Assembly (NCBI GenBank): GCA_963707505.1
Contig: CAVPQB010000002.1
Location: 32,001 to 96,000, forward strand
DNA length: 64,000 nucleotides
Direction: 5' to 3'
DNA from: an uncultured Gemmatimonadales bacterium
GTDB lineage: Bacteria; Gemmatimonadota; Gemmatimonadetes; Gemmatimonadales; Gemmatimonadaceae
In this document: one piece after another, positions 1-64,000 of the stretch
How positions within the stretch are numbered: position 1 is the stretch's first letter
How the letters are laid out: every line of letters begins with the position of its first letter
Program-made: the position numbers and the translations under genes
Notes under the pieces: generated by a model
The model's database searches: none
Told to the model about the DNA's origin: nothing
The model's input: the letters and a program-made list of their open reading frames with translations, nothing else

Positions 1-550
1 GACGGAACCCGTCCGGCGTGCTTGCGAAGAACTGCCGGAGATAGCGATCCGGAAGGCCGCGCTGCACCTCGATCTGTGTGAACACACCGCGACGCGCGCG
101 GTTCAGGGCCTGCGAGGAAAAATCGGTCGCGATCAGATCTATCCGGACACCGCTCAGCTGCACACCCATTTCCGCGATCAGCATCGCTATCGAATAAGCT
201 TCCTGGCCAGTCGACGCAGCCGAGCTCCAGATGCGCAACGCGCGACCGCTGCGCCGACAACGCTCGGCCACTTCCGGCAGGATCGTCGTGCGCATTATCT
301 CGAACGGAACCGTGTCTCTGAAAAAGAACGTCTCGCCAGTCGCCATCGCGTCGCAGACCGCCTTGATCAGCTCCTGATGCGGACCGGCACGCAGGATCAC
401 GATCAATTCGTTTACCGAACCAAACCCGTAGGCTTTCGCCACGGGCGGGAGCCGGCTCTCGAGGAGATATTCCTTACCCGGCCCAAGCGCCAACCCGCTC
501 TTGGTGCGCAATAGCGTGCTGATGTACGAATAATCTTCGGGAGTGATCAC
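1..550 (-). CDS. cheR: Chemotaxis methyltransferase CheR (3' end runs off the window)
   Basis: Manual translation from GTG at 550 (GTGA overlap with the cheB stop): MITPEDYSYISTLLRTKSGLALGPGKEYLLESRL...ETFFFRD...LRIWSSAASTGQEAYSIAML...ATDFS. Not in the ORF track because there is no stop in the window. Confidence 0.95.
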   Translation of the reverse strand, partial: MITPEDYSYISTLLRTKSGLALGPGKEYLLESRLPPVAKAYGFGSVNELIVILRAGPHQELIKAVCDAMATGETFFFRDTVPFEIMRTTILPEVAERCRRSGRALRIWSSAASTGQEAYSIAMLIAEMGVQLSGVRIDLIATDFSSQALNRARRGVFTQIEVQRGLPDRYLRQFFASTPDGFR

Positions 551-1623
551 GACCGGACAGAGCAGAGAGAAGCAAGGTGCGCGGAGATGGACCGCAGCGG
601 GAGAATCGAACACGGAATTCCGGATGCGACAACACTCCCGGGCATCCCCCAGACCACGCTTGTAGTCTCATCCTGCACAATTACACGCCCACCGGACGCA
701 GCGACCGCCTGGCAACCCTGACGACCATCATCGCCCATACCGGTGAGCACCACAGCCACCACTCCGTTCGGAAACGCCTGAGCGGCCGTTCGGAACATGG
801 GATCGGCAGCGGGCCGGCAGTGGTGTTCCGGCGGATCACTGGTGATGTGGAGCGACGGACTGCGCGTGAGGCCGCCGCCAATCACTGTCAGGTGATGATC
901 ACCGGGAGCGACGTATATGCGTCCCGGCTGGAGCGCTTCACCGTCGCGCGCCTCGTCGCACGGGAGACTGCTCTCTCGCGCAAGACGTTGGGCGAACATG
1001 GTGGTGAAGATCGGGGGCATGTGTTGCGTGACGAGCACGGGCAACGGGAAGTCACGTGGAAGACCGGACACCACTGTCGCGAGTGCGTTCGGGCCACCCG
1101 TGCTTGCCGCGAGCACGAGCACCTGCGGCTCGAAGTCGCCGCCGGGCGAGAGACTGTGACGCCCACCGTTTATCGCCGTCGTCATGTCACCAGCTGTTCC
1201 AGATCCTGCAACTGCACGAATTTTCGCGACCACCTGAGTTGCCGCTGCCTCGACGCCAAAAATACCGCCGCCGCGCGTCGAGGGTTTGTACACATAGTCC
1301 ACCGCGCCAAGGGCAAGCGCGCGCATGGTGACGTTTGCGCTCTCGTGTGTCAGCGAGCTGGTGACGAGTACACGAGCGCGTGGATGTCGCTGCACGATCA
1401 GCGGAAGCGCGGTAAGGCCATCCATCACCGGCATCTCGATGTCCAGCAGGACGACGTCTATCTCCTGCAGCCGCAAGGCGTCGAGCGCGTCCCTCCCGTT
1501 CATCGCGGTAGTCGCCACTCGCATGTCTTCCTGCGCATCCACTATCCGGCCCAGCACGCCACGCACGACGGCTGAATCATCCACGATCAGTACGCGAATC
1601 GGCTGGACGCCAGAGTTTGTCAC
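547..1623 (-). CDS. cheB: Chemotaxis response regulator methylesterase CheB
   Basis: REC domain (VLIVDDS, DIEMPVMDG) plus methylesterase motifs ASTGGP, QHMP and LTGMGDDG. Confidence 0.97.
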   Translation of the reverse strand: MTNSGVQPIRVLIVDDSAVVRGVLGRIVDAQEDMRVATTAMNGRDALDALRLQEIDVVLLDIEMPVMDGLTALPLIVQRHPRARVLVTSSLTHESANVTMRALALGAVDYVYKPSTRGGGIFGVEAAATQVVAKIRAVAGSGTAGDMTTAINGGRHSLSPGGDFEPQVLVLAASTGGPNALATVVSGLPRDFPLPVLVTQHMPPIFTTMFAQRLARESSLPCDEARDGEALQPGRIYVAPGDHHLTVIGGGLTRSPSLHITSDPPEHHCRPAADPMFRTAAQAFPNGVVAVVLTGMGDDGRQGCQAVAASGGRVIVQDETTSVVWGMPGSVVASGIPCSILPLRSISAHLASLCSVRS

Positions 1624-1656
1624 CGCGCCACCGGAGTTTGGGATGTTGTTTCTCGT

Positions 1657-3669
1657 CTAGATACCGGCGCGCAGCTTGCCGAGGAAGCTGTCCACGGCGC
1701 CGCCGAGGCGAACCGCCTCTGCATTCAGCGCCGCGGCAGAGCCGTTGAGGGCCTCGGCCGTGTGTCCCGACTCACCGGCTGCGACGGTGACACCGGCGAT
1801 GTTGAGCGTCACGTCCGCGGTTCCCCGCGCAGCTTCCGTTACGTTACGGGAGATCTCACCGGTGGCCGCATTCTGCTCTTCCACCGCAGCCGCGATCGTC
1901 CCCGAGATCTGATTGATCGTGCCGATGACGCCGGAGATATCACCGATGTCACGAACGGCGCGAGTGGCGTCATCCTGAACGCTCGCGATCTTGCGCTCTA
2001 TCTCCTCGGTCGCGCGCGCGGTCTGGCGAGCAAGCTCCTTGACCTCGTTCGCAACGACGGCGAATCCCTTGCCGGCCTCGCCAGCGCGGGCCGCCTCGAT
2101 CGTTGCGTTCAACGCGAGCAGATTGGTCTGCTGTGCGATGGACGTGATGACCTTGATGACCTGACCGATCTCCTTGCTGCTCTGGCCCAGCTGAACCATC
2201 GTGCTGCTCGCGCTGGACGCCTGGCGTACCGCATGCTGTGCGACAGTGGACGCCTCCTGTACCAGCCCCGCGATCTCGCGAACACTCGCGGAGAGTTGTT
2301 CCGCGGAACTCGCAACAGTCTGCACGTTCCGCGTTGCCTGCTCGGAGGATGCCGCGACAGCCTGAGCCTGGCACGCAGTCTCTTCCGCCGATGCAGCCAT
2401 TCCCTGAGCACTGGCCTCCACGTCCGCGGCCGACACCGTCACCATCTGAACCACGCTCTTGACGTCGCGCTCGAATTCGTTCGCGAGCGCTACCTGTTCG
2501 GCGGCGCCGCTCACCATGCGCGATACATCGCGCAACATCGTGAGGCGACGCTCGGACGGACGCAACTCATCCGCCGAGATGAATTCCATGATACCAATCA
2601 CGCGGCCCTTCACTATGACAGGGAACGCGACTCCACTGCGCACGTTGGCACGTCGCGCCATCGGCGAGCGAATTGCATCACACTGATCCGCCAGATCAGC
2701 AACGAATGCAAGGTCATGGCTCGCCCATGCGCGGCCAGCCAGCCCCTCGCCCTGCTCGAATGTGCAATCACGAGTGGCACGACGGAAATCCTCGTCGATC
2801 GAGCCGGATTCGACACAAAAACGCAACCTGTTAGCGGCACCGTCGAGCACCCAGTACGTGCCGTACGACCACTTGAACGAGCTGCGGACGAGCTCGAGCG
2901 CAACCTTCGCGATGTCGTCGACCGAGTTGCGCCCGGCATTGGCACGCAGAACGGTGACGAGCACTTCCATGTCCTCTTCCGCTTCGAGGCGAGTAGCACG
3001 CTCGCGCATGCGCTCGAGCGCTGACGACACCAGCTCGGCGACGCGACGAAGCACGTCTATGCGTTCATCGGAAAGTGCGAGCGGCTCCATCACGAAGAAG
3101 TCGAGCGCTCCAACTACCTCGCCACCTACCGATAACGGAAGCGCGATTGCAGCGGTGCATCCCGCTGCCTGTGCGACTTCGCCGCGGCGGTCCTGCAGAT
3201 ACTGCAGATCGTCAACGATGAAGACGTCGCGATAACGCCACGCCTTGCCGACGAGACCATCTGCTTCGGCGTATGCAGCACTGACCGTGACTCTGTGAAA
3301 CTCATTGTTCACCGCGCCCGATTCCAGCGCGAAGCGAAGGTGCTCCTTCTGGTTGTCGGCGCTCCAGTACGATCCGTATGGCCAGCCGAAGCCGGCGCGA
3401 ATTGCTTCCAGCGCGCCGCGTGCTGCTTCAGCCGCGCTTCCAGCCCGCGCGGTGGCGCCGGCGACGTGCATGATGACACGCGCATGAGTCTGCGCTTCGA
3501 ACACTCGCGTCTCGAGCTCGTCCACGACCTGCCGCTCCCGCAGCGCGCCGGCGCGACGGTCCGTCTTGCGGCGCTCAGGCTTCGCCAGCTTGTCGCCGTT
3601 GCCGTTCCTGGTTGACGTTGCGGCCGGAACTGAATCGGTGATGTCGTCGAGGTTGATGCGGGTCGTCAT
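1657..3669 (-). CDS. Soluble methyl-accepting chemotaxis protein with two GAF domains
   Basis: Signalling hairpin IAQQTNLLALNATIEAARAGEAGKGFAVVANEVKELA; two repeated GAF-like units (WxYGxYW...GLxGxAW...A/VFP); no transmembrane segment seen. Confidence 0.93.
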   Translation of the reverse strand: MTTRINLDDITDSVPAATSTRNGNGDKLAKPERRKTDRRAGALRERQVVDELETRVFEAQTHARVIMHVAGATARAGSAAEAARGALEAIRAGFGWPYGSYWSADNQKEHLRFALESGAVNNEFHRVTVSAAYAEADGLVGKAWRYRDVFIVDDLQYLQDRRGEVAQAAGCTAAIALPLSVGGEVVGALDFFVMEPLALSDERIDVLRRVAELVSSALERMRERATRLEAEEDMEVLVTVLRANAGRNSVDDIAKVALELVRSSFKWSYGTYWVLDGAANRLRFCVESGSIDEDFRRATRDCTFEQGEGLAGRAWASHDLAFVADLADQCDAIRSPMARRANVRSGVAFPVIVKGRVIGIMEFISADELRPSERRLTMLRDVSRMVSGAAEQVALANEFERDVKSVVQMVTVSAADVEASAQGMAASAEETACQAQAVAASSEQATRNVQTVASSAEQLSASVREIAGLVQEASTVAQHAVRQASSASSTMVQLGQSSKEIGQVIKVITSIAQQTNLLALNATIEAARAGEAGKGFAVVANEVKELARQTARATEEIERKIASVQDDATRAVRDIGDISGVIGTINQISGTIAAAVEEQNAATGEISRNVTEAARGTADVTLNIAGVTVAAGESGHTAEALNGSAAALNAEAVRLGGAVDSFLGKLRAGI

Positions 3670-3684
3670 ACAGCGTATCTCGGT

Positions 3685-4134
3685 TTATGGGCGAGTATTT
3701 GGTTCATCCAGCAGGCGCGTTACGTCGACAACTGCGAGTAACCCCTGATCCATCCGTACAACGCCGGTACACGCCCTGGCCCAGGCACCGCCAAGACTGG
3801 CCGGAGCTGGATCGAGCGTCCCTGGCGAAACAGCTACGACGTCGCCGACTTCATCGACAACGAGCGCGAACAGCTCGTCGCCGTCGCGGACCACCACATT
3901 CATTGAAGAGTCGGACGCATGGCGGGAAATCTCCAGCCGCTGGTGGACATCGATCGCGGTCACAATCTGGCCGCGAAGGTTGAGAAAGCCAGCGATTCCG
4001 GGACCGGCCAGGGGGACTCGCGCGATTCGTAGATGACCGATCACTTCCTGAACGTCCATGACATCGACGCCAAACCACTGCTCGCCAACGCGAAACGTCA
4101 CCACTTCGCCAGCAGACGCGAGTGTTGCGGTCAA
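3685..4134 (-). CDS. cheW: Chemotaxis coupling protein CheW
   Basis: VTFRVGEQWFG...RVPLA...GFLNLRGQIVT...VDEVGDV. Confidence 0.95.
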   Translation of the reverse strand: MTATLASAGEVVTFRVGEQWFGVDVMDVQEVIGHLRIARVPLAGPGIAGFLNLRGQIVTAIDVHQRLEISRHASDSSMNVVVRDGDELFALVVDEVGDVVAVSPGTLDPAPASLGGAWARACTGVVRMDQGLLAVVDVTRLLDEPNTRP

Positions 4135-6251
4135 GAGACAGCCCCCCGGCGCGCGCGTTCCATGTAGTACGAGACGTCCAGGACTTCGGTAGCGGCTCCA
4201 TCGATCACTGCAGTTCCAAGCACCCCGGGACGCGTCGAGGCGAGCTCGAGGTTCACTATCTCATCGACGATGTCGCGTATCTCACTCACGGCGATTCCGA
4301 ACGAGGCACTTCCCTCGTTGAATACAATGACTGAATTGCTGCGTCCCGATGTGAACGTCACAGCTGGGCTGGCCGGCACGAGAGGAAGCAGGAATCCGCG
4401 ATACTGAACCATTGCCCGTCCGCCGGCGTATTCGATGCTGTCCGACGCGATCTCCTCCAGGCGTGAGACGCTCGACAACGGCACTGCCTGAACGGCATCA
4501 TCACCGACACCAAAGATCAGGAGACTGTCGGCTGGTTTTTTCGCAGGCTCCTGCACCGTCGTCACCACCTCTGCCACCGCATTCGTCTGCGTTCCGGCAC
4601 GCGCTGCAAGCGCGGCTGGATCAACGATCATCACTACCCTGCCGTCGCCGAGGATCGTGCAGCCGGCGTAGCAGCCGACCGCGCGAATGAGCCGGCCGAC
4701 CGGCTTCACCACAATCTCCTGTGTGTCCACCACGTCATCGACGATTATTCCGAAACGCGCGACGCCAGCCTGACAGATGACAAGGGTGGTGACACCACCA
4801 CGATCGTCGGCGGGAAGACCCAGCGCGTCACCCAGCGTAACCACCGGAACGAGATCATCTCGTAGCCTAAACAGTCGGACATTGTGCAGAACATCGAAGC
4901 GTGCAAGCTGTTCGTCGGACAGCCGGATCAGCTCGAGCACGCTAGCCTGTGGAAACGCGAACATCTCTCCACGCGCGCTCACGATGAGCGACGATACGAT
5001 CGCGAGTGTAAGTGGGAGACGAACACGAATAGTGCAACCCTGCCCGCCGACTGACTGCAGATCCACGGCGCCACCGACGCGCTCGATGTTGCTGCGGACA
5101 ACGTCCATGCCGACGCCACGCCCACTGATGTGCGTCACTTCAGTGGCGGTCGAGAAGCCAGGCTCGAAGATGAATCGCAATACCTGGCAGTCACTCATCG
5201 CGTGTGCCTCTTCCTTCGACACCAGACCGCGCTCGATTGCAGTGCGCCGCACCTTGTCCGCGTTGATTCCCTTGCCGTCGTCGGTCACCTCGACGATCAC
5301 GTGGCCGGCTTCGTGATACGCATTGAGTACTATCTTGCCTGTGGCAGGCTTTCCTGACGCACGCCGAGCGTCCGGAGATTCGATTCCGTGATCCGCGGAG
5401 TTGCGCACCATGTGCGTGAGCGGATCCTGCAGAGCCTGCACCAGCTGGCGATCCAGCTCGGTCGCGGCACCCTTCATGTCGAGCTCGATTTTCTTCCCGG
5501 TTTCGCGTGCGATGTCGCGCACGATGCGGGGCAGCTTGCTCCATGCCGAACCCACCGGCTGCATGCGCGTTTTCATCACTGCGCCTTGCAATTCCGCGGT
5601 GATTCTGTTCAACTGCTGAACGGGCGGTCCGAAGGGTGAGTCTTCATCCCTGGACGACATCTCGAGGAGTTGATTGCGGCTGAGCACGAGCTCCCCCGCG
5701 AGATTCATAAGCGCGTCGAGCAGCTTGACACTCACACGGATCGACGACGGTGCGACGCTGGTCTGGTCGGCTGAAGTGCCCCGTATCGCCGAGAACGCAT
5801 CCGGCGACATTGCCAGTTCGAGCGTGGCATTAGCGATTGCCTCGGGACCTATCGCGATTGCGTGGCGGGGGGCGTCGGAGCCAAGCCATTGCTCCAGCAA
5901 TGCGATCAGAAGCGAGTCGTCTCCGGCCGGCTCCGTCTGGTTTGCCGCGAGCTCGGTCAGAATCGTCTTGATTACGTCGACCGCTCGGAGAATGTCGGAG
6001 ATGACGGCCGGCTCAGCCTTCAGGGCCCCAGTGCGAAGCCTCTCCAGCACCGATTCGGCGGTGTGCGACACCGTCTCCAGGCGCGGAAGGCCGAGAAATC
6101 CGCAGGTTCCCTTGATCGTGTGGATCGCGCGGAAGATCGAGTTCAGAAGCGACGCGTTGGACGGATCGCGCTCCAGCTCGACCACGTCCTGATCGAGCTG
6201 AGCGAGGTTCTCCGTACTCTCGGCGAGAAAGTCTTTGAGCAGATCGTCCAA
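4131..6251 (-). CDS. cheA: Chemotaxis histidine kinase CheA (Hpt, dimerisation, HATPase, two CheW-like domains)
   Basis: IFRAIHTIKG Hpt motif, HMVRNSADHGIE, DDGKG, PGFSTA, SGRGVGMDVV. Start moved to TTG at 6251 (MDDLLKDFL) because a GGAG RBS lies 9 nt upstream. Confidence 0.96.
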   Translation of the reverse strand: MDDLLKDFLAESTENLAQLDQDVVELERDPSNASLLNSIFRAIHTIKGTCGFLGLPRLETVSHTAESVLERLRTGALKAEPAVISDILRAVDVIKTILTELAANQTEPAGDDSLLIALLEQWLGSDAPRHAIAIGPEAIANATLELAMSPDAFSAIRGTSADQTSVAPSSIRVSVKLLDALMNLAGELVLSRNQLLEMSSRDEDSPFGPPVQQLNRITAELQGAVMKTRMQPVGSAWSKLPRIVRDIARETGKKIELDMKGAATELDRQLVQALQDPLTHMVRNSADHGIESPDARRASGKPATGKIVLNAYHEAGHVIVEVTDDGKGINADKVRRTAIERGLVSKEEAHAMSDCQVLRFIFEPGFSTATEVTHISGRGVGMDVVRSNIERVGGAVDLQSVGGQGCTIRVRLPLTLAIVSSLIVSARGEMFAFPQASVLELIRLSDEQLARFDVLHNVRLFRLRDDLVPVVTLGDALGLPADDRGGVTTLVICQAGVARFGIIVDDVVDTQEIVVKPVGRLIRAVGCYAGCTILGDGRVVMIVDPAALAARAGTQTNAVAEVVTTVQEPAKKPADSLLIFGVGDDAVQAVPLSSVSRLEEIASDSIEYAGGRAMVQYRGFLLPLVPASPAVTFTSGRSNSVIVFNEGSASFGIAVSEIRDIVDEIVNLELASTRPGVLGTAVIDGAATEVLDVSYYMERARRGAVS

Positions 6252-6313
6252 GTACCGCGTCTCCAAACGAGGATCGAGGGAGCCGGCAGCAGTGGCACTC
6301 CTCACCCCTTCAA

Positions 6314-6340
6314 TGGTCGGCCTGGATGGGCGAAACTTGA
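6314..6340 (-). promoter_or_regulatory. Putative sigma-28 (FliA) promoter of the che operon
   Basis: Minus strand TCAAG-N14-GCCGACCA about 60 nt upstream of cheA; resembles the TCAAG-N14-GCCGATA FliA consensus. Confidence 0.6.
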
Positions 6341-6489
6341 CGTTTACCGGGCGGCGGTCGTCTCTCTAGCGGGCCAGGGCCGTCCCATGGCGCCGAGGCG
6401 GATCTGCCGAGGCGGCTCTACAGATCGCGCTGGGAGCCACCGATACTCAAACGGGTGTCCTTCATCTGTGTCTCTGCCGTACCGATTCC

Positions 6490-7380
6490 ATGATTGAGCA
6501 GCTCACCACCGAGGTCTCGTCGCGGATCGACGCTATTTCCGCGTCCCTGACCACGCAGGAACGCACGGATGACGCTGTGCGCTTTCTGCGCGACATGAAA
6601 GCGGCGCCAGCCACCAGCATCAAGCAGGCCCCACAAGCCGCCCAGCGCGCGCTGTCCAAGACACGCAATCCAGATATCGGCATGGCCGAGCTCGTTCGGG
6701 TGGTCGAGGAGGATCCGACGCTTGGGCAGGCGCTTCTGCGTTACGCAAACTCGGCCTACTACTCGACCGGCAGCACGGTCGTATCGCTGCGTCACGCGGC
6801 TCAGCGGGTCGGCGCATCCGGCGTCCACAACGTCGTGCTTGGTGTGATGCTGGAAGGAATGCTGTGCAGACCCGGCGGCGAATATCAGAAGATGGTGATT
6901 CAGGTGCGCGAACACCTCGTTCGTACCGCGCCCATAGCGCGAGCAATCGGACGAGGATTCGGGCTGATTCCGGACGAGTGCTTCTCGCTCGCGCTACTGC
7001 ATGACGCCGGCAAGCTGATCGTGTTCGACGTGATCGGCGCGCTCAGACATGAGACGCGGCGTGACGTCAATGTGCAGAAGAGCGTGGTATCGCGAGTGCT
7101 GAAGGAGTTGCACGAGCCGCTGGGCGGAATAGCCGTGTCGCACTGGGGGCTCGGCGACTCCGTTGCTGCGGCTATATCGACGCATCACCGCGATCCGGTT
7201 CCTGCCGAACAAAATCGGATGAGCGAGGTGCTGTTCATCGCGGAGCGCGCGGAGCATTCACTATCTGGCGTGATCAAGCGAGACGTCGCCGCATGGTGGG
7301 AGCAAGGCGCTATTTCAGGTGATGCTGCTCGTGTCGAAGAGTTGATCTCGGCCTATTCGGAGAGCGAGCTCGCTGCGTAG
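6490..7380 (+). CDS. HDOD domain protein
   Basis: EDPTLGQALLRYANSAYY, LLHDAGKL, H..LGG...W.L, HHRDP. Confidence 0.9.
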   Translation: MIEQLTTEVSSRIDAISASLTTQERTDDAVRFLRDMKAAPATSIKQAPQAAQRALSKTRNPDIGMAELVRVVEEDPTLGQALLRYANSAYYSTGSTVVSLRHAAQRVGASGVHNVVLGVMLEGMLCRPGGEYQKMVIQVREHLVRTAPIARAIGRGFGLIPDECFSLALLHDAGKLIVFDVIGALRHETRRDVNVQKSVVSRVLKELHEPLGGIAVSHWGLGDSVAAAISTHHRDPVPAEQNRMSEVLFIAERAEHSLSGVIKRDVAAWWEQGAISGDAARVEELISAYSESELAA

Positions 7381-8648
7381 GTAACGTTCGCGGCGACACC
7401 GTTCCCCGGTGGCGTCTGCTCACTGAAATATCCGTCGTCGTATGCCTTGCAAAACTCGGCGTACTGGCGCTCGGTCCGCTCGGCAGCATCACGCGCAAGT
7501 TGCAGGAGCGCGTCACGCCAGGATGTTTCGCGCCCGAACGCTGACAGTTGTTCGATGGGCGCGGACCCGAGCCAGCCGCCGCCTCTCAGGTGCAGCCACG
7601 CGGCGACTGACGCCATCAGCACAATGGCCTCGCCGATCTTCTTTGGCTGTCTGGCCCAATCGTGCAGCCGAACACGATCCTCCTGCGGTTGCATCTCGCG
7701 GATGCAGTAGCTGCGATCATTCCATTCTGCAGAAAAGAGAAATGCCGGAGCAACGACGGACGAGTGACGTTGAACCGAGACTACCCGATCAGCCTCATCG
7801 CTCCACACTGGTTGACCGTGTGCACGAAGCGTTGCGATTGCCGAAGGGTGTGCAAGTTTTACATCGAGCAGCACGTTGCGATCGGGTGAGCCGCGGCCTT
7901 CGACGAGCACGATGTAGCGTGGAAAGGCGATACTCCCGATCCCGGCGATACGGTGCGCCACATCGACGACTTTGAAGTACTCGCGGTCGCGCGCCGCGTC
8001 CGCGATGGTGTCCATCATGTGGTCGACGCCGACGCGCTCTTCCGCGGTTGCTGCAAGCGTGTGCTGCCCATCGATCACCAGCCGGCGGCGCTTGCCCTTG
8101 CGCGTGGTGTAGCGGCCGAGCAGCTCGGTGCGGGATCGGCCCGCGACCTGCGCGAACAGACGCTTGACCGTTCCTCGCGCACTCTCCCGCTCGATCCATG
8201 ACGGCTTACCCACCGATAGCTCGGTCGAGTATGCGACGAGCGAGCGTTGAATGAGCGCCTCCGTATCATCTGGCGATACACCCCATTCGTCCGATCCGAC
8301 GCGGATGCTCGCGAGGAACCTGACGAGGTCCAGGGTCAGCGGGCCGAGCGCACTCTCGTCGAAATCCGTGACGTCGAAATAGGTGAGGCGATTGTCGCCC
8401 TTGAAGGTCCCAAAATTCTCGACGTGGAGATCGCCGCACAGCCAGGCGGGCGGCGCGCCGGAGAGAGTCTCGACCTGCGGGAGTGACGCGTAGAACATCT
8501 GGCACGCTCCGCGCATGAATGAGAACGGAGTCTGCCGCATGGCGGCATATTTTCGGAGTCGAAGCGCCGGATCCGACCCGTGGTTGGCCGCAATGATCGC
8601 CTTCAGAGGGTCGGATGGGAGGTTGAGTGGCGCGTCGCTGTCGTTCAT
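7353..8648 (-). CDS. DUF2252 family (kinase-like) protein
   Basis: KYAAMRQTPFSFMRG, CGDLHVENFG, FDVTDFDE, RIAGIGS. Confidence 0.88.
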   Translation of the reverse strand: MNDSDAPLNLPSDPLKAIIAANHGSDPALRLRKYAAMRQTPFSFMRGACQMFYASLPQVETLSGAPPAWLCGDLHVENFGTFKGDNRLTYFDVTDFDESALGPLTLDLVRFLASIRVGSDEWGVSPDDTEALIQRSLVAYSTELSVGKPSWIERESARGTVKRLFAQVAGRSRTELLGRYTTRKGKRRRLVIDGQHTLAATAEERVGVDHMMDTIADAARDREYFKVVDVAHRIAGIGSIAFPRYIVLVEGRGSPDRNVLLDVKLAHPSAIATLRAHGQPVWSDEADRVVSVQRHSSVVAPAFLFSAEWNDRSYCIREMQPQEDRVRLHDWARQPKKIGEAIVLMASVAAWLHLRGGGWLGSAPIEQLSAFGRETSWRDALLQLARDAAERTERQYAEFCKAYDDGYFSEQTPPGNGVAANVTYAASSLSE

Positions 8649-8744
8649 TCAGCTAATCGTATGCACATGCAGTCGAGGCGGAAAGGTTGGCCAGCGTAAC
8701 AAACTCTAAAGGATAACGCCGCAGCCGCGGCCCGATCCCACACC

Positions 8745-10085
8745 ATGACGCAAGAGCAACGCGAAAATCAGCACAGAGCGGGCCATGTAACGACCCTGCC
8801 CGATATCGAGATACGCAACACCGGACCCAAGGCGTTCCTCCGGAAGCTCGGGCCAGGCCTGGTTACCGGCGCCGCGGACGACGATCCATCCGGTATCGCC
8901 ACTTATTCGCAGGCCGGAGCAGCATTTGGATATGGTCTGCTCTGGACGGCGCTGGTCAGCCTGCCATTGATGATCGCAGTGCAGCTGATGTGCGCCAGGG
9001 TCGGCGTCGTCGCCAGGTCGGGGCTCGCTACGGCACTGCGGGACCACTACTCACGGAGCCTGCTCTGGTTTGCGTGCATGCTGCTCGTCGTAGCGAACAC
9101 ACTGAACATCGCCGCAGATCTGGGCGGCATGGCCGCGGCAGCGCAATTGCTCAGCGGCGTTTCGCGCGTGATTCTCGTCCCAGTGTTCGCGGCGCTGATA
9201 CTCGGTCTGTTGATATTCGCGTCGTACGAATCCATGGCGCGCGTGCTCAAGTGGTTCGCGCTCGCGTTGTTCGCCTACGTGATCGCTGCGGTGCTCGCGC
9301 ACCCGAGCATACTCGGCGTGTTGAAGGGAACGTTCCTGCCATCGATACGGTGGGACAGGGACTACCTGATGACGTTCGTGGCGATTCTCGGAACTACGAT
9401 TTCGCCGTATCTCTTTTTCTGGCAGGCGTCACAGGTGGCGGAGCAGGAAGAGCACGTGCGGGCGCGCTTTCCGATGCGGAGAAGACGCGGCGAGATGCGT
9501 CGCACGGGACGCGAGCTGAGAGACGCCGCCGTCGATACAGAGTCGGGCATGGTCGTGTCGCAGGTCATAATGTTCTTCATAATCCTGACGGCGGGTGCAA
9601 CGCTTCACAAAGCGGGCATTACCGACGTGCAGAGCGCTGATCAGGCGGCAATTGCGCTGCGCCCTCTTGCAGGGCCACTGGCGTACTGGGTCTTCGCGCT
9701 CGGGATCATCGGAACGGGAATGCTCGGTGTTCCAGTGTTAGCCGGTTCGGCGGCGTATGCCATTGCAGAAGCCGGAGCATTCAAGGGCGGCATGGATGAG
9801 AAGCCGGACGGTGCGCGTGTGTTCTACGGTGTGATGGTGATTGCGATGGCAATGGGCACCGTGCTGGCGTTGACCAAGCTGAATGCAATGAAGATGCTGG
9901 TCTGGTCCGCGGTAATGAACGGAGTTCTGGCGCCGCCGTTGATCGTGATCATTCTCATGGTGTGCAATAATGAGAAGATCATGGGGCGTTACAAGAACGG
10001 CAGATTGCTCAACGTTCTGGGATGGGCAGCAGCAGTATTGATGGGAGTTGCCGCTCTGGCGATGATCGTGTCGTTCTTCGTGTAG
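8745..10085 (+). CDS. Nramp-family divalent metal cation transporter
   Basis: GPGLVTGAADDDPSGIATYSQAGA, GTTISPYLFFWQ and multiple TM helices. Confidence 0.92.
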   Translation: MTQEQRENQHRAGHVTTLPDIEIRNTGPKAFLRKLGPGLVTGAADDDPSGIATYSQAGAAFGYGLLWTALVSLPLMIAVQLMCARVGVVARSGLATALRDHYSRSLLWFACMLLVVANTLNIAADLGGMAAAAQLLSGVSRVILVPVFAALILGLLIFASYESMARVLKWFALALFAYVIAAVLAHPSILGVLKGTFLPSIRWDRDYLMTFVAILGTTISPYLFFWQASQVAEQEEHVRARFPMRRRRGEMRRTGRELRDAAVDTESGMVVSQVIMFFIILTAGATLHKAGITDVQSADQAAIALRPLAGPLAYWVFALGIIGTGMLGVPVLAGSAAYAIAEAGAFKGGMDEKPDGARVFYGVMVIAMAMGTVLALTKLNAMKMLVWSAVMNGVLAPPLIVIILMVCNNEKIMGRYKNGRLLNVLGWAAAVLMGVAALAMIVSFFV

Positions 10086-10101
10086 TAACGTGTGCAGCGA
10101 C

Positions 10102-10139
10102 AAAAAGTCCGGCGCTCGGGTAAGCGCCGGACTTTTTTT
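10102..10139. terminator. Bidirectional intrinsic terminator
   Basis: AAAAAGTCCGGCGCT-cgggta-AGCGCCGGACTTTTTTT between convergent genes. Confidence 0.9.
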
Positions 10140-10180
10140 CATGCAATCATCGTCCTCGTGCTCTCGGACGACAACAAGTG

Positions 10181-10438
10181 TCAGACTGCGGTGCGGTTTC
10201 CTGTAATCAGACGAACGATCCAGACCAGTATCACCGCGCCGATTATGGCGACGATAATCGACCAGATGATACCGCCGCCCATTCCAACGCCGAGCGCCGT
10301 CATTATCCAACCGCCGATTACACCGCCGATGATACCGAGGACGATGTCCATGAGCGGGCCATAACCGGAGCCCTTCATGATTCGCCCGGTTGCCCAGCCG
10401 GCGATGAGCCCCACGATGATCCACCAAATCCACGACAT
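10181..10438 (-). CDS. GlsB/YeaQ/YmgE (transglycosylase-associated) stress membrane protein
   Basis: 85 aa: WIIVGLIAGW...DIVLGIIGGVIGGW...AIIGAVILVW. Confidence 0.93.
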   Translation of the reverse strand: MSWIWWIIVGLIAGWATGRIMKGSGYGPLMDIVLGIIGGVIGGWIMTALGVGMGGGIIWSIIVAIIGAVILVWIVRLITGNRTAV

Positions 10439-10511
10439 GTTACAAGTCTCCGTTCGTAGCTGTGGCCGGGGCCGTACTCACGACGCGACGGGTCCCGTTG
10501 ACAGTGGGTGA

Positions 10512-10527
10512 AGCAAGAGGCGCGCCG
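10512..10527 (-). promoter_or_regulatory. Putative sigma-54 (-24/-12) promoter
   Basis: Minus strand CGGCGC-GCCTC-TTGCT (GG-N10-GC) upstream of the GlsB/YeaQ gene. Confidence 0.65.
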
Positions 10528-10549
10528 TTGTGAGGCAACTTCGGAATTG

Positions 10550-11671
10550 CTACGGCAAACGTTTCTCGATCTTTACGCCCGTGTGCAAGCCATCGAGAAT
10601 CGCGACTTTTCCGCGAGCACCGGCCGCCATGGCAGCGCCATCAGTTTCCGACATCACGACGTTGAGTGATAGCGAGTCGAGGCGCGACCAGGTGACACCG
10701 GAATCAACCGAGAACGATGTTCCCTCGGTTCCCACGGCAATCAGTCGTTTGCCTGTCTTGCGTGCGTCGAGGTACGCCACTCCGGACAGAAAGCCAGTCG
10801 ACGGTTGAGGCGCAGCGGCGATCCACGTCGATCCTCCGTCGTCGCTCCGCGCGACGGTTACGGCGGAAGCATCCGGCTTGGAGTAGTTGCCGCCGACTGC
10901 AACGAGATGATGCGTGTCACGACAGGCGAGTGAGAAGATCCCGGCTGCCGCGACACCTGCCTTGATTGGTGTTTCCACGACCGACCAGTTCCGGCCTCCA
11001 TCAGAAGAGTGGAAGACCCGCGACGCCGCCGCACCACCCGTGCCCAGCCATGCGTCATTGGGTCCGCATGTGACCAGCGAGGTCCCACTCGCCGCGAACG
11101 CCCCTTCTCCGGGGAGAGCTGGTGGGAGTCCGGCATCGGGAATTCGAGACCAGTGCTGGCCGCCGTCGTTCGTTTCGAGAATTACGAAGCGGCCGTTCAT
11201 CGGATCGCCGACCGCCAGCCCATGACGCGAGTCGAAGAAGGCCATACCGTCGAGGAAGGCACCCTTGCTTTCGTCCTGATACTGGAGCGTCCAGGTCCTG
11301 CCCCGATCCGTGGTTCGGTAGATGAGCGCAGTGTCCTGAGCCGACACCATCAGGAGCGCTGTATCGAGCGAGAATGCGTGGACGGCTCGAAAATCGAACG
11401 ATCCTGCTGCTGTAACGTTGCCGGGGTGCCAGCTTCGCCCGGCATCGTTACTCCACGCAAACGTCGCCCTGGTTCCGCTGATCCAGACGACGTTGCTGTC
11501 GACGATACTCATCCCACGAAACGAGGCGTCGGTCCCGGGATTCCGCGGGCTCCACTGAGCCTGAGCAGCTGAGGCGAAGGTGGCGGAGAACGTGATTGCG
11601 AGTGCAATCGAGAGGGTGATCGCAGCGCTTCGGCGCGACGAAACGATGGTAAGCGATGGCCGTGGAATCAT
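10550..11671 (-). CDS. Secreted BNR/Asp-box (YCF48-like) beta-propeller protein
   Basis: Signal peptide, repeated S/T-x-D-G-G-x-x-W boxes, and EGAFAASGT. Confidence 0.85.
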   Translation of the reverse strand: MIPRPSLTIVSSRRSAAITLSIALAITFSATFASAAQAQWSPRNPGTDASFRGMSIVDSNVVWISGTRATFAWSNDAGRSWHPGNVTAAGSFDFRAVHAFSLDTALLMVSAQDTALIYRTTDRGRTWTLQYQDESKGAFLDGMAFFDSRHGLAVGDPMNGRFVILETNDGGQHWSRIPDAGLPPALPGEGAFAASGTSLVTCGPNDAWLGTGGAAASRVFHSSDGGRNWSVVETPIKAGVAAAGIFSLACRDTHHLVAVGGNYSKPDASAVTVARSDDGGSTWIAAAPQPSTGFLSGVAYLDARKTGKRLIAVGTEGTSFSVDSGVTWSRLDSLSLNVVMSETDGAAMAAGARGKVAILDGLHTGVKIEKRLP

Positions 11672-11741
11672 ACGGAATAATCTACGACTGCCCGCCGTCG
11701 CATCGTTTCACTTTCGGTATCCATTCGGTATACTTCCCATC

Positions 11742-12767
11742 ATGCTACGGCTCAAGAGTGGCGGGCGGCAGCTTCCGCTGTTTCCACCGGATGTCGAACG
11801 GTCGTTCGAGATGCTACCGGCGTTGGGTGAGCAGGGCGACATACGTTATTTCGCCACGCGTGCGCGGTCCGTTCTCAACCCTCCTGAAGTGACCGGGATG
11901 AACTTCTGGTCAGTGAACCCGTACGTCGGCTGCGCGTTCGGTTGCACCTATTGCTACGCCAGATACGCGCACCGTTACGTGATGGAGCGCGCGGCGGACC
12001 ACGATCGTCTGGAAGACGGGCTCTCCGACGATTTCGAGAGCATGGCTCCCTGGCTGGCGTTCGAGCGAAGAATCTTCGTCAAGCGCGACGCGCCGGAGAT
12101 TCTCGCACGCGCGCTCCGCACAGGTGGCGAGCGGTATCTCGGTCTCATAAACGGCGACACGATACTCATCGGCTCGGCGACCGACCCTTATCAACCGGCA
12201 GAGCGGCGCTTTCGCGTGACGCGCAGGATTCTGGAAGTGCTGGCGGAGCACCCCGGGCTCAACATAGTGATCATCAGCAAGAGTCCGCTGATCACACGCG
12301 ACGTGGATCTGCTCAAGCGTATTGCGCGCCACTCACGCATTCACGTTCAGATCTCGCTCATCACGGTCGATCGCGAGCTCGCACGACGGGTGGAGCCGCG
12401 CTCGCCAACGCCGGATTCACGACTGCGCGCGATCGCACGTCTGCGCGATGCGGGGATCGAGACGGGCGTGAACTGCATGCCAGTTCTTCCTGGCATCACC
12501 GACGATCCAGCCGCGCTGGATGAGCTCGTGCGTCGTGTCGCCGAGGCGGGCGCCGTTCGGATCGGTGCGTGCGCACTGAGACTCGATCGAAGCGCGCGGC
12601 TGCGGTATCTGCCGTTCATCGAGCAGGAATTCCCCGAGCTGGCCGCGCGTTATCACGCGAGCTACTCCCACGGCCGGAATGTGGGGGAGAAATATCGTGA
12701 AGGACTGGCCGAGCATTTCGCTGTGTTGCGCGCGAAATACGGCATCGGCGACGGAACGCGGTACTGA
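11742..12767 (+). CDS. Radical SAM protein, SplB/Rv2578c-like DNA-repair family
   Basis: NPYVGCAFGCTYCYAR (CxxxCxxC), SATDPYQPAE, ISKSPLITRD. Start placed at ATG 11742 to avoid overlap with the divergent gene. Confidence 0.9.
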   Translation: MLRLKSGGRQLPLFPPDVERSFEMLPALGEQGDIRYFATRARSVLNPPEVTGMNFWSVNPYVGCAFGCTYCYARYAHRYVMERAADHDRLEDGLSDDFESMAPWLAFERRIFVKRDAPEILARALRTGGERYLGLINGDTILIGSATDPYQPAERRFRVTRRILEVLAEHPGLNIVIISKSPLITRDVDLLKRIARHSRIHVQISLITVDRELARRVEPRSPTPDSRLRAIARLRDAGIETGVNCMPVLPGITDDPAALDELVRRVAEAGAVRIGACALRLDRSARLRYLPFIEQEFPELAARYHASYSHGRNVGEKYREGLAEHFAVLRAKYGIGDGTRY

Positions 12768-12779
12768 AAAGCGCGAGTA

Positions 12780-13382
12780 TCAGGCGCGCTCGAGTCCCAC
12801 GAGCGTCGACACATTGTCGCTCGGGATGTAGCAATGGAGTCCACACGGGACGAGACCGGCGTCACGAATGATCCGCCGGTACGACGCGCGGGATTCGGCA
12901 TGCCAGCCTGTAGTGTCGCCTTCGACTTCATCCTCCGACGCGAATATCTCCAGGTATGCAAGTCCCGCCGTACGGTCGGCGATGTTGCGAATCGCGCGTA
13001 TCATTACATCACGCGGCAGGTAGTTGATGACGCTGCAACACACCACCATGTCGAAGCTGCGATCGGGCAGGAGCCGCGGCAGATCATCTACTGTTCCCTG
13101 CACGATGTTGCGGCGCTTGCCGAAACGACGCACTGCATATGCGCTCGGATCGACACCCTGATATCGTACCGACGGACGAAGTGTCCTGAGTACGGGTCGC
13201 CAGCGTCCCTCACCAGCGCCGACATCCAGCACGGAGCGGACCGGATGCGCGAGCACGTACTCCGTCGCGGCCACGGCGAAGCTGATCAGTCGCTTGAGAT
13301 CGGCGGTCGATCCCACACGATGCTTGGGATGGCGGTACCACTTGTCGAAGTAGCCGCCGTCAAAACGCTTCTGTTTAATCAC
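12780..13382 (-). CDS. Class I SAM-dependent methyltransferase
   Basis: VLDVGAGEG motif I; FDMVVCCSVINYL. Confidence 0.85.
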   Translation of the reverse strand: MIKQKRFDGGYFDKWYRHPKHRVGSTADLKRLISFAVAATEYVLAHPVRSVLDVGAGEGRWRPVLRTLRPSVRYQGVDPSAYAVRRFGKRRNIVQGTVDDLPRLLPDRSFDMVVCCSVINYLPRDVMIRAIRNIADRTAGLAYLEIFASEDEVEGDTTGWHAESRASYRRIIRDAGLVPCGLHCYIPSDNVSTLVGLERA

Positions 13383-13416
13383 GATGTGGGATCAGTCGAA
13401 CGTAAGTCGAACAAAA

Positions 13417-13878
13417 TCAGTCGTCGGCATTGCTGCGACGCACGCGCTTCTTCTCTGAAAGTTTGCGTTTGTCATCGAGCCGCGCCTGCTTCGCCGCACG
13501 GCTCGGCCGCGTCTTTCTGCGTGCCTTGGGGATGACGAGCGCGCGCCGCACCATGTCGCCAAGCCGCGTTTCGGCCAGCTCGCGATTCTGCAGTTGACTG
13601 CGCGTATCGCTCGCTACGACGCGGAGCTCGCCGTCGTCACTCAGGCGAGAAGCGAGGCGCGTGATGAGACGCGCACGATCTTCATCGCTCAATACTTGCG
13701 ACGACGCGACGTTCCACGTGATCTCTACGCGCGTGGATGTCTTGTTGACGTGCTGACCGCCCGCGCCTGATGCTCGTGTCGCGCGCACTCCGAGCTCGGC
13801 GCGCGGGATCGCGAGCCTGTCATTCACACGCAGTGCGCGCTCGTCCTCGCCGTCAGCAGCGGAAGATCTTGTCGCCAT
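13417..13878 (-). CDS. arfB: Alternative ribosome rescue factor ArfB
   Basis: RASGAGGQHVNKTS (GGQ), RSQLQNR and basic tail RRKTRPSRAAKQARLDDKRK; start approximate. Confidence 0.93.
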   Translation of the reverse strand: MATRSSAADGEDERALRVNDRLAIPRAELGVRATRASGAGGQHVNKTSTRVEITWNVASSQVLSDEDRARLITRLASRLSDDGELRVVASDTRSQLQNRELAETRLGDMVRRALVIPKARRKTRPSRAAKQARLDDKRKLSEKKRVRRSNADD

Positions 13879-14824
13879 CGAAGCGGCCGTTCTCGATGAA
13901 TATGCCGGACGTGTATCGGCCGGCAACGATACTACCGGCCATGTATATGCCGGGCACGTTGGTCTCGAGCGTATCGGGATTCACCGACGCACGTTCGGTA
14001 TCTGGCTCCAACTCGATACCCAGTCGCCGAAACAGCGCGAAGTCCGCGCGAAATCCCGTCAGTGCGTACACCCGATCCGCGTGCAGCGCCTCTTCCATTC
14101 CCTCGGCGTTGCGTATGATCACTGCGCCGTGTTCGATTCGCAACACCGTCGCGCCAAGCCGCGCGGAGATCTCGCCAGCGGCAATTCGATTTTCGATGTC
14201 GGGTTTGACCCAGTACTTGACGCTTGCTGGAAACACGGTGCCGCGATATACCAGCGTAACGCGAGCGCCGGCGCGAAACAGCTCCAGTGCTGCCTCAACC
14301 GCTGAGTTGCGTCCGCCGATGACCACGACATCCAGCCCGAAGCTGCGATGTGGCTCGTCAAAATAGTGGTGGACAAACGGAAGCGACTCGCCAGGTACGT
14401 CCATGAGATTGGGCTCACCGAAATATCCGGTCGCCAGCACAAGACGCTTGCAGCCGATGACAGTCTCGCCACTCGGCGTCGCAACTGTGCACTGAATTAT
14501 GTCATCAACGCGTTGCGCGGTCACGAGTCTCGTGTAGGTCCGGACGCGCAGCTTATCGGTACGTACCACACCGCGATAGTACTTGAGAGCTTCCTCACGA
14601 GTGGGCTTCTGTCCCACGGAGACGAACGGATGGCCACCGATCTCCAGCAGCTCCGGCGTGGTGAAGAATCCCATGCCAATGGGGTAACGCACGATCGAAT
14701 CGGCGATGGCGCCGGCTTCGATTATGAGCGGATCGATCCCGCACTTTCTGGCTGAAATCGCGCACGCCAGCCCGATGGGACCGCCGCCAGCGATTATCGT
14801 ATCTTCAAACTGGTTCTTCTGCAT
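13853..14824 (-). CDS. ypdA: YpdA-family putative bacillithiol disulfide reductase
   Basis: GGGPIGLACA, FFTTPELLEIG, KPTREEALKYY, GGRNSA, KYWVKPDIENRI, FIENGR. Confidence 0.9.
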   Translation of the reverse strand: MQKNQFEDTIIAGGGPIGLACAISARKCGIDPLIIEAGAIADSIVRYPIGMGFFTTPELLEIGGHPFVSVGQKPTREEALKYYRGVVRTDKLRVRTYTRLVTAQRVDDIIQCTVATPSGETVIGCKRLVLATGYFGEPNLMDVPGESLPFVHHYFDEPHRSFGLDVVVIGGRNSAVEAALELFRAGARVTLVYRGTVFPASVKYWVKPDIENRIAAGEISARLGATVLRIEHGAVIIRNAEGMEEALHADRVYALTGFRADFALFRRLGIELEPDTERASVNPDTLETNVPGIYMAGSIVAGRYTSGIFIENGRFDGDKIFRC

Positions 14825-14862
14825 AATGAATAATTCTAACCATCGACGAACAGAGGATTACG

Positions 14863-15570
14863 ATGAACGTTGCCAGGGCGCGGGTGCTTGTAACAGGCGG
14901 GTCGAGCGGAATTGGAAAGGCGACGGCTCTCGCACTGACCGAGCTGGGCGCACGAGTGGCGATCTGCGGACGGGACCGCGCGAGTATCGAGAAGGTCGCC
15001 GGTGAGATCGGCGCCAGCCCATTCGTCGCGGACGTGAGCCACGAAGCCGACGTCGTTGCGCTCATTCCAAAGGTGATCGACGCGCTCGGCGGCTACGACG
15101 CGCTCATCAACAACGCCGGGTTCGGCCGTTTTGCGCCGCTGCTCGAGACAACCGTCGATGACATGCGGGCGGTATGGGAGACGAACGTGCTCGGCGCGAC
15201 GCTCGCCGCACGCGAGTCGGCCAGGTACTTCATCAAGCAATCGTATGGCAACATCGTGAACGTCGCATCGACATCGGCGGCGCACGGCTCGGCAAACGGG
15301 TCGGCTTACTCCTCGTCCAAGTTCGCCCTTGCATCGCTCACGGAATGCTGGCGCGCGGAGCTGCGGAAGAGCAACATTCGCGTGATGCAGATCAATCCTA
15401 GCGAGGTGCTGACCGACTTCGCGCATCGCGCCCGCGGAACGGAACGTGCGGACAATCCGAGCAAGTTGCGCGGCTCGGATATCGCCGCCGCCATCGTGGG
15501 CATGCTTGCCCTGGACGACCGTGCCATGATAACCGAGCTGACGGTGTGGGCGAGCAACCCGCGCGATTAG
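14863..15570 (+). CDS. SDR family oxidoreductase
   Basis: TGGSSGIG, NNAG, YSSSK. Confidence 0.93.
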   Translation: MNVARARVLVTGGSSGIGKATALALTELGARVAICGRDRASIEKVAGEIGASPFVADVSHEADVVALIPKVIDALGGYDALINNAGFGRFAPLLETTVDDMRAVWETNVLGATLAARESARYFIKQSYGNIVNVASTSAAHGSANGSAYSSSKFALASLTECWRAELRKSNIRVMQINPSEVLTDFAHRARGTERADNPSKLRGSDIAAAIVGMLALDDRAMITELTVWASNPRD

Positions 15571-16169
15571 ACTGCCGGGGTTCCCTGCAAACCGATCGCC
15601 TCTGCAGAGCCTTGTAGCGCGGCAACTACGAACGCAATGTGCTCGTCGAGGTCGACACCGAGCTCCTGTGCGCCCTGAACGACGTCCTCGCGACTCACGC
15701 CGCGCGCGAACGCCTTGTCCTTCATCTTCTTCCGTACCGAGCGAGGCTCGACGTCGTGCACGGACCTCGATGGCTTGACGAGCGCTGTCGCGGTGATGAG
15801 TCCGGTCAGCTCATCCACCGCGAAGAGTGTGCGCGACATCAGAGTGGTCCGCGGTGTGCCGGTGTACGCTGCGTGACCCATGATCGCGTCGAGAACATCC
15901 TCGGGGTATCCGAGTGCGCGCAGGATTCTCACGCCCTCACTCGGATGCTCTTCCGTCGCGGACCGATTCGCGTTTGGGAAACGCTCGTAATCGAAGTCAT
16001 GCATCAGGCCGGCTAGCCCCCATCGTTCCACATCCTCGCCATGGTGAGTGGCGTAGGCGCGCATGGCCGCTTCCACTCCAAGCATGTGCTTCCGAAGCGA
16101 TTCCGATGGCGTGTATTCGTACATCAGCGCAACTGCGGCGTCGCGCGTGGGGAGTGGCGAGTTGCTCAT
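15567..16169 (-). CDS. HD-domain (HDIG-type) hydrolase
   Basis: SLRKHMLGVEAAM, GLMHDFDYE, LFAVDELTG, KDKAFARGV; start at MSNSPL. Confidence 0.88.
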   Translation of the reverse strand: MSNSPLPTRDAAVALMYEYTPSESLRKHMLGVEAAMRAYATHHGEDVERWGLAGLMHDFDYERFPNANRSATEEHPSEGVRILRALGYPEDVLDAIMGHAAYTGTPRTTLMSRTLFAVDELTGLITATALVKPSRSVHDVEPRSVRKKMKDKAFARGVSREDVVQGAQELGVDLDEHIAFVVAALQGSAEAIGLQGTPAV

Positions 16170-16299
16170 GTCGATTGCTCGTGCCAACTGGCGGTGACGG
16201 TAAACGTCGCACAAAAAAACGACGGTACGAGTGATTTTCGTACCGTCGCTGAATATACTGCGCTGCCAGTCGCAATCCGTGCGACGTAACTCTAACGCG

Positions 16300-16674
16300 C
16301 TACCGGGGCGGAATCTGCAACGTGACCTCATCGCCGCGTGTCACGAGGATCGAGCTACTGACCGACGGACGAAGTCCGCCGATCGGATCTGCAATGAAGC
16401 GCAGCGAGGTATTCGCTCCAATCAGGACATCGGACGGGATCTTCATTTTCGTAACGGTCGCGGCGGTCGCCGTACCGAGACGAATTCTCTGGCCACCAGG
16501 GTCGCGAACGACATATACATCCATGTCCAGGGAACCCTGATTGTCCACCTTGAGCGTGGTAACCTGTTCCGGGGCGGCCGCGCCGCCGGCGCCCGACGAG
16601 GAAGCGTTGTTGCACGCCACGGCGCCCCCCAGACACGTCAAACTGAGAGCGAGTGCAACTGCCTTGAAGCGCAT
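16300..16674 (-). CDS. Hypothetical lipoprotein
   Basis: AGGAG RBS; MRFKAVALALSLTCLGGAVAC signal peptide with lipobox, followed by a small beta-rich domain. Confidence 0.75.
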   Translation of the reverse strand: MRFKAVALALSLTCLGGAVACNNASSSGAGGAAAPEQVTTLKVDNQGSLDMDVYVVRDPGGQRIRLGTATAATVTKMKIPSDVLIGANTSLRFIADPIGGLRPSVSSSILVTRGDEVTLQIPPR

Positions 16675-16708
16675 TTGTTTCTCCTGATCACGATTTATCC
16701 GGCCATAG

Positions 16709-16724
16709 CGCATTCCTCGCGCCA
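16709..16724 (-). promoter_or_regulatory. Putative sigma-54 promoter
   Basis: Minus strand TGGCGC-GAGGA-ATGCG (GG-N10-GC) about 35 nt upstream of the lipoprotein start. Confidence 0.5.
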
Positions 16725-16741
16725 GAACCGGTTTTCAACCG

Positions 16742-17788
16742 TTACCCCACGATGCGCCGCTGGATACTCTCGGGCTCGTAGGTAACCTCCCGGGCAGGTT
16801 TATCATCGCGGACGCCGAGGAATATCGGCTGGCGAAGGCGGCCATCGGCGGTCCATTCGCTGAACTTCACTTCGACAACCACTTTCGGCCTTACCCACGT
16901 CGCTGGCTCGTTTGTTCGTGGCTCCTCTTCAAACGGCGACGTCTTTCGGATCAACGGGTCGAGGCGTTGGCGCATCGCTCGAAGGCCTTCGCGAGTGAAG
17001 CCGCCGCCCATGTGGCCGGCGTAGATCAACTTGGCGCGCGCGTCGTAGTATCCCAGCAGAAGAGCGCCGATGTCCTTGCGGCTTTTGCGTGGCGCGGTGA
17101 AGCCGCCGACGACGAACTCCTGCTCGAAGTCGATCTTGAGCTTGAGCCATGCGTCGGATCGAGCACCGGGCGTGTAGCGCGCGTCGGTGCGTTTTGCAAT
17201 GACGCCTTCCCAGCCTTTATCCGTTGCGCGTTTAAGCATCGCGCTACCATCTCGTCTCGTCGGCGAGAGACGAATGTGTCGGGCGACGGGATCGGCGGCA
17301 CGGCCGCGTTTGGTCGTCGCCAGCCCGGCAAAGAGTGATTCGAGATGCTCGCGGCGATCTGTCCAGGGGAGCCGAGTGAGGTTTGTGCCGTCGTCGCTCA
17401 GGATATCGAAGGCAATGAGTGCGGCAGGCATGTGTTGAGCCGCGGCCGCGATGTCATCGGCGCCTTTCAGATGCATGCGGCTCTGCAGAGCCTGGAATCG
17501 AGCAGGCTCGCCGCGCAGCAGGGCAACGATCTCTCCATCGAGTGTGAATGGCTGACCAAGTTGCACACCCAGCTCGGCGAGCGCCGCAGTGATTTCAGGA
17601 AACTGCCGCGCCTTGTCGTTTCCATTTCGAGTCATGAGGCGCACACCGCGTGCTGTTACTTGTGCGACTGCTCGGACGCCGTCGTACTTGGGCTCGAAAG
17701 TCCAGCTCCGGCCGGTGGGGATTTCGTGACCCACACTGGCGTACATGGGCTCGGGTCCCGGACGGGTGTCGCCGACAGGCGGGCTCAT
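16742..17788 (-). CDS. ligD: ATP-dependent DNA ligase (LigD ligase domain only)
   Basis: FEPKYDGVR, LDGEIV, AFDIL, EGVIAK, WLKLK, QEFVVGGFT, LRQPIFLGVRDDK. Confidence 0.9.
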   Translation of the reverse strand: MSPPVGDTRPGPEPMYASVGHEIPTGRSWTFEPKYDGVRAVAQVTARGVRLMTRNGNDKARQFPEITAALAELGVQLGQPFTLDGEIVALLRGEPARFQALQSRMHLKGADDIAAAAQHMPAALIAFDILSDDGTNLTRLPWTDRREHLESLFAGLATTKRGRAADPVARHIRLSPTRRDGSAMLKRATDKGWEGVIAKRTDARYTPGARSDAWLKLKIDFEQEFVVGGFTAPRKSRKDIGALLLGYYDARAKLIYAGHMGGGFTREGLRAMRQRLDPLIRKTSPFEEEPRTNEPATWVRPKVVVEVKFSEWTADGRLRQPIFLGVRDDKPAREVTYEPESIQRRIVG

Positions 17789-17801
17789 GGCAGCGTCGCG
17801 G

Positions 17802-18551
17802 CTACTTGAGCGGATTGCTCTGCCATGATCCATACATCGGGTTCGGAAGAGCGAAGAAAGTGTCGCCGAATCTGGCGAAGGCGCTTTCAGGCTCACTCCG
17901 AATTGCCTGGGAAAGGTGCGGAAAATCCTGGATGTTATCGCCAACCCATTCGAGGACTGCTATCGCCGGGAAGCCGGGCGACGCGGTACCGTTCTGCACG
18001 GCGTCGAAGCGCGGGTTCTTGTCATCGTTGTCGGTCTTGCACACAACCAGATCCGCCTTGATCGAGACCCGATCGAGGTTGGCGCGGGTGGCTGGACATC
18101 CCTTGTCGCTTCGATTGCTGACGATCACAACCTTGCCACCGAGCTGATGCACGCGGCTGGTGAACGTGACAGCTCCGGGAAGTGCCGGCGCGCGTCCGGC
18201 CGCTACCCAGGCATCCCAGGCATTGGCATCGAACGATCCGCCGAACGGTACACGGGCTAACTCATAATCCGAGTTGTCGAGAACAGTTTCGTCGGCGTCC
18301 AGAATCACACCCCACGATCCCGGCGCGAGGCCAGCGGAGAGGGACTCGAGCCTGTTGGCTGCAGCGCGATACGTCTCGATGAAGATCGCGGCGTGCTCGG
18401 CGGATACACGGGACCACTGGACGTCGCGCGCGGTAGTTGTTGAGCCCGTGCTGCGGCTGGTGTCGCGGCGACGTTGGGCATTGGCGCGCAGGCACCGAGT
18501 CCGACTGAAAACAGGATTGGCGAGAGCGGTAGCGGACGAGCGAGTTGTCAT
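17802..18551 (-). CDS. HAD class B/C acid phosphatase (e(P4)-like lipoprotein); N-terminus probably double-frameshifted
   Basis: LDADETVLDNS, VSNR, VGDNIQDF, LPNPMYGSW. A lipobox signal (ILFSVGLGAC...QQLPR) lies in another frame at about 18430-18520. Confidence 0.87.
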   Translation of the reverse strand: MTTRSSATALANPVFSRTRCLRANAQRRRDTSRSTGSTTTARDVQWSRVSAEHAAIFIETYRAAANRLESLSAGLAPGSWGVILDADETVLDNSDYELARVPFGGSFDANAWDAWVAAGRAPALPGAVTFTSRVHQLGGKVVIVSNRSDKGCPATRANLDRVSIKADLVVCKTDNDDKNPRFDAVQNGTASPGFPAIAVLEWVGDNIQDFPHLSQAIRSEPESAFARFGDTFFALPNPMYGSWQSNPLK

Positions 18552-18623
18552 GGATTTCGGTTGAGAGTCTGGTCGAACGATCGTTCGGATCAGTACGGTA
18601 TCACAAATATTGTATTCTACATT

Positions 18624-18639
18624 CGGCACTTCTCTTGCT
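18624..18639 (+). promoter_or_regulatory. Putative sigma-54 promoter of ku
   Basis: CGGCAC-TTCTC-TTGCT, a near-perfect -24/-12 consensus about 56 nt upstream of ku. Confidence 0.72.
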
Positions 18640-18695
18640 TCCTTTCTCGTTTGCAAGGACCGGGCTTCACCGGCCTTCACGAGGAGATGGGTAAC

Positions 18696-19544
18696 ATGGC
18701 TAGCGTCTGGAAAGGGTCACTCAGCTTCGGTCTCGTGAGCATTCCGGTCGAGCTACGTCCGGCCGTGAGGGAAGACCACGTCAGCTTCCGCCTTCTGTAC
18801 AAGAAGGACCTCTCACCGGTAAAGTACGAGCGCTTCTCCGCAAAGGGAGATGGGCCGCTCGCGTGGGATGACATCGTGAAGGGATTCGAGTTCGAGAAGG
18901 GGCAGTACGTCGTACTCACCGACCAGGATTTCAAGGCAGCGGCGCTTGGTAAATCGACGTCGATCGAGATTCTGGATTTCGTGGAGCAGGCCGAGATCGA
19001 TCCGCGATACTTCGAGACGCCATACTACCTGACGCCCACCAAGGGCGGCGAGAAGCCATACGCGCTGCTGCGCGCTGCAATCAGCAATACGAACGTCGTG
19101 GGAATCGGGAAGATCGTGATGCGTAACACGCAGCATCTCGTGGGCATCAAGGCGAGCGGCGACGCGTTGATGCTGGAGATAATGCGGTTCGCGAACGAGC
19201 TGGTGGAGACCGACGAGCTTCACTTCCCCAAACGTGCCGACGTGCGGCCACAGGAGCTCCACATGGCGGAGCAGCTGGTGCACAACCTTGCGGCCGATTT
19301 CGACCCTGATAAGTACACCGACGAATACCGCGCGAATCTCATGAAGATCATTCGCGCGAAGATGAGCGGCAAGAAGGTGAAGGGTGTGCGGACGACAGCC
19401 GCAGCCACGCACGACGACAAGGTCATCGACCTCATGGCGCGTCTGCGTGAGAGTCTTGCAGAAGGCAAGAAGAAGCCAGCACGAGCAGCGCGAGCAGCAC
19501 GAGCACGCAGGAAGACTGCGACGCGCCGGAAGAAGAGCGCGTAG
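18696..19544 (+). CDS. ku: NHEJ DNA-end-binding protein Ku
   Basis: MASVWKGSLSFGLVSIPV, IVKGFEFEKG, YFETPYYL, basic C-terminal tail; GAGGAG RBS. Confidence 0.96.
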   Translation: MASVWKGSLSFGLVSIPVELRPAVREDHVSFRLLYKKDLSPVKYERFSAKGDGPLAWDDIVKGFEFEKGQYVVLTDQDFKAAALGKSTSIEILDFVEQAEIDPRYFETPYYLTPTKGGEKPYALLRAAISNTNVVGIGKIVMRNTQHLVGIKASGDALMLEIMRFANELVETDELHFPKRADVRPQELHMAEQLVHNLAADFDPDKYTDEYRANLMKIIRAKMSGKKVKGVRTTAAATHDDKVIDLMARLRESLAEGKKKPARAARAARARRKTATRRKKSA

Positions 19545-19720
19545 GCGCCGGAAAAGCGCGCGAGGCGCCGGAAGCGCGCGGAGGCGCCGAGGGTGCGTGG
19601 CGCGGCTTCACACTCGCCGCGCCGGAGCGTATGCTTCACTGGTGTGGCGCATCCATCGTACCGACTTGCAACATACGTCTCCCGCGGTAGCGGGAACGAC
19701 GGCCTGAGGAAACGACGATC

Positions 19721-21851
19721 ATGTCGTTCCGTCTTCTAGTTGCATGGCTGCTCCTCGGCAGCGGCATCGCGACTCCAGCAATCAACGCACAGCAAGTGAA
19801 ATATCCCCAGACGCATCGCGGCGCGGTTTCCGACGACTACTTCGGAACCCGGGTCCCGGATCCGTACCGCTGGATGGAAGATCTGAACAGTCCGCAAACC
19901 GCGGCGTGGATCGGCGAACAGAATCACTTCACCAACTCGTTCCTGGCGCAGTTCCCGTTGCGCGACACGCTGCGCAACCGACTGACGGAGCTTTTCAACT
20001 ACGCACGCGTGACGGTGCCGCAGATGATTCCCGGAAAGCGACTTTTCTACCGGCGCAACGCGGGTCTCCAGAACCAGGCGGTGCTCTACGTGCGCGACGG
20101 TGTGGATGGCACGCCGCGCGCCGTGCTCGATCCCAATACGCTCTCCGCTGACGGATCGATCGCATTGCAGGAATCGGCTCCGTCTCCCGATGGACGCTAC
20201 CTCGCCTACGCACTCGCGCAGGGTGGCGCAGACTGGCGCACGGTACACATTCGCGACGTTGCATCGGGTCAGGATGTAGCCGATACGTTGCGCTGGGTGC
20301 GTTTCTCGGAGCTTTCATGGACGCGCGATGGTCGTGGGTTTTTCTACTCGCGCTATCCAGAGCCGCCTGCCGGCAGGGCGTTATCCGCAGCACTATCCGG
20401 GCACGCAGTCTACTATCACACCGTGGGCACGCCCCAGGCAGACGATCGTGCGATCCTTGGCGGTGGCGAGCTCGTCCGTTACTTCGTGGGATGCAACGTC
20501 AGCGACGACGGCCGTTACGTGTTCTGCACCGCAAGCGCGGGCGCAGACAACAGGAACCGGTTGTACTTCGCTGATCTGGCTGATCCCATGCATCCGAGCG
20601 TGAGCACTCCACTCACTTCGATCGTGAGCCAGGATCTCGCACAATTTCACGTAATCGGCAACGTCGGCTCTACCGCGTACATTCTGACCGACGAGGGCTC
20701 GCCACGCCGTCGTATCGTGTCGCTGGATCTTGCGACTGCAGACCGCGCGCACATGCGTACCGTAATTCCGGAATCGAACTTCGCTATAGAATCGGCGACA
20801 ATGGCCGGCGGCCGAATCGTCGTTCAGTATCTCGAGGATGTGAAGAGCATCGTACGCGTTTTCGACGTTCTGGGCAAACCCCTCGGCGCAATTCCGTTGC
20901 CGGGGGTGGGTACGGTGAGCGGACTGAGCGCACGGAATGACACGCCGGAGATGTTCTATGCATTCACGTCGCCACTCGTTCCGACGAGTGTGTACCAGTT
21001 CAACGTGGAGTCTCACGAGACCAGACCGTTCGAGCGGACCAGGCTGACGTTCGATCCAGCGACGTACGAGACCCGTCAGGTCTTCGCGACTTCGAAAGAC
21101 GGTACGAAGATCCCGCTCTTCATCACAATGAAGAGGGGAACGGTGTTGGACGGCTCGCATCCGACAATCCTGTACGCGTATGGTGGCTTCGACGTCAGTG
21201 TGCTGCCAGCGTTCAGCCCCGCAATTCCGGCATGGGTAGAGCGTGGGGGCATCTACGTAACCGCGAACATTCGCGGCGGCGGTGAATATGGTGAGGCATG
21301 GCACGAGGCGGGCATGCTCGCAAGGAAGCAGAACGTGTTCGACGATTTCGTCGCCGCAGCGGAATATCTGGTTACGGAACGATACACGTCGGCGCGCAAG
21401 TTGATCATGCAGGGCGGGTCGAACGGCGGACTACTTGTCGGCGCGGTTACAACACAGCGTCCCGACCTGTTCGCTGTCGCACTTCCCGCTGTCGGCGTGA
21501 TGGACATGCTTCGCTACGACAGGTTCACCGGCGGAGCCGCATGGGCCACAGAATATGGATCGTCGTCGGACTCGGCGATGTTCCCGGTGCTGCTCAAGTA
21601 CTCGCCGTTGCAGAACATCCGGGCCGGAACGTGCTATCCCGCGACGCTTGCAACTACTGCGGACCATGACGATCGTGTGGTGCCGAGTCATACGTACAAG
21701 TACGTAGCGGCATTACAGGCGGCACAGGCGTGTCCGAGGCCGGTGATGGTGAGGAGTCGAGACCCAGAGCAGTCACGGTTACCGGCCGACGATGAAGCTC
21801 ATCGCGGAGATTGCGGACGAGCTGACGTTTGCACTGGTGAACACGCCCTGA
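19721..21851 (+). CDS. Prolyl oligopeptidase (S9A), secreted; +1 frameshift near 21755
   Basis: DPYRWME, YAYGGF, RGGGEYG, GGSNGG (catalytic Ser), DHDDRV (Asp). The catalytic His segment VETQSSHGYRPT...VNTP* is in the shifted frame. Confidence 0.93.
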
Positions 21852-21876
21852 GATCAGGCGCGTGTCGTACGCGCCA

Positions 21877-22728
21877 TTACCATCTGTAATTCCAGGCAAA
21901 GGTCATCGCGCGTCCGCCGCTCATCTGAGATACGCCAACGGGAAGCAGCCACCTGTCGATAGCATTGTGCGGATGTGCTCGCGCGTACCGGACGACCACT
22001 CTGGATACGAGCGTCCCGACTGCTGCGCCGGCTACGACGTCACTTGCCCAATGCTTGTCCTCATAGATTCGTGCAGCCCCGACAAGGGACGCGGATGTAA
22101 ATAGTACGGGCGTCCACAGATGGGACGCATGTGGCCACAGGTATCCGATCTCCTGGCTTACAGCAGACGCTGCGGCAAACGCCGTCGTGACGTGACCCGA
22201 TGGGAACGACGTGTAGTTGTCATCGTGAAATCCGCGACCGAATTTGTACATGTGCGGATTCGTGTCGCTGCTGACGAATGGGCGAGCACGGCCGGCGAAT
22301 CCCTTGATCGCCAGTGTGGTGAGCCCGGCCGCACCTATGGACTCGATCGTACGGAGTCCGAGCTCCGCTGAGCGTGGCGAATCTTCGACCCGTCCATACA
22401 CGTACGTCGCGCCAGCGATGATGATTGAGCCTGGCTCGCCGAGCACGCGGAAGCCGGTCATCGTGTGCCTGAGTGCGGTGTTGTTCTGCAGCGACTGCCG
22501 TTGTGATTCGACTGCAATGTGGCGGTCCAACGGCATGACCGCCGCAGTGCCCAGCACGAATGCAGCCGCAGTGATCGCATCGCGTCGACTCAGGACATCG
22601 CTGTGATGGACCGATGTATCACTTATGGCGTCTTGTATGGCCTCTTGCGCGGCAACAGATGCGGTCGGAAGAATTGCAAGTGAGATGAATACAGCGACCA
22701 ACGCGATGCCATGGCGGCGACCTTTCAT
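21877..22728 (-). CDS. PAP2 family phosphatase
   Basis: KGFAGRARP, SFPSGH, ARIYEDKHWASDV. Confidence 0.92.
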   Translation of the reverse strand: MKGRRHGIALVAVFISLAILPTASVAAQEAIQDAISDTSVHHSDVLSRRDAITAAAFVLGTAAVMPLDRHIAVESQRQSLQNNTALRHTMTGFRVLGEPGSIIIAGATYVYGRVEDSPRSAELGLRTIESIGAAGLTTLAIKGFAGRARPFVSSDTNPHMYKFGRGFHDDNYTSFPSGHVTTAFAAASAVSQEIGYLWPHASHLWTPVLFTSASLVGAARIYEDKHWASDVVAGAAVGTLVSRVVVRYARAHPHNAIDRWLLPVGVSQMSGGRAMTFAWNYRW

Positions 22729-22752
22729 GCCGTCAATTGTAACCGTTTTACC

Positions 22753-24246
22753 TTACGCATAGATGTCAGCTCGAGTTAGCGGGATCTCCGAGCTGCCGTC
22801 ATCCCTGCGTTTCGCCAACAACAACTGATCTATCGCCAGCCGCCCGGAAGCGAATCCATATGCTGAAGCAGCCATGTACAGCCGCCAGATCCTGTAGATC
22901 TCCTCTCCCACAGATGCCACGGCGGTAGCACGCTCGGCTTCCAGCCTCTGCACCCACTTGCGCAACGTGAGCGCGTAGTGCTCGCGTAGCGACTCCGCAT
23001 CGCGCGTCTCGAAGCCGGCAGCTTCGGCGGTCGAAACGACTTCTGCGAGCTCAGGCAATTCACCGTCAGGGAACACATAGGTGTTGATGAAGGCGTTATC
23101 GCCCCACACTCTCTCGAAAACCCGATCACGAAGCTTGGGTTTCTGGTTGCCAGCCGCGTGGACGATTCCGTGGTTCAACAGCAGCCCGCCGGGCCGCAGA
23201 TACTTGAAGAGCCGCTCGAAATACACGGGCAGCTTGGCGCGCCCCACGTGCTCGACCATGCCGACGCTGGCAATCTTATCGAAATCTTGATCTGCCGTCA
23301 GATGGCGGTAGTCGCGCACCTCGACCGTGCAGCGCGATTCGAGGCCTTTTTCCCGGATTCGCTCCCGTGCAAATGCAGCCTGTTCGTAACTGAGCGTTAT
23401 CCCGAGGGCGTTGACGCCAAAGCGCTCGGCAGCATGCATTATGAGACCGCCCCAGCCGCAGCCCACGTCCAGCATTTTTTCTCCAGGGCTCAGTCGGAGC
23501 TTTCGGCAGATGTGCTCAAGCTTGGCTTCCTGCGCGTCGTCGAGCGATGCATCGATGTTTGTGAAGTAGCCACAGGAATAGACCATTCGTTTATCAAGCC
23601 AGAGCTTGTAGAAGTCATTGCCGACGTCGTAATGAGATCTCACGGCTGCGGCGTCGCGCTCCGGGGTATGAAGCGCGCCGGTCTCGGGTGCTCTGACGAC
23701 TGGATGTGGGGCCGGCGTATCGCCGACGGGAAGAGTCAGTAGCGCGCGGGTAAGCCGCGCGAGGCGGAATGGACTGGCGAGGCCGCCCCTCAGATTGCGT
23801 TCGAGCGCGGTGGCCCGCTCGATATCGCCAATGACGTCGAAATCGGCTGCGATGAAGGCTTCGCAGATGGAAAGCTCGAATGGGGGACGCAACATCCGGC
23901 GCAGCGTGCCGGGATGGTTCAGCACGAGCGTGAAGGCGGGCGTAGCATCGTTGGCGCCATCGACCTCTCCGTTCCAGAACTGGACTGCGAAGGTTCGTTG
24001 CTCGGGGGGCCCGAAAAGAAGCTCGAGGGCGGTACGTGCGGCTTCGAACTCACCGGAGGTTTTCGGGTAGATCGGGGGGGTGGGAGTCGGCGCCTGGTGG
24101 GCGTTAGCAACTGCGGAAGTTTGTGCCGGGTCGTCTATCAGGCGGCGGCGTGTGCGTGCCTGCTTGCGATCAATACCAGTACCCATGTGGCCATGCACTC
24201 CATGAGCGCCCAAGGCGCGAATGTGGTTCCCAAACCCATGTTGCAT
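22753..24246 (-). CDS. cfa: Cyclopropane-fatty-acyl-phospholipid synthase family methyltransferase
   Basis: HYDVGNDFY, MVYSCGYF, LDVGCGWGG, SVGMVEHVG, YVFPDG; start uncertain. Confidence 0.9.
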   Translation of the reverse strand: MQHGFGNHIRALGAHGVHGHMGTGIDRKQARTRRRLIDDPAQTSAVANAHQAPTPTPPIYPKTSGEFEAARTALELLFGPPEQRTFAVQFWNGEVDGANDATPAFTLVLNHPGTLRRMLRPPFELSICEAFIAADFDVIGDIERATALERNLRGGLASPFRLARLTRALLTLPVGDTPAPHPVVRAPETGALHTPERDAAAVRSHYDVGNDFYKLWLDKRMVYSCGYFTNIDASLDDAQEAKLEHICRKLRLSPGEKMLDVGCGWGGLIMHAAERFGVNALGITLSYEQAAFARERIREKGLESRCTVEVRDYRHLTADQDFDKIASVGMVEHVGRAKLPVYFERLFKYLRPGGLLLNHGIVHAAGNQKPKLRDRVFERVWGDNAFINTYVFPDGELPELAEVVSTAEAAGFETRDAESLREHYALTLRKWVQRLEAERATAVASVGEEIYRIWRLYMAASAYGFASGRLAIDQLLLAKRRDDGSSEIPLTRADIYA

Positions 24247-24467
24247 AAATCGCGCAGCGGCCGCTGGGCGAGGTCAGGATCGGAGAACGTCGGCGGCCGG
24301 AAGGCAATTCCAAACGTTTTGGCGTAGCAACCTGTAATGATGTTAGAAGAGGCCGAATATTTTTCGACCTCTCCGGCGGAACGCCGGAAACGCAGAGGCC
24401 TGCGGACGCTGCTAGACTGGCAGCGACGGCACACGGTGCCCGCCGCGGGCCGGTACAAACAACTTTC

Positions 24468-25916
24468 ATGACAATTCAATTGCAGCCTAGAGGAATTTCC
24501 GGCCGTTGGGGCGTCAGCACCGCAGGACGGACAGGAGGCCTGCTTCTTCTGATTCTGGGAGTCGCACTCCTTCCCGTCGTTGCCGCAGGGGCACAGGGCG
24601 CCACGAAGACTCAGGATTCCGTGAGCGCCGGCACTCAGCCGGTCACGCTCTCGGAGGCCATCCGGCTCGCGCAGCAAAACTCGCCGGCGGCGATTGGCGC
24701 GCGCGGCAGTGTGGAATCGGGCAGGGTGGCTGTCCGCACCGCTTACGGCGCGTTTTTGCCAAGCATCACGGCGAGCTTTGGCGCAGGTCGCCAGTTCACC
24801 GGTGCAGGATCACTTACGCGCGTGAACTCTGCGGGTGAGACTGTAACCATCGCTGGCGATAAATGGAACTACAGCAATTCGCTGGGATTCAGCGCTCAGT
24901 TGTTCAACTTCCAGAACTTTCCGAATCTCAATGCCGCGAAGGCCGAGGCTGCAGCGGCTACACAGGGCGCGGTCACGCAATCGTTCACAATCGCGCTGAA
25001 CGTGGAGCAGCAGTTCTATGCGTCGCTCTCGGCGCTCGAGAGTGAAGAAGCAGCACGCACCCAACTGGCGCAGGCGGTTCAGCAACTGGATGCGTCGCGC
25101 CGGCGTGTTGTAGCGGGTGCCGCGACTGCGTCTGATTCACTGACTGCGGTCGTGCAGATTGCAAATGCGCAGCTGGCACTTCGCTCTGCGCAGAATGCGA
25201 GGCGCGACGCCAACGCGACGCTCACCCGACTCGTGGGATCGAGCGTGCCACTTTCAGCTGCGCTCAACGATCCAGAAGTCACAGCGCGCGACACGGTGCA
25301 GATCGACAGTGCCGCAGTTGTCGCACGAGCAGAGGCTGCGCCCAATATTGCTCAGGACGTTTATCTGCTGACTGCCGCCGAACAGCGACGCAAGGCAGCA
25401 CGCGCCGCGTACCTGCCGACAATCAGCGCCAACTACTCACGCGGCGGGAGTGGCGCCGGAGCATATGGGCTTGGCAACGACCCTTTCATATACACCGGAC
25501 AGCTCAACTTCTCAATGAGCATACCGATTTTCAATGGATTCCAGAGGGAAGGACAGTTGGCGAACGCCACCATCAATCAGGCCAACGCTGCGGCGACGCT
25601 GCGGGACGCCAAGCTGGCGGCGCAACAACTATCCGTGCAGTACATCGACGCACTTCGTCTCGGGCAGGAGCAGGTCCTGGTCCAGACGGCCTCGATTGCC
25701 GCGGCAACTGAAAACGTGCGCGTGGTGCAGCAGCGGTACAATCTCGGACTATCAACGATCGTAGACTTGCTCACAGCTCAGACGACATTGAACCAGGCAC
25801 AAGCAAACCTCATCGCCGCGCGCAACACAGTACGGTTGGCAACGGCGCAGATCGAAGCACTCATTGGGCAGCCACTCGTCACCGTCACAACCGGATCGAA
25901 CGGAGTCACACGATGA
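24468..25916 (+). CDS. TolC-family outer-membrane efflux protein
   Basis: Signal region, TLSEAIRLAQQNSP, two LP-S/T-I repeats, RYNLGLSTIVDLLTAQ. Confidence 0.9.
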   Translation: MTIQLQPRGISGRWGVSTAGRTGGLLLLILGVALLPVVAAGAQGATKTQDSVSAGTQPVTLSEAIRLAQQNSPAAIGARGSVESGRVAVRTAYGAFLPSITASFGAGRQFTGAGSLTRVNSAGETVTIAGDKWNYSNSLGFSAQLFNFQNFPNLNAAKAEAAAATQGAVTQSFTIALNVEQQFYASLSALESEEAARTQLAQAVQQLDASRRRVVAGAATASDSLTAVVQIANAQLALRSAQNARRDANATLTRLVGSSVPLSAALNDPEVTARDTVQIDSAAVVARAEAAPNIAQDVYLLTAAEQRRKAARAAYLPTISANYSRGGSGAGAYGLGNDPFIYTGQLNFSMSIPIFNGFQREGQLANATINQANAAATLRDAKLAAQQLSVQYIDALRLGQEQVLVQTASIAAATENVRVVQQRYNLGLSTIVDLLTAQTTLNQAQANLIAARNTVRLATAQIEALIGQPLVTVTTGSNGVTR

Positions 25917-27536
25917 ACGGACGTACCAAGCTGCTCCTCGTATTGGCGGTAACGTCAATCGGCGCTTGCAGCAAGAAAAAGAATGACCAGGCAGCGGTCC
26001 CCACGGTTCAGATCGCACGTCGCGACATCATCGTCACGGCCCAGGCAACGGGAACCGTAGAGCCGGAAGATACGGTGCCTGTGAAGTCTCAGGCATCGGG
26101 CCTCGTAATGAAGATGCCGGTAGAAATCGGCCAGGTTGTCAAACCCGGCGATTTGCTGGTGCAGATCGACACGCGCACTCTGAACAACGATTATCAGCGC
26201 ACCAAATCTGCTGAAGCGGCTGCGGAGGCGAACGTCACGGTTACCAAGGCCGCGCTGCAGCGCGCGAATGATCTCTATGCCCAGAAGGTGATAACGGCCG
26301 ACGAGCACGAGACGGCAATCATCAATGCCGCCAACGCAACGTGCGCAGCTGGTCGCTGCGCAGGCCGCGCTCAGCACTGCACAACAGAACCTGGACTACG
26401 CCACGCTCCGGTCGCAGGTATCTGGTACGGTCATCAGCAAGACCGCCGCTGTCGGGACGGTCGTTTCATCGGCCACATCGAACGTTGGTGGTGGTAGCAC
26501 GATCCTCACCGTGGCCGATCTGCATCATGTTCGCATGCAGGCACTCGTCAACGAGACGGACGTCGGCAACGTTCACGAAGGCATGCCGGTCTCGGTCACG
26601 ATCGATGCGTTCCCCGGCCGCACGTTCGCCGGCACTGTGGAGAAGGTTCAGCCGCAGGCTGTCATCCAGAACAGCGTTACCATGTTCCCGGTTCTCGTCT
26701 CACTGCCAAACACGGACCTGGCGCTGCTCCCAGGCATGAACGGCGAAGTTTCCATCATAACGCAGCAGCGGCGTAATGTGATCGCGGTGCCGAACGACGC
26801 TGTGAGAAGCATGAAGGATGCAGTTGATATCGGCGCAGAGCTGAACATCAGTCAGGACACGATGGACGCCCTTGGCGTGCGCCGCGGTGGCGGGTTTGGT
26901 GGAGGAGGCGCTGGTGGCGCTCCTGGGGCTGGTGCCGCCGGTGGCGGAGGCGGTGCCCGTGCCGGCGGAGCTCGGGGTGGCCGCAGTGGCGGCGCTGGCG
27001 GCGGCGCTGGCGGCGCTGGCGGCGGTGGGTTCGGAGGCGGCATCACGGTGCCGGATTCCGTTTGCACTGGCGTAATGGCCAAGCTCAACAAGGTCAATGC
27101 GCGCGCCCTGCTCGATTCCATACGCACCCAGACACGTGCTGGCACGATTGATTCGACAACAGCCCGCAAGAAGACGGAAGCGATCTTCAAGAGTGCGAGC
27201 GTCGCGGCCGACACTGCGCGTGCATGCATGCGTGCAGCGTTCGCCGGCGGTGGCACGGGCGCCATTGGTGCACCCGTTGTAGCATTCGTGAAGACGCCGA
27301 CGGGATGGTCGCCGCGGATGGTACGACTCGGAGTCAGCGACTTCGATTACACCGAAGTCATCAGCGGACTGAAGGAAGGCGATGAGGTCGGGCTTCTCGC
27401 GACTATCGCTCTCCAGGCGTCGCGCGACAAGTCGAGCGCGCGCGCAAGATCGATGGTTGGTGGTGCATTGCCAGGTGGAAGCAGTACGACCCGGCCAGCC
27501 GCTGGTGGAGGCGGAGGAGGTGGACGTCCAAGATGA
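25913..27536 (+). CDS. MacA-like periplasmic adaptor (lipoprotein); +1 frameshift at about 26342
   Basis: ORFs 25913-26497 (ATGTVEP, VKSQASG, GQVVKPGDLL) and 26325-27536 (SQVSGTVI, VNETDV, LLPGMNG, EVISGLKEGDEV) join at AAC GCA ACG [T] GCG CAG. Confidence 0.88.
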
Positions 27537-28756
27537 TGCCTGTTGGAGAAACCCTATCGATCGCGATGACGGCGCTCCGAGCCAACAAAATGCGCTCGGT
27601 GCTCACGATGCTTGGCGTCGTTATCGGCGTCGGAGCTGTCATTGCGATGGTGGCGATCGGAAATGGAGCCCAGGAGGCCGTGAAGGCACGGATATCCGCG
27701 CTCGGAACAACTCTGATTTCGATCTCGCCGGGACAGATCTTTTCGCGCGGTCTGGCGTCGAGCACCGACCGCGCGAAGTTGACGATGGCGGATGCCGAAG
27801 CACTCCGGACGAATGCGAAGCTCATCACGCAGGTCGAGCCGGAAATGCAGAAGACAGCTCAGGTGCAGTATCTCAACAAGAACACCAGCACCGACATCTA
27901 CGGCACCACTCCGAATTATCCGCAGGTTCGCCTCTACACCGTCGCGTCCGGACGCATGTTCACGAACGCGGAGGACAAGGGCAGCCAACTGGTCGCGGTG
28001 CTCGGCGACGCCGTACTTCAGGACCTCGGTATCACGAATGGCGAGTCAGTCATTGGTGAGACCATTCGAATCCAGGGGATTCAGTTCAGGATCATCGGAA
28101 CGCTGGCGCCAAAGGGTCAGGGCACCGGATTCGGTAATCCCGATGACGAAGTCCTCATCCCCATCACGACGATGCGTTACCGCATCTATGGAAGGGATCA
28201 GCTACGTACGATCAATGTGCTCGCTCCGAACGACTCGCTGGTAACGGCGACGATGGCCGAGGCGCAGTCGATCCTCGCGCGCGCGCATCGACTCCGGCCG
28301 GGCGCGGAGAGCGACGTCAACATTCGAAGTCAGGCCGACTTCCTCAACACACTCGGGGAGACGACGGCGACCTTTACGTACCTGCTTGCCGGCATTGCAG
28401 CGGTCAGTCTGATCGTCGGCGGAATCGGTATAATGAACATCATGCTCGTGTCGGTGACTGAGCGCACACGTGAGATCGGTGTGCGGAAGGCGCTTGGCGC
28501 GACACGACTGAACATCCTGCTCCAGTTCCTGATCGAGGCCGTGGTGCTCTGCATGCTGGGGGGCATCGGCGGGATTCTGATTGGAGGTGGAGGGGCACTG
28601 GCGATGACGAAGATCGCCAACTGGAACGCATCTATCTCGGTGAGCGCAGTCCTCGTTGCATTCGCGTTCTCCGCCGTCGTGGGGATATTGTTCGGAGTGT
28701 GGCCTGCGCGCCGCGCAGCTTCACTGAACCCGATCGACGCACTGCGCTACGAGTAG
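27533..28756 (+). CDS. MacB/FtsX-family ABC permease
   Basis: RSVLTMLGVVIGV, GGIGIMNIMLVSVTERTREIGVRKALGA, PARRAASLNPIDALRYE. Confidence 0.95.
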   Translation: MMPVGETLSIAMTALRANKMRSVLTMLGVVIGVGAVIAMVAIGNGAQEAVKARISALGTTLISISPGQIFSRGLASSTDRAKLTMADAEALRTNAKLITQVEPEMQKTAQVQYLNKNTSTDIYGTTPNYPQVRLYTVASGRMFTNAEDKGSQLVAVLGDAVLQDLGITNGESVIGETIRIQGIQFRIIGTLAPKGQGTGFGNPDDEVLIPITTMRYRIYGRDQLRTINVLAPNDSLVTATMAEAQSILARAHRLRPGAESDVNIRSQADFLNTLGETTATFTYLLAGIAAVSLIVGGIGIMNIMLVSVTERTREIGVRKALGATRLNILLQFLIEAVVLCMLGGIGGILIGGGGALAMTKIANWNASISVSAVLVAFAFSAVVGILFGVWPARRAASLNPIDALRYE

Positions 28757-28778
28757 CGCGCACGAGTTGTTCGAAGTG

Positions 28779-28811
28779 AAAGGGGGCTCTGCATCCGCAG
28801 AGCCCCCTTTT
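28779..28811. terminator. Bidirectional intrinsic terminator
   Basis: AAAGGGGGCTCTGC-atcc-GCAGAGCCCCCTTTT between convergent genes. Confidence 0.9.
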
Positions 28812-28832
28812 GTCGTCATGGTGTAGCCAGCC

Positions 28833-29618
28833 CTATAGCGTGAAGCGCCATATCTCCTCGCCACTAGTCGGATCTGGAACCCGTCGCGCGGTCACCCGAA
28901 ACACCCGCTCGATGAGTTCGGTAGAGAGCTCGCGTGCATCGTCGGCTTCCTTTGCAAGACGGCCATTCTCCATCAGAAAGAATGCATCTCCGTAGTGGAA
29001 CGCGACGTTCATGTCGTGAAGAATCGCAACGACAGTGCATTCATGTGCTAGCAATTCACGCGCAACGTCCAGCAGATGGATCTGATAGTGAACGTCGAGG
29101 CTCGCGGTTGGTTCATCCAGAAAGAGATAGTTGTGAGGCGATGCGCCATCGTAGCTCCAAATCTGCGCGAGTACGCGCGCCAGCTGCACCTTCTGCTGCT
29201 CGCCGCCGGAAAGCGTCGGGTAGTGTTGCGCGCGACGCTCGAGCATTCCCACCATCTCGAGCGCGCGATCGACGATCTCGATGTCGTGAGCCCTCGGAGA
29301 GCGACCGTAATGCGGATACCGACCCATCAGAACCACATCCCGAACCGGCAGGGGAAAGGCGAGTTCGACGTGCTGCGACAGCACCGCGCGCCTCCGCGCC
29401 AGCTCGGTCGGTTCAAAATCGCGTACCGATTTTCCCTCGTACGTAACCTGGCCGGCCGAGGGACGCAACAGACCAGTCGCGATCTTGAGCAGTGATGACT
29501 TTCCGGCGCCGTTCGGTCCCAGAATTACGTTGAAGCGGCCACGACGGAAACGCGCAGTTACGTCGTCGAGAATCAGATTGCCGCCAGCACGATAGCTGGC
29601 TCCGACAACTTCAACCAT
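28833..29618 (-). CDS. hmuV: Heme/iron-chelate ABC transporter ATPase (HmuV-like)
   Basis: GPNGAGKS, LARRRAVLSQ, LSGGEQQKVQLARVLAQ, LDEPT. Confidence 0.88.
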   Translation of the reverse strand: MVEVVGASYRAGGNLILDDVTARFRRGRFNVILGPNGAGKSSLLKIATGLLRPSAGQVTYEGKSVRDFEPTELARRRAVLSQHVELAFPLPVRDVVLMGRYPHYGRSPRAHDIEIVDRALEMVGMLERRAQHYPTLSGGEQQKVQLARVLAQIWSYDGASPHNYLFLDEPTASLDVHYQIHLLDVARELLAHECTVVAILHDMNVAFHYGDAFFLMENGRLAKEADDARELSTELIERVFRVTARRVPDPTSGEEIWRFTL

Positions 29619-30669
29619 AGAAGCTCGCCGCGCCGCGCCGTTGCTGCCGCAGCAGGATCCAGAGAAATACCGGCGCGCCCACAACTGCCGTTATGATTCC
29701 CACCGGCAGCTCCGCCGGTGGAATTATCATGCGCGCCACGACGTCGACTATCGACATCATCACCGCGCCCAGCAATGCGGACGCGGGAATCAGGAATGTG
29801 TAATCAGAAGACTTGAGCATTCTCAACACGTGTGGAATAACGAGTCCAACGAAAGCGATGACACCAACCATCGCAGTTGCAACGGCCACCATCACCGTGT
29901 TGACGATGATGAGCCGCAGGATGAGCTTCTCGGGTTCCGCACCGAGAAAGGCAGCCTCGTCCTCGCCCAGCATGAGAGCATTGAGCGACTTTCCGTGCCG
30001 AACGGCAACGGCAAAGCATCCAGCGAACGCCACAGCCACCATCACGACACCGCGCCAATCGGCTGTGGTGAAGGTGCCAAGGTTCCAGAAGGTGATATTG
30101 CGGGCCTGTGGATCGCGTGCGATGTACGAGAGAAAACCGGTCCCTGCTCCGCATACGGCATTCACTGCGATCCCGGCCAGCAGCAACGTGAAGACGTTGA
30201 CCTTCCCGAACGAAGTGGAAACACGGTACACCAGCATGGTCGCGGCGAACGCGCCGATAAATGCCATTACGGGAACCGCCAGCGATCCGAGCGGCCGCGC
30301 CAGCGCGCTCGTGGTTCCAAACACGAACACCAGTGATGCGCCGAGCGCCGCACCTGCGGAAGTACCTGCGAGTCCCGGCTCTACGATCGGGTTGCGGAAT
30401 ATTCCCTGCATCAACGTGCCAGACACGCCCAGCACGGCTCCGGTCAATGCGGCGAGGAACACGCGCGGCAATCTGAGCTGAAGAAACACGTTCCGGCTGA
30501 GCGTGTCGGATGGCGCCGTCGTGATCCATCCGAGCCCTTCGCCAATGTGTCGCACCATCTCCGACGGAGTGAACGTGAACGCGCCGATTCCCGCCGAGGC
30601 GATGAGCGACGCGAGCAGAACGACTCCGAGAATAGAGTATGTTCCAGAATAGGCCGAGCGGTTCAGCAT
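29611..30669 (-). CDS. hmuU: FecCD/HmuU-family ABC permease
   Basis: LRLPRV, MQGIFRNP, LGEDEA, GVIAFVGLVIPH, ELPVGI. Confidence 0.9.
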   Translation of the reverse strand: MLNRSAYSGTYSILGVVLLASLIASAGIGAFTFTPSEMVRHIGEGLGWITTAPSDTLSRNVFLQLRLPRVFLAALTGAVLGVSGTLMQGIFRNPIVEPGLAGTSAGAALGASLVFVFGTTSALARPLGSLAVPVMAFIGAFAATMLVYRVSTSFGKVNVFTLLLAGIAVNAVCGAGTGFLSYIARDPQARNITFWNLGTFTTADWRGVVMVAVAFAGCFAVAVRHGKSLNALMLGEDEAAFLGAEPEKLILRLIIVNTVMVAVATAMVGVIAFVGLVIPHVLRMLKSSDYTFLIPASALLGAVMMSIVDVVARMIIPPAELPVGIITAVVGAPVFLWILLRQQRRGAASFYG

Positions 30670-30705
30670 TTCATGAATGGTAATCGGATTTGGATGACTT
30701 GTTGA

Positions 30706-31431
30706 ATGGAGAAATCAGCGTGTAGCAGTTGGATGACACTGGCGACAGTAATGATTGCATGTGGTCCGCATATCACTCTGCCGTCGGTCCCGATGCGTCT
30801 CGCCGATCAATCGGACTCGGCCGGTGTCGCACTCGCAACCGCACTGGCGCCGGTGCTCCACATACAGCGCGACGAGCCATTTGCGCTCGAGCGCGTGGTC
30901 GCGGTGCTTCATCCGACACGTCCCATCATCGCGTACCATCTGCTCTGGAGCCACGACATCAACGGACAGTGGGTGCCATGGTCCAAGGCGAGCGACGCGG
31001 AGGAAGTCTGGGTCGGTTATGATCGACGCACACGTCTCCCGACAGATCTCTGGACATACTGGCACGGCGACATACTGCACACACCGTGGTCGGCCAAGGG
31101 AATGCCACAAATTTCCGTGCAGTGGGGCAAGCACGGCAGCCTGCCCTACAACGTGATCGAGAGCGACCTGCCACGTTCTCGTACGCTCAATCTGTTCTAT
31201 GCCGCAGAGTTTTTGCTGCTACCCGATATCTGGCTCGGCAAGGCTAGCCATGGCGGTCCGGGGGGATTCTTTCACAGCTACGCCCGATACCGGGAGTTCT
31301 CTCGTATCGTCCCGCTGCAGGGCCGCCTGGATGCCGTAGTTACGACCGACGACCCCAGATCGATTCTACGATTGATCTTCGGGCCCCACCACGCAGACAA
31401 GCAGGCATGGCCGCGTGGGCACCCGCACTAA
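30706..31431 (+). CDS. Hypothetical lipoprotein-like protein
   Basis: 241-aa ORF with coding-like composition and a possible lipobox (VMIAC); rich in Trp and His; no family recognised. Confidence 0.65.
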   Translation: MEKSACSSWMTLATVMIACGPHITLPSVPMRLADQSDSAGVALATALAPVLHIQRDEPFALERVVAVLHPTRPIIAYHLLWSHDINGQWVPWSKASDAEEVWVGYDRRTRLPTDLWTYWHGDILHTPWSAKGMPQISVQWGKHGSLPYNVIESDLPRSRTLNLFYAAEFLLLPDIWLGKASHGGPGGFFHSYARYREFSRIVPLQGRLDAVVTTDDPRSILRLIFGPHHADKQAWPRGHPH

Positions 31432-31495
31432 CAAAGCATAAACAGTTCATAAACAGTCCTAATGTAAGTCGGCCGCTGGCGTCGAATGTGCGGAA

Positions 31496-32983
31496 GTGCA
31501 AACGTCAACGAGCCGTTCTGTGACTACGATACCGACCCCTCGCCTGGCGCTCGCCAGCGCGACCTTACTCGCTTGTGCGATCGGTTGCAGCGACAAATAT
31601 GCCGATCCCAACCTGACGGCGCCGCCTGAGCCGCTCGCCGTCAGGATGATCAACACCAATCCGGGCCTTTCCGACGCCGCTGAAGTCGCCTTCATGCACG
31701 GCACCGCAGATTCGGTGCGCGCGCACTACGCGTCTTCTGACAGCAGCGACGTTGGAGTTACACCCTGGTCCCGTACTGACCAGGGAACACTCTCCCTGAT
31801 CGGTCTACGCGCGGGAACATCCTACAACGTGACGCTGGAAGCACGTCGCGGCGAAACTTCCGTGCTCGGGCCCGGCGCATCTTACACATCGCCTCCATTA
31901 CCGCAGGCACTCGCCGGCGTAAGCATGACGCTGGTGTCTGGCACGTCGCCAACGTCCGGCTACACGCTCACCGCCATCTCCGGCATCGCCGGTCACGGCT
32001 ACCTCATCGCATTTGATGGGGCCGGAAACATCCGTTGGTACCATGACTGTGGCCCGTCGTACGTGCAGGAAGCGAAGCAGCAGACCAACGGCGACATGAC
32101 CGTGTACGTGGGCAATTCGAGGGGAGGCGATCCCGACCCTGGTGCATTCGTCGAGATCACACCAAAAGGCGACTCGGTAAGGAGTATCACCGCAACGGGC
32201 AGTGAGTACACCGACGGTCACGAGCTGATCGTCACAAGCGACGCAAGCGGAGCGCATACCGCGGACTATCTGTATGGATACGACATCCGCGATGTCGATC
32301 AGTCAGCGTATGGCGGAGGCACCGATGACCAGATTGCGGGGCATCAACTCATTCGGATCAGCGCAACCGGCGCGGTCGACACGCTCATGCAGGGATGGGC
32401 ATACTGGACCCCTACCGATAAGGTCGATCCTCCCCTCGACGACCAGTCCATCGACCATCCCAACGCCATCGATTTCGACCTTGACGGCGGTATCATAGCG
32501 TCGTTTCGCAACCTCGGTGCGATCGTAAAGATCGATCCGAACACACACAAGGTCCTCTGGCAACTCGGCGGCGCGCGCAATCAATTCACGTTTATCAACG
32601 ATCCGCTAAACGGGTTCAGCGGGCAACATTCAGTGCGTGTGTTACCGAACGGCCATTTCCTCGTGTTCGACAACGGCGTGTCCAATACACCCGGAGTGTC
32701 GCGGGCCGTCGAATACGCTGTCGATGAATCCGCGAAGACCGCGACCATGGTGTGGCAGTACCTCCCACAACCATCCGTGTTCAATCAGTTCACCGGATCG
32801 GTGCAGCGACTTGCGAGCGGTAATACGGTAGTCGCGTGGACCAACTTCGGCCTTATCGACGAAGTCGCCCCAAGCGGCGCGCTCGTGAATCGTATGCAGC
32901 TCAACTCCGCACCCGGCGTCGCCGCTACCGCAGCGTATCGGGCAATTCGTATCGACAACCTGTATCGATACGTCAAACCATGA
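31496..32983 (+). CDS. Aryl-sulfate sulfotransferase (ASST)-like lipoprotein
   Basis: Lipobox AIGC; DGHEL, HPNAID, SFRN, WQLGG, GQHSVR, FDNG, GSVQRL. Confidence 0.85.
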   Translation: MQTSTSRSVTTIPTPRLALASATLLACAIGCSDKYADPNLTAPPEPLAVRMINTNPGLSDAAEVAFMHGTADSVRAHYASSDSSDVGVTPWSRTDQGTLSLIGLRAGTSYNVTLEARRGETSVLGPGASYTSPPLPQALAGVSMTLVSGTSPTSGYTLTAISGIAGHGYLIAFDGAGNIRWYHDCGPSYVQEAKQQTNGDMTVYVGNSRGGDPDPGAFVEITPKGDSVRSITATGSEYTDGHELIVTSDASGAHTADYLYGYDIRDVDQSAYGGGTDDQIAGHQLIRISATGAVDTLMQGWAYWTPTDKVDPPLDDQSIDHPNAIDFDLDGGIIASFRNLGAIVKIDPNTHKVLWQLGGARNQFTFINDPLNGFSGQHSVRVLPNGHFLVFDNGVSNTPGVSRAVEYAVDESAKTATMVWQYLPQPSVFNQFTGSVQRLASGNTVVAWTNFGLIDEVAPSGALVNRMQLNSAPGVAATAAYRAIRIDNLYRYVKP

Positions 32984-32998
32984 TTGCCATGCTACCGG

Positions 32999-34075
32999 TC
33001 AACGAGGCGCCGGTTGTCCACCGGGATTCCAGTGCGGCACCGGGCCATCCGCCAGGATTCGCACCGCCTTCACACCAGCCATAATGACGCGCGTCATGTG
33101 ATCGAAATCGATACGTGACAGCTCATCGGACGGCTTGTGGTAGTCCGTGTGCATGTTGTAGCTGGACAGCGTGTGTGCCGGAATGCCCATCTGCGCATAT
33201 GCGATGTTGTCACTTCGCTCGAAGAAGTGCTGGTCCGGTCTCTTGTCGGCAACAATTGGCAGGCTCGCTGCCGTGAACGTGGCGCCCATCGTCGAGCGGT
33301 CGTAACCCGTCAGCCATGCGTGTCCCACTCCACCTGACAACGAGTCCGGACGACCAATCATCTCGATCTCGAGATTCGACACGATCGCCTTGAGCGCAAC
33401 CGGCGGATGCTGGATGAACCAGCGAGTACCTAACAGGCCAACTTCCTCGCCTGTCGTTGCAACGAAGAGAATGCTCCGGTGTGGCGCACGGCCCGCCGCG
33501 ATCGATCTGGCGATCTCGAGGACCGCAGTCGTGCCGGAAGCATCGTCATCGGCGCCGTTGTAGATCGAATCGCCGTCAACGGGCTTGCCAATGCCGAGGT
33601 GGTCGTAGTGAGCGTCGACGAGCACGACTTCCTGGGAGAGTGCCGGATCACTTCCGCGGATCATCCCTACCACGTTGACTCCAAGCTTGCGATGGTCGGC
33701 GGGAAAGGTGTCCAGTGCCGCGAAACTGGCCGCCAGCGTCAGCCGCTCCTGCCCGTTGGCCCGGCGCGTGATGGCGATCGGAACGCGCTGGAAATAGCCA
33801 CTATCACCCTGTGGAACCAACCCGATCGACCTCATTTGCCCAGCGATGAATGCCGCGGCCTTCGCGGAGCCCGGCGAGGCGGTCATGCGCCCTTCCATGG
33901 AGTCGTCAGCCAGCGCCGACATGACCGCCCGCACCTGCGATCCGGCCACCATATCCTGATCCTGCGCCGCTGACGTCGCTGATTGTCTTGAAACGCCAGT
34001 GGATGCACACGCAATGGCCCCGAAAATGGCCATCACGCCGGTCGTACCCAGGCATCGTTTTATCATTCTATTCAT
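32999..34075 (-). CDS. M28 family peptidase
   Basis: AHYDHLG, NGADDDASG, GEEVGLLG, RSDN, DYHKPSD. Confidence 0.93.
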   Translation of the reverse strand: MNRMIKRCLGTTGVMAIFGAIACASTGVSRQSATSAAQDQDMVAGSQVRAVMSALADDSMEGRMTASPGSAKAAAFIAGQMRSIGLVPQGDSGYFQRVPIAITRRANGQERLTLAASFAALDTFPADHRKLGVNVVGMIRGSDPALSQEVVLVDAHYDHLGIGKPVDGDSIYNGADDDASGTTAVLEIARSIAAGRAPHRSILFVATTGEEVGLLGTRWFIQHPPVALKAIVSNLEIEMIGRPDSLSGGVGHAWLTGYDRSTMGATFTAASLPIVADKRPDQHFFERSDNIAYAQMGIPAHTLSSYNMHTDYHKPSDELSRIDFDHMTRVIMAGVKAVRILADGPVPHWNPGGQPAPR

Positions 34076-34165
34076 CTACTGATGTCTCACTCGAATGAAA
34101 TTCCGCTGTAACAGGAACAGATCCAGTCACAAACGCGGTGGAATTGTCGTGCATATTGGTCATCA

Positions 34166-34877
34166 ATGCAACGTGCTACAGTTAAGGCGAGCGCCAAGCT
34201 CGGACTTCTTGTCGTCATACTGGCAGCGACTTTCATCGTCGCGCGCCATCTTGGGCTGTCGCACGGGGGGATGATCAAATTCGCCCAGCGTGCGCGGGCG
34301 CTGCGCGATGCCCCGTACGCTGTGCCGCTCTTCCTTCTCGTTTATGCAGTCGCCGGCACACTGGGCGTGCCCGGCTCAGTCCTTACGCTTACGGGCGGAG
34401 CAGTGTTCGGCTTCGAGCTGGGCACGCTCCTCAACTGGATCGGGGCCTCGATCGCCGCGATCGGTGGCTACTGGCTCGCGAGGTTGCTCGGCAAGGATGC
34501 CGTCGAGCGACTCGGCGGGAGAAAGATCTACGCCCTCGAAAAGCTGGCCGATGCTCACGCTTTTTCTACGGTCCTCCGGCTGCGGCTGATACCCGTGCTG
34601 CCGTTCAACGCCCTGAATTTCGCCTGCGGCCTCGTCGGGCTCGATTTCGCGTCGTATGTCGCTGGCACAATGATCGGGGACTTGCCGGTGACAGCCGCCT
34701 ACACCTACTTCGCCGACGCCTTGCTGTCCGGCGTGGCCGGCGCCCGGCGCACTGCATTGTTCCACGCGTCAATCGCCGGTGCACTTCTGATCGCTCCTCT
34801 CCTTCGTCCCCGGGCTGATCAAACGGGCGAGGGAACGCCGGGCGAAAGAAATCCGCGAGAAAGAAAGTCAAGCTTGA
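34166..34877 (+). CDS. TVP38/TMEM64 (DedA/VTT) membrane protein; probable +1 frameshift at about 34796
   Basis: PGSVLTLTGGAVFG, LRLIPVLPFNALN. A more natural C-terminus (LSFVPGLIKRARERRAKE...QA*) lies in the shifted frame. Confidence 0.87.
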
Positions 34878-34920
34878 CACGCAGTTGAGTGAGATATAGT
34901 GTATTAGGCAACTGGTACAC
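34874..34920 (+). promoter_or_regulatory. Sigma-70 promoter with overlapping YtrA-type operator
   Basis: TTGACA-N17-TAGTGT overlapped by the palindrome GTGTATTAG-GCAA-CTGGTACAC (34899-34920), directly upstream of a GntR/YtrA gene. Confidence 0.75.
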
Positions 34921-34935
34921 CATAACACCCTTGTT

Positions 34936-35322
34936 ATGCTAATCTCGCTGGATCCACAAGACACCAGGCCCATCTACATCCAGATCGTGGATGAGGTACG
35001 ACGTGCGCTCGTTCTCGGCACGCTGGCGCCGGACGGCCCTCTCCCATCGGTCAGGGATCTCGCTGTCAAGCTGCGAGTCAATCCGAACACCGTGAGCCAG
35101 GCTTATCGTGAGCTCGAGCGGCAGGGGATGGTTTACGTGCGCCGAGGACAGGGGACGTATGCGTCACCAGGTCAGACGGATGGAGCGGAGCGTCGCGCAC
35201 TGGCTCGAGGGGTTGCGCAGCGAGCCCTGCATGACGCAAGACGCAACGGGCTTGGAGTGGATGAGCTCGTCGACGCAATCCGAAGCTACGAAGGCCAACG
35301 CAAGCACGAGGAACCACTATGA
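34936..35322 (+). CDS. GntR family (YtrA subfamily) regulator
   Basis: PIYIQIVD, LPSVRDLA, VNPNTVSQAYRELE, RRGQGT; short C-terminal domain. Confidence 0.94.
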   Translation: MLISLDPQDTRPIYIQIVDEVRRALVLGTLAPDGPLPSVRDLAVKLRVNPNTVSQAYRELERQGMVYVRRGQGTYASPGQTDGAERRALARGVAQRALHDARRNGLGVDELVDAIRSYEGQRKHEEPL

Positions 35323-36242
35323 CGAGCTCCCTACCAACGCGACTCCGCGACGGCGAGCTCGCCGTCGATACGCGAGGACTCACCAAGCGATTCGGTGATC
35401 AGGTCGCACTGAACGACGTGACGCTGCAGGTTCCGACAGGTGCTGTCTATCTGCTAGTTGGACCGAATGGCGCGGGCAAGAGCACGACGCTCAAGGTGCT
35501 GCTCGATCTGGTGCGCGCCGAGCAGGGAGCCGCCGAGGTGTTCGGACTGGACACGCGGGAACGTGCGCCGGAAGTACGCGCGAACGTCGGCTACGTGCCG
35601 GAGCGTCCCGATTGGGGATATGGATGGATGCGCGTCGGTCGTCTGCTGGGGCATCATGCGCTGTACTATCCAACATGGGACGCGAGCTACGCCGCAAGGC
35701 TCGCGCAGAAGTTCGAGCTGCGCCTGGACCGGAAGATGGGAGTGTTGTCCAAGGGACAGGCACGTCGCGTTCATCTCACCATGGCGCTCGCGCATCGTCC
35801 GCCGCTTCTACTGCTCGATGAGCCGACCGACGGTCTCGATCCATTCATGCGCGACGAGACGCTCGGCGTAATCGCCGACCATCTTGCGGAATCTCCAACG
35901 ACGGTCGTGCTCTCGACGCATCACGTGGAAGAAGTCGAGGGGTTGGCGGATCACATCGGTGTGCTGCGCAACGGCGAGCTACGCGCGCAGATGTCGCGCG
36001 ATGATCTCAACGCCAACCTGCGCCGATACCGTGTGGAAGTGCCCGATGGATGGAGTGGCGTCGCGTCGCTCAATGGTACCGTGCTTCGTCGCGTCACAGC
36101 GCCGCGCGAGGTCCAGTGGACTGTGTGGGGACAGGAAGCCGAGATAGTTCAGAAACTGTCCGGCTCGGGAGGAACAGTACGCGAAGTCGTGCCGCTTTCA
36201 CTGATCGACGCAACGCTCGCTCTTCTCAACCCGAACGACTGA
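35319..36242 (+). CDS. ABC transporter ATP-binding protein (YtrB-like)
   Basis: GPNGAGKST, LSKGQ, LLLDEPTDGLD, STH. Confidence 0.93.
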   Translation: MTSSLPTRLRDGELAVDTRGLTKRFGDQVALNDVTLQVPTGAVYLLVGPNGAGKSTTLKVLLDLVRAEQGAAEVFGLDTRERAPEVRANVGYVPERPDWGYGWMRVGRLLGHHALYYPTWDASYAARLAQKFELRLDRKMGVLSKGQARRVHLTMALAHRPPLLLLDEPTDGLDPFMRDETLGVIADHLAESPTTVVLSTHHVEEVEGLADHIGVLRNGELRAQMSRDDLNANLRRYRVEVPDGWSGVASLNGTVLRRVTAPREVQWTVWGQEAEIVQKLSGSGGTVREVVPLSLIDATLALLNPND

Positions 36243-36248
36243 CATACG

Positions 36249-37070
36249 ATGACATCCACATCATTGCATCCAACGCCATCGTCGCGGACCGTGGCGACCG
36301 AGCAGTTCCGCGCCGTGGGATTGGCTCTGCGGACGGAGATGATCTTCTTCATCTGTGTGCTGATCCTTTTATCCGTGTTGATAATCGGCAACACGATCCA
36401 CGGAGTACAGGCTCATCCGGCCGGACACTGGCATACGGGCTTCACTTATGGCGCGCCGGTCGCGGTTCCGATATTCCTGATCGCGTTGCTCATTCCATTC
36501 GGTGTCTGGCGGGCTGAAGATCCATCACGGCGTGCATACCACTGGTCAATGCCGGTGGCGAGAGGGCCACACACCATCGCAAAAGTATTTGCGGGCTGGG
36601 CGTGGATGATGATTGCGGCAGCAGTCTATCTCGCGTTCGTGATCGCACTGGCGATGATAGTGCCGAAGATTACGGGAGAGGCAGTCCGTCTGGGTGACAC
36701 GGCTGGATGGGAGTGGGTCGTTGCATTCACTGCACCGACACTTGGATATCTACTCACATCGATCGCTGTAATCGGCAGCGATCACGCGTGGCGCTGGATC
36801 GGTGGCCTGTATGTCGGCTACTGGGTGCTCATTGGCTGCCTATCCGCATTCGGGATGCAGGACGCCGGTCACGCGGTACGGACGATCACTGACGGAGCCT
36901 ACGGGCTGAACGCCGCAATGATCGGCGCCGCGCGTGACGCGGCTAGTGCGTCATCGGGACGCATGGTAGTTCGCGGGTTGAGCATGAGCAACTGGTTGAT
37001 CGCGATGCCGCTATGGATCGTCGCCTCGGCGATAGGAGTCACGATAGCATCATATCGCCATCGCGAGTAA
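36249..37070 (+). CDS. ABC-2-type membrane permease
   Basis: About six TM helices with an SMPV loop; operonic with the ATPase. Confidence 0.75.
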   Translation: MTSTSLHPTPSSRTVATEQFRAVGLALRTEMIFFICVLILLSVLIIGNTIHGVQAHPAGHWHTGFTYGAPVAVPIFLIALLIPFGVWRAEDPSRRAYHWSMPVARGPHTIAKVFAGWAWMMIAAAVYLAFVIALAMIVPKITGEAVRLGDTAGWEWVVAFTAPTLGYLLTSIAVIGSDHAWRWIGGLYVGYWVLIGCLSAFGMQDAGHAVRTITDGAYGLNAAMIGAARDAASASSGRMVVRGLSMSNWLIAMPLWIVASAIGVTIASYRHRE

Positions 37071-37081
37071 TCGCGACGTGG

Positions 37082-37474
37082 CTATACAACCAGTTCGGCG
37101 AACAACGCGTCCAGCTCGGCATTGACGTCGGCGGTGACGCCCTCGTGCACGGGACCACTCTGAATCACGTCAGAGCGCGGAGCGGTCAGCCAGTGGAATC
37201 GCTCGGATGGAGACCCGAAGGCGAGTGTCCCGCCTTCGCCCTCGGAATTGCACACTGCTCTGTACGTCATCAGGTAGCGCATCAACAACTCGACGTCCAC
37301 GTGCGGCGCGCGCGCAGACAGCGCCGCACGCTCAACCAGTACACGCATTCCGACGAACTCAACGGTTGGCGCGTGCAAGATGACGCCGACCGGTACCGAC
37401 GACCCGATGTGAACGTGCGGCACGACACGGAGCACGGCGAAGTTGTACGGGATGGTGCGCGCAGGGGTCGTCAT
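37082..37474 (-). CDS. DUF3037 domain protein
   Basis: YNFAVLRVVP, ERFHWLTAPRSDVIQSGPVHEG. Confidence 0.9.
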   Translation of the reverse strand: MTTPARTIPYNFAVLRVVPHVHIGSSVPVGVILHAPTVEFVGMRVLVERAALSARAPHVDVELLMRYLMTYRAVCNSEGEGGTLAFGSPSERFHWLTAPRSDVIQSGPVHEGVTADVNAELDALFAELVV

Positions 37475-37481
37475 CTGCCCA

Positions 37482-38324
37482 TCACCTGCGCGCGGTGCGT
37501 TGACGCGGCACGTCGGTGAGCCGCTCGGCTCGCATTCTGCTGGCGGTCTCCGCAAACGCGCGCGGTGCGGCGAGACGCGTCGTGAGATATTCGACGTAAC
37601 GTGCGCGCGCCGCAGCAGTGGTATCTCCGTCAGCCCTGTACGCCTCGTCTTCCAGCAAACCGTCAGGAATGCGAGCGATGATGTCTCTCAATACATCTCC
37701 GCCGAGCATCGCCGCCATCTCAGCATCCACGGCGCTCACGTCGGCCGCGTGCGTCAGCAGCACGTGGTCACGAATCAAAGGGAATGGCGATTGCATGCGC
37801 GCCGTGTTCACGGATTGCCAATCATGATGGGCATAGAGCGCAGCACCATGGTCGATGAGCCACGGACTGCGCTCCCAGATCATGAGATTGGTGTTGCGTG
37901 CGGTACGATCGGGGTTCGTCAGAAACGCATCGAGCCAAACGATCCGCGTGGCAAGAGGAACGGGTATGAGCTCGCCCGCTGCGGTCGCGTCGAAGTTGAA
38001 CGCACCGTCGAGATAACGAAGGCCGACGTTGATGCCGTGACTCTTCCGCAGTACCTCGCCGATCTCCGGATCTGGCTCGCTGCGCCCAAATGTCTCCGAG
38101 ACGTGCACGAGTGCGAGCGATGGCACGGGAAGACCGAGTGCGTCGGCCAACATCCCACCGATGAGCTCGGCGACAAGAGCCTTCGCACCCTGCCCAGCCC
38201 CGCGGAACTTGACGACAAACATGCCGTCGTCCGTGTCCACTACGGCCGGAAGCGAGCCACCCTCACGTAGTGGCTGGACGTATCTCTGCGCAGCGAGAGT
38301 GGGTAATGAATTCGGGCTCGGCAT
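37482..38324 (-). CDS. HipA-like kinase (DUF3037-associated family)
   Basis: RYVQPLREGGSLP, VKFRGAGQG, NPDRTARNTN, WLIDHGA. Confidence 0.9.
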   Translation of the reverse strand: MPSPNSLPTLAAQRYVQPLREGGSLPAVVDTDDGMFVVKFRGAGQGAKALVAELIGGMLADALGLPVPSLALVHVSETFGRSEPDPEIGEVLRKSHGINVGLRYLDGAFNFDATAAGELIPVPLATRIVWLDAFLTNPDRTARNTNLMIWERSPWLIDHGAALYAHHDWQSVNTARMQSPFPLIRDHVLLTHAADVSAVDAEMAAMLGGDVLRDIIARIPDGLLEDEAYRADGDTTAAARARYVEYLTTRLAAPRAFAETASRMRAERLTDVPRQRTARR

Positions 38325-38384
38325 TGAGGAGAATATAGCGCGCCGGGTGGTTCCGGCGCTCATATTCTCACCGGTATTGCATCG

Positions 38385-39468
38385 CTATGCGGCCACTTCG
38401 CTCGAACGGTGAGCGGCGGCGGACACACCAGCCGTCATCACCTGCGCAGAGAACCGTTCCATCTCTTCGAGCTGCGGGCTGCACTGCAGCAGTAGAAGAT
38501 CGACTCCAGCATCGGCGAATCTTCCACGCGCGTCGCGACCTGCTCGGGAGTTCCAGTCAGCCCCGCGCGAAGACCGCGATTCGACACCGAGTAATCCTCG
38601 AGGCTGACGCGCTGCTCGAGCTTCGTGTTTGCGATCCAGTCTGATAGTTCCCATAGCCGGGTGAGCCTGGTGCTACCTTCGTGATGCGCGCGATCTCCTC
38701 GCGTACTTCCGCTTCCTGTCGCGCACGATCGCATACGCGGCAACGCCGAATTGCAGCGGCGGCAGCTCGATACCGAGCGCTTCGCTCGCCTGTTCGCGCC
38801 GGCGACGCATGTCCGCGATCTTCGGCGCGATGCGCTCCGGCGGATCGCCGTGCATGACGTACGCGTCGCACTGGCGCGCGATCAGCGCTTCGCCGCCTCC
38901 GACTCGCCGCCGGCGTAGATCGTCGGACGCGGACGCTCCGCACGCGAAACGGGCTTCGGCTCGAGAACCAGATCGTCGATCGTGTAGTACTTCCCGCTAT
39001 AGTCGAGCTTCGCCTCGCGCCACGCGCGCTCACGACGTCGAGCCACTCGCTCGTGCGCGCGTAGCGATCGTCGTGCTCGTCGAATGCGACGCCGTAGCGA
39101 CGCGCTTCGTCCTTCCACCAGGCCGACACGACGTTGAGCGCGAGGCGACCGTTCGAGATGCGATCGATGTTCGCCGCCTGCTTCGCGAGAATCGCCGGCG
39201 GATGAAACGACGGACGCACGGCGACCATCAGCTCGAGCGTTCGCGTCACCGCCGCGAGTGCCGCCGCGGTCGACCACGCGTCGAGCGACGGCGCCTCGAT
39301 TCCCTTGATGTCGTTGAGCAGTAGCTCGGCGACGAGCGTGATGTCGTAGCCGATCTCTTCGCTGCGCTGCGCGAGCCGCTTGACGTAGTCCCACGACGCC
39401 TCCATGTCCTCGTCCTCGACGTTGCGCAGCCAGCCGCCGAACACCGGAAGCCAGTAGCCGTATCGCAT
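38385..39468 (-). CDS. LLM-class flavin-dependent monooxygenase (SfnG/SsuD-like); multiple frameshifts
   Basis: MRYGYWLPVFGGWLRNV...DAWSTAAALAA...AKQAANIDRISNGR, then PKP...PTIYAGGESEAAK, MHGDPPE, NRGLRAGLTGTPEQV and LLQCSPQLEEMERF in successive different frames. Confidence 0.85.
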
Positions 39469-40458
39469 CACGCCACCTCTTCCGCAACGACGCCAGCGCG
39501 CTCGGCCAGATAGTCGACAAGCCGCACGAACGGATCGAAGCCGATCACGTTCTGCGCGTCGGCGACGAAGTTCGAGAGCGCGTTGATGTCGTAGAAGTAG
39601 TGCTTGCCATCGCGATCGTCGACGAGATACTCGATGCCGCCGACGTCCAGATGCGCCGCGCGCGAGATCTCCTCGACCTGTGCGATGATCTCGCGGCGGC
39701 GTCGCCGCTTCGACACGCAGGCCGGTCTTCGGCGCATCGACCGCGCACGCGCCGCGCACGAGCTCGACGCCGTCCGTCGTCTGGCACGCGTCGGCCGGGC
39801 AGAGATCGAACGAGCCCGCCGCCGGATACACGTTGATCGCGTACAGGTATTTGCCGCCGAGCGTCTCGACGCGCGTGATGTGACCGTCGCGGAGCGGTGC
39901 CGCCTCCTGCACGAGCGCGGTGCCATCGATGCCCAGAACGACGTTCCCACTCGCGACTTCTCGCGCAGCGCTTCGGATGTCTCGTACCTCACGATGCCCG
40001 CGCCGCTACCGCCGATGTTCGCCTTCACGAGCACCGGATAGCGCAGGCCCTCGGCAGCGCGAACAGCCTGCGCTGGATTGTTGATCACGCGCGACCGCGG
40101 GTACGGCAGGCCGAGCGCCTCGAGCAGGTCGAGCTGCGACGCCTTTGACAGCTCGTAAGCGTAGCACTCGACTGCCGTTCACGACCGGAATGCCGAGCCG
40201 CTCGAGATGGCGCAGCCAGTGCAGCGTGTAGAACGTGGACTGCGCGTGGCCGCGCAGGTACGCCGACGGGCTCGCGCGATTGACGACGAGCGAATACGGT
40301 GCTGCCCGCTCGGACGGATCGAACGTGTGCGCGGCGGCGTCGAGTCGGACGTACGGAATGCCGCGTCGATCCAGCTCGGCGAAGAGCGGCCGGAACCAGT
40401 CCGGATGCTCGTGGTAGATCGCGATCGGTTTTGCTGCGAATGAATCGATGCTTGGCAT
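39468..40458 (-). CDS. RimK-like ATP-grasp protein; multiple frameshifts
   Basis: IAIYHEHPDWFRPLF...NRASPSAYLRGH; YPVLVKANIGGSGAGI; LDVGGIEYL...YDINALSNFVAD, spread over several frames. Confidence 0.82.
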
Positions 40459-40644
40459 GGCGGTTGTTCCGTGAGGCCGCCAACACGATTCGGTGCACCG
40501 CCAGTGAGAGTCTCTCCAAGCACTCACCGCTGGCAACGACAAAGCCCGGGCTACGTGTTGTCGCCCGGGCTATCTCGCGTTTTAGCTCATTTTTTTACGT
40601 GGCGGCAATTGGCGGCAAATCACCACGAAATCAGTTGTACTCTG

Positions 40645-40673
40645 ATCGTAATCGGAACGCCGAGGCATGTCAA
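40645..40673 (-). promoter_or_regulatory. Sigma-70 promoter of the ATP-grasp/LLM operon
   Basis: Minus strand TTGACA-N17-TACGAT, about 185 nt upstream of the ATP-grasp start. Confidence 0.7.
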
Positions 40674-40769
40674 CACGACCGAGTTTGCATGTCGCCGAAA
40701 TTGCGTAACGGGTCGATGAGCGGACTTTACACGAGCACGAATGGTAGAGGGACTTAAAATCCCTCGTGG

Positions 40770-41027
40770 CTAATTGCCGGCGAGCACACGGTGAATGTCA
40801 CTCGCATATGCCTTTCTATACGCATCGCTGAGACGACGATCGTCGCTGTCCAGACGATTTCTGTATTCCCGCGCGGTCGTTCGGGACGAGTCGGCGGTGC
40901 TGCCGCCGCCCTTCTCCTCGATCGCACGTGCGCGGCCATACCAGTAGTCGCGCTTCTCCTCGTGCCGATTGAACTCGTCTATGACAGAATGGTCGGCGGG
41001 GAAAGCTGGATCGAGGGGGATGGGCAT
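40770..41027 (-). CDS. Small hypothetical charged protein
   Basis: 85-aa ORF (MPIPLDPAFP...) filling an intergenic gap; weak RBS and no recognisable motif. Confidence 0.4.
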   Translation of the reverse strand: MPIPLDPAFPADHSVIDEFNRHEEKRDYWYGRARAIEEKGGGSTADSSRTTAREYRNRLDSDDRRLSDAYRKAYASDIHRVLAGN

Positions 41028-41137
41028 CGAGGGCTCGGCGGAGGGATGGAAGGAGGCGGATTCGGCTCCTTCTGATTGCTCCGGACAAGCAACCGTGTTG
41101 AAAGGTACTACGTTGGCAGGGCCGTGACCCGATTCGG

Positions 41138-42049
41138 TTACGGATCCACGCCGGAAACGACCGGATAGTCGCTGTGGCGGCTCCAATCCTCGAATGAGCC
41201 ATCGTACAGGCGAACCGGGACGCCAAGCCGCCGGAGCTGCACATAATCGACGCTGGCGGTCTGTCCGATGTGGCAATAAACGACGACCGGCTTGTCGAGC
41301 GACACACCAGCGGCGGTGAATCTCGCGCGGGCCTGTTCCGGTGTGAGATAGACGTTCGTTACGCTATCGGCCAGGGTCAGGAAATAGACGTTGCGGGCGC
41401 CTGGCACGTGGCCGACCCGAGCCGCGCTGTGACCTTGCGCCGAACCGTTGTAAAACTCGGGAGCGCGTGCGTCGACGATCGTCATGTTCCCGTCCGCGAG
41501 GTGCGCTCGAACGTAGGCACCGTTCGTTACGGCGTCTTCGCGCGGTGTGATGTGAAGACTTCCGCGCGCAATCCTCGGGGCCGTCATCTCGGACGCGCCA
41601 CCGGCGGCCTTCCACGCGTCATATCCACCGTCGAGGATGTGCGTCCGATCGCCGAGTCCGATATAGTCGAGGGTAACGTAGGCTCGTGCGACCGGGCTCA
41701 GCCATCGCGACGTACTGTAAAGCACGATGGTGCTCCTGTCCGACACGCCAAGTGTCTCGAGGACCTTGCGCAGCGAATCCGCCGGAACCAGTTCCATCGT
41801 CAGAGCACCCTTGCTTCCATCGCCCGCGAAGATGGAATGAAAATCAAGCTTTCGCGCGCCTGGTATGTGACCGGATTCGTACGGATCTGGCGAGTCCATG
41901 CCAGACATCGTGAGATCGAGTATGACGAGATTCGGGTCGTCGACGTGAGCACGGAGCCACGCCGCCGTCACGACTATATCCGGCCTGGGTGACGGACGGC
42001 TGGACGGGGCGATCGCTGACAGCGATGCGAGTAGCAGGAGTCGAATCAT
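41138..42049 (-). CDS. Secreted tandem-domain rhodanese/sulfurtransferase
   Basis: Signal peptide, YESGHIPGA, LDGG, VDARA, GHVPGA, active loop YCHIGQTAS, YDGSFEDW. Confidence 0.92.
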   Translation of the reverse strand: MIRLLLLASLSAIAPSSRPSPRPDIVVTAAWLRAHVDDPNLVILDLTMSGMDSPDPYESGHIPGARKLDFHSIFAGDGSKGALTMELVPADSLRKVLETLGVSDRSTIVLYSTSRWLSPVARAYVTLDYIGLGDRTHILDGGYDAWKAAGGASEMTAPRIARGSLHITPREDAVTNGAYVRAHLADGNMTIVDARAPEFYNGSAQGHSAARVGHVPGARNVYFLTLADSVTNVYLTPEQARARFTAAGVSLDKPVVVYCHIGQTASVDYVQLRRLGVPVRLYDGSFEDWSRHSDYPVVSGVDP

Positions 42050-42273
42050 GATTTGCGGTGTCTGGGGGACTGGTGTACCGGAGTCAATGATTCCACGCAG
42101 GTGGGATACGCACAATCGCAAATGCGACGAATGACGCCATGGAGCCGATGAACGACGCTCCTCCACGACGAGTCCGCGCGAGAATCCCGGGGCAACCATC
42201 GCAGGCGCAAGGGGTCTAATCTGGTGCAAGCTTCACTCTTGCGAGGAATGCGCCTCCCGCATATTGGTATCGC

Positions 42274-43050
42274 ATGCGTCTCATAGTTGTAGAAGATGAA
42301 CCGATCGCGCGTGATGGCCTCTGCGCCCTGCTCGCAGCCGAGCAATCGGTTGAGGTCGTCGGCTCGTTCGCGAGCGCCGAAGCGGCGCGGCGCGGAGTCC
42401 GCAGCGCCCTGCCTGACGGAATGTTCGTCGACGTCGAGATGCCCGGTGAAGGAGGCATGGACTTCGTGCGCTCCATACCTGCCGCTTCGCGTCCACACGT
42501 CGTCTTCGTAACCGCGCACGAGAACTACGCGGCGAAAGCGTTCGACGTCGAGGCAATCGACTATGTTCTCAAGCCGATAGATGAACGACGGCTCGCCGAG
42601 GCTGTCGAGCGTGTTCGACGGGCGATCGACACAGGTGCGAACGCGCGCATGCATGCACGTATGCATGCACGACTGAAAGAAGTGCTTGCAGACGGCCTTG
42701 AACATGATAGTGAATATCTCACACGGATATCCACGCGTGTCGGGGATAGGCTCGTTGTCGTGAAGCTGTCCGACGTATCATGGATCGAGGCCGATGGCGA
42801 CTACATGCGCGTGCATTCGAAAGGGCGTGCGCTGCTCGTACGCATGACGATGCGAGAACTGGAGCGCCGTCTCGACCCTTCCCTGTTCATGAGAGCGCAT
42901 CGATCGGCGCTCGTGAACATCGAGTTCGTAGCTGGCGTGGAGCTGCTTCCGCACGGCGAGCACGTAGCCATGTTGTGTGACGGCGCTCGGGTTCGTATTG
43001 GCAGAACCTACAGGTCGGCGTTGTTCGAGGCACTGGGAGAACGGACGTGA
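42274..43050 (+). CDS. LytTR-family response regulator
   Basis: VEDEPIAR, DVEMP, FVTAH, DYVLKP, IEADGDY, RAHRSALVN. Confidence 0.95.
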   Translation: MRLIVVEDEPIARDGLCALLAAEQSVEVVGSFASAEAARRGVRSALPDGMFVDVEMPGEGGMDFVRSIPAASRPHVVFVTAHENYAAKAFDVEAIDYVLKPIDERRLAEAVERVRRAIDTGANARMHARMHARLKEVLADGLEHDSEYLTRISTRVGDRLVVVKLSDVSWIEADGDYMRVHSKGRALLVRMTMRELERRLDPSLFMRAHRSALVNIEFVAGVELLPHGEHVAMLCDGARVRIGRTYRSALFEALGERT

Positions 43051-44177
43051 AAATACATCGCACTGCGATCACCGCTGCACTTGTCTCATTCTCCATCGCC
43101 ACAGTACTCGGCATTATTGCCAGCGCGCATCATCATGCGATGATGATTGCGGAAGGAAGCCCAATGCCGTGGCGGCATGCTGCGGTGATGGAGATGCCAT
43201 TCTGGTACGCTGCAGCGATACTGACTCCCGCACTCGTGTGGATACTGCATCGCCTTCCCGACCGCACGCATGGCCTGACGAGAGTGGCTGAACATGTAGC
43301 GATCGCACTGGCGTGGGTGACCTTGCAAACCGCGCTCGAGATGGGAGCGCGTACGATGCTTGGGACTGGTCTCAGCGGCCCCAGCCCCACGCTTTTGCAA
43401 CTGATCGTCGACTCGCTCGCGAATGGATTTACGGGCAGGCTGCTCATATACGGCCAGGTGGTGGGAGCCATCTATGCCTTCACGTATTACGATCGGTATC
43501 GCGAGCGCGAGCTGGCAGCTGCGCAACTGGAGACGCAGCTTGCGGAGGCACGGCTGCGCATGTTGCGCATGCAGCTCAATCCGCACTTTCTATTCAATTC
43601 GATGAACACGATTGCTATGCTCGTCAGAGCTGGACGGTCATCGGAGTCCGTGACGATGCTCCTTGCATTGAGCACGTTGATGCGAGACGCGCTGCGCGAT
43701 GACGCGCCTGACAGTGGCCCGCTGGAAGATGAGCTGAACCTTCTCAACCGCTATGTCGGCGTCGAGCAGGTGCGCTTTGGTGGAAGGCTCGCCTTCGACG
43801 TTGACGTTCCCGAGTCGCTCATGACTGTAACGGTGCCGAGCTTTCTGTTGCAGCCACTCGTGGAGAACGCGATTCGGCATGGCCGAGCGGCGTCGGATGG
43901 CGCCGCAGCCATAGGGGTTCACGCGGAGCGTATTCAGGACAGGCTCGTGCTATCGGTCTGGGATGACGGAGCCGCGGTCACGGTTCCGGCCAACGAGCCG
44001 CACGAGCCGCACGAGCGGCACGAGCCGTGCGAGCCTCACGGCGTCGGCCTTACGAACGTGCGCGATCGTCTGCTGCAGCTTTACGGCGCGGCGCACTCGT
44101 TCGAGATCGGACGGATGGACAGCCGCACCATTGCGAGGATCTCGATTCCGATTCAGTTCGCGGCTGCGGTGAGCTGA
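43047..44177 (+). CDS. LytS-type sensor histidine kinase
   Basis: N-terminal TM helices; LRMQLNPHFLFNSMN, LQPLVENAIRHG, DDG, GVGLTNVRDRL. Confidence 0.94.
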   Translation: MKIHRTAITAALVSFSIATVLGIIASAHHHAMMIAEGSPMPWRHAAVMEMPFWYAAAILTPALVWILHRLPDRTHGLTRVAEHVAIALAWVTLQTALEMGARTMLGTGLSGPSPTLLQLIVDSLANGFTGRLLIYGQVVGAIYAFTYYDRYRERELAAAQLETQLAEARLRMLRMQLNPHFLFNSMNTIAMLVRAGRSSESVTMLLALSTLMRDALRDDAPDSGPLEDELNLLNRYVGVEQVRFGGRLAFDVDVPESLMTVTVPSFLLQPLVENAIRHGRAASDGAAAIGVHAERIQDRLVLSVWDDGAAVTVPANEPHEPHERHEPCEPHGVGLTNVRDRLLQLYGAAHSFEIGRMDSRTIARISIPIQFAAAVS

Positions 44178-44187
44178 CTGAGGCATA

Positions 44188-44282
44188 ATCAACATATATG
44201 TTGATTATGCATTATTATACATATGAGTTTAAGAATCTTCTACCTGGAGGTTGAATCATGCAGATTAAATCTATAGATTGAA
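44188..44282. promoter_or_regulatory. Array of four 18-bp palindromic operators upstream of hipB
   Basis: ATCAACATATATGTTGAT (44188), TTATACATATGAGTTTAA (44215), TTCTACCTGGAGGTTGAA (44238), TTAAATCTATAGATTGAA (44265). Confidence 0.75.
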
Positions 44283-44304
44283 TTTATCCAACAGGAGAGC
44301 TCTC

Positions 44305-44577
44305 GTGGATTATCCCGTGCAGTCACCCGAACAGCTGGGCATCTACTTGCGCTCTCTGCGCAAGTCGCGTGGACTCACCCAGGGAGCACTCGGCAAAATG
44401 CTCGGAGTTTCTACGGCACGAGTCGCGTACATCGAACATCATCCTGGCACGGTCGGGAGCGGACAACTCCTTAAAATCCTGCACTTGCTCGGCGCACATC
44501 TCTACCTGGATGACGGAACGGCCAAACGTGACGCGCGCGCCAACACGCGGCAGCCAACAGCTGTAGGCGAGTGGTGA
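44305..44577 (+). CDS. hipB: HipB-like XRE HTH antitoxin
   Basis: AGGAG RBS plus GTG start; QLGIYLRSLRKSRGLTQ HTH; C-terminal Trp (GEW); overlaps the hipA start. Confidence 0.9.
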   Translation: MDYPVQSPEQLGIYLRSLRKSRGLTQGALGKMLGVSTARVAYIEHHPGTVGSGQLLKILHLLGAHLYLDDGTAKRDARANTRQPTAVGEW

Positions 44578-45953
44578 TGGCCCGAGCCATCAAGGCCCTC
44601 GATGTCTGGATGAACGGAGAACGTGTCGGAGTCTGGCAACCAAGCCGATCGGGGAATCCGACCTTTCAATACCACGAAGAGTGGCTCGCATCGGACATGG
44701 CTCGCCCGATCTCGCTATCGCTTCCATTCACGCCGGGGAATGAGCCACATCGAGGAGAATACGTCTCCGCTTGGTTCGACAATCTGCTCCCCGATAGCGA
44801 GCCGATTCGGAAGCGCATTGGGCAGCGATTTCACACGCCATCTCTGCAGACATTCGATCTTCTTGCTTCAATTGGAAGAGACTGCGTAGGCGCTGTACAG
44901 ATCGTTCCTGCCGGCGTCGATCCAGGCGACGTGAGACGTATCGACGCCGAGCAGATGACGGATGCCGAAGTCGCCGCTGTGCTGCGCGGTGTCACCGTGT
45001 CGCAGCCGTTTGGCGCGAACGATGACGACGAGCTCCGGATCTCCATCGCCGGTGCCCAGGAGAAAACGGCACTTCTGCGTATCGGTGACCGCTGGCATCG
45101 ACCGCGAGGTGCCACGCCGACAACACATATTCTGAAGCTACCTCTCGGCCTGATCGGGAACATGCGCGCGAACATGCGCGACTCCGTTGAGAACGAGTGG
45201 CTGTGTCTTGAATTCCTTCGTCTGCTCGGGCTCCCCGTGGCCAATGCCTCGATCGCGTCCTTCGAAGACGATGTGAGCGATGAAAAGGCACTGGTGGTCG
45301 AACGCTTCGATCGACAGCGCGTAAGTGCGACGGCAGATACGCCGGAGTGGATCGTACGCCTGCCGCAGGAAGACTTCTGTCAGGCAACCCGAACACCGCC
45401 TGACAGGAGATACGAAGGCGACGGCGGTCCCGGTATTTCGACAGGCCTCGCGTTGCTTGGCGGTGGAGAGAGATACCACGACGACGCTCTGACGTTCGCC
45501 AAGGCCCAACTGGCATTCTGGCTTCTGGCGGCGCCTGACGGGCACGCGAAGAACTTCTCCGTCTTTCTCAGGCGCAGCGGACACATCATGACGCCGCTTT
45601 ACGATGTGTTGTCGGCGTGGCCAATCATCGGCAGAGGACCGAACAAATGGGCGCAGCAGGATGTCAAGCTGGCAATGGCATTGCGCGGCAGACACACGCA
45701 TCGTCGTCTACACGAGATTGCCACTCGGCATTGGCGCTCGTTGGCCGCGAAAACCGGAACGAGGAACGCGTTCCAGCAAATGGTCTCGATGGTGGATACC
45801 GTCGACTCCGCGCTCGATGCGCTGGAGTCCTCTCTCGATGCCAACTTTCCCGAGCACGTGTGGTCGAGTATATCGAAAGGCGTCCGGTCGCAACGAGTCC
45901 GCTTCAAGAAGGGGCTCGAACATGGCAACGTCGGTGATACGATGCTCGCGTAG
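44577..45953 (+). CDS. hipA: HipA-family Ser/Thr kinase toxin
   Basis: ISLSLP, FDNLLPDS, GRDCVGA, ISIAGAQEK, THILK, VERFDR, QEDFCQA, DGHAKNFS, PLYDV. Confidence 0.96.
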   Translation: MARAIKALDVWMNGERVGVWQPSRSGNPTFQYHEEWLASDMARPISLSLPFTPGNEPHRGEYVSAWFDNLLPDSEPIRKRIGQRFHTPSLQTFDLLASIGRDCVGAVQIVPAGVDPGDVRRIDAEQMTDAEVAAVLRGVTVSQPFGANDDDELRISIAGAQEKTALLRIGDRWHRPRGATPTTHILKLPLGLIGNMRANMRDSVENEWLCLEFLRLLGLPVANASIASFEDDVSDEKALVVERFDRQRVSATADTPEWIVRLPQEDFCQATRTPPDRRYEGDGGPGISTGLALLGGGERYHDDALTFAKAQLAFWLLAAPDGHAKNFSVFLRRSGHIMTPLYDVLSAWPIIGRGPNKWAQQDVKLAMALRGRHTHRRLHEIATRHWRSLAAKTGTRNAFQQMVSMVDTVDSALDALESSLDANFPEHVWSSISKGVRSQRVRFKKGLEHGNVGDTMLA

Positions 45954-45961
45954 CGTCGAAC

Positions 45962-46026
45962 CAGAGGCACCGGTCGGAATCGAACCGACGAATAGGAGAT
46001 TTGCAGGTTTCGACCGGGGTTTGCGA
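45962..46026 (-). repeat. att-like repeat copy 1 containing the 3' half of tRNA-Cys(GCA)
   Basis: Minus strand CTGCAAA-TCTCC-TATTC-GTCGG-TTCGATT-CCGAC-CGGTGCC-T; 5' half absent; identical to 48902-48966. Confidence 0.88.
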
Positions 46027-46367
46027 CCTGTTGGAAACCTCTGCGATCGTCGGTGGCACCCGGTAGATATCGAGCTGACCTTTGCGATCCGTCAGGATAC
46101 GATGCGCGGACTTGCGCCTTTATGTACCCGAAAGGTGACGTGAGCCCCGAAAGCTGATCCAAAAGTTAGGTTGGTCCTCGAGCAAGGAGGACCGATGCGG
46201 AAGAGCAGATTTACGAACGAACGATCGGGGCGGCTATATCGCTTGGCGCGGGCTCAAAAAGTGATATAATTTACACATACCCACATTATTGTGATTATTT
46301 TTCGCGATTAGTGAATGAATTAGGGCTTTTTCGATTCGTAAGAACCGAAAGCACCAAAGGTGAATAA

Positions 46368-48314
46368 ATGTCTGATCGAAACACTATGCGTGATGGAATT
46401 TCACAGAATGTGATGTCTTTTCACGGACGTCCACTCCCCGAACTTGCCTCACCTGTCGGATACGCCCGGCTCATCCACCTGTATGACCTTCAGCTGCCCA
46501 TCCCGCCTAGGCTAGCTGCCGTAGCGGTGCGGCACCACCCACAGTCAACCGACGAATGGTTGTTGGTTACCCCCAGACACAGGCCCGAGGAGACGCTGGC
46601 AGGGCAGTTGGAGTTTGCGCTCAAGTGGGAGGGCGTTGATCTCGGCGTAATCAACGCTCTGACCATGATTGTCCCGCCGGTAGAATTTGAGGCACTCATC
46701 CGAGCAACGCCGACCGGCAGCTACGCACGAAGGATTTGGTTCTTATATGAGTGGCTCACAGGTCAAACACTGGCACTTCCGAATGCGGGGAAGGTCCGTG
46801 CGGTGCCAGTGCTGAACCCGGTCCAGCAGTTCGCCCTTTCGAAGGGGACCATGTCGACACGACATCGCGTCATCGACAACCTTCCCGGTACGCGTGCATT
46901 CAGCCCACTTGTACGAAGGACGCAGGCCCTCAACGCAGTTGCCGCAAAACAGTTAAACCGCCGGGCCCGCGAGGTGCTGGGCCGCACGCATGGCGACGTC
47001 ATCGCGAGAGCAGCTGCATTTCTGCTCCTGAGCGATAGCCGCTCGTCTTTCGACATCGAGGGCGAGCACCCTTCGCGCCAGAGGACTGCGCGCTGGGCTC
47101 AGGCGATCGGGCAAGCTGGCGCTCGCCCGTTGAGCATCGACGAACTCGAACGCCTCCAGCAAATCGTCATTGGCGATGCCCGCTTCGTCCATCTCGGACT
47201 GAGGGAAGACGGCGGTTTTGTTGGCGACCATGACCGTCTCACCCAGGAGCCATTACCCGAGCACATAAGTGCACGTGCCAAAGACCTCCGAGATCTACTC
47301 ACCGGGGTCGTCGACTATGTATCCCGAGCCGTGGCAGGAGGTCTCGACCCTGTAGTTGCAGCAGCAACCGCGGCGTTCGGCTTTGTGTACATCCATCCAT
47401 TCGAAGACGGCAATGGTCGACTACACAGATGGTTGATCCATCATGCGTTGGCGATCACCGGTTATAACCCGCCCGGCGTCGTCTTTCCGGTAAGCGCAGC
47501 AATACTTCGTGAGCTTGATACCTACAAGCGCGTGCTCGAATCGTATTCCAAGCCGCTACTTCCATACATCAATTGGGAACCCACCGAACGCGGCAACGTG
47601 AACGTGCTGAACGAGACGGCTCAATATTACCGATACTTCGATGCCACCGCGCATGCCGAGTTTCTGTATCAGTGTGTCGCTACGACGGTGGAGCGGGACC
47701 TTCCAGACGAAGTTGCGTATCTCGAAGGCTATGATCGATTCGCGGCACGAGTACAGCTGATTGTAGACTTGCCAGCTCGCATGGTCGAGCTACTGCATGG
47801 CTTCCTGCAACAGGGACACGGTCATTTTTCCAAACGGGCGAGGGAGAAGGAGTTCGCAGCACTTACGGAAGAAGAAGTCAGAAGCATCGAGCAACTCTAC
47901 GCGGACTGCTTCACGCGCGAGCCCGCATCAAACACTCCAGTAACTCAGGAGAACAACGCTGCGGCTGCATCCTCGCCGCCCTCTGCGGCTGTGCTCTCCC
48001 CACTCCCAATATCGTTGCAACGGGGGCAACTGGTCGCCATCGCACGGCAACTTGTCACTCCAGTCGACATTCCAGCGCTAATAGCAGAAGGAATTATCGC
48101 GAAAGCGCGCGGCGCATGGTACGAAGTGATCGATGGGAAACGGTTGCCAGAACACGTCACCGCGCAAATTCACGAGTTCCGATTAGAAGTGGGAGAACAA
48201 GGGCAGCAACGCCAATTCGTCAAGATTCCACCGGTTCGCAAGAAAGCCCTGCGTCTTTATCGAGAACTCACGGGAGAAGACGCACCTATCGTTCCCCGCG
48301 AACCACGCACATAA
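46368..48314 (+). CDS. Fic family protein with a C-terminal extension
   Basis: HPFEDGNGRLHR Fic motif, FALKWEG, YARRIWFLYEWLTG, SRSSFDIEGE; start uncertain. Confidence 0.92.
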   Translation: MSDRNTMRDGISQNVMSFHGRPLPELASPVGYARLIHLYDLQLPIPPRLAAVAVRHHPQSTDEWLLVTPRHRPEETLAGQLEFALKWEGVDLGVINALTMIVPPVEFEALIRATPTGSYARRIWFLYEWLTGQTLALPNAGKVRAVPVLNPVQQFALSKGTMSTRHRVIDNLPGTRAFSPLVRRTQALNAVAAKQLNRRAREVLGRTHGDVIARAAAFLLLSDSRSSFDIEGEHPSRQRTARWAQAIGQAGARPLSIDELERLQQIVIGDARFVHLGLREDGGFVGDHDRLTQEPLPEHISARAKDLRDLLTGVVDYVSRAVAGGLDPVVAAATAAFGFVYIHPFEDGNGRLHRWLIHHALAITGYNPPGVVFPVSAAILRELDTYKRVLESYSKPLLPYINWEPTERGNVNVLNETAQYYRYFDATAHAEFLYQCVATTVERDLPDEVAYLEGYDRFAARVQLIVDLPARMVELLHGFLQQGHGHFSKRAREKEFAALTEEEVRSIEQLYADCFTREPASNTPVTQENNAAAASSPPSAAVLSPLPISLQRGQLVAIARQLVTPVDIPALIAEGIIAKARGAWYEVIDGKRLPEHVTAQIHEFRLEVGEQGQQRQFVKIPPVRKKALRLYRELTGEDAPIVPREPRT

Positions 48315-48536
48315 ATTCGCATTGACACGACGAATTCGGTGCTCGGCCCATTATGCGCACGACACGAGTGGAGTATGTAGCGAGTCACAATCCGGACCGC
48401 TCTATCAACCCGAGACCGCGCCCTTGCAGGACCACACCCGCGCGCGACAGAGCGAAATACGCTTAGTCGTTTGCGAAGCCGAGCGTAAACTCAGATAGCT
48501 ATGCCACGTAGTCGGTGTTAGCACTTCCCCGCCCAC

Positions 48537-48580
48537 GCTTCGGGAGCAAGAGGTCGCCGGTTCAAATCCGGCCACCCGAC
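48537..48580 (+). pseudogene. 3' fragment of tRNA-Pro(CGG)
   Basis: GC-TTCGGGA-GCAAG-AGGTC-GCCGG-TTCAAAT-CCGGC-CACCCGAC; no intact D-arm upstream. Confidence 0.75.
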
Positions 48581-48901
48581 TGTGTAAGATGAAGCCTCAC
48601 GGCGCGCTGCCCGAGCCGTTCAGCAACTATTCAACCTTCCTTACGCTGTCTCAGGATTCGAGGACACCGGCGCCCGAGCTTCAAGGGGCCAGTCATCCGC
48701 ATTGAAGCCGTACGATGATTATCTCACGGCCGGGCCTCGCATCTATTCAGTCGAGACGCGACGCGCGTCGGATGTCAGACGCATTCACGGCGAGGGGAGA
48801 GGGGTTAAGGGAAACCATGGCTTCGTACCCTGTTTTTGCACCCAATCCCATTGCACAGCAATGGCGCTGCGCTCTAAATTGGCTTCCCACAATCACTTGC
48901 T

Positions 48902-48966
48902 CAGAGGCACCGGTCGGAATCGAACCGACGAATAGGAGATTTGCAGGTTTCGACCGGGGTTTGCGA
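48902..48966 (-). repeat. att-like repeat copy 2 containing the 3' half of tRNA-Cys(GCA)
   Basis: Identical to 45962-46026; followed by TGTACCC direct repeats at 49066 and 49077. Confidence 0.88.
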
Positions 48967-49443
48967 TCCATTGCTAATCTCTCCGATATTACCACGCGAC
49001 GCCCGGGCCAATCGTGGTGGCTTCTTGCGATCCATGAGGATGCGATGCGTCCATATGCGGCGATATGTACCCCGGGTGTACCCAACTTCGAGCGAACTCT
49101 AAAAACTGAGGATTCTTGTCGACGGGCGGCCTGAGGCACGCCTGAGTGTATGGATCTGAAATTTGGCGTCGCTACCTGATAAGAGCCTGTCGCCGGGCCG
49201 GATGCCTGTGGAGACGCTGCCGATCAGGTGCGGTTCCTAGCTCGCCCCCCAGGTCTTTCCTTGCTTCGTGCATCCACATACGGCGTCCTCGAAACCGGCT
49301 TCATGACAAATCTTCGCTGCGACGACCGGATCATCCGGTTTGGCGTACTGTGCCGAACGTCCATGCGCGCTGCGGGACGGTGTCGCGCGACCAATCGAGA
49401 GCGTGCGACAGTGGAACGTTAAGGGTCAGTGTGCGACACGAGA

Positions 49444-51264
49444 CTACATAGTTAAAGCGACTGCGTTCTGAGGGCTCAGTTGAAAGTCACCGTGCTTGGC
49501 TCGTGCACCTGATAGTTCCGCGTACAACCCTTCTGCTGTAACCAGTCGACGATGGGAACCTCGTTCTACAATTTCTCCGCCATCCACCACGCAGATTTCA
49601 TCGGCGTCCTCGATAGTACTTAACCGATGCGCGACGACTAAAACGGTACGGCCGACTCTAAGGCGTTCCATAGCGCGCTGAATAAATCGCTCACCGAGCG
49701 CGTCGATAGCCGACGTAGCCTCGTCAAATAACACGATCGGAGCGTTACGCAGGAATGCTCGCGCGATTGCGATCCGCTGTCGTTGACCGCCGCTCAGCGT
49801 CATTCCTCCCTCGCCGACGAGTGTGTTCAGCCCGTCAGGCAACTGCATTGCAAACTCGTTGACATATGCATCGGCCGCCGCCCTGTGGACCTCATCTTCT
49901 GTGGCACTAAGGCGTCCGTACAGGATATTCTCACGAATCGTTCCATAGAAGAGCTGGACTTCTTGAGGCACCAGAGCGATATGCGCCCGAAGAGATCTAA
50001 TTGTGAGTTTCCGAATATCAGTTCCATCAATGCAGATTGTCCCTTGCGATGGATCAGCGAAACGCAGGACTAAATTGACAATTGTAGATTTGCCCGCCCC
50101 GCTGACTCCAACGAGTGCGATTGTCTTGCCGGGCGACGCCACGAGCGTCACGCCGCGCAAGACTGTGCGCTGGTTCCCGTAACCAAACCATACGTTGTTA
50201 AAGCGAATTTCCCCATACGGATTGACTAAGACTCGTGCGTCCGAAGCGTCGACGACATCCGGCATCGCGTCGAGAAGTTCGAAGATGCGCACGGAAGCGC
50301 CGGTCGCTGCGCTTGTTGTGCTGTAGACTTGAGTCAATTCGGAGAAACACTGAGCAATAGTTTGCGAGTAAAAAAGAAAGGCAATCACATCTCCCGCAGA
50401 CAGTCGTCCAGCGATGACCTCTCGTCCTCCGAACCAAAAGAGCGCCACCAGCGAAAGGACCGAAATGAACTCGATTACCGCACCGAATACGGCGCCCGTA
50501 TATGCGACTCGACATGACTTTTGGAAAACCCCGTCAACTTCTTTTCGATATCGCTGTGCCTCGAACGGCTCGCGTGTGAACGCCTTGACAATACGGATCG
50601 ACACCAATGATTCGTGGGCGACCGCGCTAGCCTTTGCTAGGCCGTCTTGTACATCACGCGATAAGAACCGTACCCGCCGGCCAAAGTGCTTAGAAGTGAG
50701 AGTCGCAGCTGGGGCGCTTAATAACGTAATGACAGCCAGACGCCAATTGAGTGTGAGCATCACCCCAAGGGCGCCAACAAGTTTCGCAGATTGCAATATG
50801 GCGGCGATAATTACGTCGGTCACCACAGTACGGACGGCCGCAACATCGCTTGTGAGACGTGATGATAGGTCGCCTATACGTTCGGATGCAAAGTAGGACA
50901 CGCCGAGACTCTGCAAGTGTTCGTACACTCGCGCTCGAAGATCGGCGACGATGCGTTCACCCGTGGTTTTGAGCAATACACCACCGAGTGCCGAAAGGGC
51001 GCTTCGCGACGCAAGTAATGCGAGAAGCCAGACAGCGACGACAGTCAACTGCGCTGCGTTCCGATTCGTAAGCACTGAATCAAGTAACTTCTTCAAGCCC
51101 AGCGGAAAGACTAAGCCAACAAGGGCTCCGCTTACGGCAAGTGTTCCGGCCACGCTAATCCGTTTCCAATGACCGCGCCCAATGAAGAACAAGCGCCTCC
51201 ATGGCACCGTACTGTTCAGCGGGGAACGACGAGACTTAGCGTTACGAGCCTCATCGTTCGCCAT
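49444..51264 (-). CDS. ABC exporter (fused TMD-NBD, LanT-like, no C39 peptidase domain)
   Basis: TM domain, GDLSSRLTSD, GVSGAGKST, VPQE, LSGGQRQRIAIARA, FDEATS; directly downstream of lanKC. Confidence 0.93.
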   Translation of the reverse strand: MANDEARNAKSRRSPLNSTVPWRRLFFIGRGHWKRISVAGTLAVSGALVGLVFPLGLKKLLDSVLTNRNAAQLTVVAVWLLALLASRSALSALGGVLLKTTGERIVADLRARVYEHLQSLGVSYFASERIGDLSSRLTSDVAAVRTVVTDVIIAAILQSAKLVGALGVMLTLNWRLAVITLLSAPAATLTSKHFGRRVRFLSRDVQDGLAKASAVAHESLVSIRIVKAFTREPFEAQRYRKEVDGVFQKSCRVAYTGAVFGAVIEFISVLSLVALFWFGGREVIAGRLSAGDVIAFLFYSQTIAQCFSELTQVYSTTSAATGASVRIFELLDAMPDVVDASDARVLVNPYGEIRFNNVWFGYGNQRTVLRGVTLVASPGKTIALVGVSGAGKSTIVNLVLRFADPSQGTICIDGTDIRKLTIRSLRAHIALVPQEVQLFYGTIRENILYGRLSATEDEVHRAAADAYVNEFAMQLPDGLNTLVGEGGMTLSGGQRQRIAIARAFLRNAPIVLFDEATSAIDALGERFIQRAMERLRVGRTVLVVAHRLSTIEDADEICVVDGGEIVERGSHRRLVTAEGLYAELSGARAKHGDFQLSPQNAVALTM

Positions 51265-51272
51265 TATGCGAA

Positions 51273-54065
51273 TCATAGGCTCACCGTAGAACGCATACGG
51301 CTCCCAGAGACCTCCGTGTCGCAGGCCGCCACACCCACTTCGCTCCAACCTCGTGAGTGCACGCCGGTGTCGAACAATTCGTCAAGCATCAAGTAACGCG
51401 GCGTCGAAGGATACGTGAGCCTGTGGAGAAATAAGCCAATCCCCGCTGAACCCATCCCGTAGTCGCAGCTCACGCGAAGTAGTTCACTACCAGGAAATGC
51501 ATACCCCCCAAGGCGGTCCATTCGATGCTTTAGGATGAACTCGGCGAGATGGTAGGCATTCGTGCGATAGCGCTCGTCACCGAATACCGAATACATATCA
51601 AGTAGTAGTTCGCCGTATCCCGATGCTCCGTAGTCGTGCCAGAGTTTGTTGGTGTGGCGATTGGCGACGGTATGAGCACATTGTTCCAGGAAGGCGCGAA
51701 TGTCCTGGTCACCTGTCGCTCGGACGTATCTAAGGGCCGCCGTCCCTATTCCAGCTGTGCCGTGCCGGATATGCGGCGACTTCGGACCGCTGACGCGTGC
51801 ATTAACATTAGCAAACCAGATCAGTCGCGTATCAACTTCCTGCCGCTGGCCAATCTCGAAGTTCAGCGCTCGTCGCGCGAGGGCCATCCAGGCTTCCTCA
51901 CGTGTGGCGAGGCTGAGATAAGTCAGGAACAAGGCTATCCCACTCGCCCCGTGACCGTAACCAATCGGTGTTCCGCCGTCCTCGGGCCAGGAGGCAGCCG
52001 CGCCTTCGTACTTGGCAGATCTCGCGAGCGCGTTCCCGATAGTAATCGCAGTATCTAATCCACGCTCGTCGCCTGCCTTCAGCCAGTAGTGAAGGTTAGC
52101 AAGTCCCCATCCAGCTTGACCGTAATACAATCCCGTGACATCCGTTGACGTAGGGGATAGTGGGGTCCCGTGCGCGGCCTCAAATACGGTGCGAGCATCA
52201 TCATGCAGGCCCAAATCAAGAAGTGTAACTGCCAAACCGCCGAGACCCACGTGCAATCCACGAGGGGCAAGTCGTCGGCGCCAATTGCGACGAATCCACG
52301 TAATCGCATCATGGGGCACTTCACCTGATTCCCTCCACAGAAAGTATGCGGTACCGGCTGCACCGTATTGCACACTAATGGCGTTTGTGGAAAAAATATC
52401 TCCAGACGCGGGCCAGAGCCGGTCCGTCCGTTCCGGTGTGGCAGCGGCACGAATGTGCCGACTTAAGCCACGCAAAGTCTCCACCACGCCGTCCTGCAAC
52501 GCCTGGGATGGAGCTTCTCTTTCTGGCACAACGGGCCGTGGCTCATGGTCTTCCACACGTGCCGTCGACCGCAAAAGAGCCGTGTCCACCGAGTCAAGGA
52601 GCGCCATTGCCTCCCGCAGGTTCCACCGGGACGAAGGATCCTCATCTAGAAGCCCTTCTACCACACGAAGGAGGACATCAGGCAATTCGAAGTCCTTCAG
52701 CGTGAGCATTAGCGAATCGAGGACTCCACGTTTGTTCAACGGAAGGCCTGACGCTGAAAAAGCAATCATGTCAACAATTAAGGCACCGAGAGCATAATAG
52801 TCGTCTTGTGGGGATGGTGTCTTGCTACGAAGTTGTGCTTCTGACGCATAGCCGGTCGTCCAACCCGAAATCACCTTATCGTTCCGGTCTGTTTCGAAAG
52901 AAAGTTCCAAGTCGATGAATCGCACGTGTTCCGTATCAAGTGTGAACATGACGTTCGACTTGGTTAAGTCGCGGAGAATTACGTTGTGAGCGTGAACGAT
53001 CTCCAAGCCCTCCGCGATTTTCTTTATTGTTGCCCGTAATTTGTCGAACATGGCGGCAGGAGTTGTTTGCGCATTGCTGCCGTGTGTAAAGTTGATCGCG
53101 TACCCCCACAGCGACTCCGCATCCAATCGCTCTTGCACCAAGAACCAGTGCTCCCACTCCTGAAACAACTCGATGAAGCGTGGTGTGAAGCCTGTGGGTC
53201 CAAGCTTCGTCAGAATGCGTGCTTCTTTGCGAAGAATGGCGAGCGGATTGTACCCGGAGGCGCGCGTCCCGAGTCTCGGGCGAGTCTCACGAATTATTAC
53301 GTTCTTGCCGCTGTGCGTGTCAACGGCTCCATAGATGCCGCCGATACTTGAAAACCGCTCGGCACTTGTGACACGATAGCGATTGTTGAGAAGTACTCCA
53401 TCTTCACCCGGCTTAGTAATCGGCGGATCGTTCGAGACTGTGTCCGTCACCCAGGGAGGAAGTGCAAAGTACGCCTGCCGATCGTCACTCACACATTCTC
53501 CCGATGGTCCTACAAGTAACGGAGTGCGTGTGCCCGATGGTCCCACGAAAGGGCGCGGCGAATGTTCTCCATACCTGTAGAACACAACCTTACTATCGCG
53601 AAACGGCCGATCAGATAGGATGTAGGGTCCTTCCATGCCCGCGGTGAGAGTGCTGCAGGCCTCCAGCAGACTGAAAAACTGATCGTCGTCGCTTGGATAA
53701 ATCGTAATAAACTTTCCCGCACCAGTGCGTGGCCAGTTCTTGTTAAGGCTTAAATCCAACATGGCCGGATCAGAGCAGAACTTGAACGGAACGCTGCGTC
53801 TATTCAACTCCGGCACAATTTGCGCTAGAGTCGATATCGCCGTTGAGCTGACGGCCGAAATGTGGATTTTCCAACCCTGTTCAAGAAACTTGTGCCCTGC
53901 TGGGGTGCACTGGGTCCAGAAACCGACACAGTGTATTTCCCAAGATTCGTCGATGCGCTCACGAACAACATCGCCATACTCGCTCTTCGGCTTGTACTGG
54001 CTGATAGCTTCGAAATATTCCGAATCAAGCAACGTATAAAAGTAAGCTGGATTATCGCTAACCAC
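51273..54065 (-). CDS. lanKC: Class III lanthipeptide synthetase (lyase-kinase-cyclase)
   Basis: Lyase QGWKIHIS, GKFITIYP, GPYILSD, YRYG; kinase RFSSIGGIY, WEHWFLVQE, RDLTKSNV, FIDLE; LanC-like GxxG repeats lacking the Cys/Cys/His zinc ligands (HIRHGTAG, WHDYGASG, SCDYGMGSAG). Confidence 0.93.
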   Translation of the reverse strand: MVSDNPAYFYTLLDSEYFEAISQYKPKSEYGDVVRERIDESWEIHCVGFWTQCTPAGHKFLEQGWKIHISAVSSTAISTLAQIVPELNRRSVPFKFCSDPAMLDLSLNKNWPRTGAGKFITIYPSDDDQFFSLLEACSTLTAGMEGPYILSDRPFRDSKVVFYRYGEHSPRPFVGPSGTRTPLLVGPSGECVSDDRQAYFALPPWVTDTVSNDPPITKPGEDGVLLNNRYRVTSAERFSSIGGIYGAVDTHSGKNVIIRETRPRLGTRASGYNPLAILRKEARILTKLGPTGFTPRFIELFQEWEHWFLVQERLDAESLWGYAINFTHGSNAQTTPAAMFDKLRATIKKIAEGLEIVHAHNVILRDLTKSNVMFTLDTEHVRFIDLELSFETDRNDKVISGWTTGYASEAQLRSKTPSPQDDYYALGALIVDMIAFSASGLPLNKRGVLDSLMLTLKDFELPDVLLRVVEGLLDEDPSSRWNLREAMALLDSVDTALLRSTARVEDHEPRPVVPEREAPSQALQDGVVETLRGLSRHIRAAATPERTDRLWPASGDIFSTNAISVQYGAAGTAYFLWRESGEVPHDAITWIRRNWRRRLAPRGLHVGLGGLAVTLLDLGLHDDARTVFEAAHGTPLSPTSTDVTGLYYGQAGWGLANLHYWLKAGDERGLDTAITIGNALARSAKYEGAAASWPEDGGTPIGYGHGASGIALFLTYLSLATREEAWMALARRALNFEIGQRQEVDTRLIWFANVNARVSGPKSPHIRHGTAGIGTAALRYVRATGDQDIRAFLEQCAHTVANRHTNKLWHDYGASGYGELLLDMYSVFGDERYRTNAYHLAEFILKHRMDRLGGYAFPGSELLRVSCDYGMGSAGIGLFLHRLTYPSTPRYLMLDELFDTGVHSRGWSEVGVAACDTEVSGSRMRSTVSL

Positions 54066-54272
54066 GTGAATCTCGGCGTGAAGGTAAAGTCCTGCCTCGT
54101 GAGCACTTCGGTGCTGTGGATCGGCGAGTCATTGCGAGGTCTCGCCGGCAATACACTATCGCGTTTCCCTAAGGCAAACCCGGGGGTGAGCTACCGGAAC
54201 GCCTGTTAATCGCTGCGCTGCTTACGTACCGCGGGCGACATACGGCGTCCCAATAGCGCCCCAGAATCGAGG

Positions 54273-54401
54273 TCAGAACGAGGTCGTAGTGGAACTAAGA
54301 TTCGACGAGCAACTCTGGTCAGATACACAACTCACCCCGGAGCCAAGGCACGGATCTAGGGGCGACGAATCCAGAGTCTGAAGTGAAAGGACGATCGACA
54401 T
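54273..54401 (-). CDS. lanA: Lanthipeptide precursor A2 (42 aa; not in the ORF track)
   Basis: Manual translation MSIVLSLQTLDSSPLDPCLGSGVSCVSDQSCSSNLSSTTTSF*; AGGA RBS; VLxLQ leader motif; paralogous to A1. Confidence 0.92.
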   Translation of the reverse strand: MSIVLSLQTLDSSPLDPCLGSGVSCVSDQSCSSNLSSTTTSF

Positions 54402-54500
54402 GGTTGGAATTCCTGAAAGATGGTAAGAGATGATGGGGTTGATTGGTTATCGGAGTGACAACCAATCAACATTCCACCGCGTGCAACGAATGGTGATTTC

Positions 54501-54635
54501 TTAGTCGATCGTTGTATCTGCCGAACTAAGATGAGAGTCACAGCTGGCGTTAGAAGAGCAGCTGACGCTTGACAGGATGCAGGGATCCATACCTGGCTTT
54601 GCAGCGATCTGCTGTAGTGCTAGCACGTTATACAT
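54501..54635 (-). CDS. lanA: Lanthipeptide precursor A1 (44 aa)
   Basis: MYNVLALQQIAAKPGMDPCILSSVSCSSNASCDSHLSSADTTID*, the C-terminal part of track ORF 54501-54800; AGAGG RBS before ATG 54635; VLxLQ leader motif. Confidence 0.92.
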   Translation of the reverse strand: MYNVLALQQIAAKPGMDPCILSSVSCSSNASCDSHLSSADTTID

Positions 54636-55354
54636 AGGAGCCTCTCTTTGTTGGATTATGAAGAATTGCCTTAACAGAGAACACCGCCGCCGCCGGTTTT
54701 TCCGACAGCGAATGGATTGATCTATACCGTTGTGTCTGTCGTGCTGTTTTGGGAAATGCAGCTGTTGTGCGACTCGCAGCTGACATTCGACATCAAACAT
54801 GGATCAAGCGCCGAAATAGTTAGCTGTTGGAGCCTAAGTACGTGTATCATTGGTTCTGTTCCTAGTTAATTGTGAGTATTGCAGGCGATGCGTACCAACC
54901 GCGACTTAGGCGATTGTGGTATCCATACCACTTATCATTGAGACGCAGCTCAACTCCGAGCTACAGCTAACCGCTGAGAAATTGCATGGATCGAGGGACG
55001 ATTGATGCAACTGCTGAAGAGCCAGAACACTGTACACGTAACCTCCGTAGCTGATGGTGTGTGACCGCGCGGTATGACATGACGTGTCGTCATGTGTGCT
55101 CGGTCGGTTGAACGAATCTCACGCGATCTTGAAGTTCGCGTGATGCCAAAATCGGTCTAAGAGCTGCGTGTTCCGGCCAATCACAACAGACGCGTGGTTC
55201 GTTTCGGCGTCGTCATTCCTTTGTCGATCGGGTTGATTTTGATTGCATCTGGCCCGATGGCGTTCGTTCGTGCATACTTATAGATGCTGATGCGCTCCGC
55301 TCTGATCAGAGTGCGAATCGCAGCTCTATCCTCAGACGCTTGGCTTGGCCGACC

Positions 55355-56734
55355 ATGAACCAACCGGAGCCCGACCCGAACATCGGAAGCGGAAAGCGCG
55401 TGCTCGTCGCAGACGATCAAGTGCATGTCGTACACGCAATTCGGCTGATGCTGAAAACAGCGGGATATTCGGTCGATACGGCAACAAGTGTTGCGGAAGC
55501 ACAAACTGCTCTCGACCTAAAACACTACGATCTACTGTTATTGGACTTGAACTACACTGCAGATACAACGTCCGGGCGCGAAGGTCTTGATCTTCTGCCG
55601 TCGATTCACAGAAGACATCCGACCCTTCCAGTTGTAGTCATGACAGCTTGGGGTTCCGTCCCAAGCGCAGTCGAAGCCGTTCGCGCCGGGGCGGTGAATT
55701 ATGTGGAAAAGCCGTGGGACAACAGAAAGCTGCTAACGATCGTCGCGCTGCATACTGGACGGTCGATCAGTCACGCTGAGGCGGGCGCGCAGAGCGAAAC
55801 TGGTACTACGGCGTCTTTATTACCAGACATGATGTATCGGTCCGCGGCGATGGAGCGGATATTGGCGCTTGCCGCCCGCATCGCGCCGTCCGACGCCAAC
55901 GTTCTGATTACAGGCGAGCATGGTACCGGTAAAGAATTGCTTGCAAGGTGGATACACGTCAACTCTCCTCGGCGAAACGAATCCTTTATTGCTGTCAATA
56001 TGGGTGGCCTTCCAGAAGGCGTGGTCGAAAGTGAATTGTTCGGCCACGTGCGAGGTGCATATACTGACGCGAAATCGGATCGGACGGGGCGGTTTGAACT
56101 TGCGAACAAGGGCTCGCTCTTTCTAGATGAAATTGCCAATACCCCTCTATCGCTTCAGGCAAAGCTCCTGAGAGTACTGCAAACCGGTGACGTCGAAAAA
56201 GTGGGCGCGTCGACTCCCAGTCACGTGGACATCCGTGTGATCGCTGCCACGAACGTGAATCCGCGGCTTGAGGTCGTAGCAGGCCGCTTTCGGGAAGACT
56301 TGCTGTTCCGACTCAACACGATCGCGATTCATTTGCCGCCGCTTAGAGAGCGGCTGGAGGATCTGGAATTACTCGCAACCCATTTCTTGTTGCGTCACGC
56401 CGGACGGTACGGACGGACATTCTCCGGCTTCAGTGAGTCGGCACTTACTGCACTCCGGCAATATCCCTGGCCGGGGAATGTCCGAGAACTAGATCATGTA
56501 GTCGAGAGGTCTGTTCTTCTAGCGGACGGGACTCAAGTGGATGTGACTGATCTCATTCCCGACGCAACGGATCCACAGGTGGCTCTCGAGAATGGGACGC
56601 TCGATGACGTTGAGCGGATTATGATTCGCCGCGCCCTCGAGCGCGCGGGTGGAAACGTGGCTCAGGCCGCTAAGGCGCTAGGCGTCAGTAGAAGCGCGCT
56701 GTACCGGCGAATGTCAAACGAGCCTAATAAATGA
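55355..56734 (+). CDS. NtrC-family sigma-54-dependent response regulator
   Basis: REC (VADD, LDLNY, TAWG, EKPW), GEHGTGKE, ESELFGHVRGAYTDA, LFLDEI, FREDLLFRLN, WPGNVREL, Fis HTH. Confidence 0.95.
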   Translation: MNQPEPDPNIGSGKRVLVADDQVHVVHAIRLMLKTAGYSVDTATSVAEAQTALDLKHYDLLLLDLNYTADTTSGREGLDLLPSIHRRHPTLPVVVMTAWGSVPSAVEAVRAGAVNYVEKPWDNRKLLTIVALHTGRSISHAEAGAQSETGTTASLLPDMMYRSAAMERILALAARIAPSDANVLITGEHGTGKELLARWIHVNSPRRNESFIAVNMGGLPEGVVESELFGHVRGAYTDAKSDRTGRFELANKGSLFLDEIANTPLSLQAKLLRVLQTGDVEKVGASTPSHVDIRVIAATNVNPRLEVVAGRFREDLLFRLNTIAIHLPPLRERLEDLELLATHFLLRHAGRYGRTFSGFSESALTALRQYPWPGNVRELDHVVERSVLLADGTQVDVTDLIPDATDPQVALENGTLDDVERIMIRRALERAGGNVAQAAKALGVSRSALYRRMSNEPNK

Positions 56735-58104
56735 GGAAAGACAAGCGCATACCAAGTATCCCTTGGTCCGACCGTCGATTCGGACTCTTGGTCATCGCGA
56801 GCACTGCTCCTCTCGCGGTTCTTGCGTTCGGAGCGGTCGCGTATCTTGTTGATGAGCGCTTATTAATTCGCCAACACACACTATTCGCTGTGGGGACAGC
56901 CTTAGTCGTGGTGGTTGCATTATGGTTGTGGTCTATAGCACACCTTTGGCGTATCGTCATCTGGCCATTGCGAACGTTATCCAATGGAATTGCCGCGATC
57001 CGCCAGCATGACTATGCAATACGGCTTAAGCGAAACAACCCGAGTGATGCACTTGGCCTGGCGTTCGTTGAGCTCAACCTGTTAGCAGAAACACTGATGG
57101 ATGAGCGCACCCATGCGGTGGAGGCGCAGGCACTCGTGGCGACTGTATTAGAAGAAATTGACGTGGCGGTATTTGCATTCGATAGTGGTACACACATGCG
57201 ATTCGTGAATCGCCGCGCCGAATTGCTTCTCGGTCGAACGACCGGGGAGCTCACACTTTGTGCTGCGAGTGAGCTCGGATTGGGTTTTTGTCTTGAGGGC
57301 CCGCCGGATCGCACAATGACGATCCCTCTAGACGGAGGCTCCAGCCGGTGGAGAGTCCGACGCAGCAGCTTTCGCCAAGACGGTTTACCGCATCAACTGG
57401 TAACGCTTAGTGATGTCGGGTCAACACTTCGTGCAGAAGAGCAATCGGCCTGGCAGCGCCTGGTCCGCGTCCTCGGGCACGAAATCAACAACTCGCTTGG
57501 ACCAATCCGTTCTATTGCCGATACGCTTGCGTCCTTACTTGCTCGCACATCTCGACCGTTGGACTGGGAAGAAGATGCAACCGCCGGTCTAGAAGTCATA
57601 CGGGATCGGGCTACAGGCCTTAGTCGATTCCTTGAGTCATACTCTCTCCTCGCGCGCCTTCCTCGACCTTTACCCACAGTGGTTCGTATTGGTGACGTCA
57701 TCTCCCATGTGGTACGGCTAGAACAACGCGTAGCGATTGAGGTTCGCGGTGATCCTGAACTGCGGGTTCGCGTGGACAGTGATCAGCTTCAGCATTTGCT
57801 GATTAACCTAGTCCGGAATGCATGTGATGCCCTCGCAGCCGCACCAGGTCACATCCAAGTAGGTTGGCAACGCCACAACACCGATCTTGATTTGACAGTA
57901 ACGGATTCGGGGTCAGGCGTTGCCAATATGGCGAACCTCTTTGTCCCGTTCTTCACTACGAAAGGCACTGGATCTGGCATAGGACTAGCTTTGAGTCGAC
58001 AGATTGCAGAGAATCACGGAGGGACACTCACCCTCGCCAACCGAGCAGATTCACCAGGAGCCATAGCGCGACTGCTCATCCCAAACGCCGTCGTCAATGT
58101 GTAG
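56731..58104 (+). CDS. Sensor histidine kinase (HAMP-PAS-HisKA-HATPase)
   Basis: Two close TM helices, LGHEINNSL, INLVRNA, DSGSG, FVPFFTTK, GSGIGL; ATGA overlap with the regulator. Confidence 0.94.
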   Translation: MRKDKRIPSIPWSDRRFGLLVIASTAPLAVLAFGAVAYLVDERLLIRQHTLFAVGTALVVVVALWLWSIAHLWRIVIWPLRTLSNGIAAIRQHDYAIRLKRNNPSDALGLAFVELNLLAETLMDERTHAVEAQALVATVLEEIDVAVFAFDSGTHMRFVNRRAELLLGRTTGELTLCAASELGLGFCLEGPPDRTMTIPLDGGSSRWRVRRSSFRQDGLPHQLVTLSDVGSTLRAEEQSAWQRLVRVLGHEINNSLGPIRSIADTLASLLARTSRPLDWEEDATAGLEVIRDRATGLSRFLESYSLLARLPRPLPTVVRIGDVISHVVRLEQRVAIEVRGDPELRVRVDSDQLQHLLINLVRNACDALAAAPGHIQVGWQRHNTDLDLTVTDSGSGVANMANLFVPFFTTKGTGSGIGLALSRQIAENHGGTLTLANRADSPGAIARLLIPNAVVNV

Positions 58105-58383
58105 AAGCGTTCGTCCTGTGACGGAACCACGTGTGTCATGAAAGACCAAACACTTTGATGTAACTGCGCGCTGCATTTAAGCGCGCGAAGTCCCGCGACT
58201 TCATTCAGACGTAAGTTGTCCGGCGCGGTTGCGCTTAGCTGACGGGAAAGATTAGACGGGGAGGTGCTATGCCGTCGCCGCTGCTTGAGACGGCATGTGC
58301 CCGCGTAGCTGGGGACACACATGCGAATGGATCCGCTATCAAGTTGAAGTCACCCTCACGAGAACAACACTTATATCCCGATT

Positions 58384-58534
58384 TTGTTCGATTATGGGAT
58401 TCGCAGTCCCGAATCCGAACAAATTGCCTGTCTTCGTAACGGGACCCGTGGATTCCTTGTTCCGTTAAGATTAGGCGTAGCATAGACTTACCGAACAACG
58501 CCTCAGCGCTAGGCGAAGCGGCACAAGGTTTCCA
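58384..58534 (+). promoter_or_regulatory. Candidate enhancer (UAS) plus degenerate sigma-54 promoter for the export operon
   Basis: Imperfect inverted repeat TTGTTCGATTATGGGA...TCCCGAATCCGAACAA (58384-58422) and CGGCAC-AAGGT-TTCCA (58519-58534; -12 reads CC rather than GC). Confidence 0.45.
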
Positions 58535-58682
58535 TTGATTGGTCCACGTGAAACCTAATCTTACATCGTCGCGCGATTTCTTAGATGTCGCTCAAATGGA
58601 GTCAGAGGATCACCGCGGCAACGCGAGTTCGACCTCGACTGGCGACCCTTTCGCAAGCCACCACCCGCACGCCATTGGCGTA

Positions 58683-59930
58683 ATGGATGTCCCGCGGACT
58701 CGCACCGGGACCGCAACGCGCCGCGCTTGGACAATTGGGGGAGGGGCCGCTGTTGTCATGTTGATTATTGCAGGTCTTACCACACGCCACTCTGGCACCG
58801 CATCGGTTGAGCGGTCAGCCATTTGGATCGATACCGTGCGACGTGGAGATATGGTACGCGAGGTGCGCGCGCCCGGCGTCCTTGCACCGGAGCGCTTGCA
58901 TATAATCGCAGCGGCGAGCCCCGGTCGGGTCGATATGATTTTCGTTCGCCCTGGAACCGCCGTTGTTGATTCGACTACGCTCGCCATTCTTAGTAATCCG
59001 GACGTGCAGCTCGAAGCAGTGAGTGCAAACGAACAAGTGTCTAACGCGGAGGCCGCGCTTGTTGCTTTAGAGACAAGCCTTGAAAGCCAGCGCCTAGCAC
59101 AGGTGGGCGTCGTAGCGAGTGCGCGCAGCAGCTCCACTAGCGCGGTCCGTACTGCCGCAGCCACAACAGAGCTGGGTCGACGAGGCTTTGCCGCGTCGCT
59201 CGATGTAAGCAAAGCAACGGACCAAGCTGCCGAAATGGAGACACGACTGAAGGCAGAAGAATCTCGCTTGAGGCTAATTGAGACGTCTACTCATAGTCAG
59301 CTTCAACTTCAACGTGACCAGATTCAACGCCTCAAAGACGTCGCCAAATACCAAACGGATCGCCTAGCGGCAATGCGGATTACCTCAGGGAGTAGTGGGG
59401 TAGTGCAAGAAATTCCGCTTTCGCTAGGGCAATGGGTCACGCCCGGGACCTTACTTGCGAAAGTGGTTGACCCTACCCGCCTGAAGGCCGTGCTTAGAGT
59501 GCCAGCGACCGAGGCTGATGAGATAACAATTGGCAAACGCGTCGTTGTCGACACGCACACTGGCAAGATACGTGGTCAAGTAAGCCGACTCGACCCCGGA
59601 GTAAGTGAAGGTACGGTGGGTATAGATATCACTTTCGACGATACGCTTCCAAGGGGGGCACGCGTTGATATGAGCATCGACGGATCAGTTGTAATCGATC
59701 GTATTGTAAACGCCCTTTACATGAATCGCCCAGCGGGCACGAGTGGAAATAGCTCCGCCACTGTCTTTGTTCTTTCACCAGATGGGAAGAGTGCTATCCC
59801 ACGCGTCGTTCAACTAGGACGACTGTCAGCAACAACCATTGAAGTTCTAAAAGGCCTTAATCCCGGGGACAAGGTAATTGTATCGGACATGAGCGCGTTC
59901 GCCCGCGCACAGGAAGTAGCGGTACACTGA
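58683..59930 (+). CDS. HlyD/MacA-family periplasmic adaptor
   Basis: MDVPR start, one TM helix, IWIDTVRRGDMVREVRAPGVL, GQWVTPG, IEVLKGLNPGDKVIVSDM; start uncertain. Confidence 0.9.
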   Translation: MDVPRTRTGTATRRAWTIGGGAAVVMLIIAGLTTRHSGTASVERSAIWIDTVRRGDMVREVRAPGVLAPERLHIIAAASPGRVDMIFVRPGTAVVDSTTLAILSNPDVQLEAVSANEQVSNAEAALVALETSLESQRLAQVGVVASARSSSTSAVRTAAATTELGRRGFAASLDVSKATDQAAEMETRLKAEESRLRLIETSTHSQLQLQRDQIQRLKDVAKYQTDRLAAMRITSGSSGVVQEIPLSLGQWVTPGTLLAKVVDPTRLKAVLRVPATEADEITIGKRVVVDTHTGKIRGQVSRLDPGVSEGTVGIDITFDDTLPRGARVDMSIDGSVVIDRIVNALYMNRPAGTSGNSSATVFVLSPDGKSAIPRVVQLGRLSATTIEVLKGLNPGDKVIVSDMSAFARAQEVAVH

Positions 59931-60043
59931 GACGCATGACTACGTCGATTTCAGACGACTAATGATTGGACGATAACTGATATGCGCATAAAAGATGTCA
60001 ATGATCATCTTCACGCTAATCGCGCCGCAGTATTCTATGGCGT

Positions 60044-60796
60044 ATGGAGCATTCTATGCTAGTCAACGAAGTAACGCCGATCACACCGCAACTCGCCGAT
60101 ACTGTGTTAGTAAAGTTAACAAATGTAGGTAAGGTATTTTCCACTGATGAAATCGAGACTCATGCACTTTCACGAGTGCAGCTAACTATCGAACGTGGAG
60201 AGTACGTTGCCATAGCTGGTCCATCTGGGTGTGGCAAGTCTACTCTGCTCTCGATTCTCGGCCTGTTGGAACGACCATCATCGGGGGACTATTACTTGGA
60301 TGGGAACGACATTCGAAGTCTCGATCGTGCCCAACGTGCACACATCCGTAACCGCTACCTCGGGTTCGTCTTTCAGGCGTTTAACCTGATTGGCGATATG
60401 ACAGTGTACGAGAACGTTGAACTTCCGTTGACGTATCGTGAGAAGACGGAGAGTCGACGCCGTGAAGCGGTTGAAGAAGCCCTGGAGCGAGTCGGAATGT
60501 CGCACCGACAGAAGCACTACCCAGCTCAGCTGTCTGGCGGACAGCAGCAGCGTGTCGCGGTTGCGCGAGCCGTCACCGGCAAGCCGGCGCTACTTCTAGC
60601 GGACGAGCCAACCGGCAACTTGGATTCGACTAATAGCGAGTCCGTAATGAGTCTTCTCAGTCAATTTCACTCTCAAGGTACAACCGTGTGCATAGTAACG
60701 CACGATCCCCGGTTCGCTGCACATGCAACTCGAACTATTCGACTATTTGACGGCAATATCGTCGATGAGAAACTTGCGCACTCGGGACCCATCTGA
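60044..60796 (+). CDS. ABC ATP-binding protein (MacB/LolD type)
   Basis: GPSGCGKST, GFVFQAFNL, LSGGQQQRVAVARA, ADEPTGNLD, VTHD. Confidence 0.95.
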   Translation: MEHSMLVNEVTPITPQLADTVLVKLTNVGKVFSTDEIETHALSRVQLTIERGEYVAIAGPSGCGKSTLLSILGLLERPSSGDYYLDGNDIRSLDRAQRAHIRNRYLGFVFQAFNLIGDMTVYENVELPLTYREKTESRRREAVEEALERVGMSHRQKHYPAQLSGGQQQRVAVARAVTGKPALLLADEPTGNLDSTNSESVMSLLSQFHSQGTTVCIVTHDPRFAAHATRTIRLFDGNIVDEKLAHSGPI

Positions 60797-60930
60797 TTCA
60801 CGAATATTCGCCGACTCAAGTCACGGGACGCAACGGATATCTGGCTAGGTCACCGAAGGTCTTATCGCGTGGCGCAATATACGACTTCGCTCCCCGACTT
60901 ATAGCAGCAACAAACCATTGGAGGTTGTGA

Positions 60931-63369
60931 ATGCACGGGTGGATAAATGATACGCGGTATGCACTCCGGCGGATGCGGCGACATGGCGGTCTCATACTGA
61001 TCGCGACGGGAACGCTCGCGATTGGTATCGGGACAATTATTGCGCTTATGTCCATTGCACGACCGGTGATACTAGCACCACTACCCTTTCCTGATGGGAA
61101 CGCGCTAGTCGCGGTGAAGCAGAACAATCCGATGCTGGGAGGCATTAACTCTTTCTCGACGGGGAATTATTTGGCGCTCGTACGATCGACACATTCGCTT
61201 TCATCTGTCGGCGCATACACGCCGATCGATCGTACATTGACCGGGCAGGGAGCGCCTCGCGTGTTGCACGGTGCACGCGTAACGCCTTCTTTCATCGGGG
61301 TGCTCGGAGTGCAGCCGGTATCGGGTTCCACTTTCTCCCTCACGGATAGTATTCCAGGTGATCCGAGAGGTATGATCGTTGGCGACAACCCTACCGTTTT
61401 GCTCAGCTACGCAACATGGACCCAGGTATTTGGGCGCGGAGATGTAGTCGGTAGCAGCATTGCGCTTGATGGTAAGCCGTATCGAGTTGTAGGAGTAATG
61501 CCTGCCGGGTTTGCAATACCCGATCACGCTGACTTCTGGGTGCCGATGGTATTCGGAGCAATAGCGCCGGTAGATTGGGGAACGTTTTCCCTAGGCGTTG
61601 TTGGCCGACTTGCCGCTGGGAGTTCCCAAGCAGCTGCACAAACCGAGCTGAACACTATCGCTACGCATCTCCACGATCGTGGTGGTCGGATCAATCACGA
61701 CCTCACATTTCCTCTTACATCACTGAAAGAGAGCCTGCTCGGTGATTACGGCGTAGCTGTGATCGCGCTGTTATGTGTGTCCATTGCAATGCTCGTGTTG
61801 ATTTGCGCAAACTTAGGAACCATGCTGTTGGCTCAGGGGATTGAGCGGACAGGTGAGTTGGCGGTCCGTTCCGCGCTCGGAAGTCCTCGATGGCAGGTAA
61901 TGCGTCCTTTAATGCTAGAAAGTATGAGTCTAGCGATCGTGGGCGCTTTCGCTGGTTGTGCACTAGCGCCGGTAATTATTGCGGGTTTAGTCGCAGTAGC
62001 CCCTTCGGGAATTCTGACGGTTTGGAATATTCATACAGACATAACAGCAGTTGGCATCGGTGTTGGTGCAGCGATTATTAGCGGATTGCTCTTTGGCGTT
62101 GGGCCTGCTTTTCACCTTGCCAGAATGGCAGAAAACCCCCGTACGTTAATGCACGGCCGAGCAGTGGTAGGCAACCGAGTGCAGCGGCGGTTCCAAGGCC
62201 CACTCGTCGCATTGCAGCTGGCAATCGCGGTGGTTCTTGTCACTGGGACCTTTGGCCTCGGCAAAGTCTACCACCAATTGGTGACGCGCCCAATCGGCGT
62301 CGACCCGCAAGGCGTGGTCACCGCGGACCTGACCTTGCCTGGCGACCGATACTCTACGCCGCAAGCGGTAACCACCTTTGCTGCGACCGCTGCGCGCCAG
62401 TTTTCACACACAGGCGAGGTCAGTGATGTTGCCGTCGCCTTGAGGTTGCCTGTGCTTGATTCTGGAGGAGGGGTCTGGGCACACGTTGGCTCTAGTAGGC
62501 CAAAGGAGAACGACGGTTCGCCCGAAGTAACCTTCAATGTCATTACCGCTGACTATTTCCGCGTGCTGAATGTACCAATTCAACGCGGTCAGGCCTTCCA
62601 AGCAGACGCCGGAAATGAACCGAGCGTAGTGGTGAGTGAAAGTTTCGCTCGCTCGTTCTTCGGAACGTCCGACCCGATTGGTCAGTACGTGACACTAACA
62701 CCTTGGCCGACTACTCCACGCCGGGTTATAGGGGTTGCGGGCGATGTGTTACAAGGAGGAATGCGAGGGGCGACTCAACCGGCAGTATACGTAACATACG
62801 ATCAGGTGAAGAACTTTCCCCTTCCAACTATGCACCTGCTCGTTAAAGGGCGTAACAACAAAGCCGTGTCCCTCTCTCTAGTTCAGCAGCAACTCTTGCA
62901 GATAGATCCATTGCTTGCATTTGGAGTAATCGCGCCGCTCACTGCGCGTGTGCAAGCGTTGTCGCGTGACAACCTGGTCACATTGTGGCTTGTTGGAATG
63001 TTTGGGCTTTTAGGGCTCGCGCTCGCGAGCGCAGGCACCTATGCCGTTACATCGCTCAACATAGCCCAACAAACCCGGGAGATAGGAATTCGCGGGGCGC
63101 TAGGTGCCTCGCCGCGACAACTTTGGCATCTGTTGCTCGCGCGCGTGAGTCGGCGCGCCTTCATTGGAATTGGCTGCGGCGTGATAGCAACGTTTGTGTT
63201 ATACGTGACAACACCTCGCTGGATACCACTCGGGGGACGAGACCTGCTTTATGTCCTTGCGCCGACCACAATAGTATTGATTGGTACTTCGTTCGCCGCT
63301 ATCGCGATTCCGTTGTGGCGCGCCACGCAAGCGGAGCCGGCGGAAGCTCTGCGGCGCAGTGATGGATAG
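60931..63369 (+). CDS. Duplicated MacB/FtsX-type ABC permease (ADOP-like)
   Basis: DTRYALRRM, TLAIGIG, VVGVMP, ELAVRSALG, REIGIRGALGA, PAEALRR; two periplasmic/FtsX halves. Confidence 0.92.
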   Translation: MHGWINDTRYALRRMRRHGGLILIATGTLAIGIGTIIALMSIARPVILAPLPFPDGNALVAVKQNNPMLGGINSFSTGNYLALVRSTHSLSSVGAYTPIDRTLTGQGAPRVLHGARVTPSFIGVLGVQPVSGSTFSLTDSIPGDPRGMIVGDNPTVLLSYATWTQVFGRGDVVGSSIALDGKPYRVVGVMPAGFAIPDHADFWVPMVFGAIAPVDWGTFSLGVVGRLAAGSSQAAAQTELNTIATHLHDRGGRINHDLTFPLTSLKESLLGDYGVAVIALLCVSIAMLVLICANLGTMLLAQGIERTGELAVRSALGSPRWQVMRPLMLESMSLAIVGAFAGCALAPVIIAGLVAVAPSGILTVWNIHTDITAVGIGVGAAIISGLLFGVGPAFHLARMAENPRTLMHGRAVVGNRVQRRFQGPLVALQLAIAVVLVTGTFGLGKVYHQLVTRPIGVDPQGVVTADLTLPGDRYSTPQAVTTFAATAARQFSHTGEVSDVAVALRLPVLDSGGGVWAHVGSSRPKENDGSPEVTFNVITADYFRVLNVPIQRGQAFQADAGNEPSVVVSESFARSFFGTSDPIGQYVTLTPWPTTPRRVIGVAGDVLQGGMRGATQPAVYVTYDQVKNFPLPTMHLLVKGRNNKAVSLSLVQQQLLQIDPLLAFGVIAPLTARVQALSRDNLVTLWLVGMFGLLGLALASAGTYAVTSLNIAQQTREIGIRGALGASPRQLWHLLLARVSRRAFIGIGCGVIATFVLYVTTPRWIPLGGRDLLYVLAPTTIVLIGTSFAAIAIPLWRATQAEPAEALRRSDG

Positions 63370-63485
63370 CTGTATAGCAAGGCAATCAAATGTCATCGCC
63401 GGTTTCCGCTAACCCCTGGAGCGTCGAAATGCTATACCGCTTGGGATCAACGTGGTGCGGCAGTGTTACGAATACCCCAGGAGTT

Positions 63486-64000
63486 ATGTCTTTGGCAGTT
63501 AGACAGCTGAGTGCATTCGTTTGTACAATTCTCTTATGGCACGCATCTGTTACCGCCGCCCAAAGCGGCCCGCGATCGCTGACTCAAGCAACGGCTGAAT
63601 TCCCGTCTATAACGCAAATAGGAATCTGGCCCGATCGTTGGGATGATAGCGACGGTCTTGTGTACAGTGATAAGACCGCTGGCACAGACGAGTGGCGCTC
63701 TCTATGTATTCGCGATGGATCGTCGGTGCCACTTCTTGGACCTCGTAAATGCAACGCAAGCCCGATGTTATTCACCCACACTGATTTCGCATTCGGACCC
63801 GTGGTAGACGCCCATCAGAAAGAGTGCAAGATATGCCGATTCGACGCGTGGTACCTTGATTTCGCGAGCGACACGTCTATCGCTGTAAGACAGTCTTCCA
63901 GCTTATTTATTGTTAATCGCAGAACCGGCCGAGTCTTAGCCCGTGAACACATTCAGCCACACACCTGGTCGGCTCAAGACGCAGAGCATGGAGTAGCGGG
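63486..64000 (+). CDS. Secreted protein of unknown function (3' end runs off the window)
   Basis: AGGAG then ATG/TTG; open frame to the window edge: MSLAVRQLSAFVCTILLWHASVTAAQSGPRSLTQ..., with a signal-peptide-like N-terminus. Not in the ORF track. Confidence 0.65.
   Translation, partial: MSLAVRQLSAFVCTILLWHASVTAAQSGPRSLTQATAEFPSITQIGIWPDRWDDSDGLVYSDKTAGTDEWRSLCIRDGSSVPLLGPRKCNASPMLFTHTDFAFGPVVDAHQKECKICRFDAWYLDFASDTSIAVRQSSSLFIVNRRTGRVLAREHIQPHTWSAQDAEHGVA

Follow-up and report, generated by a model that had tools for sequence, protein, structure and literature searches.

Which way do the rings run in a class III lanthipeptide whose cysteines come ahead of their serines? The question is raised by a locus from an uncultured Gemmatimonadales bacterium (assembly GCA_963707505.1, contig CAVPQB010000002.1), within a stretch of 64,000 nucleotides that was analysed as a whole (hereafter the window, to which all plain coordinates refer). 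The locus holds a real class III cluster, to all appearances intact, on an island stranded at tRNA-Cys. Judging from the encoded sequences, it is likely a pathway of a Gram-negative enzyme clade that acts on Cys-first substrates and would close rings from Cys to a downstream dehydroalanine. The cluster proper comprises the following features.

55077..55143, no strand: two inverted repeats (55077-55095 and 55119-55143), immediately upstream of lanA1
54906..55037, minus strand: lanA1, precursor of 43 amino acids (GTG start with a GGAGG site)
54722..54850, minus strand: lanA2, precursor of 42 amino acids (open frame, alignment, tblastn)
54501..54635, minus strand: lanA3, precursor of 44 amino acids, A1 of the initial annotation (open frame, alignment, tblastn)
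54273..54401, minus strand: lanA4, precursor of 42 amino acids, A2 of the initial annotation (open frame, alignment, tblastn)
51273..54065, minus strand: lanKC, lyase-kinase-cyclase of 930 amino acids (domain profiles, alignment)
49444..51276, minus strand: lanT-type ABC exporter, permease and ATPase (ABC_membrane and ABC_tran)

The initial annotation had described an intact RiPP pathway, with two precursor genes, lanKC and an ABC exporter in a co-oriented minus-strand series. The domains confirm the enzyme and the exporter, and all frames are open, so that the pathway appears intact; the co-oriented lanA genes are also real, but they number four, two of them beyond the interval then covered. 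Those two precursors had gone unmentioned, as had the Cys-first register of the cores, the retained H705 of the enzyme and the genes for regulation, export and a peptidase on the opposite strand.

The four lanA peptides match one another with E values of 4e-5 to 4e-10 in tblastn searches of the whole genome, which gave no further lanA-like match with E < 0.1. Pfam and NCBIfam profiles recognise none of the four, and for lanA3 Atlas returned only leads under 0.9 (SapB/RamS at 0.83). Alignment shows 18 invariant columns: a V-L-x-L-Q leader motif, then D-P-C-x-x-S-x-V-S-C-x-S-x-x-S-C-x-S-x-x-S. The paralogues are 50-58% identical to A1 and keep every motif residue. The (I/V/L)LxLQ helix reported earlier for two leaders is thus found in all four as V-L-x-L-Q, which places them with the L-x-L-Q precursors of class III. 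The inverted repeats upstream of lanA1 are possible regulator sites. A search of the minus strand from 55037 to 55340, ahead of lanA1, yielded no good sigma-54 promoter site, and scans for sigma-70 promoters (3 versus 4.6 in shuffles) and terminators (8 versus 6.7) gave no excess over shuffles.

The LanKC enzyme joins RamC_N (PF25816), Pkinase (PF00069) and LANC_like (PF05147) domains in one chain, the three-domain architecture of class III. It scores 601.4 bits against the class III profile NF038151 (cut-off 575) and 572.4 bits, below the cut-off of 650, against the class IV (LanL) profile NF038150. Its best PDB match over the whole length is 8CAR, which we take to be the class IV LanL CuvL and which ranks ahead of ThurKC. 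In sequence alignment, R767, D811 and Y812 stand opposite the C, C and H of three LanL sequences and of 8CAR, and in the full set of 86 aligned sequences, Cys, Cys and His are present at these zinc sites in the three LanL rows alone. The predicted absence of Cys-Cys-His zinc ligands supports assignment to class III, and the alignment and the NF038151 score bear out the earlier call of a zinc-free class III enzyme. By alignment, LanKC nevertheless retains the catalytic His of LanC enzymes (H705), the catalytic Asp position being Gly645; this departs from the description of class III enzymes as missing that His (PMC8341899), as do 11 of 22 clade enzymes. The eight lyase residues named for ThurKC in PMC10604976 have as counterparts K66, H68, K95, K109, K118, D152, R164 and R196, invariant in 58/58 aligned sequences. 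In the kinase domain, R259 replaces the usual beta-3 Lys, and Arg occupies this position throughout the alignment, the Myxococcus fulvus enzyme included.

The check suggested by the initial annotation included a LanKC phylogeny. In trees of 80 and 96 sequences the enzyme falls in a Gram-negative clade (node support 0.991) with enzymes of Longimicrobium, Acidobacteriota, Myxococcota and Lysobacteraceae, marked by the cyclase signature K-S-P-H...G and N-K-[LI]-W. The boundary of this clade was chosen after the peptides had been seen, and its members are kin rather than independent samples. The near-duplicate loci L043, L048, L052, L053, L064 and L069 were left out of the trees, and L003, L051 and L072 were assigned to the clade by best hit. 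L153, in which 2/2 Cys fit the Cys-first motif described below, and L154-L158 fall outside the chosen node. The trees, rooted on two SapB-type enzymes, contained neither ThurKC nor CurKC; with the clade profile, the cyclase of ThurKC reaches 68 bits. The clade adjoins three LanL sequences as their sister (support 0.987-0.992), which tentatively places it beside class IV.

This position raises the possibility that the enzyme, as a zinc-free LanL descendant, links Cys and dehydroalanine across units into mixed or interlocked rings of the class IV kind. Besides the sister relationship, the close profile scores (class III 601 versus class IV 572) would agree with such an ancestry, as would 8CAR, with Cys at its zinc-ligand positions, being the best solved-structure match. 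Against it, the trees were built with FastTree, have long branches and hold only three LanL rows, and the number of core units in the clade is free to vary from 1 to 5, as would suit self-contained units. We regard such interlocked rings as unlikely.

The class III core motif is given as S-x-x-S-x(2-5)-C (PMC8341899). Each lanA core repeats C-x(1-2)-S-x-x-S three times in tandem, the mirror order. All three Cys of the window peptides fit this mirror motif, whereas one of three, never the first, fits the published class III motif. The window and 11 clade loci together yield 17 distinct precursors with 40 Cys. Of these Cys, 38 have x(1-2)-S-x-x-S directly after them, against a mean of 4.5 and a maximum of 13 in 5000 shuffled controls, and 9 agree with S-x-x-S-x(2-5)-C; S-x-x-S is absent upstream of the first Cys in all 17 precursors. 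The count of 38/40 excludes a probably spurious 5-Cys frame of L043 (an earlier count that included it was 36/43). A further 9 clade precursors came from loci fetched after the Cys-first idea had been written down: here 27/27 Cys fit the Cys-first motif and 10/27 the class III motif, and S-x-x-S precedes the first Cys in 0/9, although T-x-x-S does so in 3 of the 9 if Thr is admitted. Both sets omit the duplicates L043 and L048, and no precursor was found in L049, L050, L055 or L166. The arrays run from a single unit (L003 and L051) to 5, begin with Cys and end with S-x-x-S, the last Cys being followed by the motif in 25/26. L151 (4417-5314, downstream of lanKC) encodes precursors in which C-x-S-x-x-S recurs four and five times in tandem, and L042 (2-238) a myxobacterial-type precursor with a double-glycine-like segment ahead of its L-x-L-Q leader, like the M. 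fulvus peptide.

The order is reversed outside the clade, where [ST]-x-x-[ST] precedes the first Cys in 81 of 100 precursors and follows Cys in only 30 of 221 cases. The next group out (L154-L157) has the cyclase signature in common with the clade but not the motif, which fits 3/29 of its Cys. The precursors of these sister-group enzymes are very different Cys/Thr-rich peptides, some with six Cys and many aromatics; in another locus, L090 (2090-4250), one LanKC is accompanied by at least eight precursors that are hypervariable apart from a near-constant leader and end in C-x-C-x-x-N-N. Within the units, a TCN serine codon is followed by an AGY codon in 12/12 cases in the window and in 22/24 units of relatives, the order expected for a duplicated unit.

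Internal Cys of tandem arrays also fit S-x-x-S-C, so that Cys2 and Cys3, which directly follow S-x-x-S in all four window peptides, could close rings in the forward direction. If rings formed in the conventional direction throughout, each peptide would carry two lanthionines made through S-x-x-Dha-C (Ser21-Cys25 and Ser27-Cys31 in A1), Cys18 would be free, in a disulfide or separately bridged, and the last S-x-x-S would be left as dehydroalanines. Ser before Cys is the direction of most known lanthionines (PMC11251773), and class III motifs often yield a lanthionine with an internal dehydroalanine (PMC8341899). Yet neither the invariance of the first Cys nor that of the last S-x-x-S is explained by this arrangement, which offers no ring to the single-unit precursors, and in the M. 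fulvus peptide all three Cys were counted as ring-forming (PMC9576775). We consider it improbable.

The downstream direction that we favour would involve the following steps. LanKC would bind the V-L-x-L-Q leader of each of the four precursors, phosphorylate the core serines (at least six motif serines) and eliminate them, and then, without zinc, join each of the three Cys to a downstream dehydroalanine inside its own C-x(1-2)-S-x-x-S unit. Each peptide would then carry three rings in tandem; whether these are reverse labionins or, with one dehydroalanine left inside, reverse lanthionines is about equally probable. In the former, a mirror image of labionin, Cys would attack the next downstream dehydroalanine and the enolate the dehydroalanine three residues further. 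That these particular peptides carry true reverse labionins is a tentative proposal from their motifs, and somewhat doubtful. The labionins described in PMC8341899 include none with a ring as small as the C-x-S thioether ring, and a kept catalytic His favours lanthionine over labionin under a hypothesis put forward there. H705 thus points to lanthionine, although the clade enzymes that keep the His are only 11 in 22. An equally speculative extension is that the clade forms a LanKC subclass without a name, which arose from class IV through loss of zinc and makes mirror-image labionins in modular arrays of 1-5 units. We know of no clade member whose ring topology has been established. The literature searched, mostly open access, showed no solved Cys-first class III product (the supplements of PMC9576775 and PMC11251773 may bear on topology).

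The peptides would be exported by the coupled ABC transporter. Its probable start is the ATG at 51276, which overlaps the lanKC stop and gives 610 amino acids, rather than the TTG at 51348; an exporter homologue adjoins lanKC in 9 of 15 close loci. The Pfam domain search found no C39 peptidase domain in the exporter. Divergent from the lanA genes, the other strand carries these features.

55340..56734, plus strand: NtrC-like sigma-54 response regulator
56731..58104, plus strand: sensor histidine kinase (profile matches)
58539..59930, plus strand: membrane-fusion protein, HlyD/MacA-like (profile matches)
60044..60796, plus strand: ABC ATPase, MacB/LolD-like (profile matches)
60931..63369, plus strand: ADOP/MacB-like duplicated permease (TIGR03434 583.9, below the cut-off of 622.3)
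63390..64000, plus strand: start of an S9 (DPP IV-like) peptidase with a G-x-S-x-G-G motif, continuing past the window to G000:C2:97933 (contig C2 of the source genome, G000)

The NtrC-like regulator is a probable member of the cluster. The two-component system probably regulates the pathway and the MacAB-like pump probably exports the peptides or protects the producer, which would fit a secreted signalling or antagonistic peptide. Of 26 more distant loci, 19 have a similar regulator next to lanKC and 21 an ADOP permease; of 15 close loci (five of them shorter than 4 kb), the numbers are 1 and 4. Such modules are common in these genomes, and the co-location thus lends modest support. The leader is probably cut after the D-P that ends all four lanA leaders ahead of Cys1. 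S9 enzymes cleave after Pro in one class III leader (PMC10885120), and the S9 peptidase may be the leader peptidase; since 0/41 related lanKC loci have a counterpart, we keep it only as a candidate.

The cluster lies within a 31.6 kb low-GC insertion at tRNA-Cys, which also holds the divergent regulator, export and S9 genes, a CBASS-type operon and a Fic gene. Its left boundary and the neighbouring repeats are as follows.

48902..48946, minus strand: tRNA-Cys 3' fragment, att-like left end of the 31.6 kb insertion (repeats C2:112541-112583)
45962..46006, minus strand: second tRNA-Cys 3' fragment, end of a neighbouring insertion (repeat of the tRNA-Cys 3' end)
46260..48946, plus strand: Fic-gene cassette with a tRNA-Pro fragment (second copy, 93.6%, beside the intact tRNA-Cys, C2:109895-112583)

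The intact tRNA-Cys lies beyond the window (G000:C2:112541-112613), which itself contains no intact tRNA, only 3' fragments of tRNA-Cys and tRNA-Pro. The insertion is thus bounded by a direct repeat of the tRNA 3' end (48902-48946 and C2:112541-112583), as expected of an island, and flanked by a duplicated 2.7 kb cassette made up of a 648-codon Fic-domain gene, the tRNA-Pro 3' fragment and the tRNA-Cys end, which suggests repeated integration of related elements. The cluster has a GC content of 54.1% versus 61.6%, equally low in 2 of 650 intervals, and the GC3 of lanKC (0.577) is matched or undercut in 2.4% of 539 long frames. The corresponding site of the congener G015 agrees in both flanks (86-91%), in the att end (97% over 220 bp) and in the CBASS-Fic block (95.6%); where the source genome has the lan genes, G015 has an integrase and other cargo. 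Atypical composition and absence from G015 again mark an island. Among 61 relatives, full-length lanKC was found in the source genome alone; one further genome (36% identity) turned up among 301 of the family, and of 401 genomes from the phylum one exceeded the cut-off. The repeats, the low GC, the absence in G015 and this sparse distribution support the horizontal acquisition proposed in the initial annotation; of the tRNA-integrated island that it described, the bounding tRNA-Cys repeats hold up, but the window has no intact tRNA and the insertion no integrase that we could find (PF00589 only on contig C4, no PF07508 and no match to the G015 integrase, in a genome 83% complete with the insertion contiguous).

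Several neighbouring genes may be recorded here. The CBASS-type operon (G000:C2:104447-109487, L001) encodes a SAVED effector, a SMODS nucleotidyltransferase, a ThiF/E1 protein and a JAB protein. Between it and an AraC gene lie a DUF4209/DUF7380 protein of 657 amino acids and a 432-codon frame without Pfam or NCBIfam match (G000:C2:100432-104282). Just outside the outer tRNA-Cys fragment, at 44278-45953 of the window, a HipA-like kinase (PF07804, PF13657) with a small HTH-like frame upstream is probably a HipBA toxin-antitoxin pair. The corresponding G015 region (G015:C3:509258-556161) combines the integrase with apparent heavy-metal transport genes, judged from N-terminal sequences only. Split LanKC systems with L-x-L-Q precursors also occur in the host phylum (G016:C11:67500-72844; G225:C237; G360:C1:722159-724967), the lyase-kinase and the cyclase being separate genes in either order.

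As no integrase was found on the insertion, the cluster might be silent or in decay, a passenger of a stranded island; with every frame open, four paralogues that keep all motif residues at 50-58% identity to A1, and other strains' indels avoiding the coding frames (those at 54697, 54854 and 54903 all fall in spacers between lanA genes; two metagenome runs, 12 of 13 indels listed), this is very improbable.

Taken simply as class III in a Gram-negative host, the cluster would be ordinary. The initial annotation stated that characterised class III systems come mostly from Actinomycetota and Bacillota, but this overstates the novelty of the host group, as systems from Myxococcus fulvus and a coral Acidobacteriota have already been expressed (PMC9576775, PMC13083261) and 8000 scored candidates included 665 homologues. 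Neither a Gram-negative host nor the C-x-S-x-x-S motif is new alone. The link of this enzyme clade to tandem Cys-first cores was not found in the literature searched, nor was any solved topology. The mirror-order cores point to ring chemistry not yet mapped, and mirror-image labionin, if true, would be a cross-link without a solved example in that literature. With its mirror-image motif, its tree position beside class IV and a catalytic His in half of its members, the clade may serve as a natural test set for Cys activation by zinc-free class III cyclases and for the choice between lanthionine and labionin, both posed as open questions in PMC8341899 and PMC10604976. As the six-residue unit occurs in one to five copies, the enzyme could also serve as a modular ring-installing tool.

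The nearest expressed relative is the 'LanIII' system of M. fulvus (precursor WP_046714561.1, LanKC WP_083560159.1), expressed in E. coli in 2022 (PMC9576775). Its enzyme equals our P0076 at 50/52 residues compared by eye; P0076 belongs to the same clade and is 44% identical to the window LanKC. Like the window peptides, its precursor has an L-x-L-Q leader motif and three C-x-S-x-x-S units, and its core has no Ser ahead of Cys1. For the product, 7 dehydrations and 3 (methyl)lanthionines were reported, the ring topology being left unsolved in the available text of PMC9576775; should every one of the three Cys take part in a ring, Cys1 would have to bridge downstream. Since this clade member is functional in E. 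coli, topology should be accessible by standard methods. The two systems differ in that the M. fulvus leader is longer and double-glycine-like and one precursor was tested there, whereas four precursors are encoded in the window, all with D-P ahead of Cys1 and with a first unit of the C-x-x-S kind.

The aci cluster of a coral Acidobacteriota MAG is similar as described: AciKC was called class IV by antiSMASH yet is without zinc ligands, Ser recurs at every third core residue, seven dehydrations were reported, and regulators and ABC transporters lie nearby (PMC13083261). It differs in its glycine-rich tails, and clade membership of AciKC would follow from this description rather than from sequences. 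The C-x-S-x-x-S motif itself was proposed computationally in 2024, as 'reverse labionin', for Streptomyces subfamily C, with no experiment in the accessible part of PMC11251773, the only source for such lanthipeptides in the literature searched. The motif is the same as in the window; subfamily C, however, consists of single-Cys peptides from clusters with class II and III enzymes, and the accessible part of PMC11251773 has no tandem arrays or Gram-negative clade.

The subclasses III-a to III-d (ThurKC, PneKC, TherKC and CurKC; PMC13504147, PMC11330476, PMC10604976) resemble the window system in their three-domain zinc-free synthetase, lyase residues and hydrophobic leader motif. Their cores place Cys after S-x-x-S, whereas those of the window place it first. 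The III-b and III-c cyclase motifs, as published in the available text of PMC11330476 and PMC13504147, were not seen by eye in the LanKC translation; the window clade has K-S-P-H...G and N-K-[LI]-W instead, plus R259. Finally, class IV LanL, represented by 8CAR, gives the best whole-length structure match and shares the kept catalytic His; it differs from the window LanKC, in which all three zinc ligands are replaced (R767, D811 and Y812) and Gly645 takes the place of the catalytic Asp.
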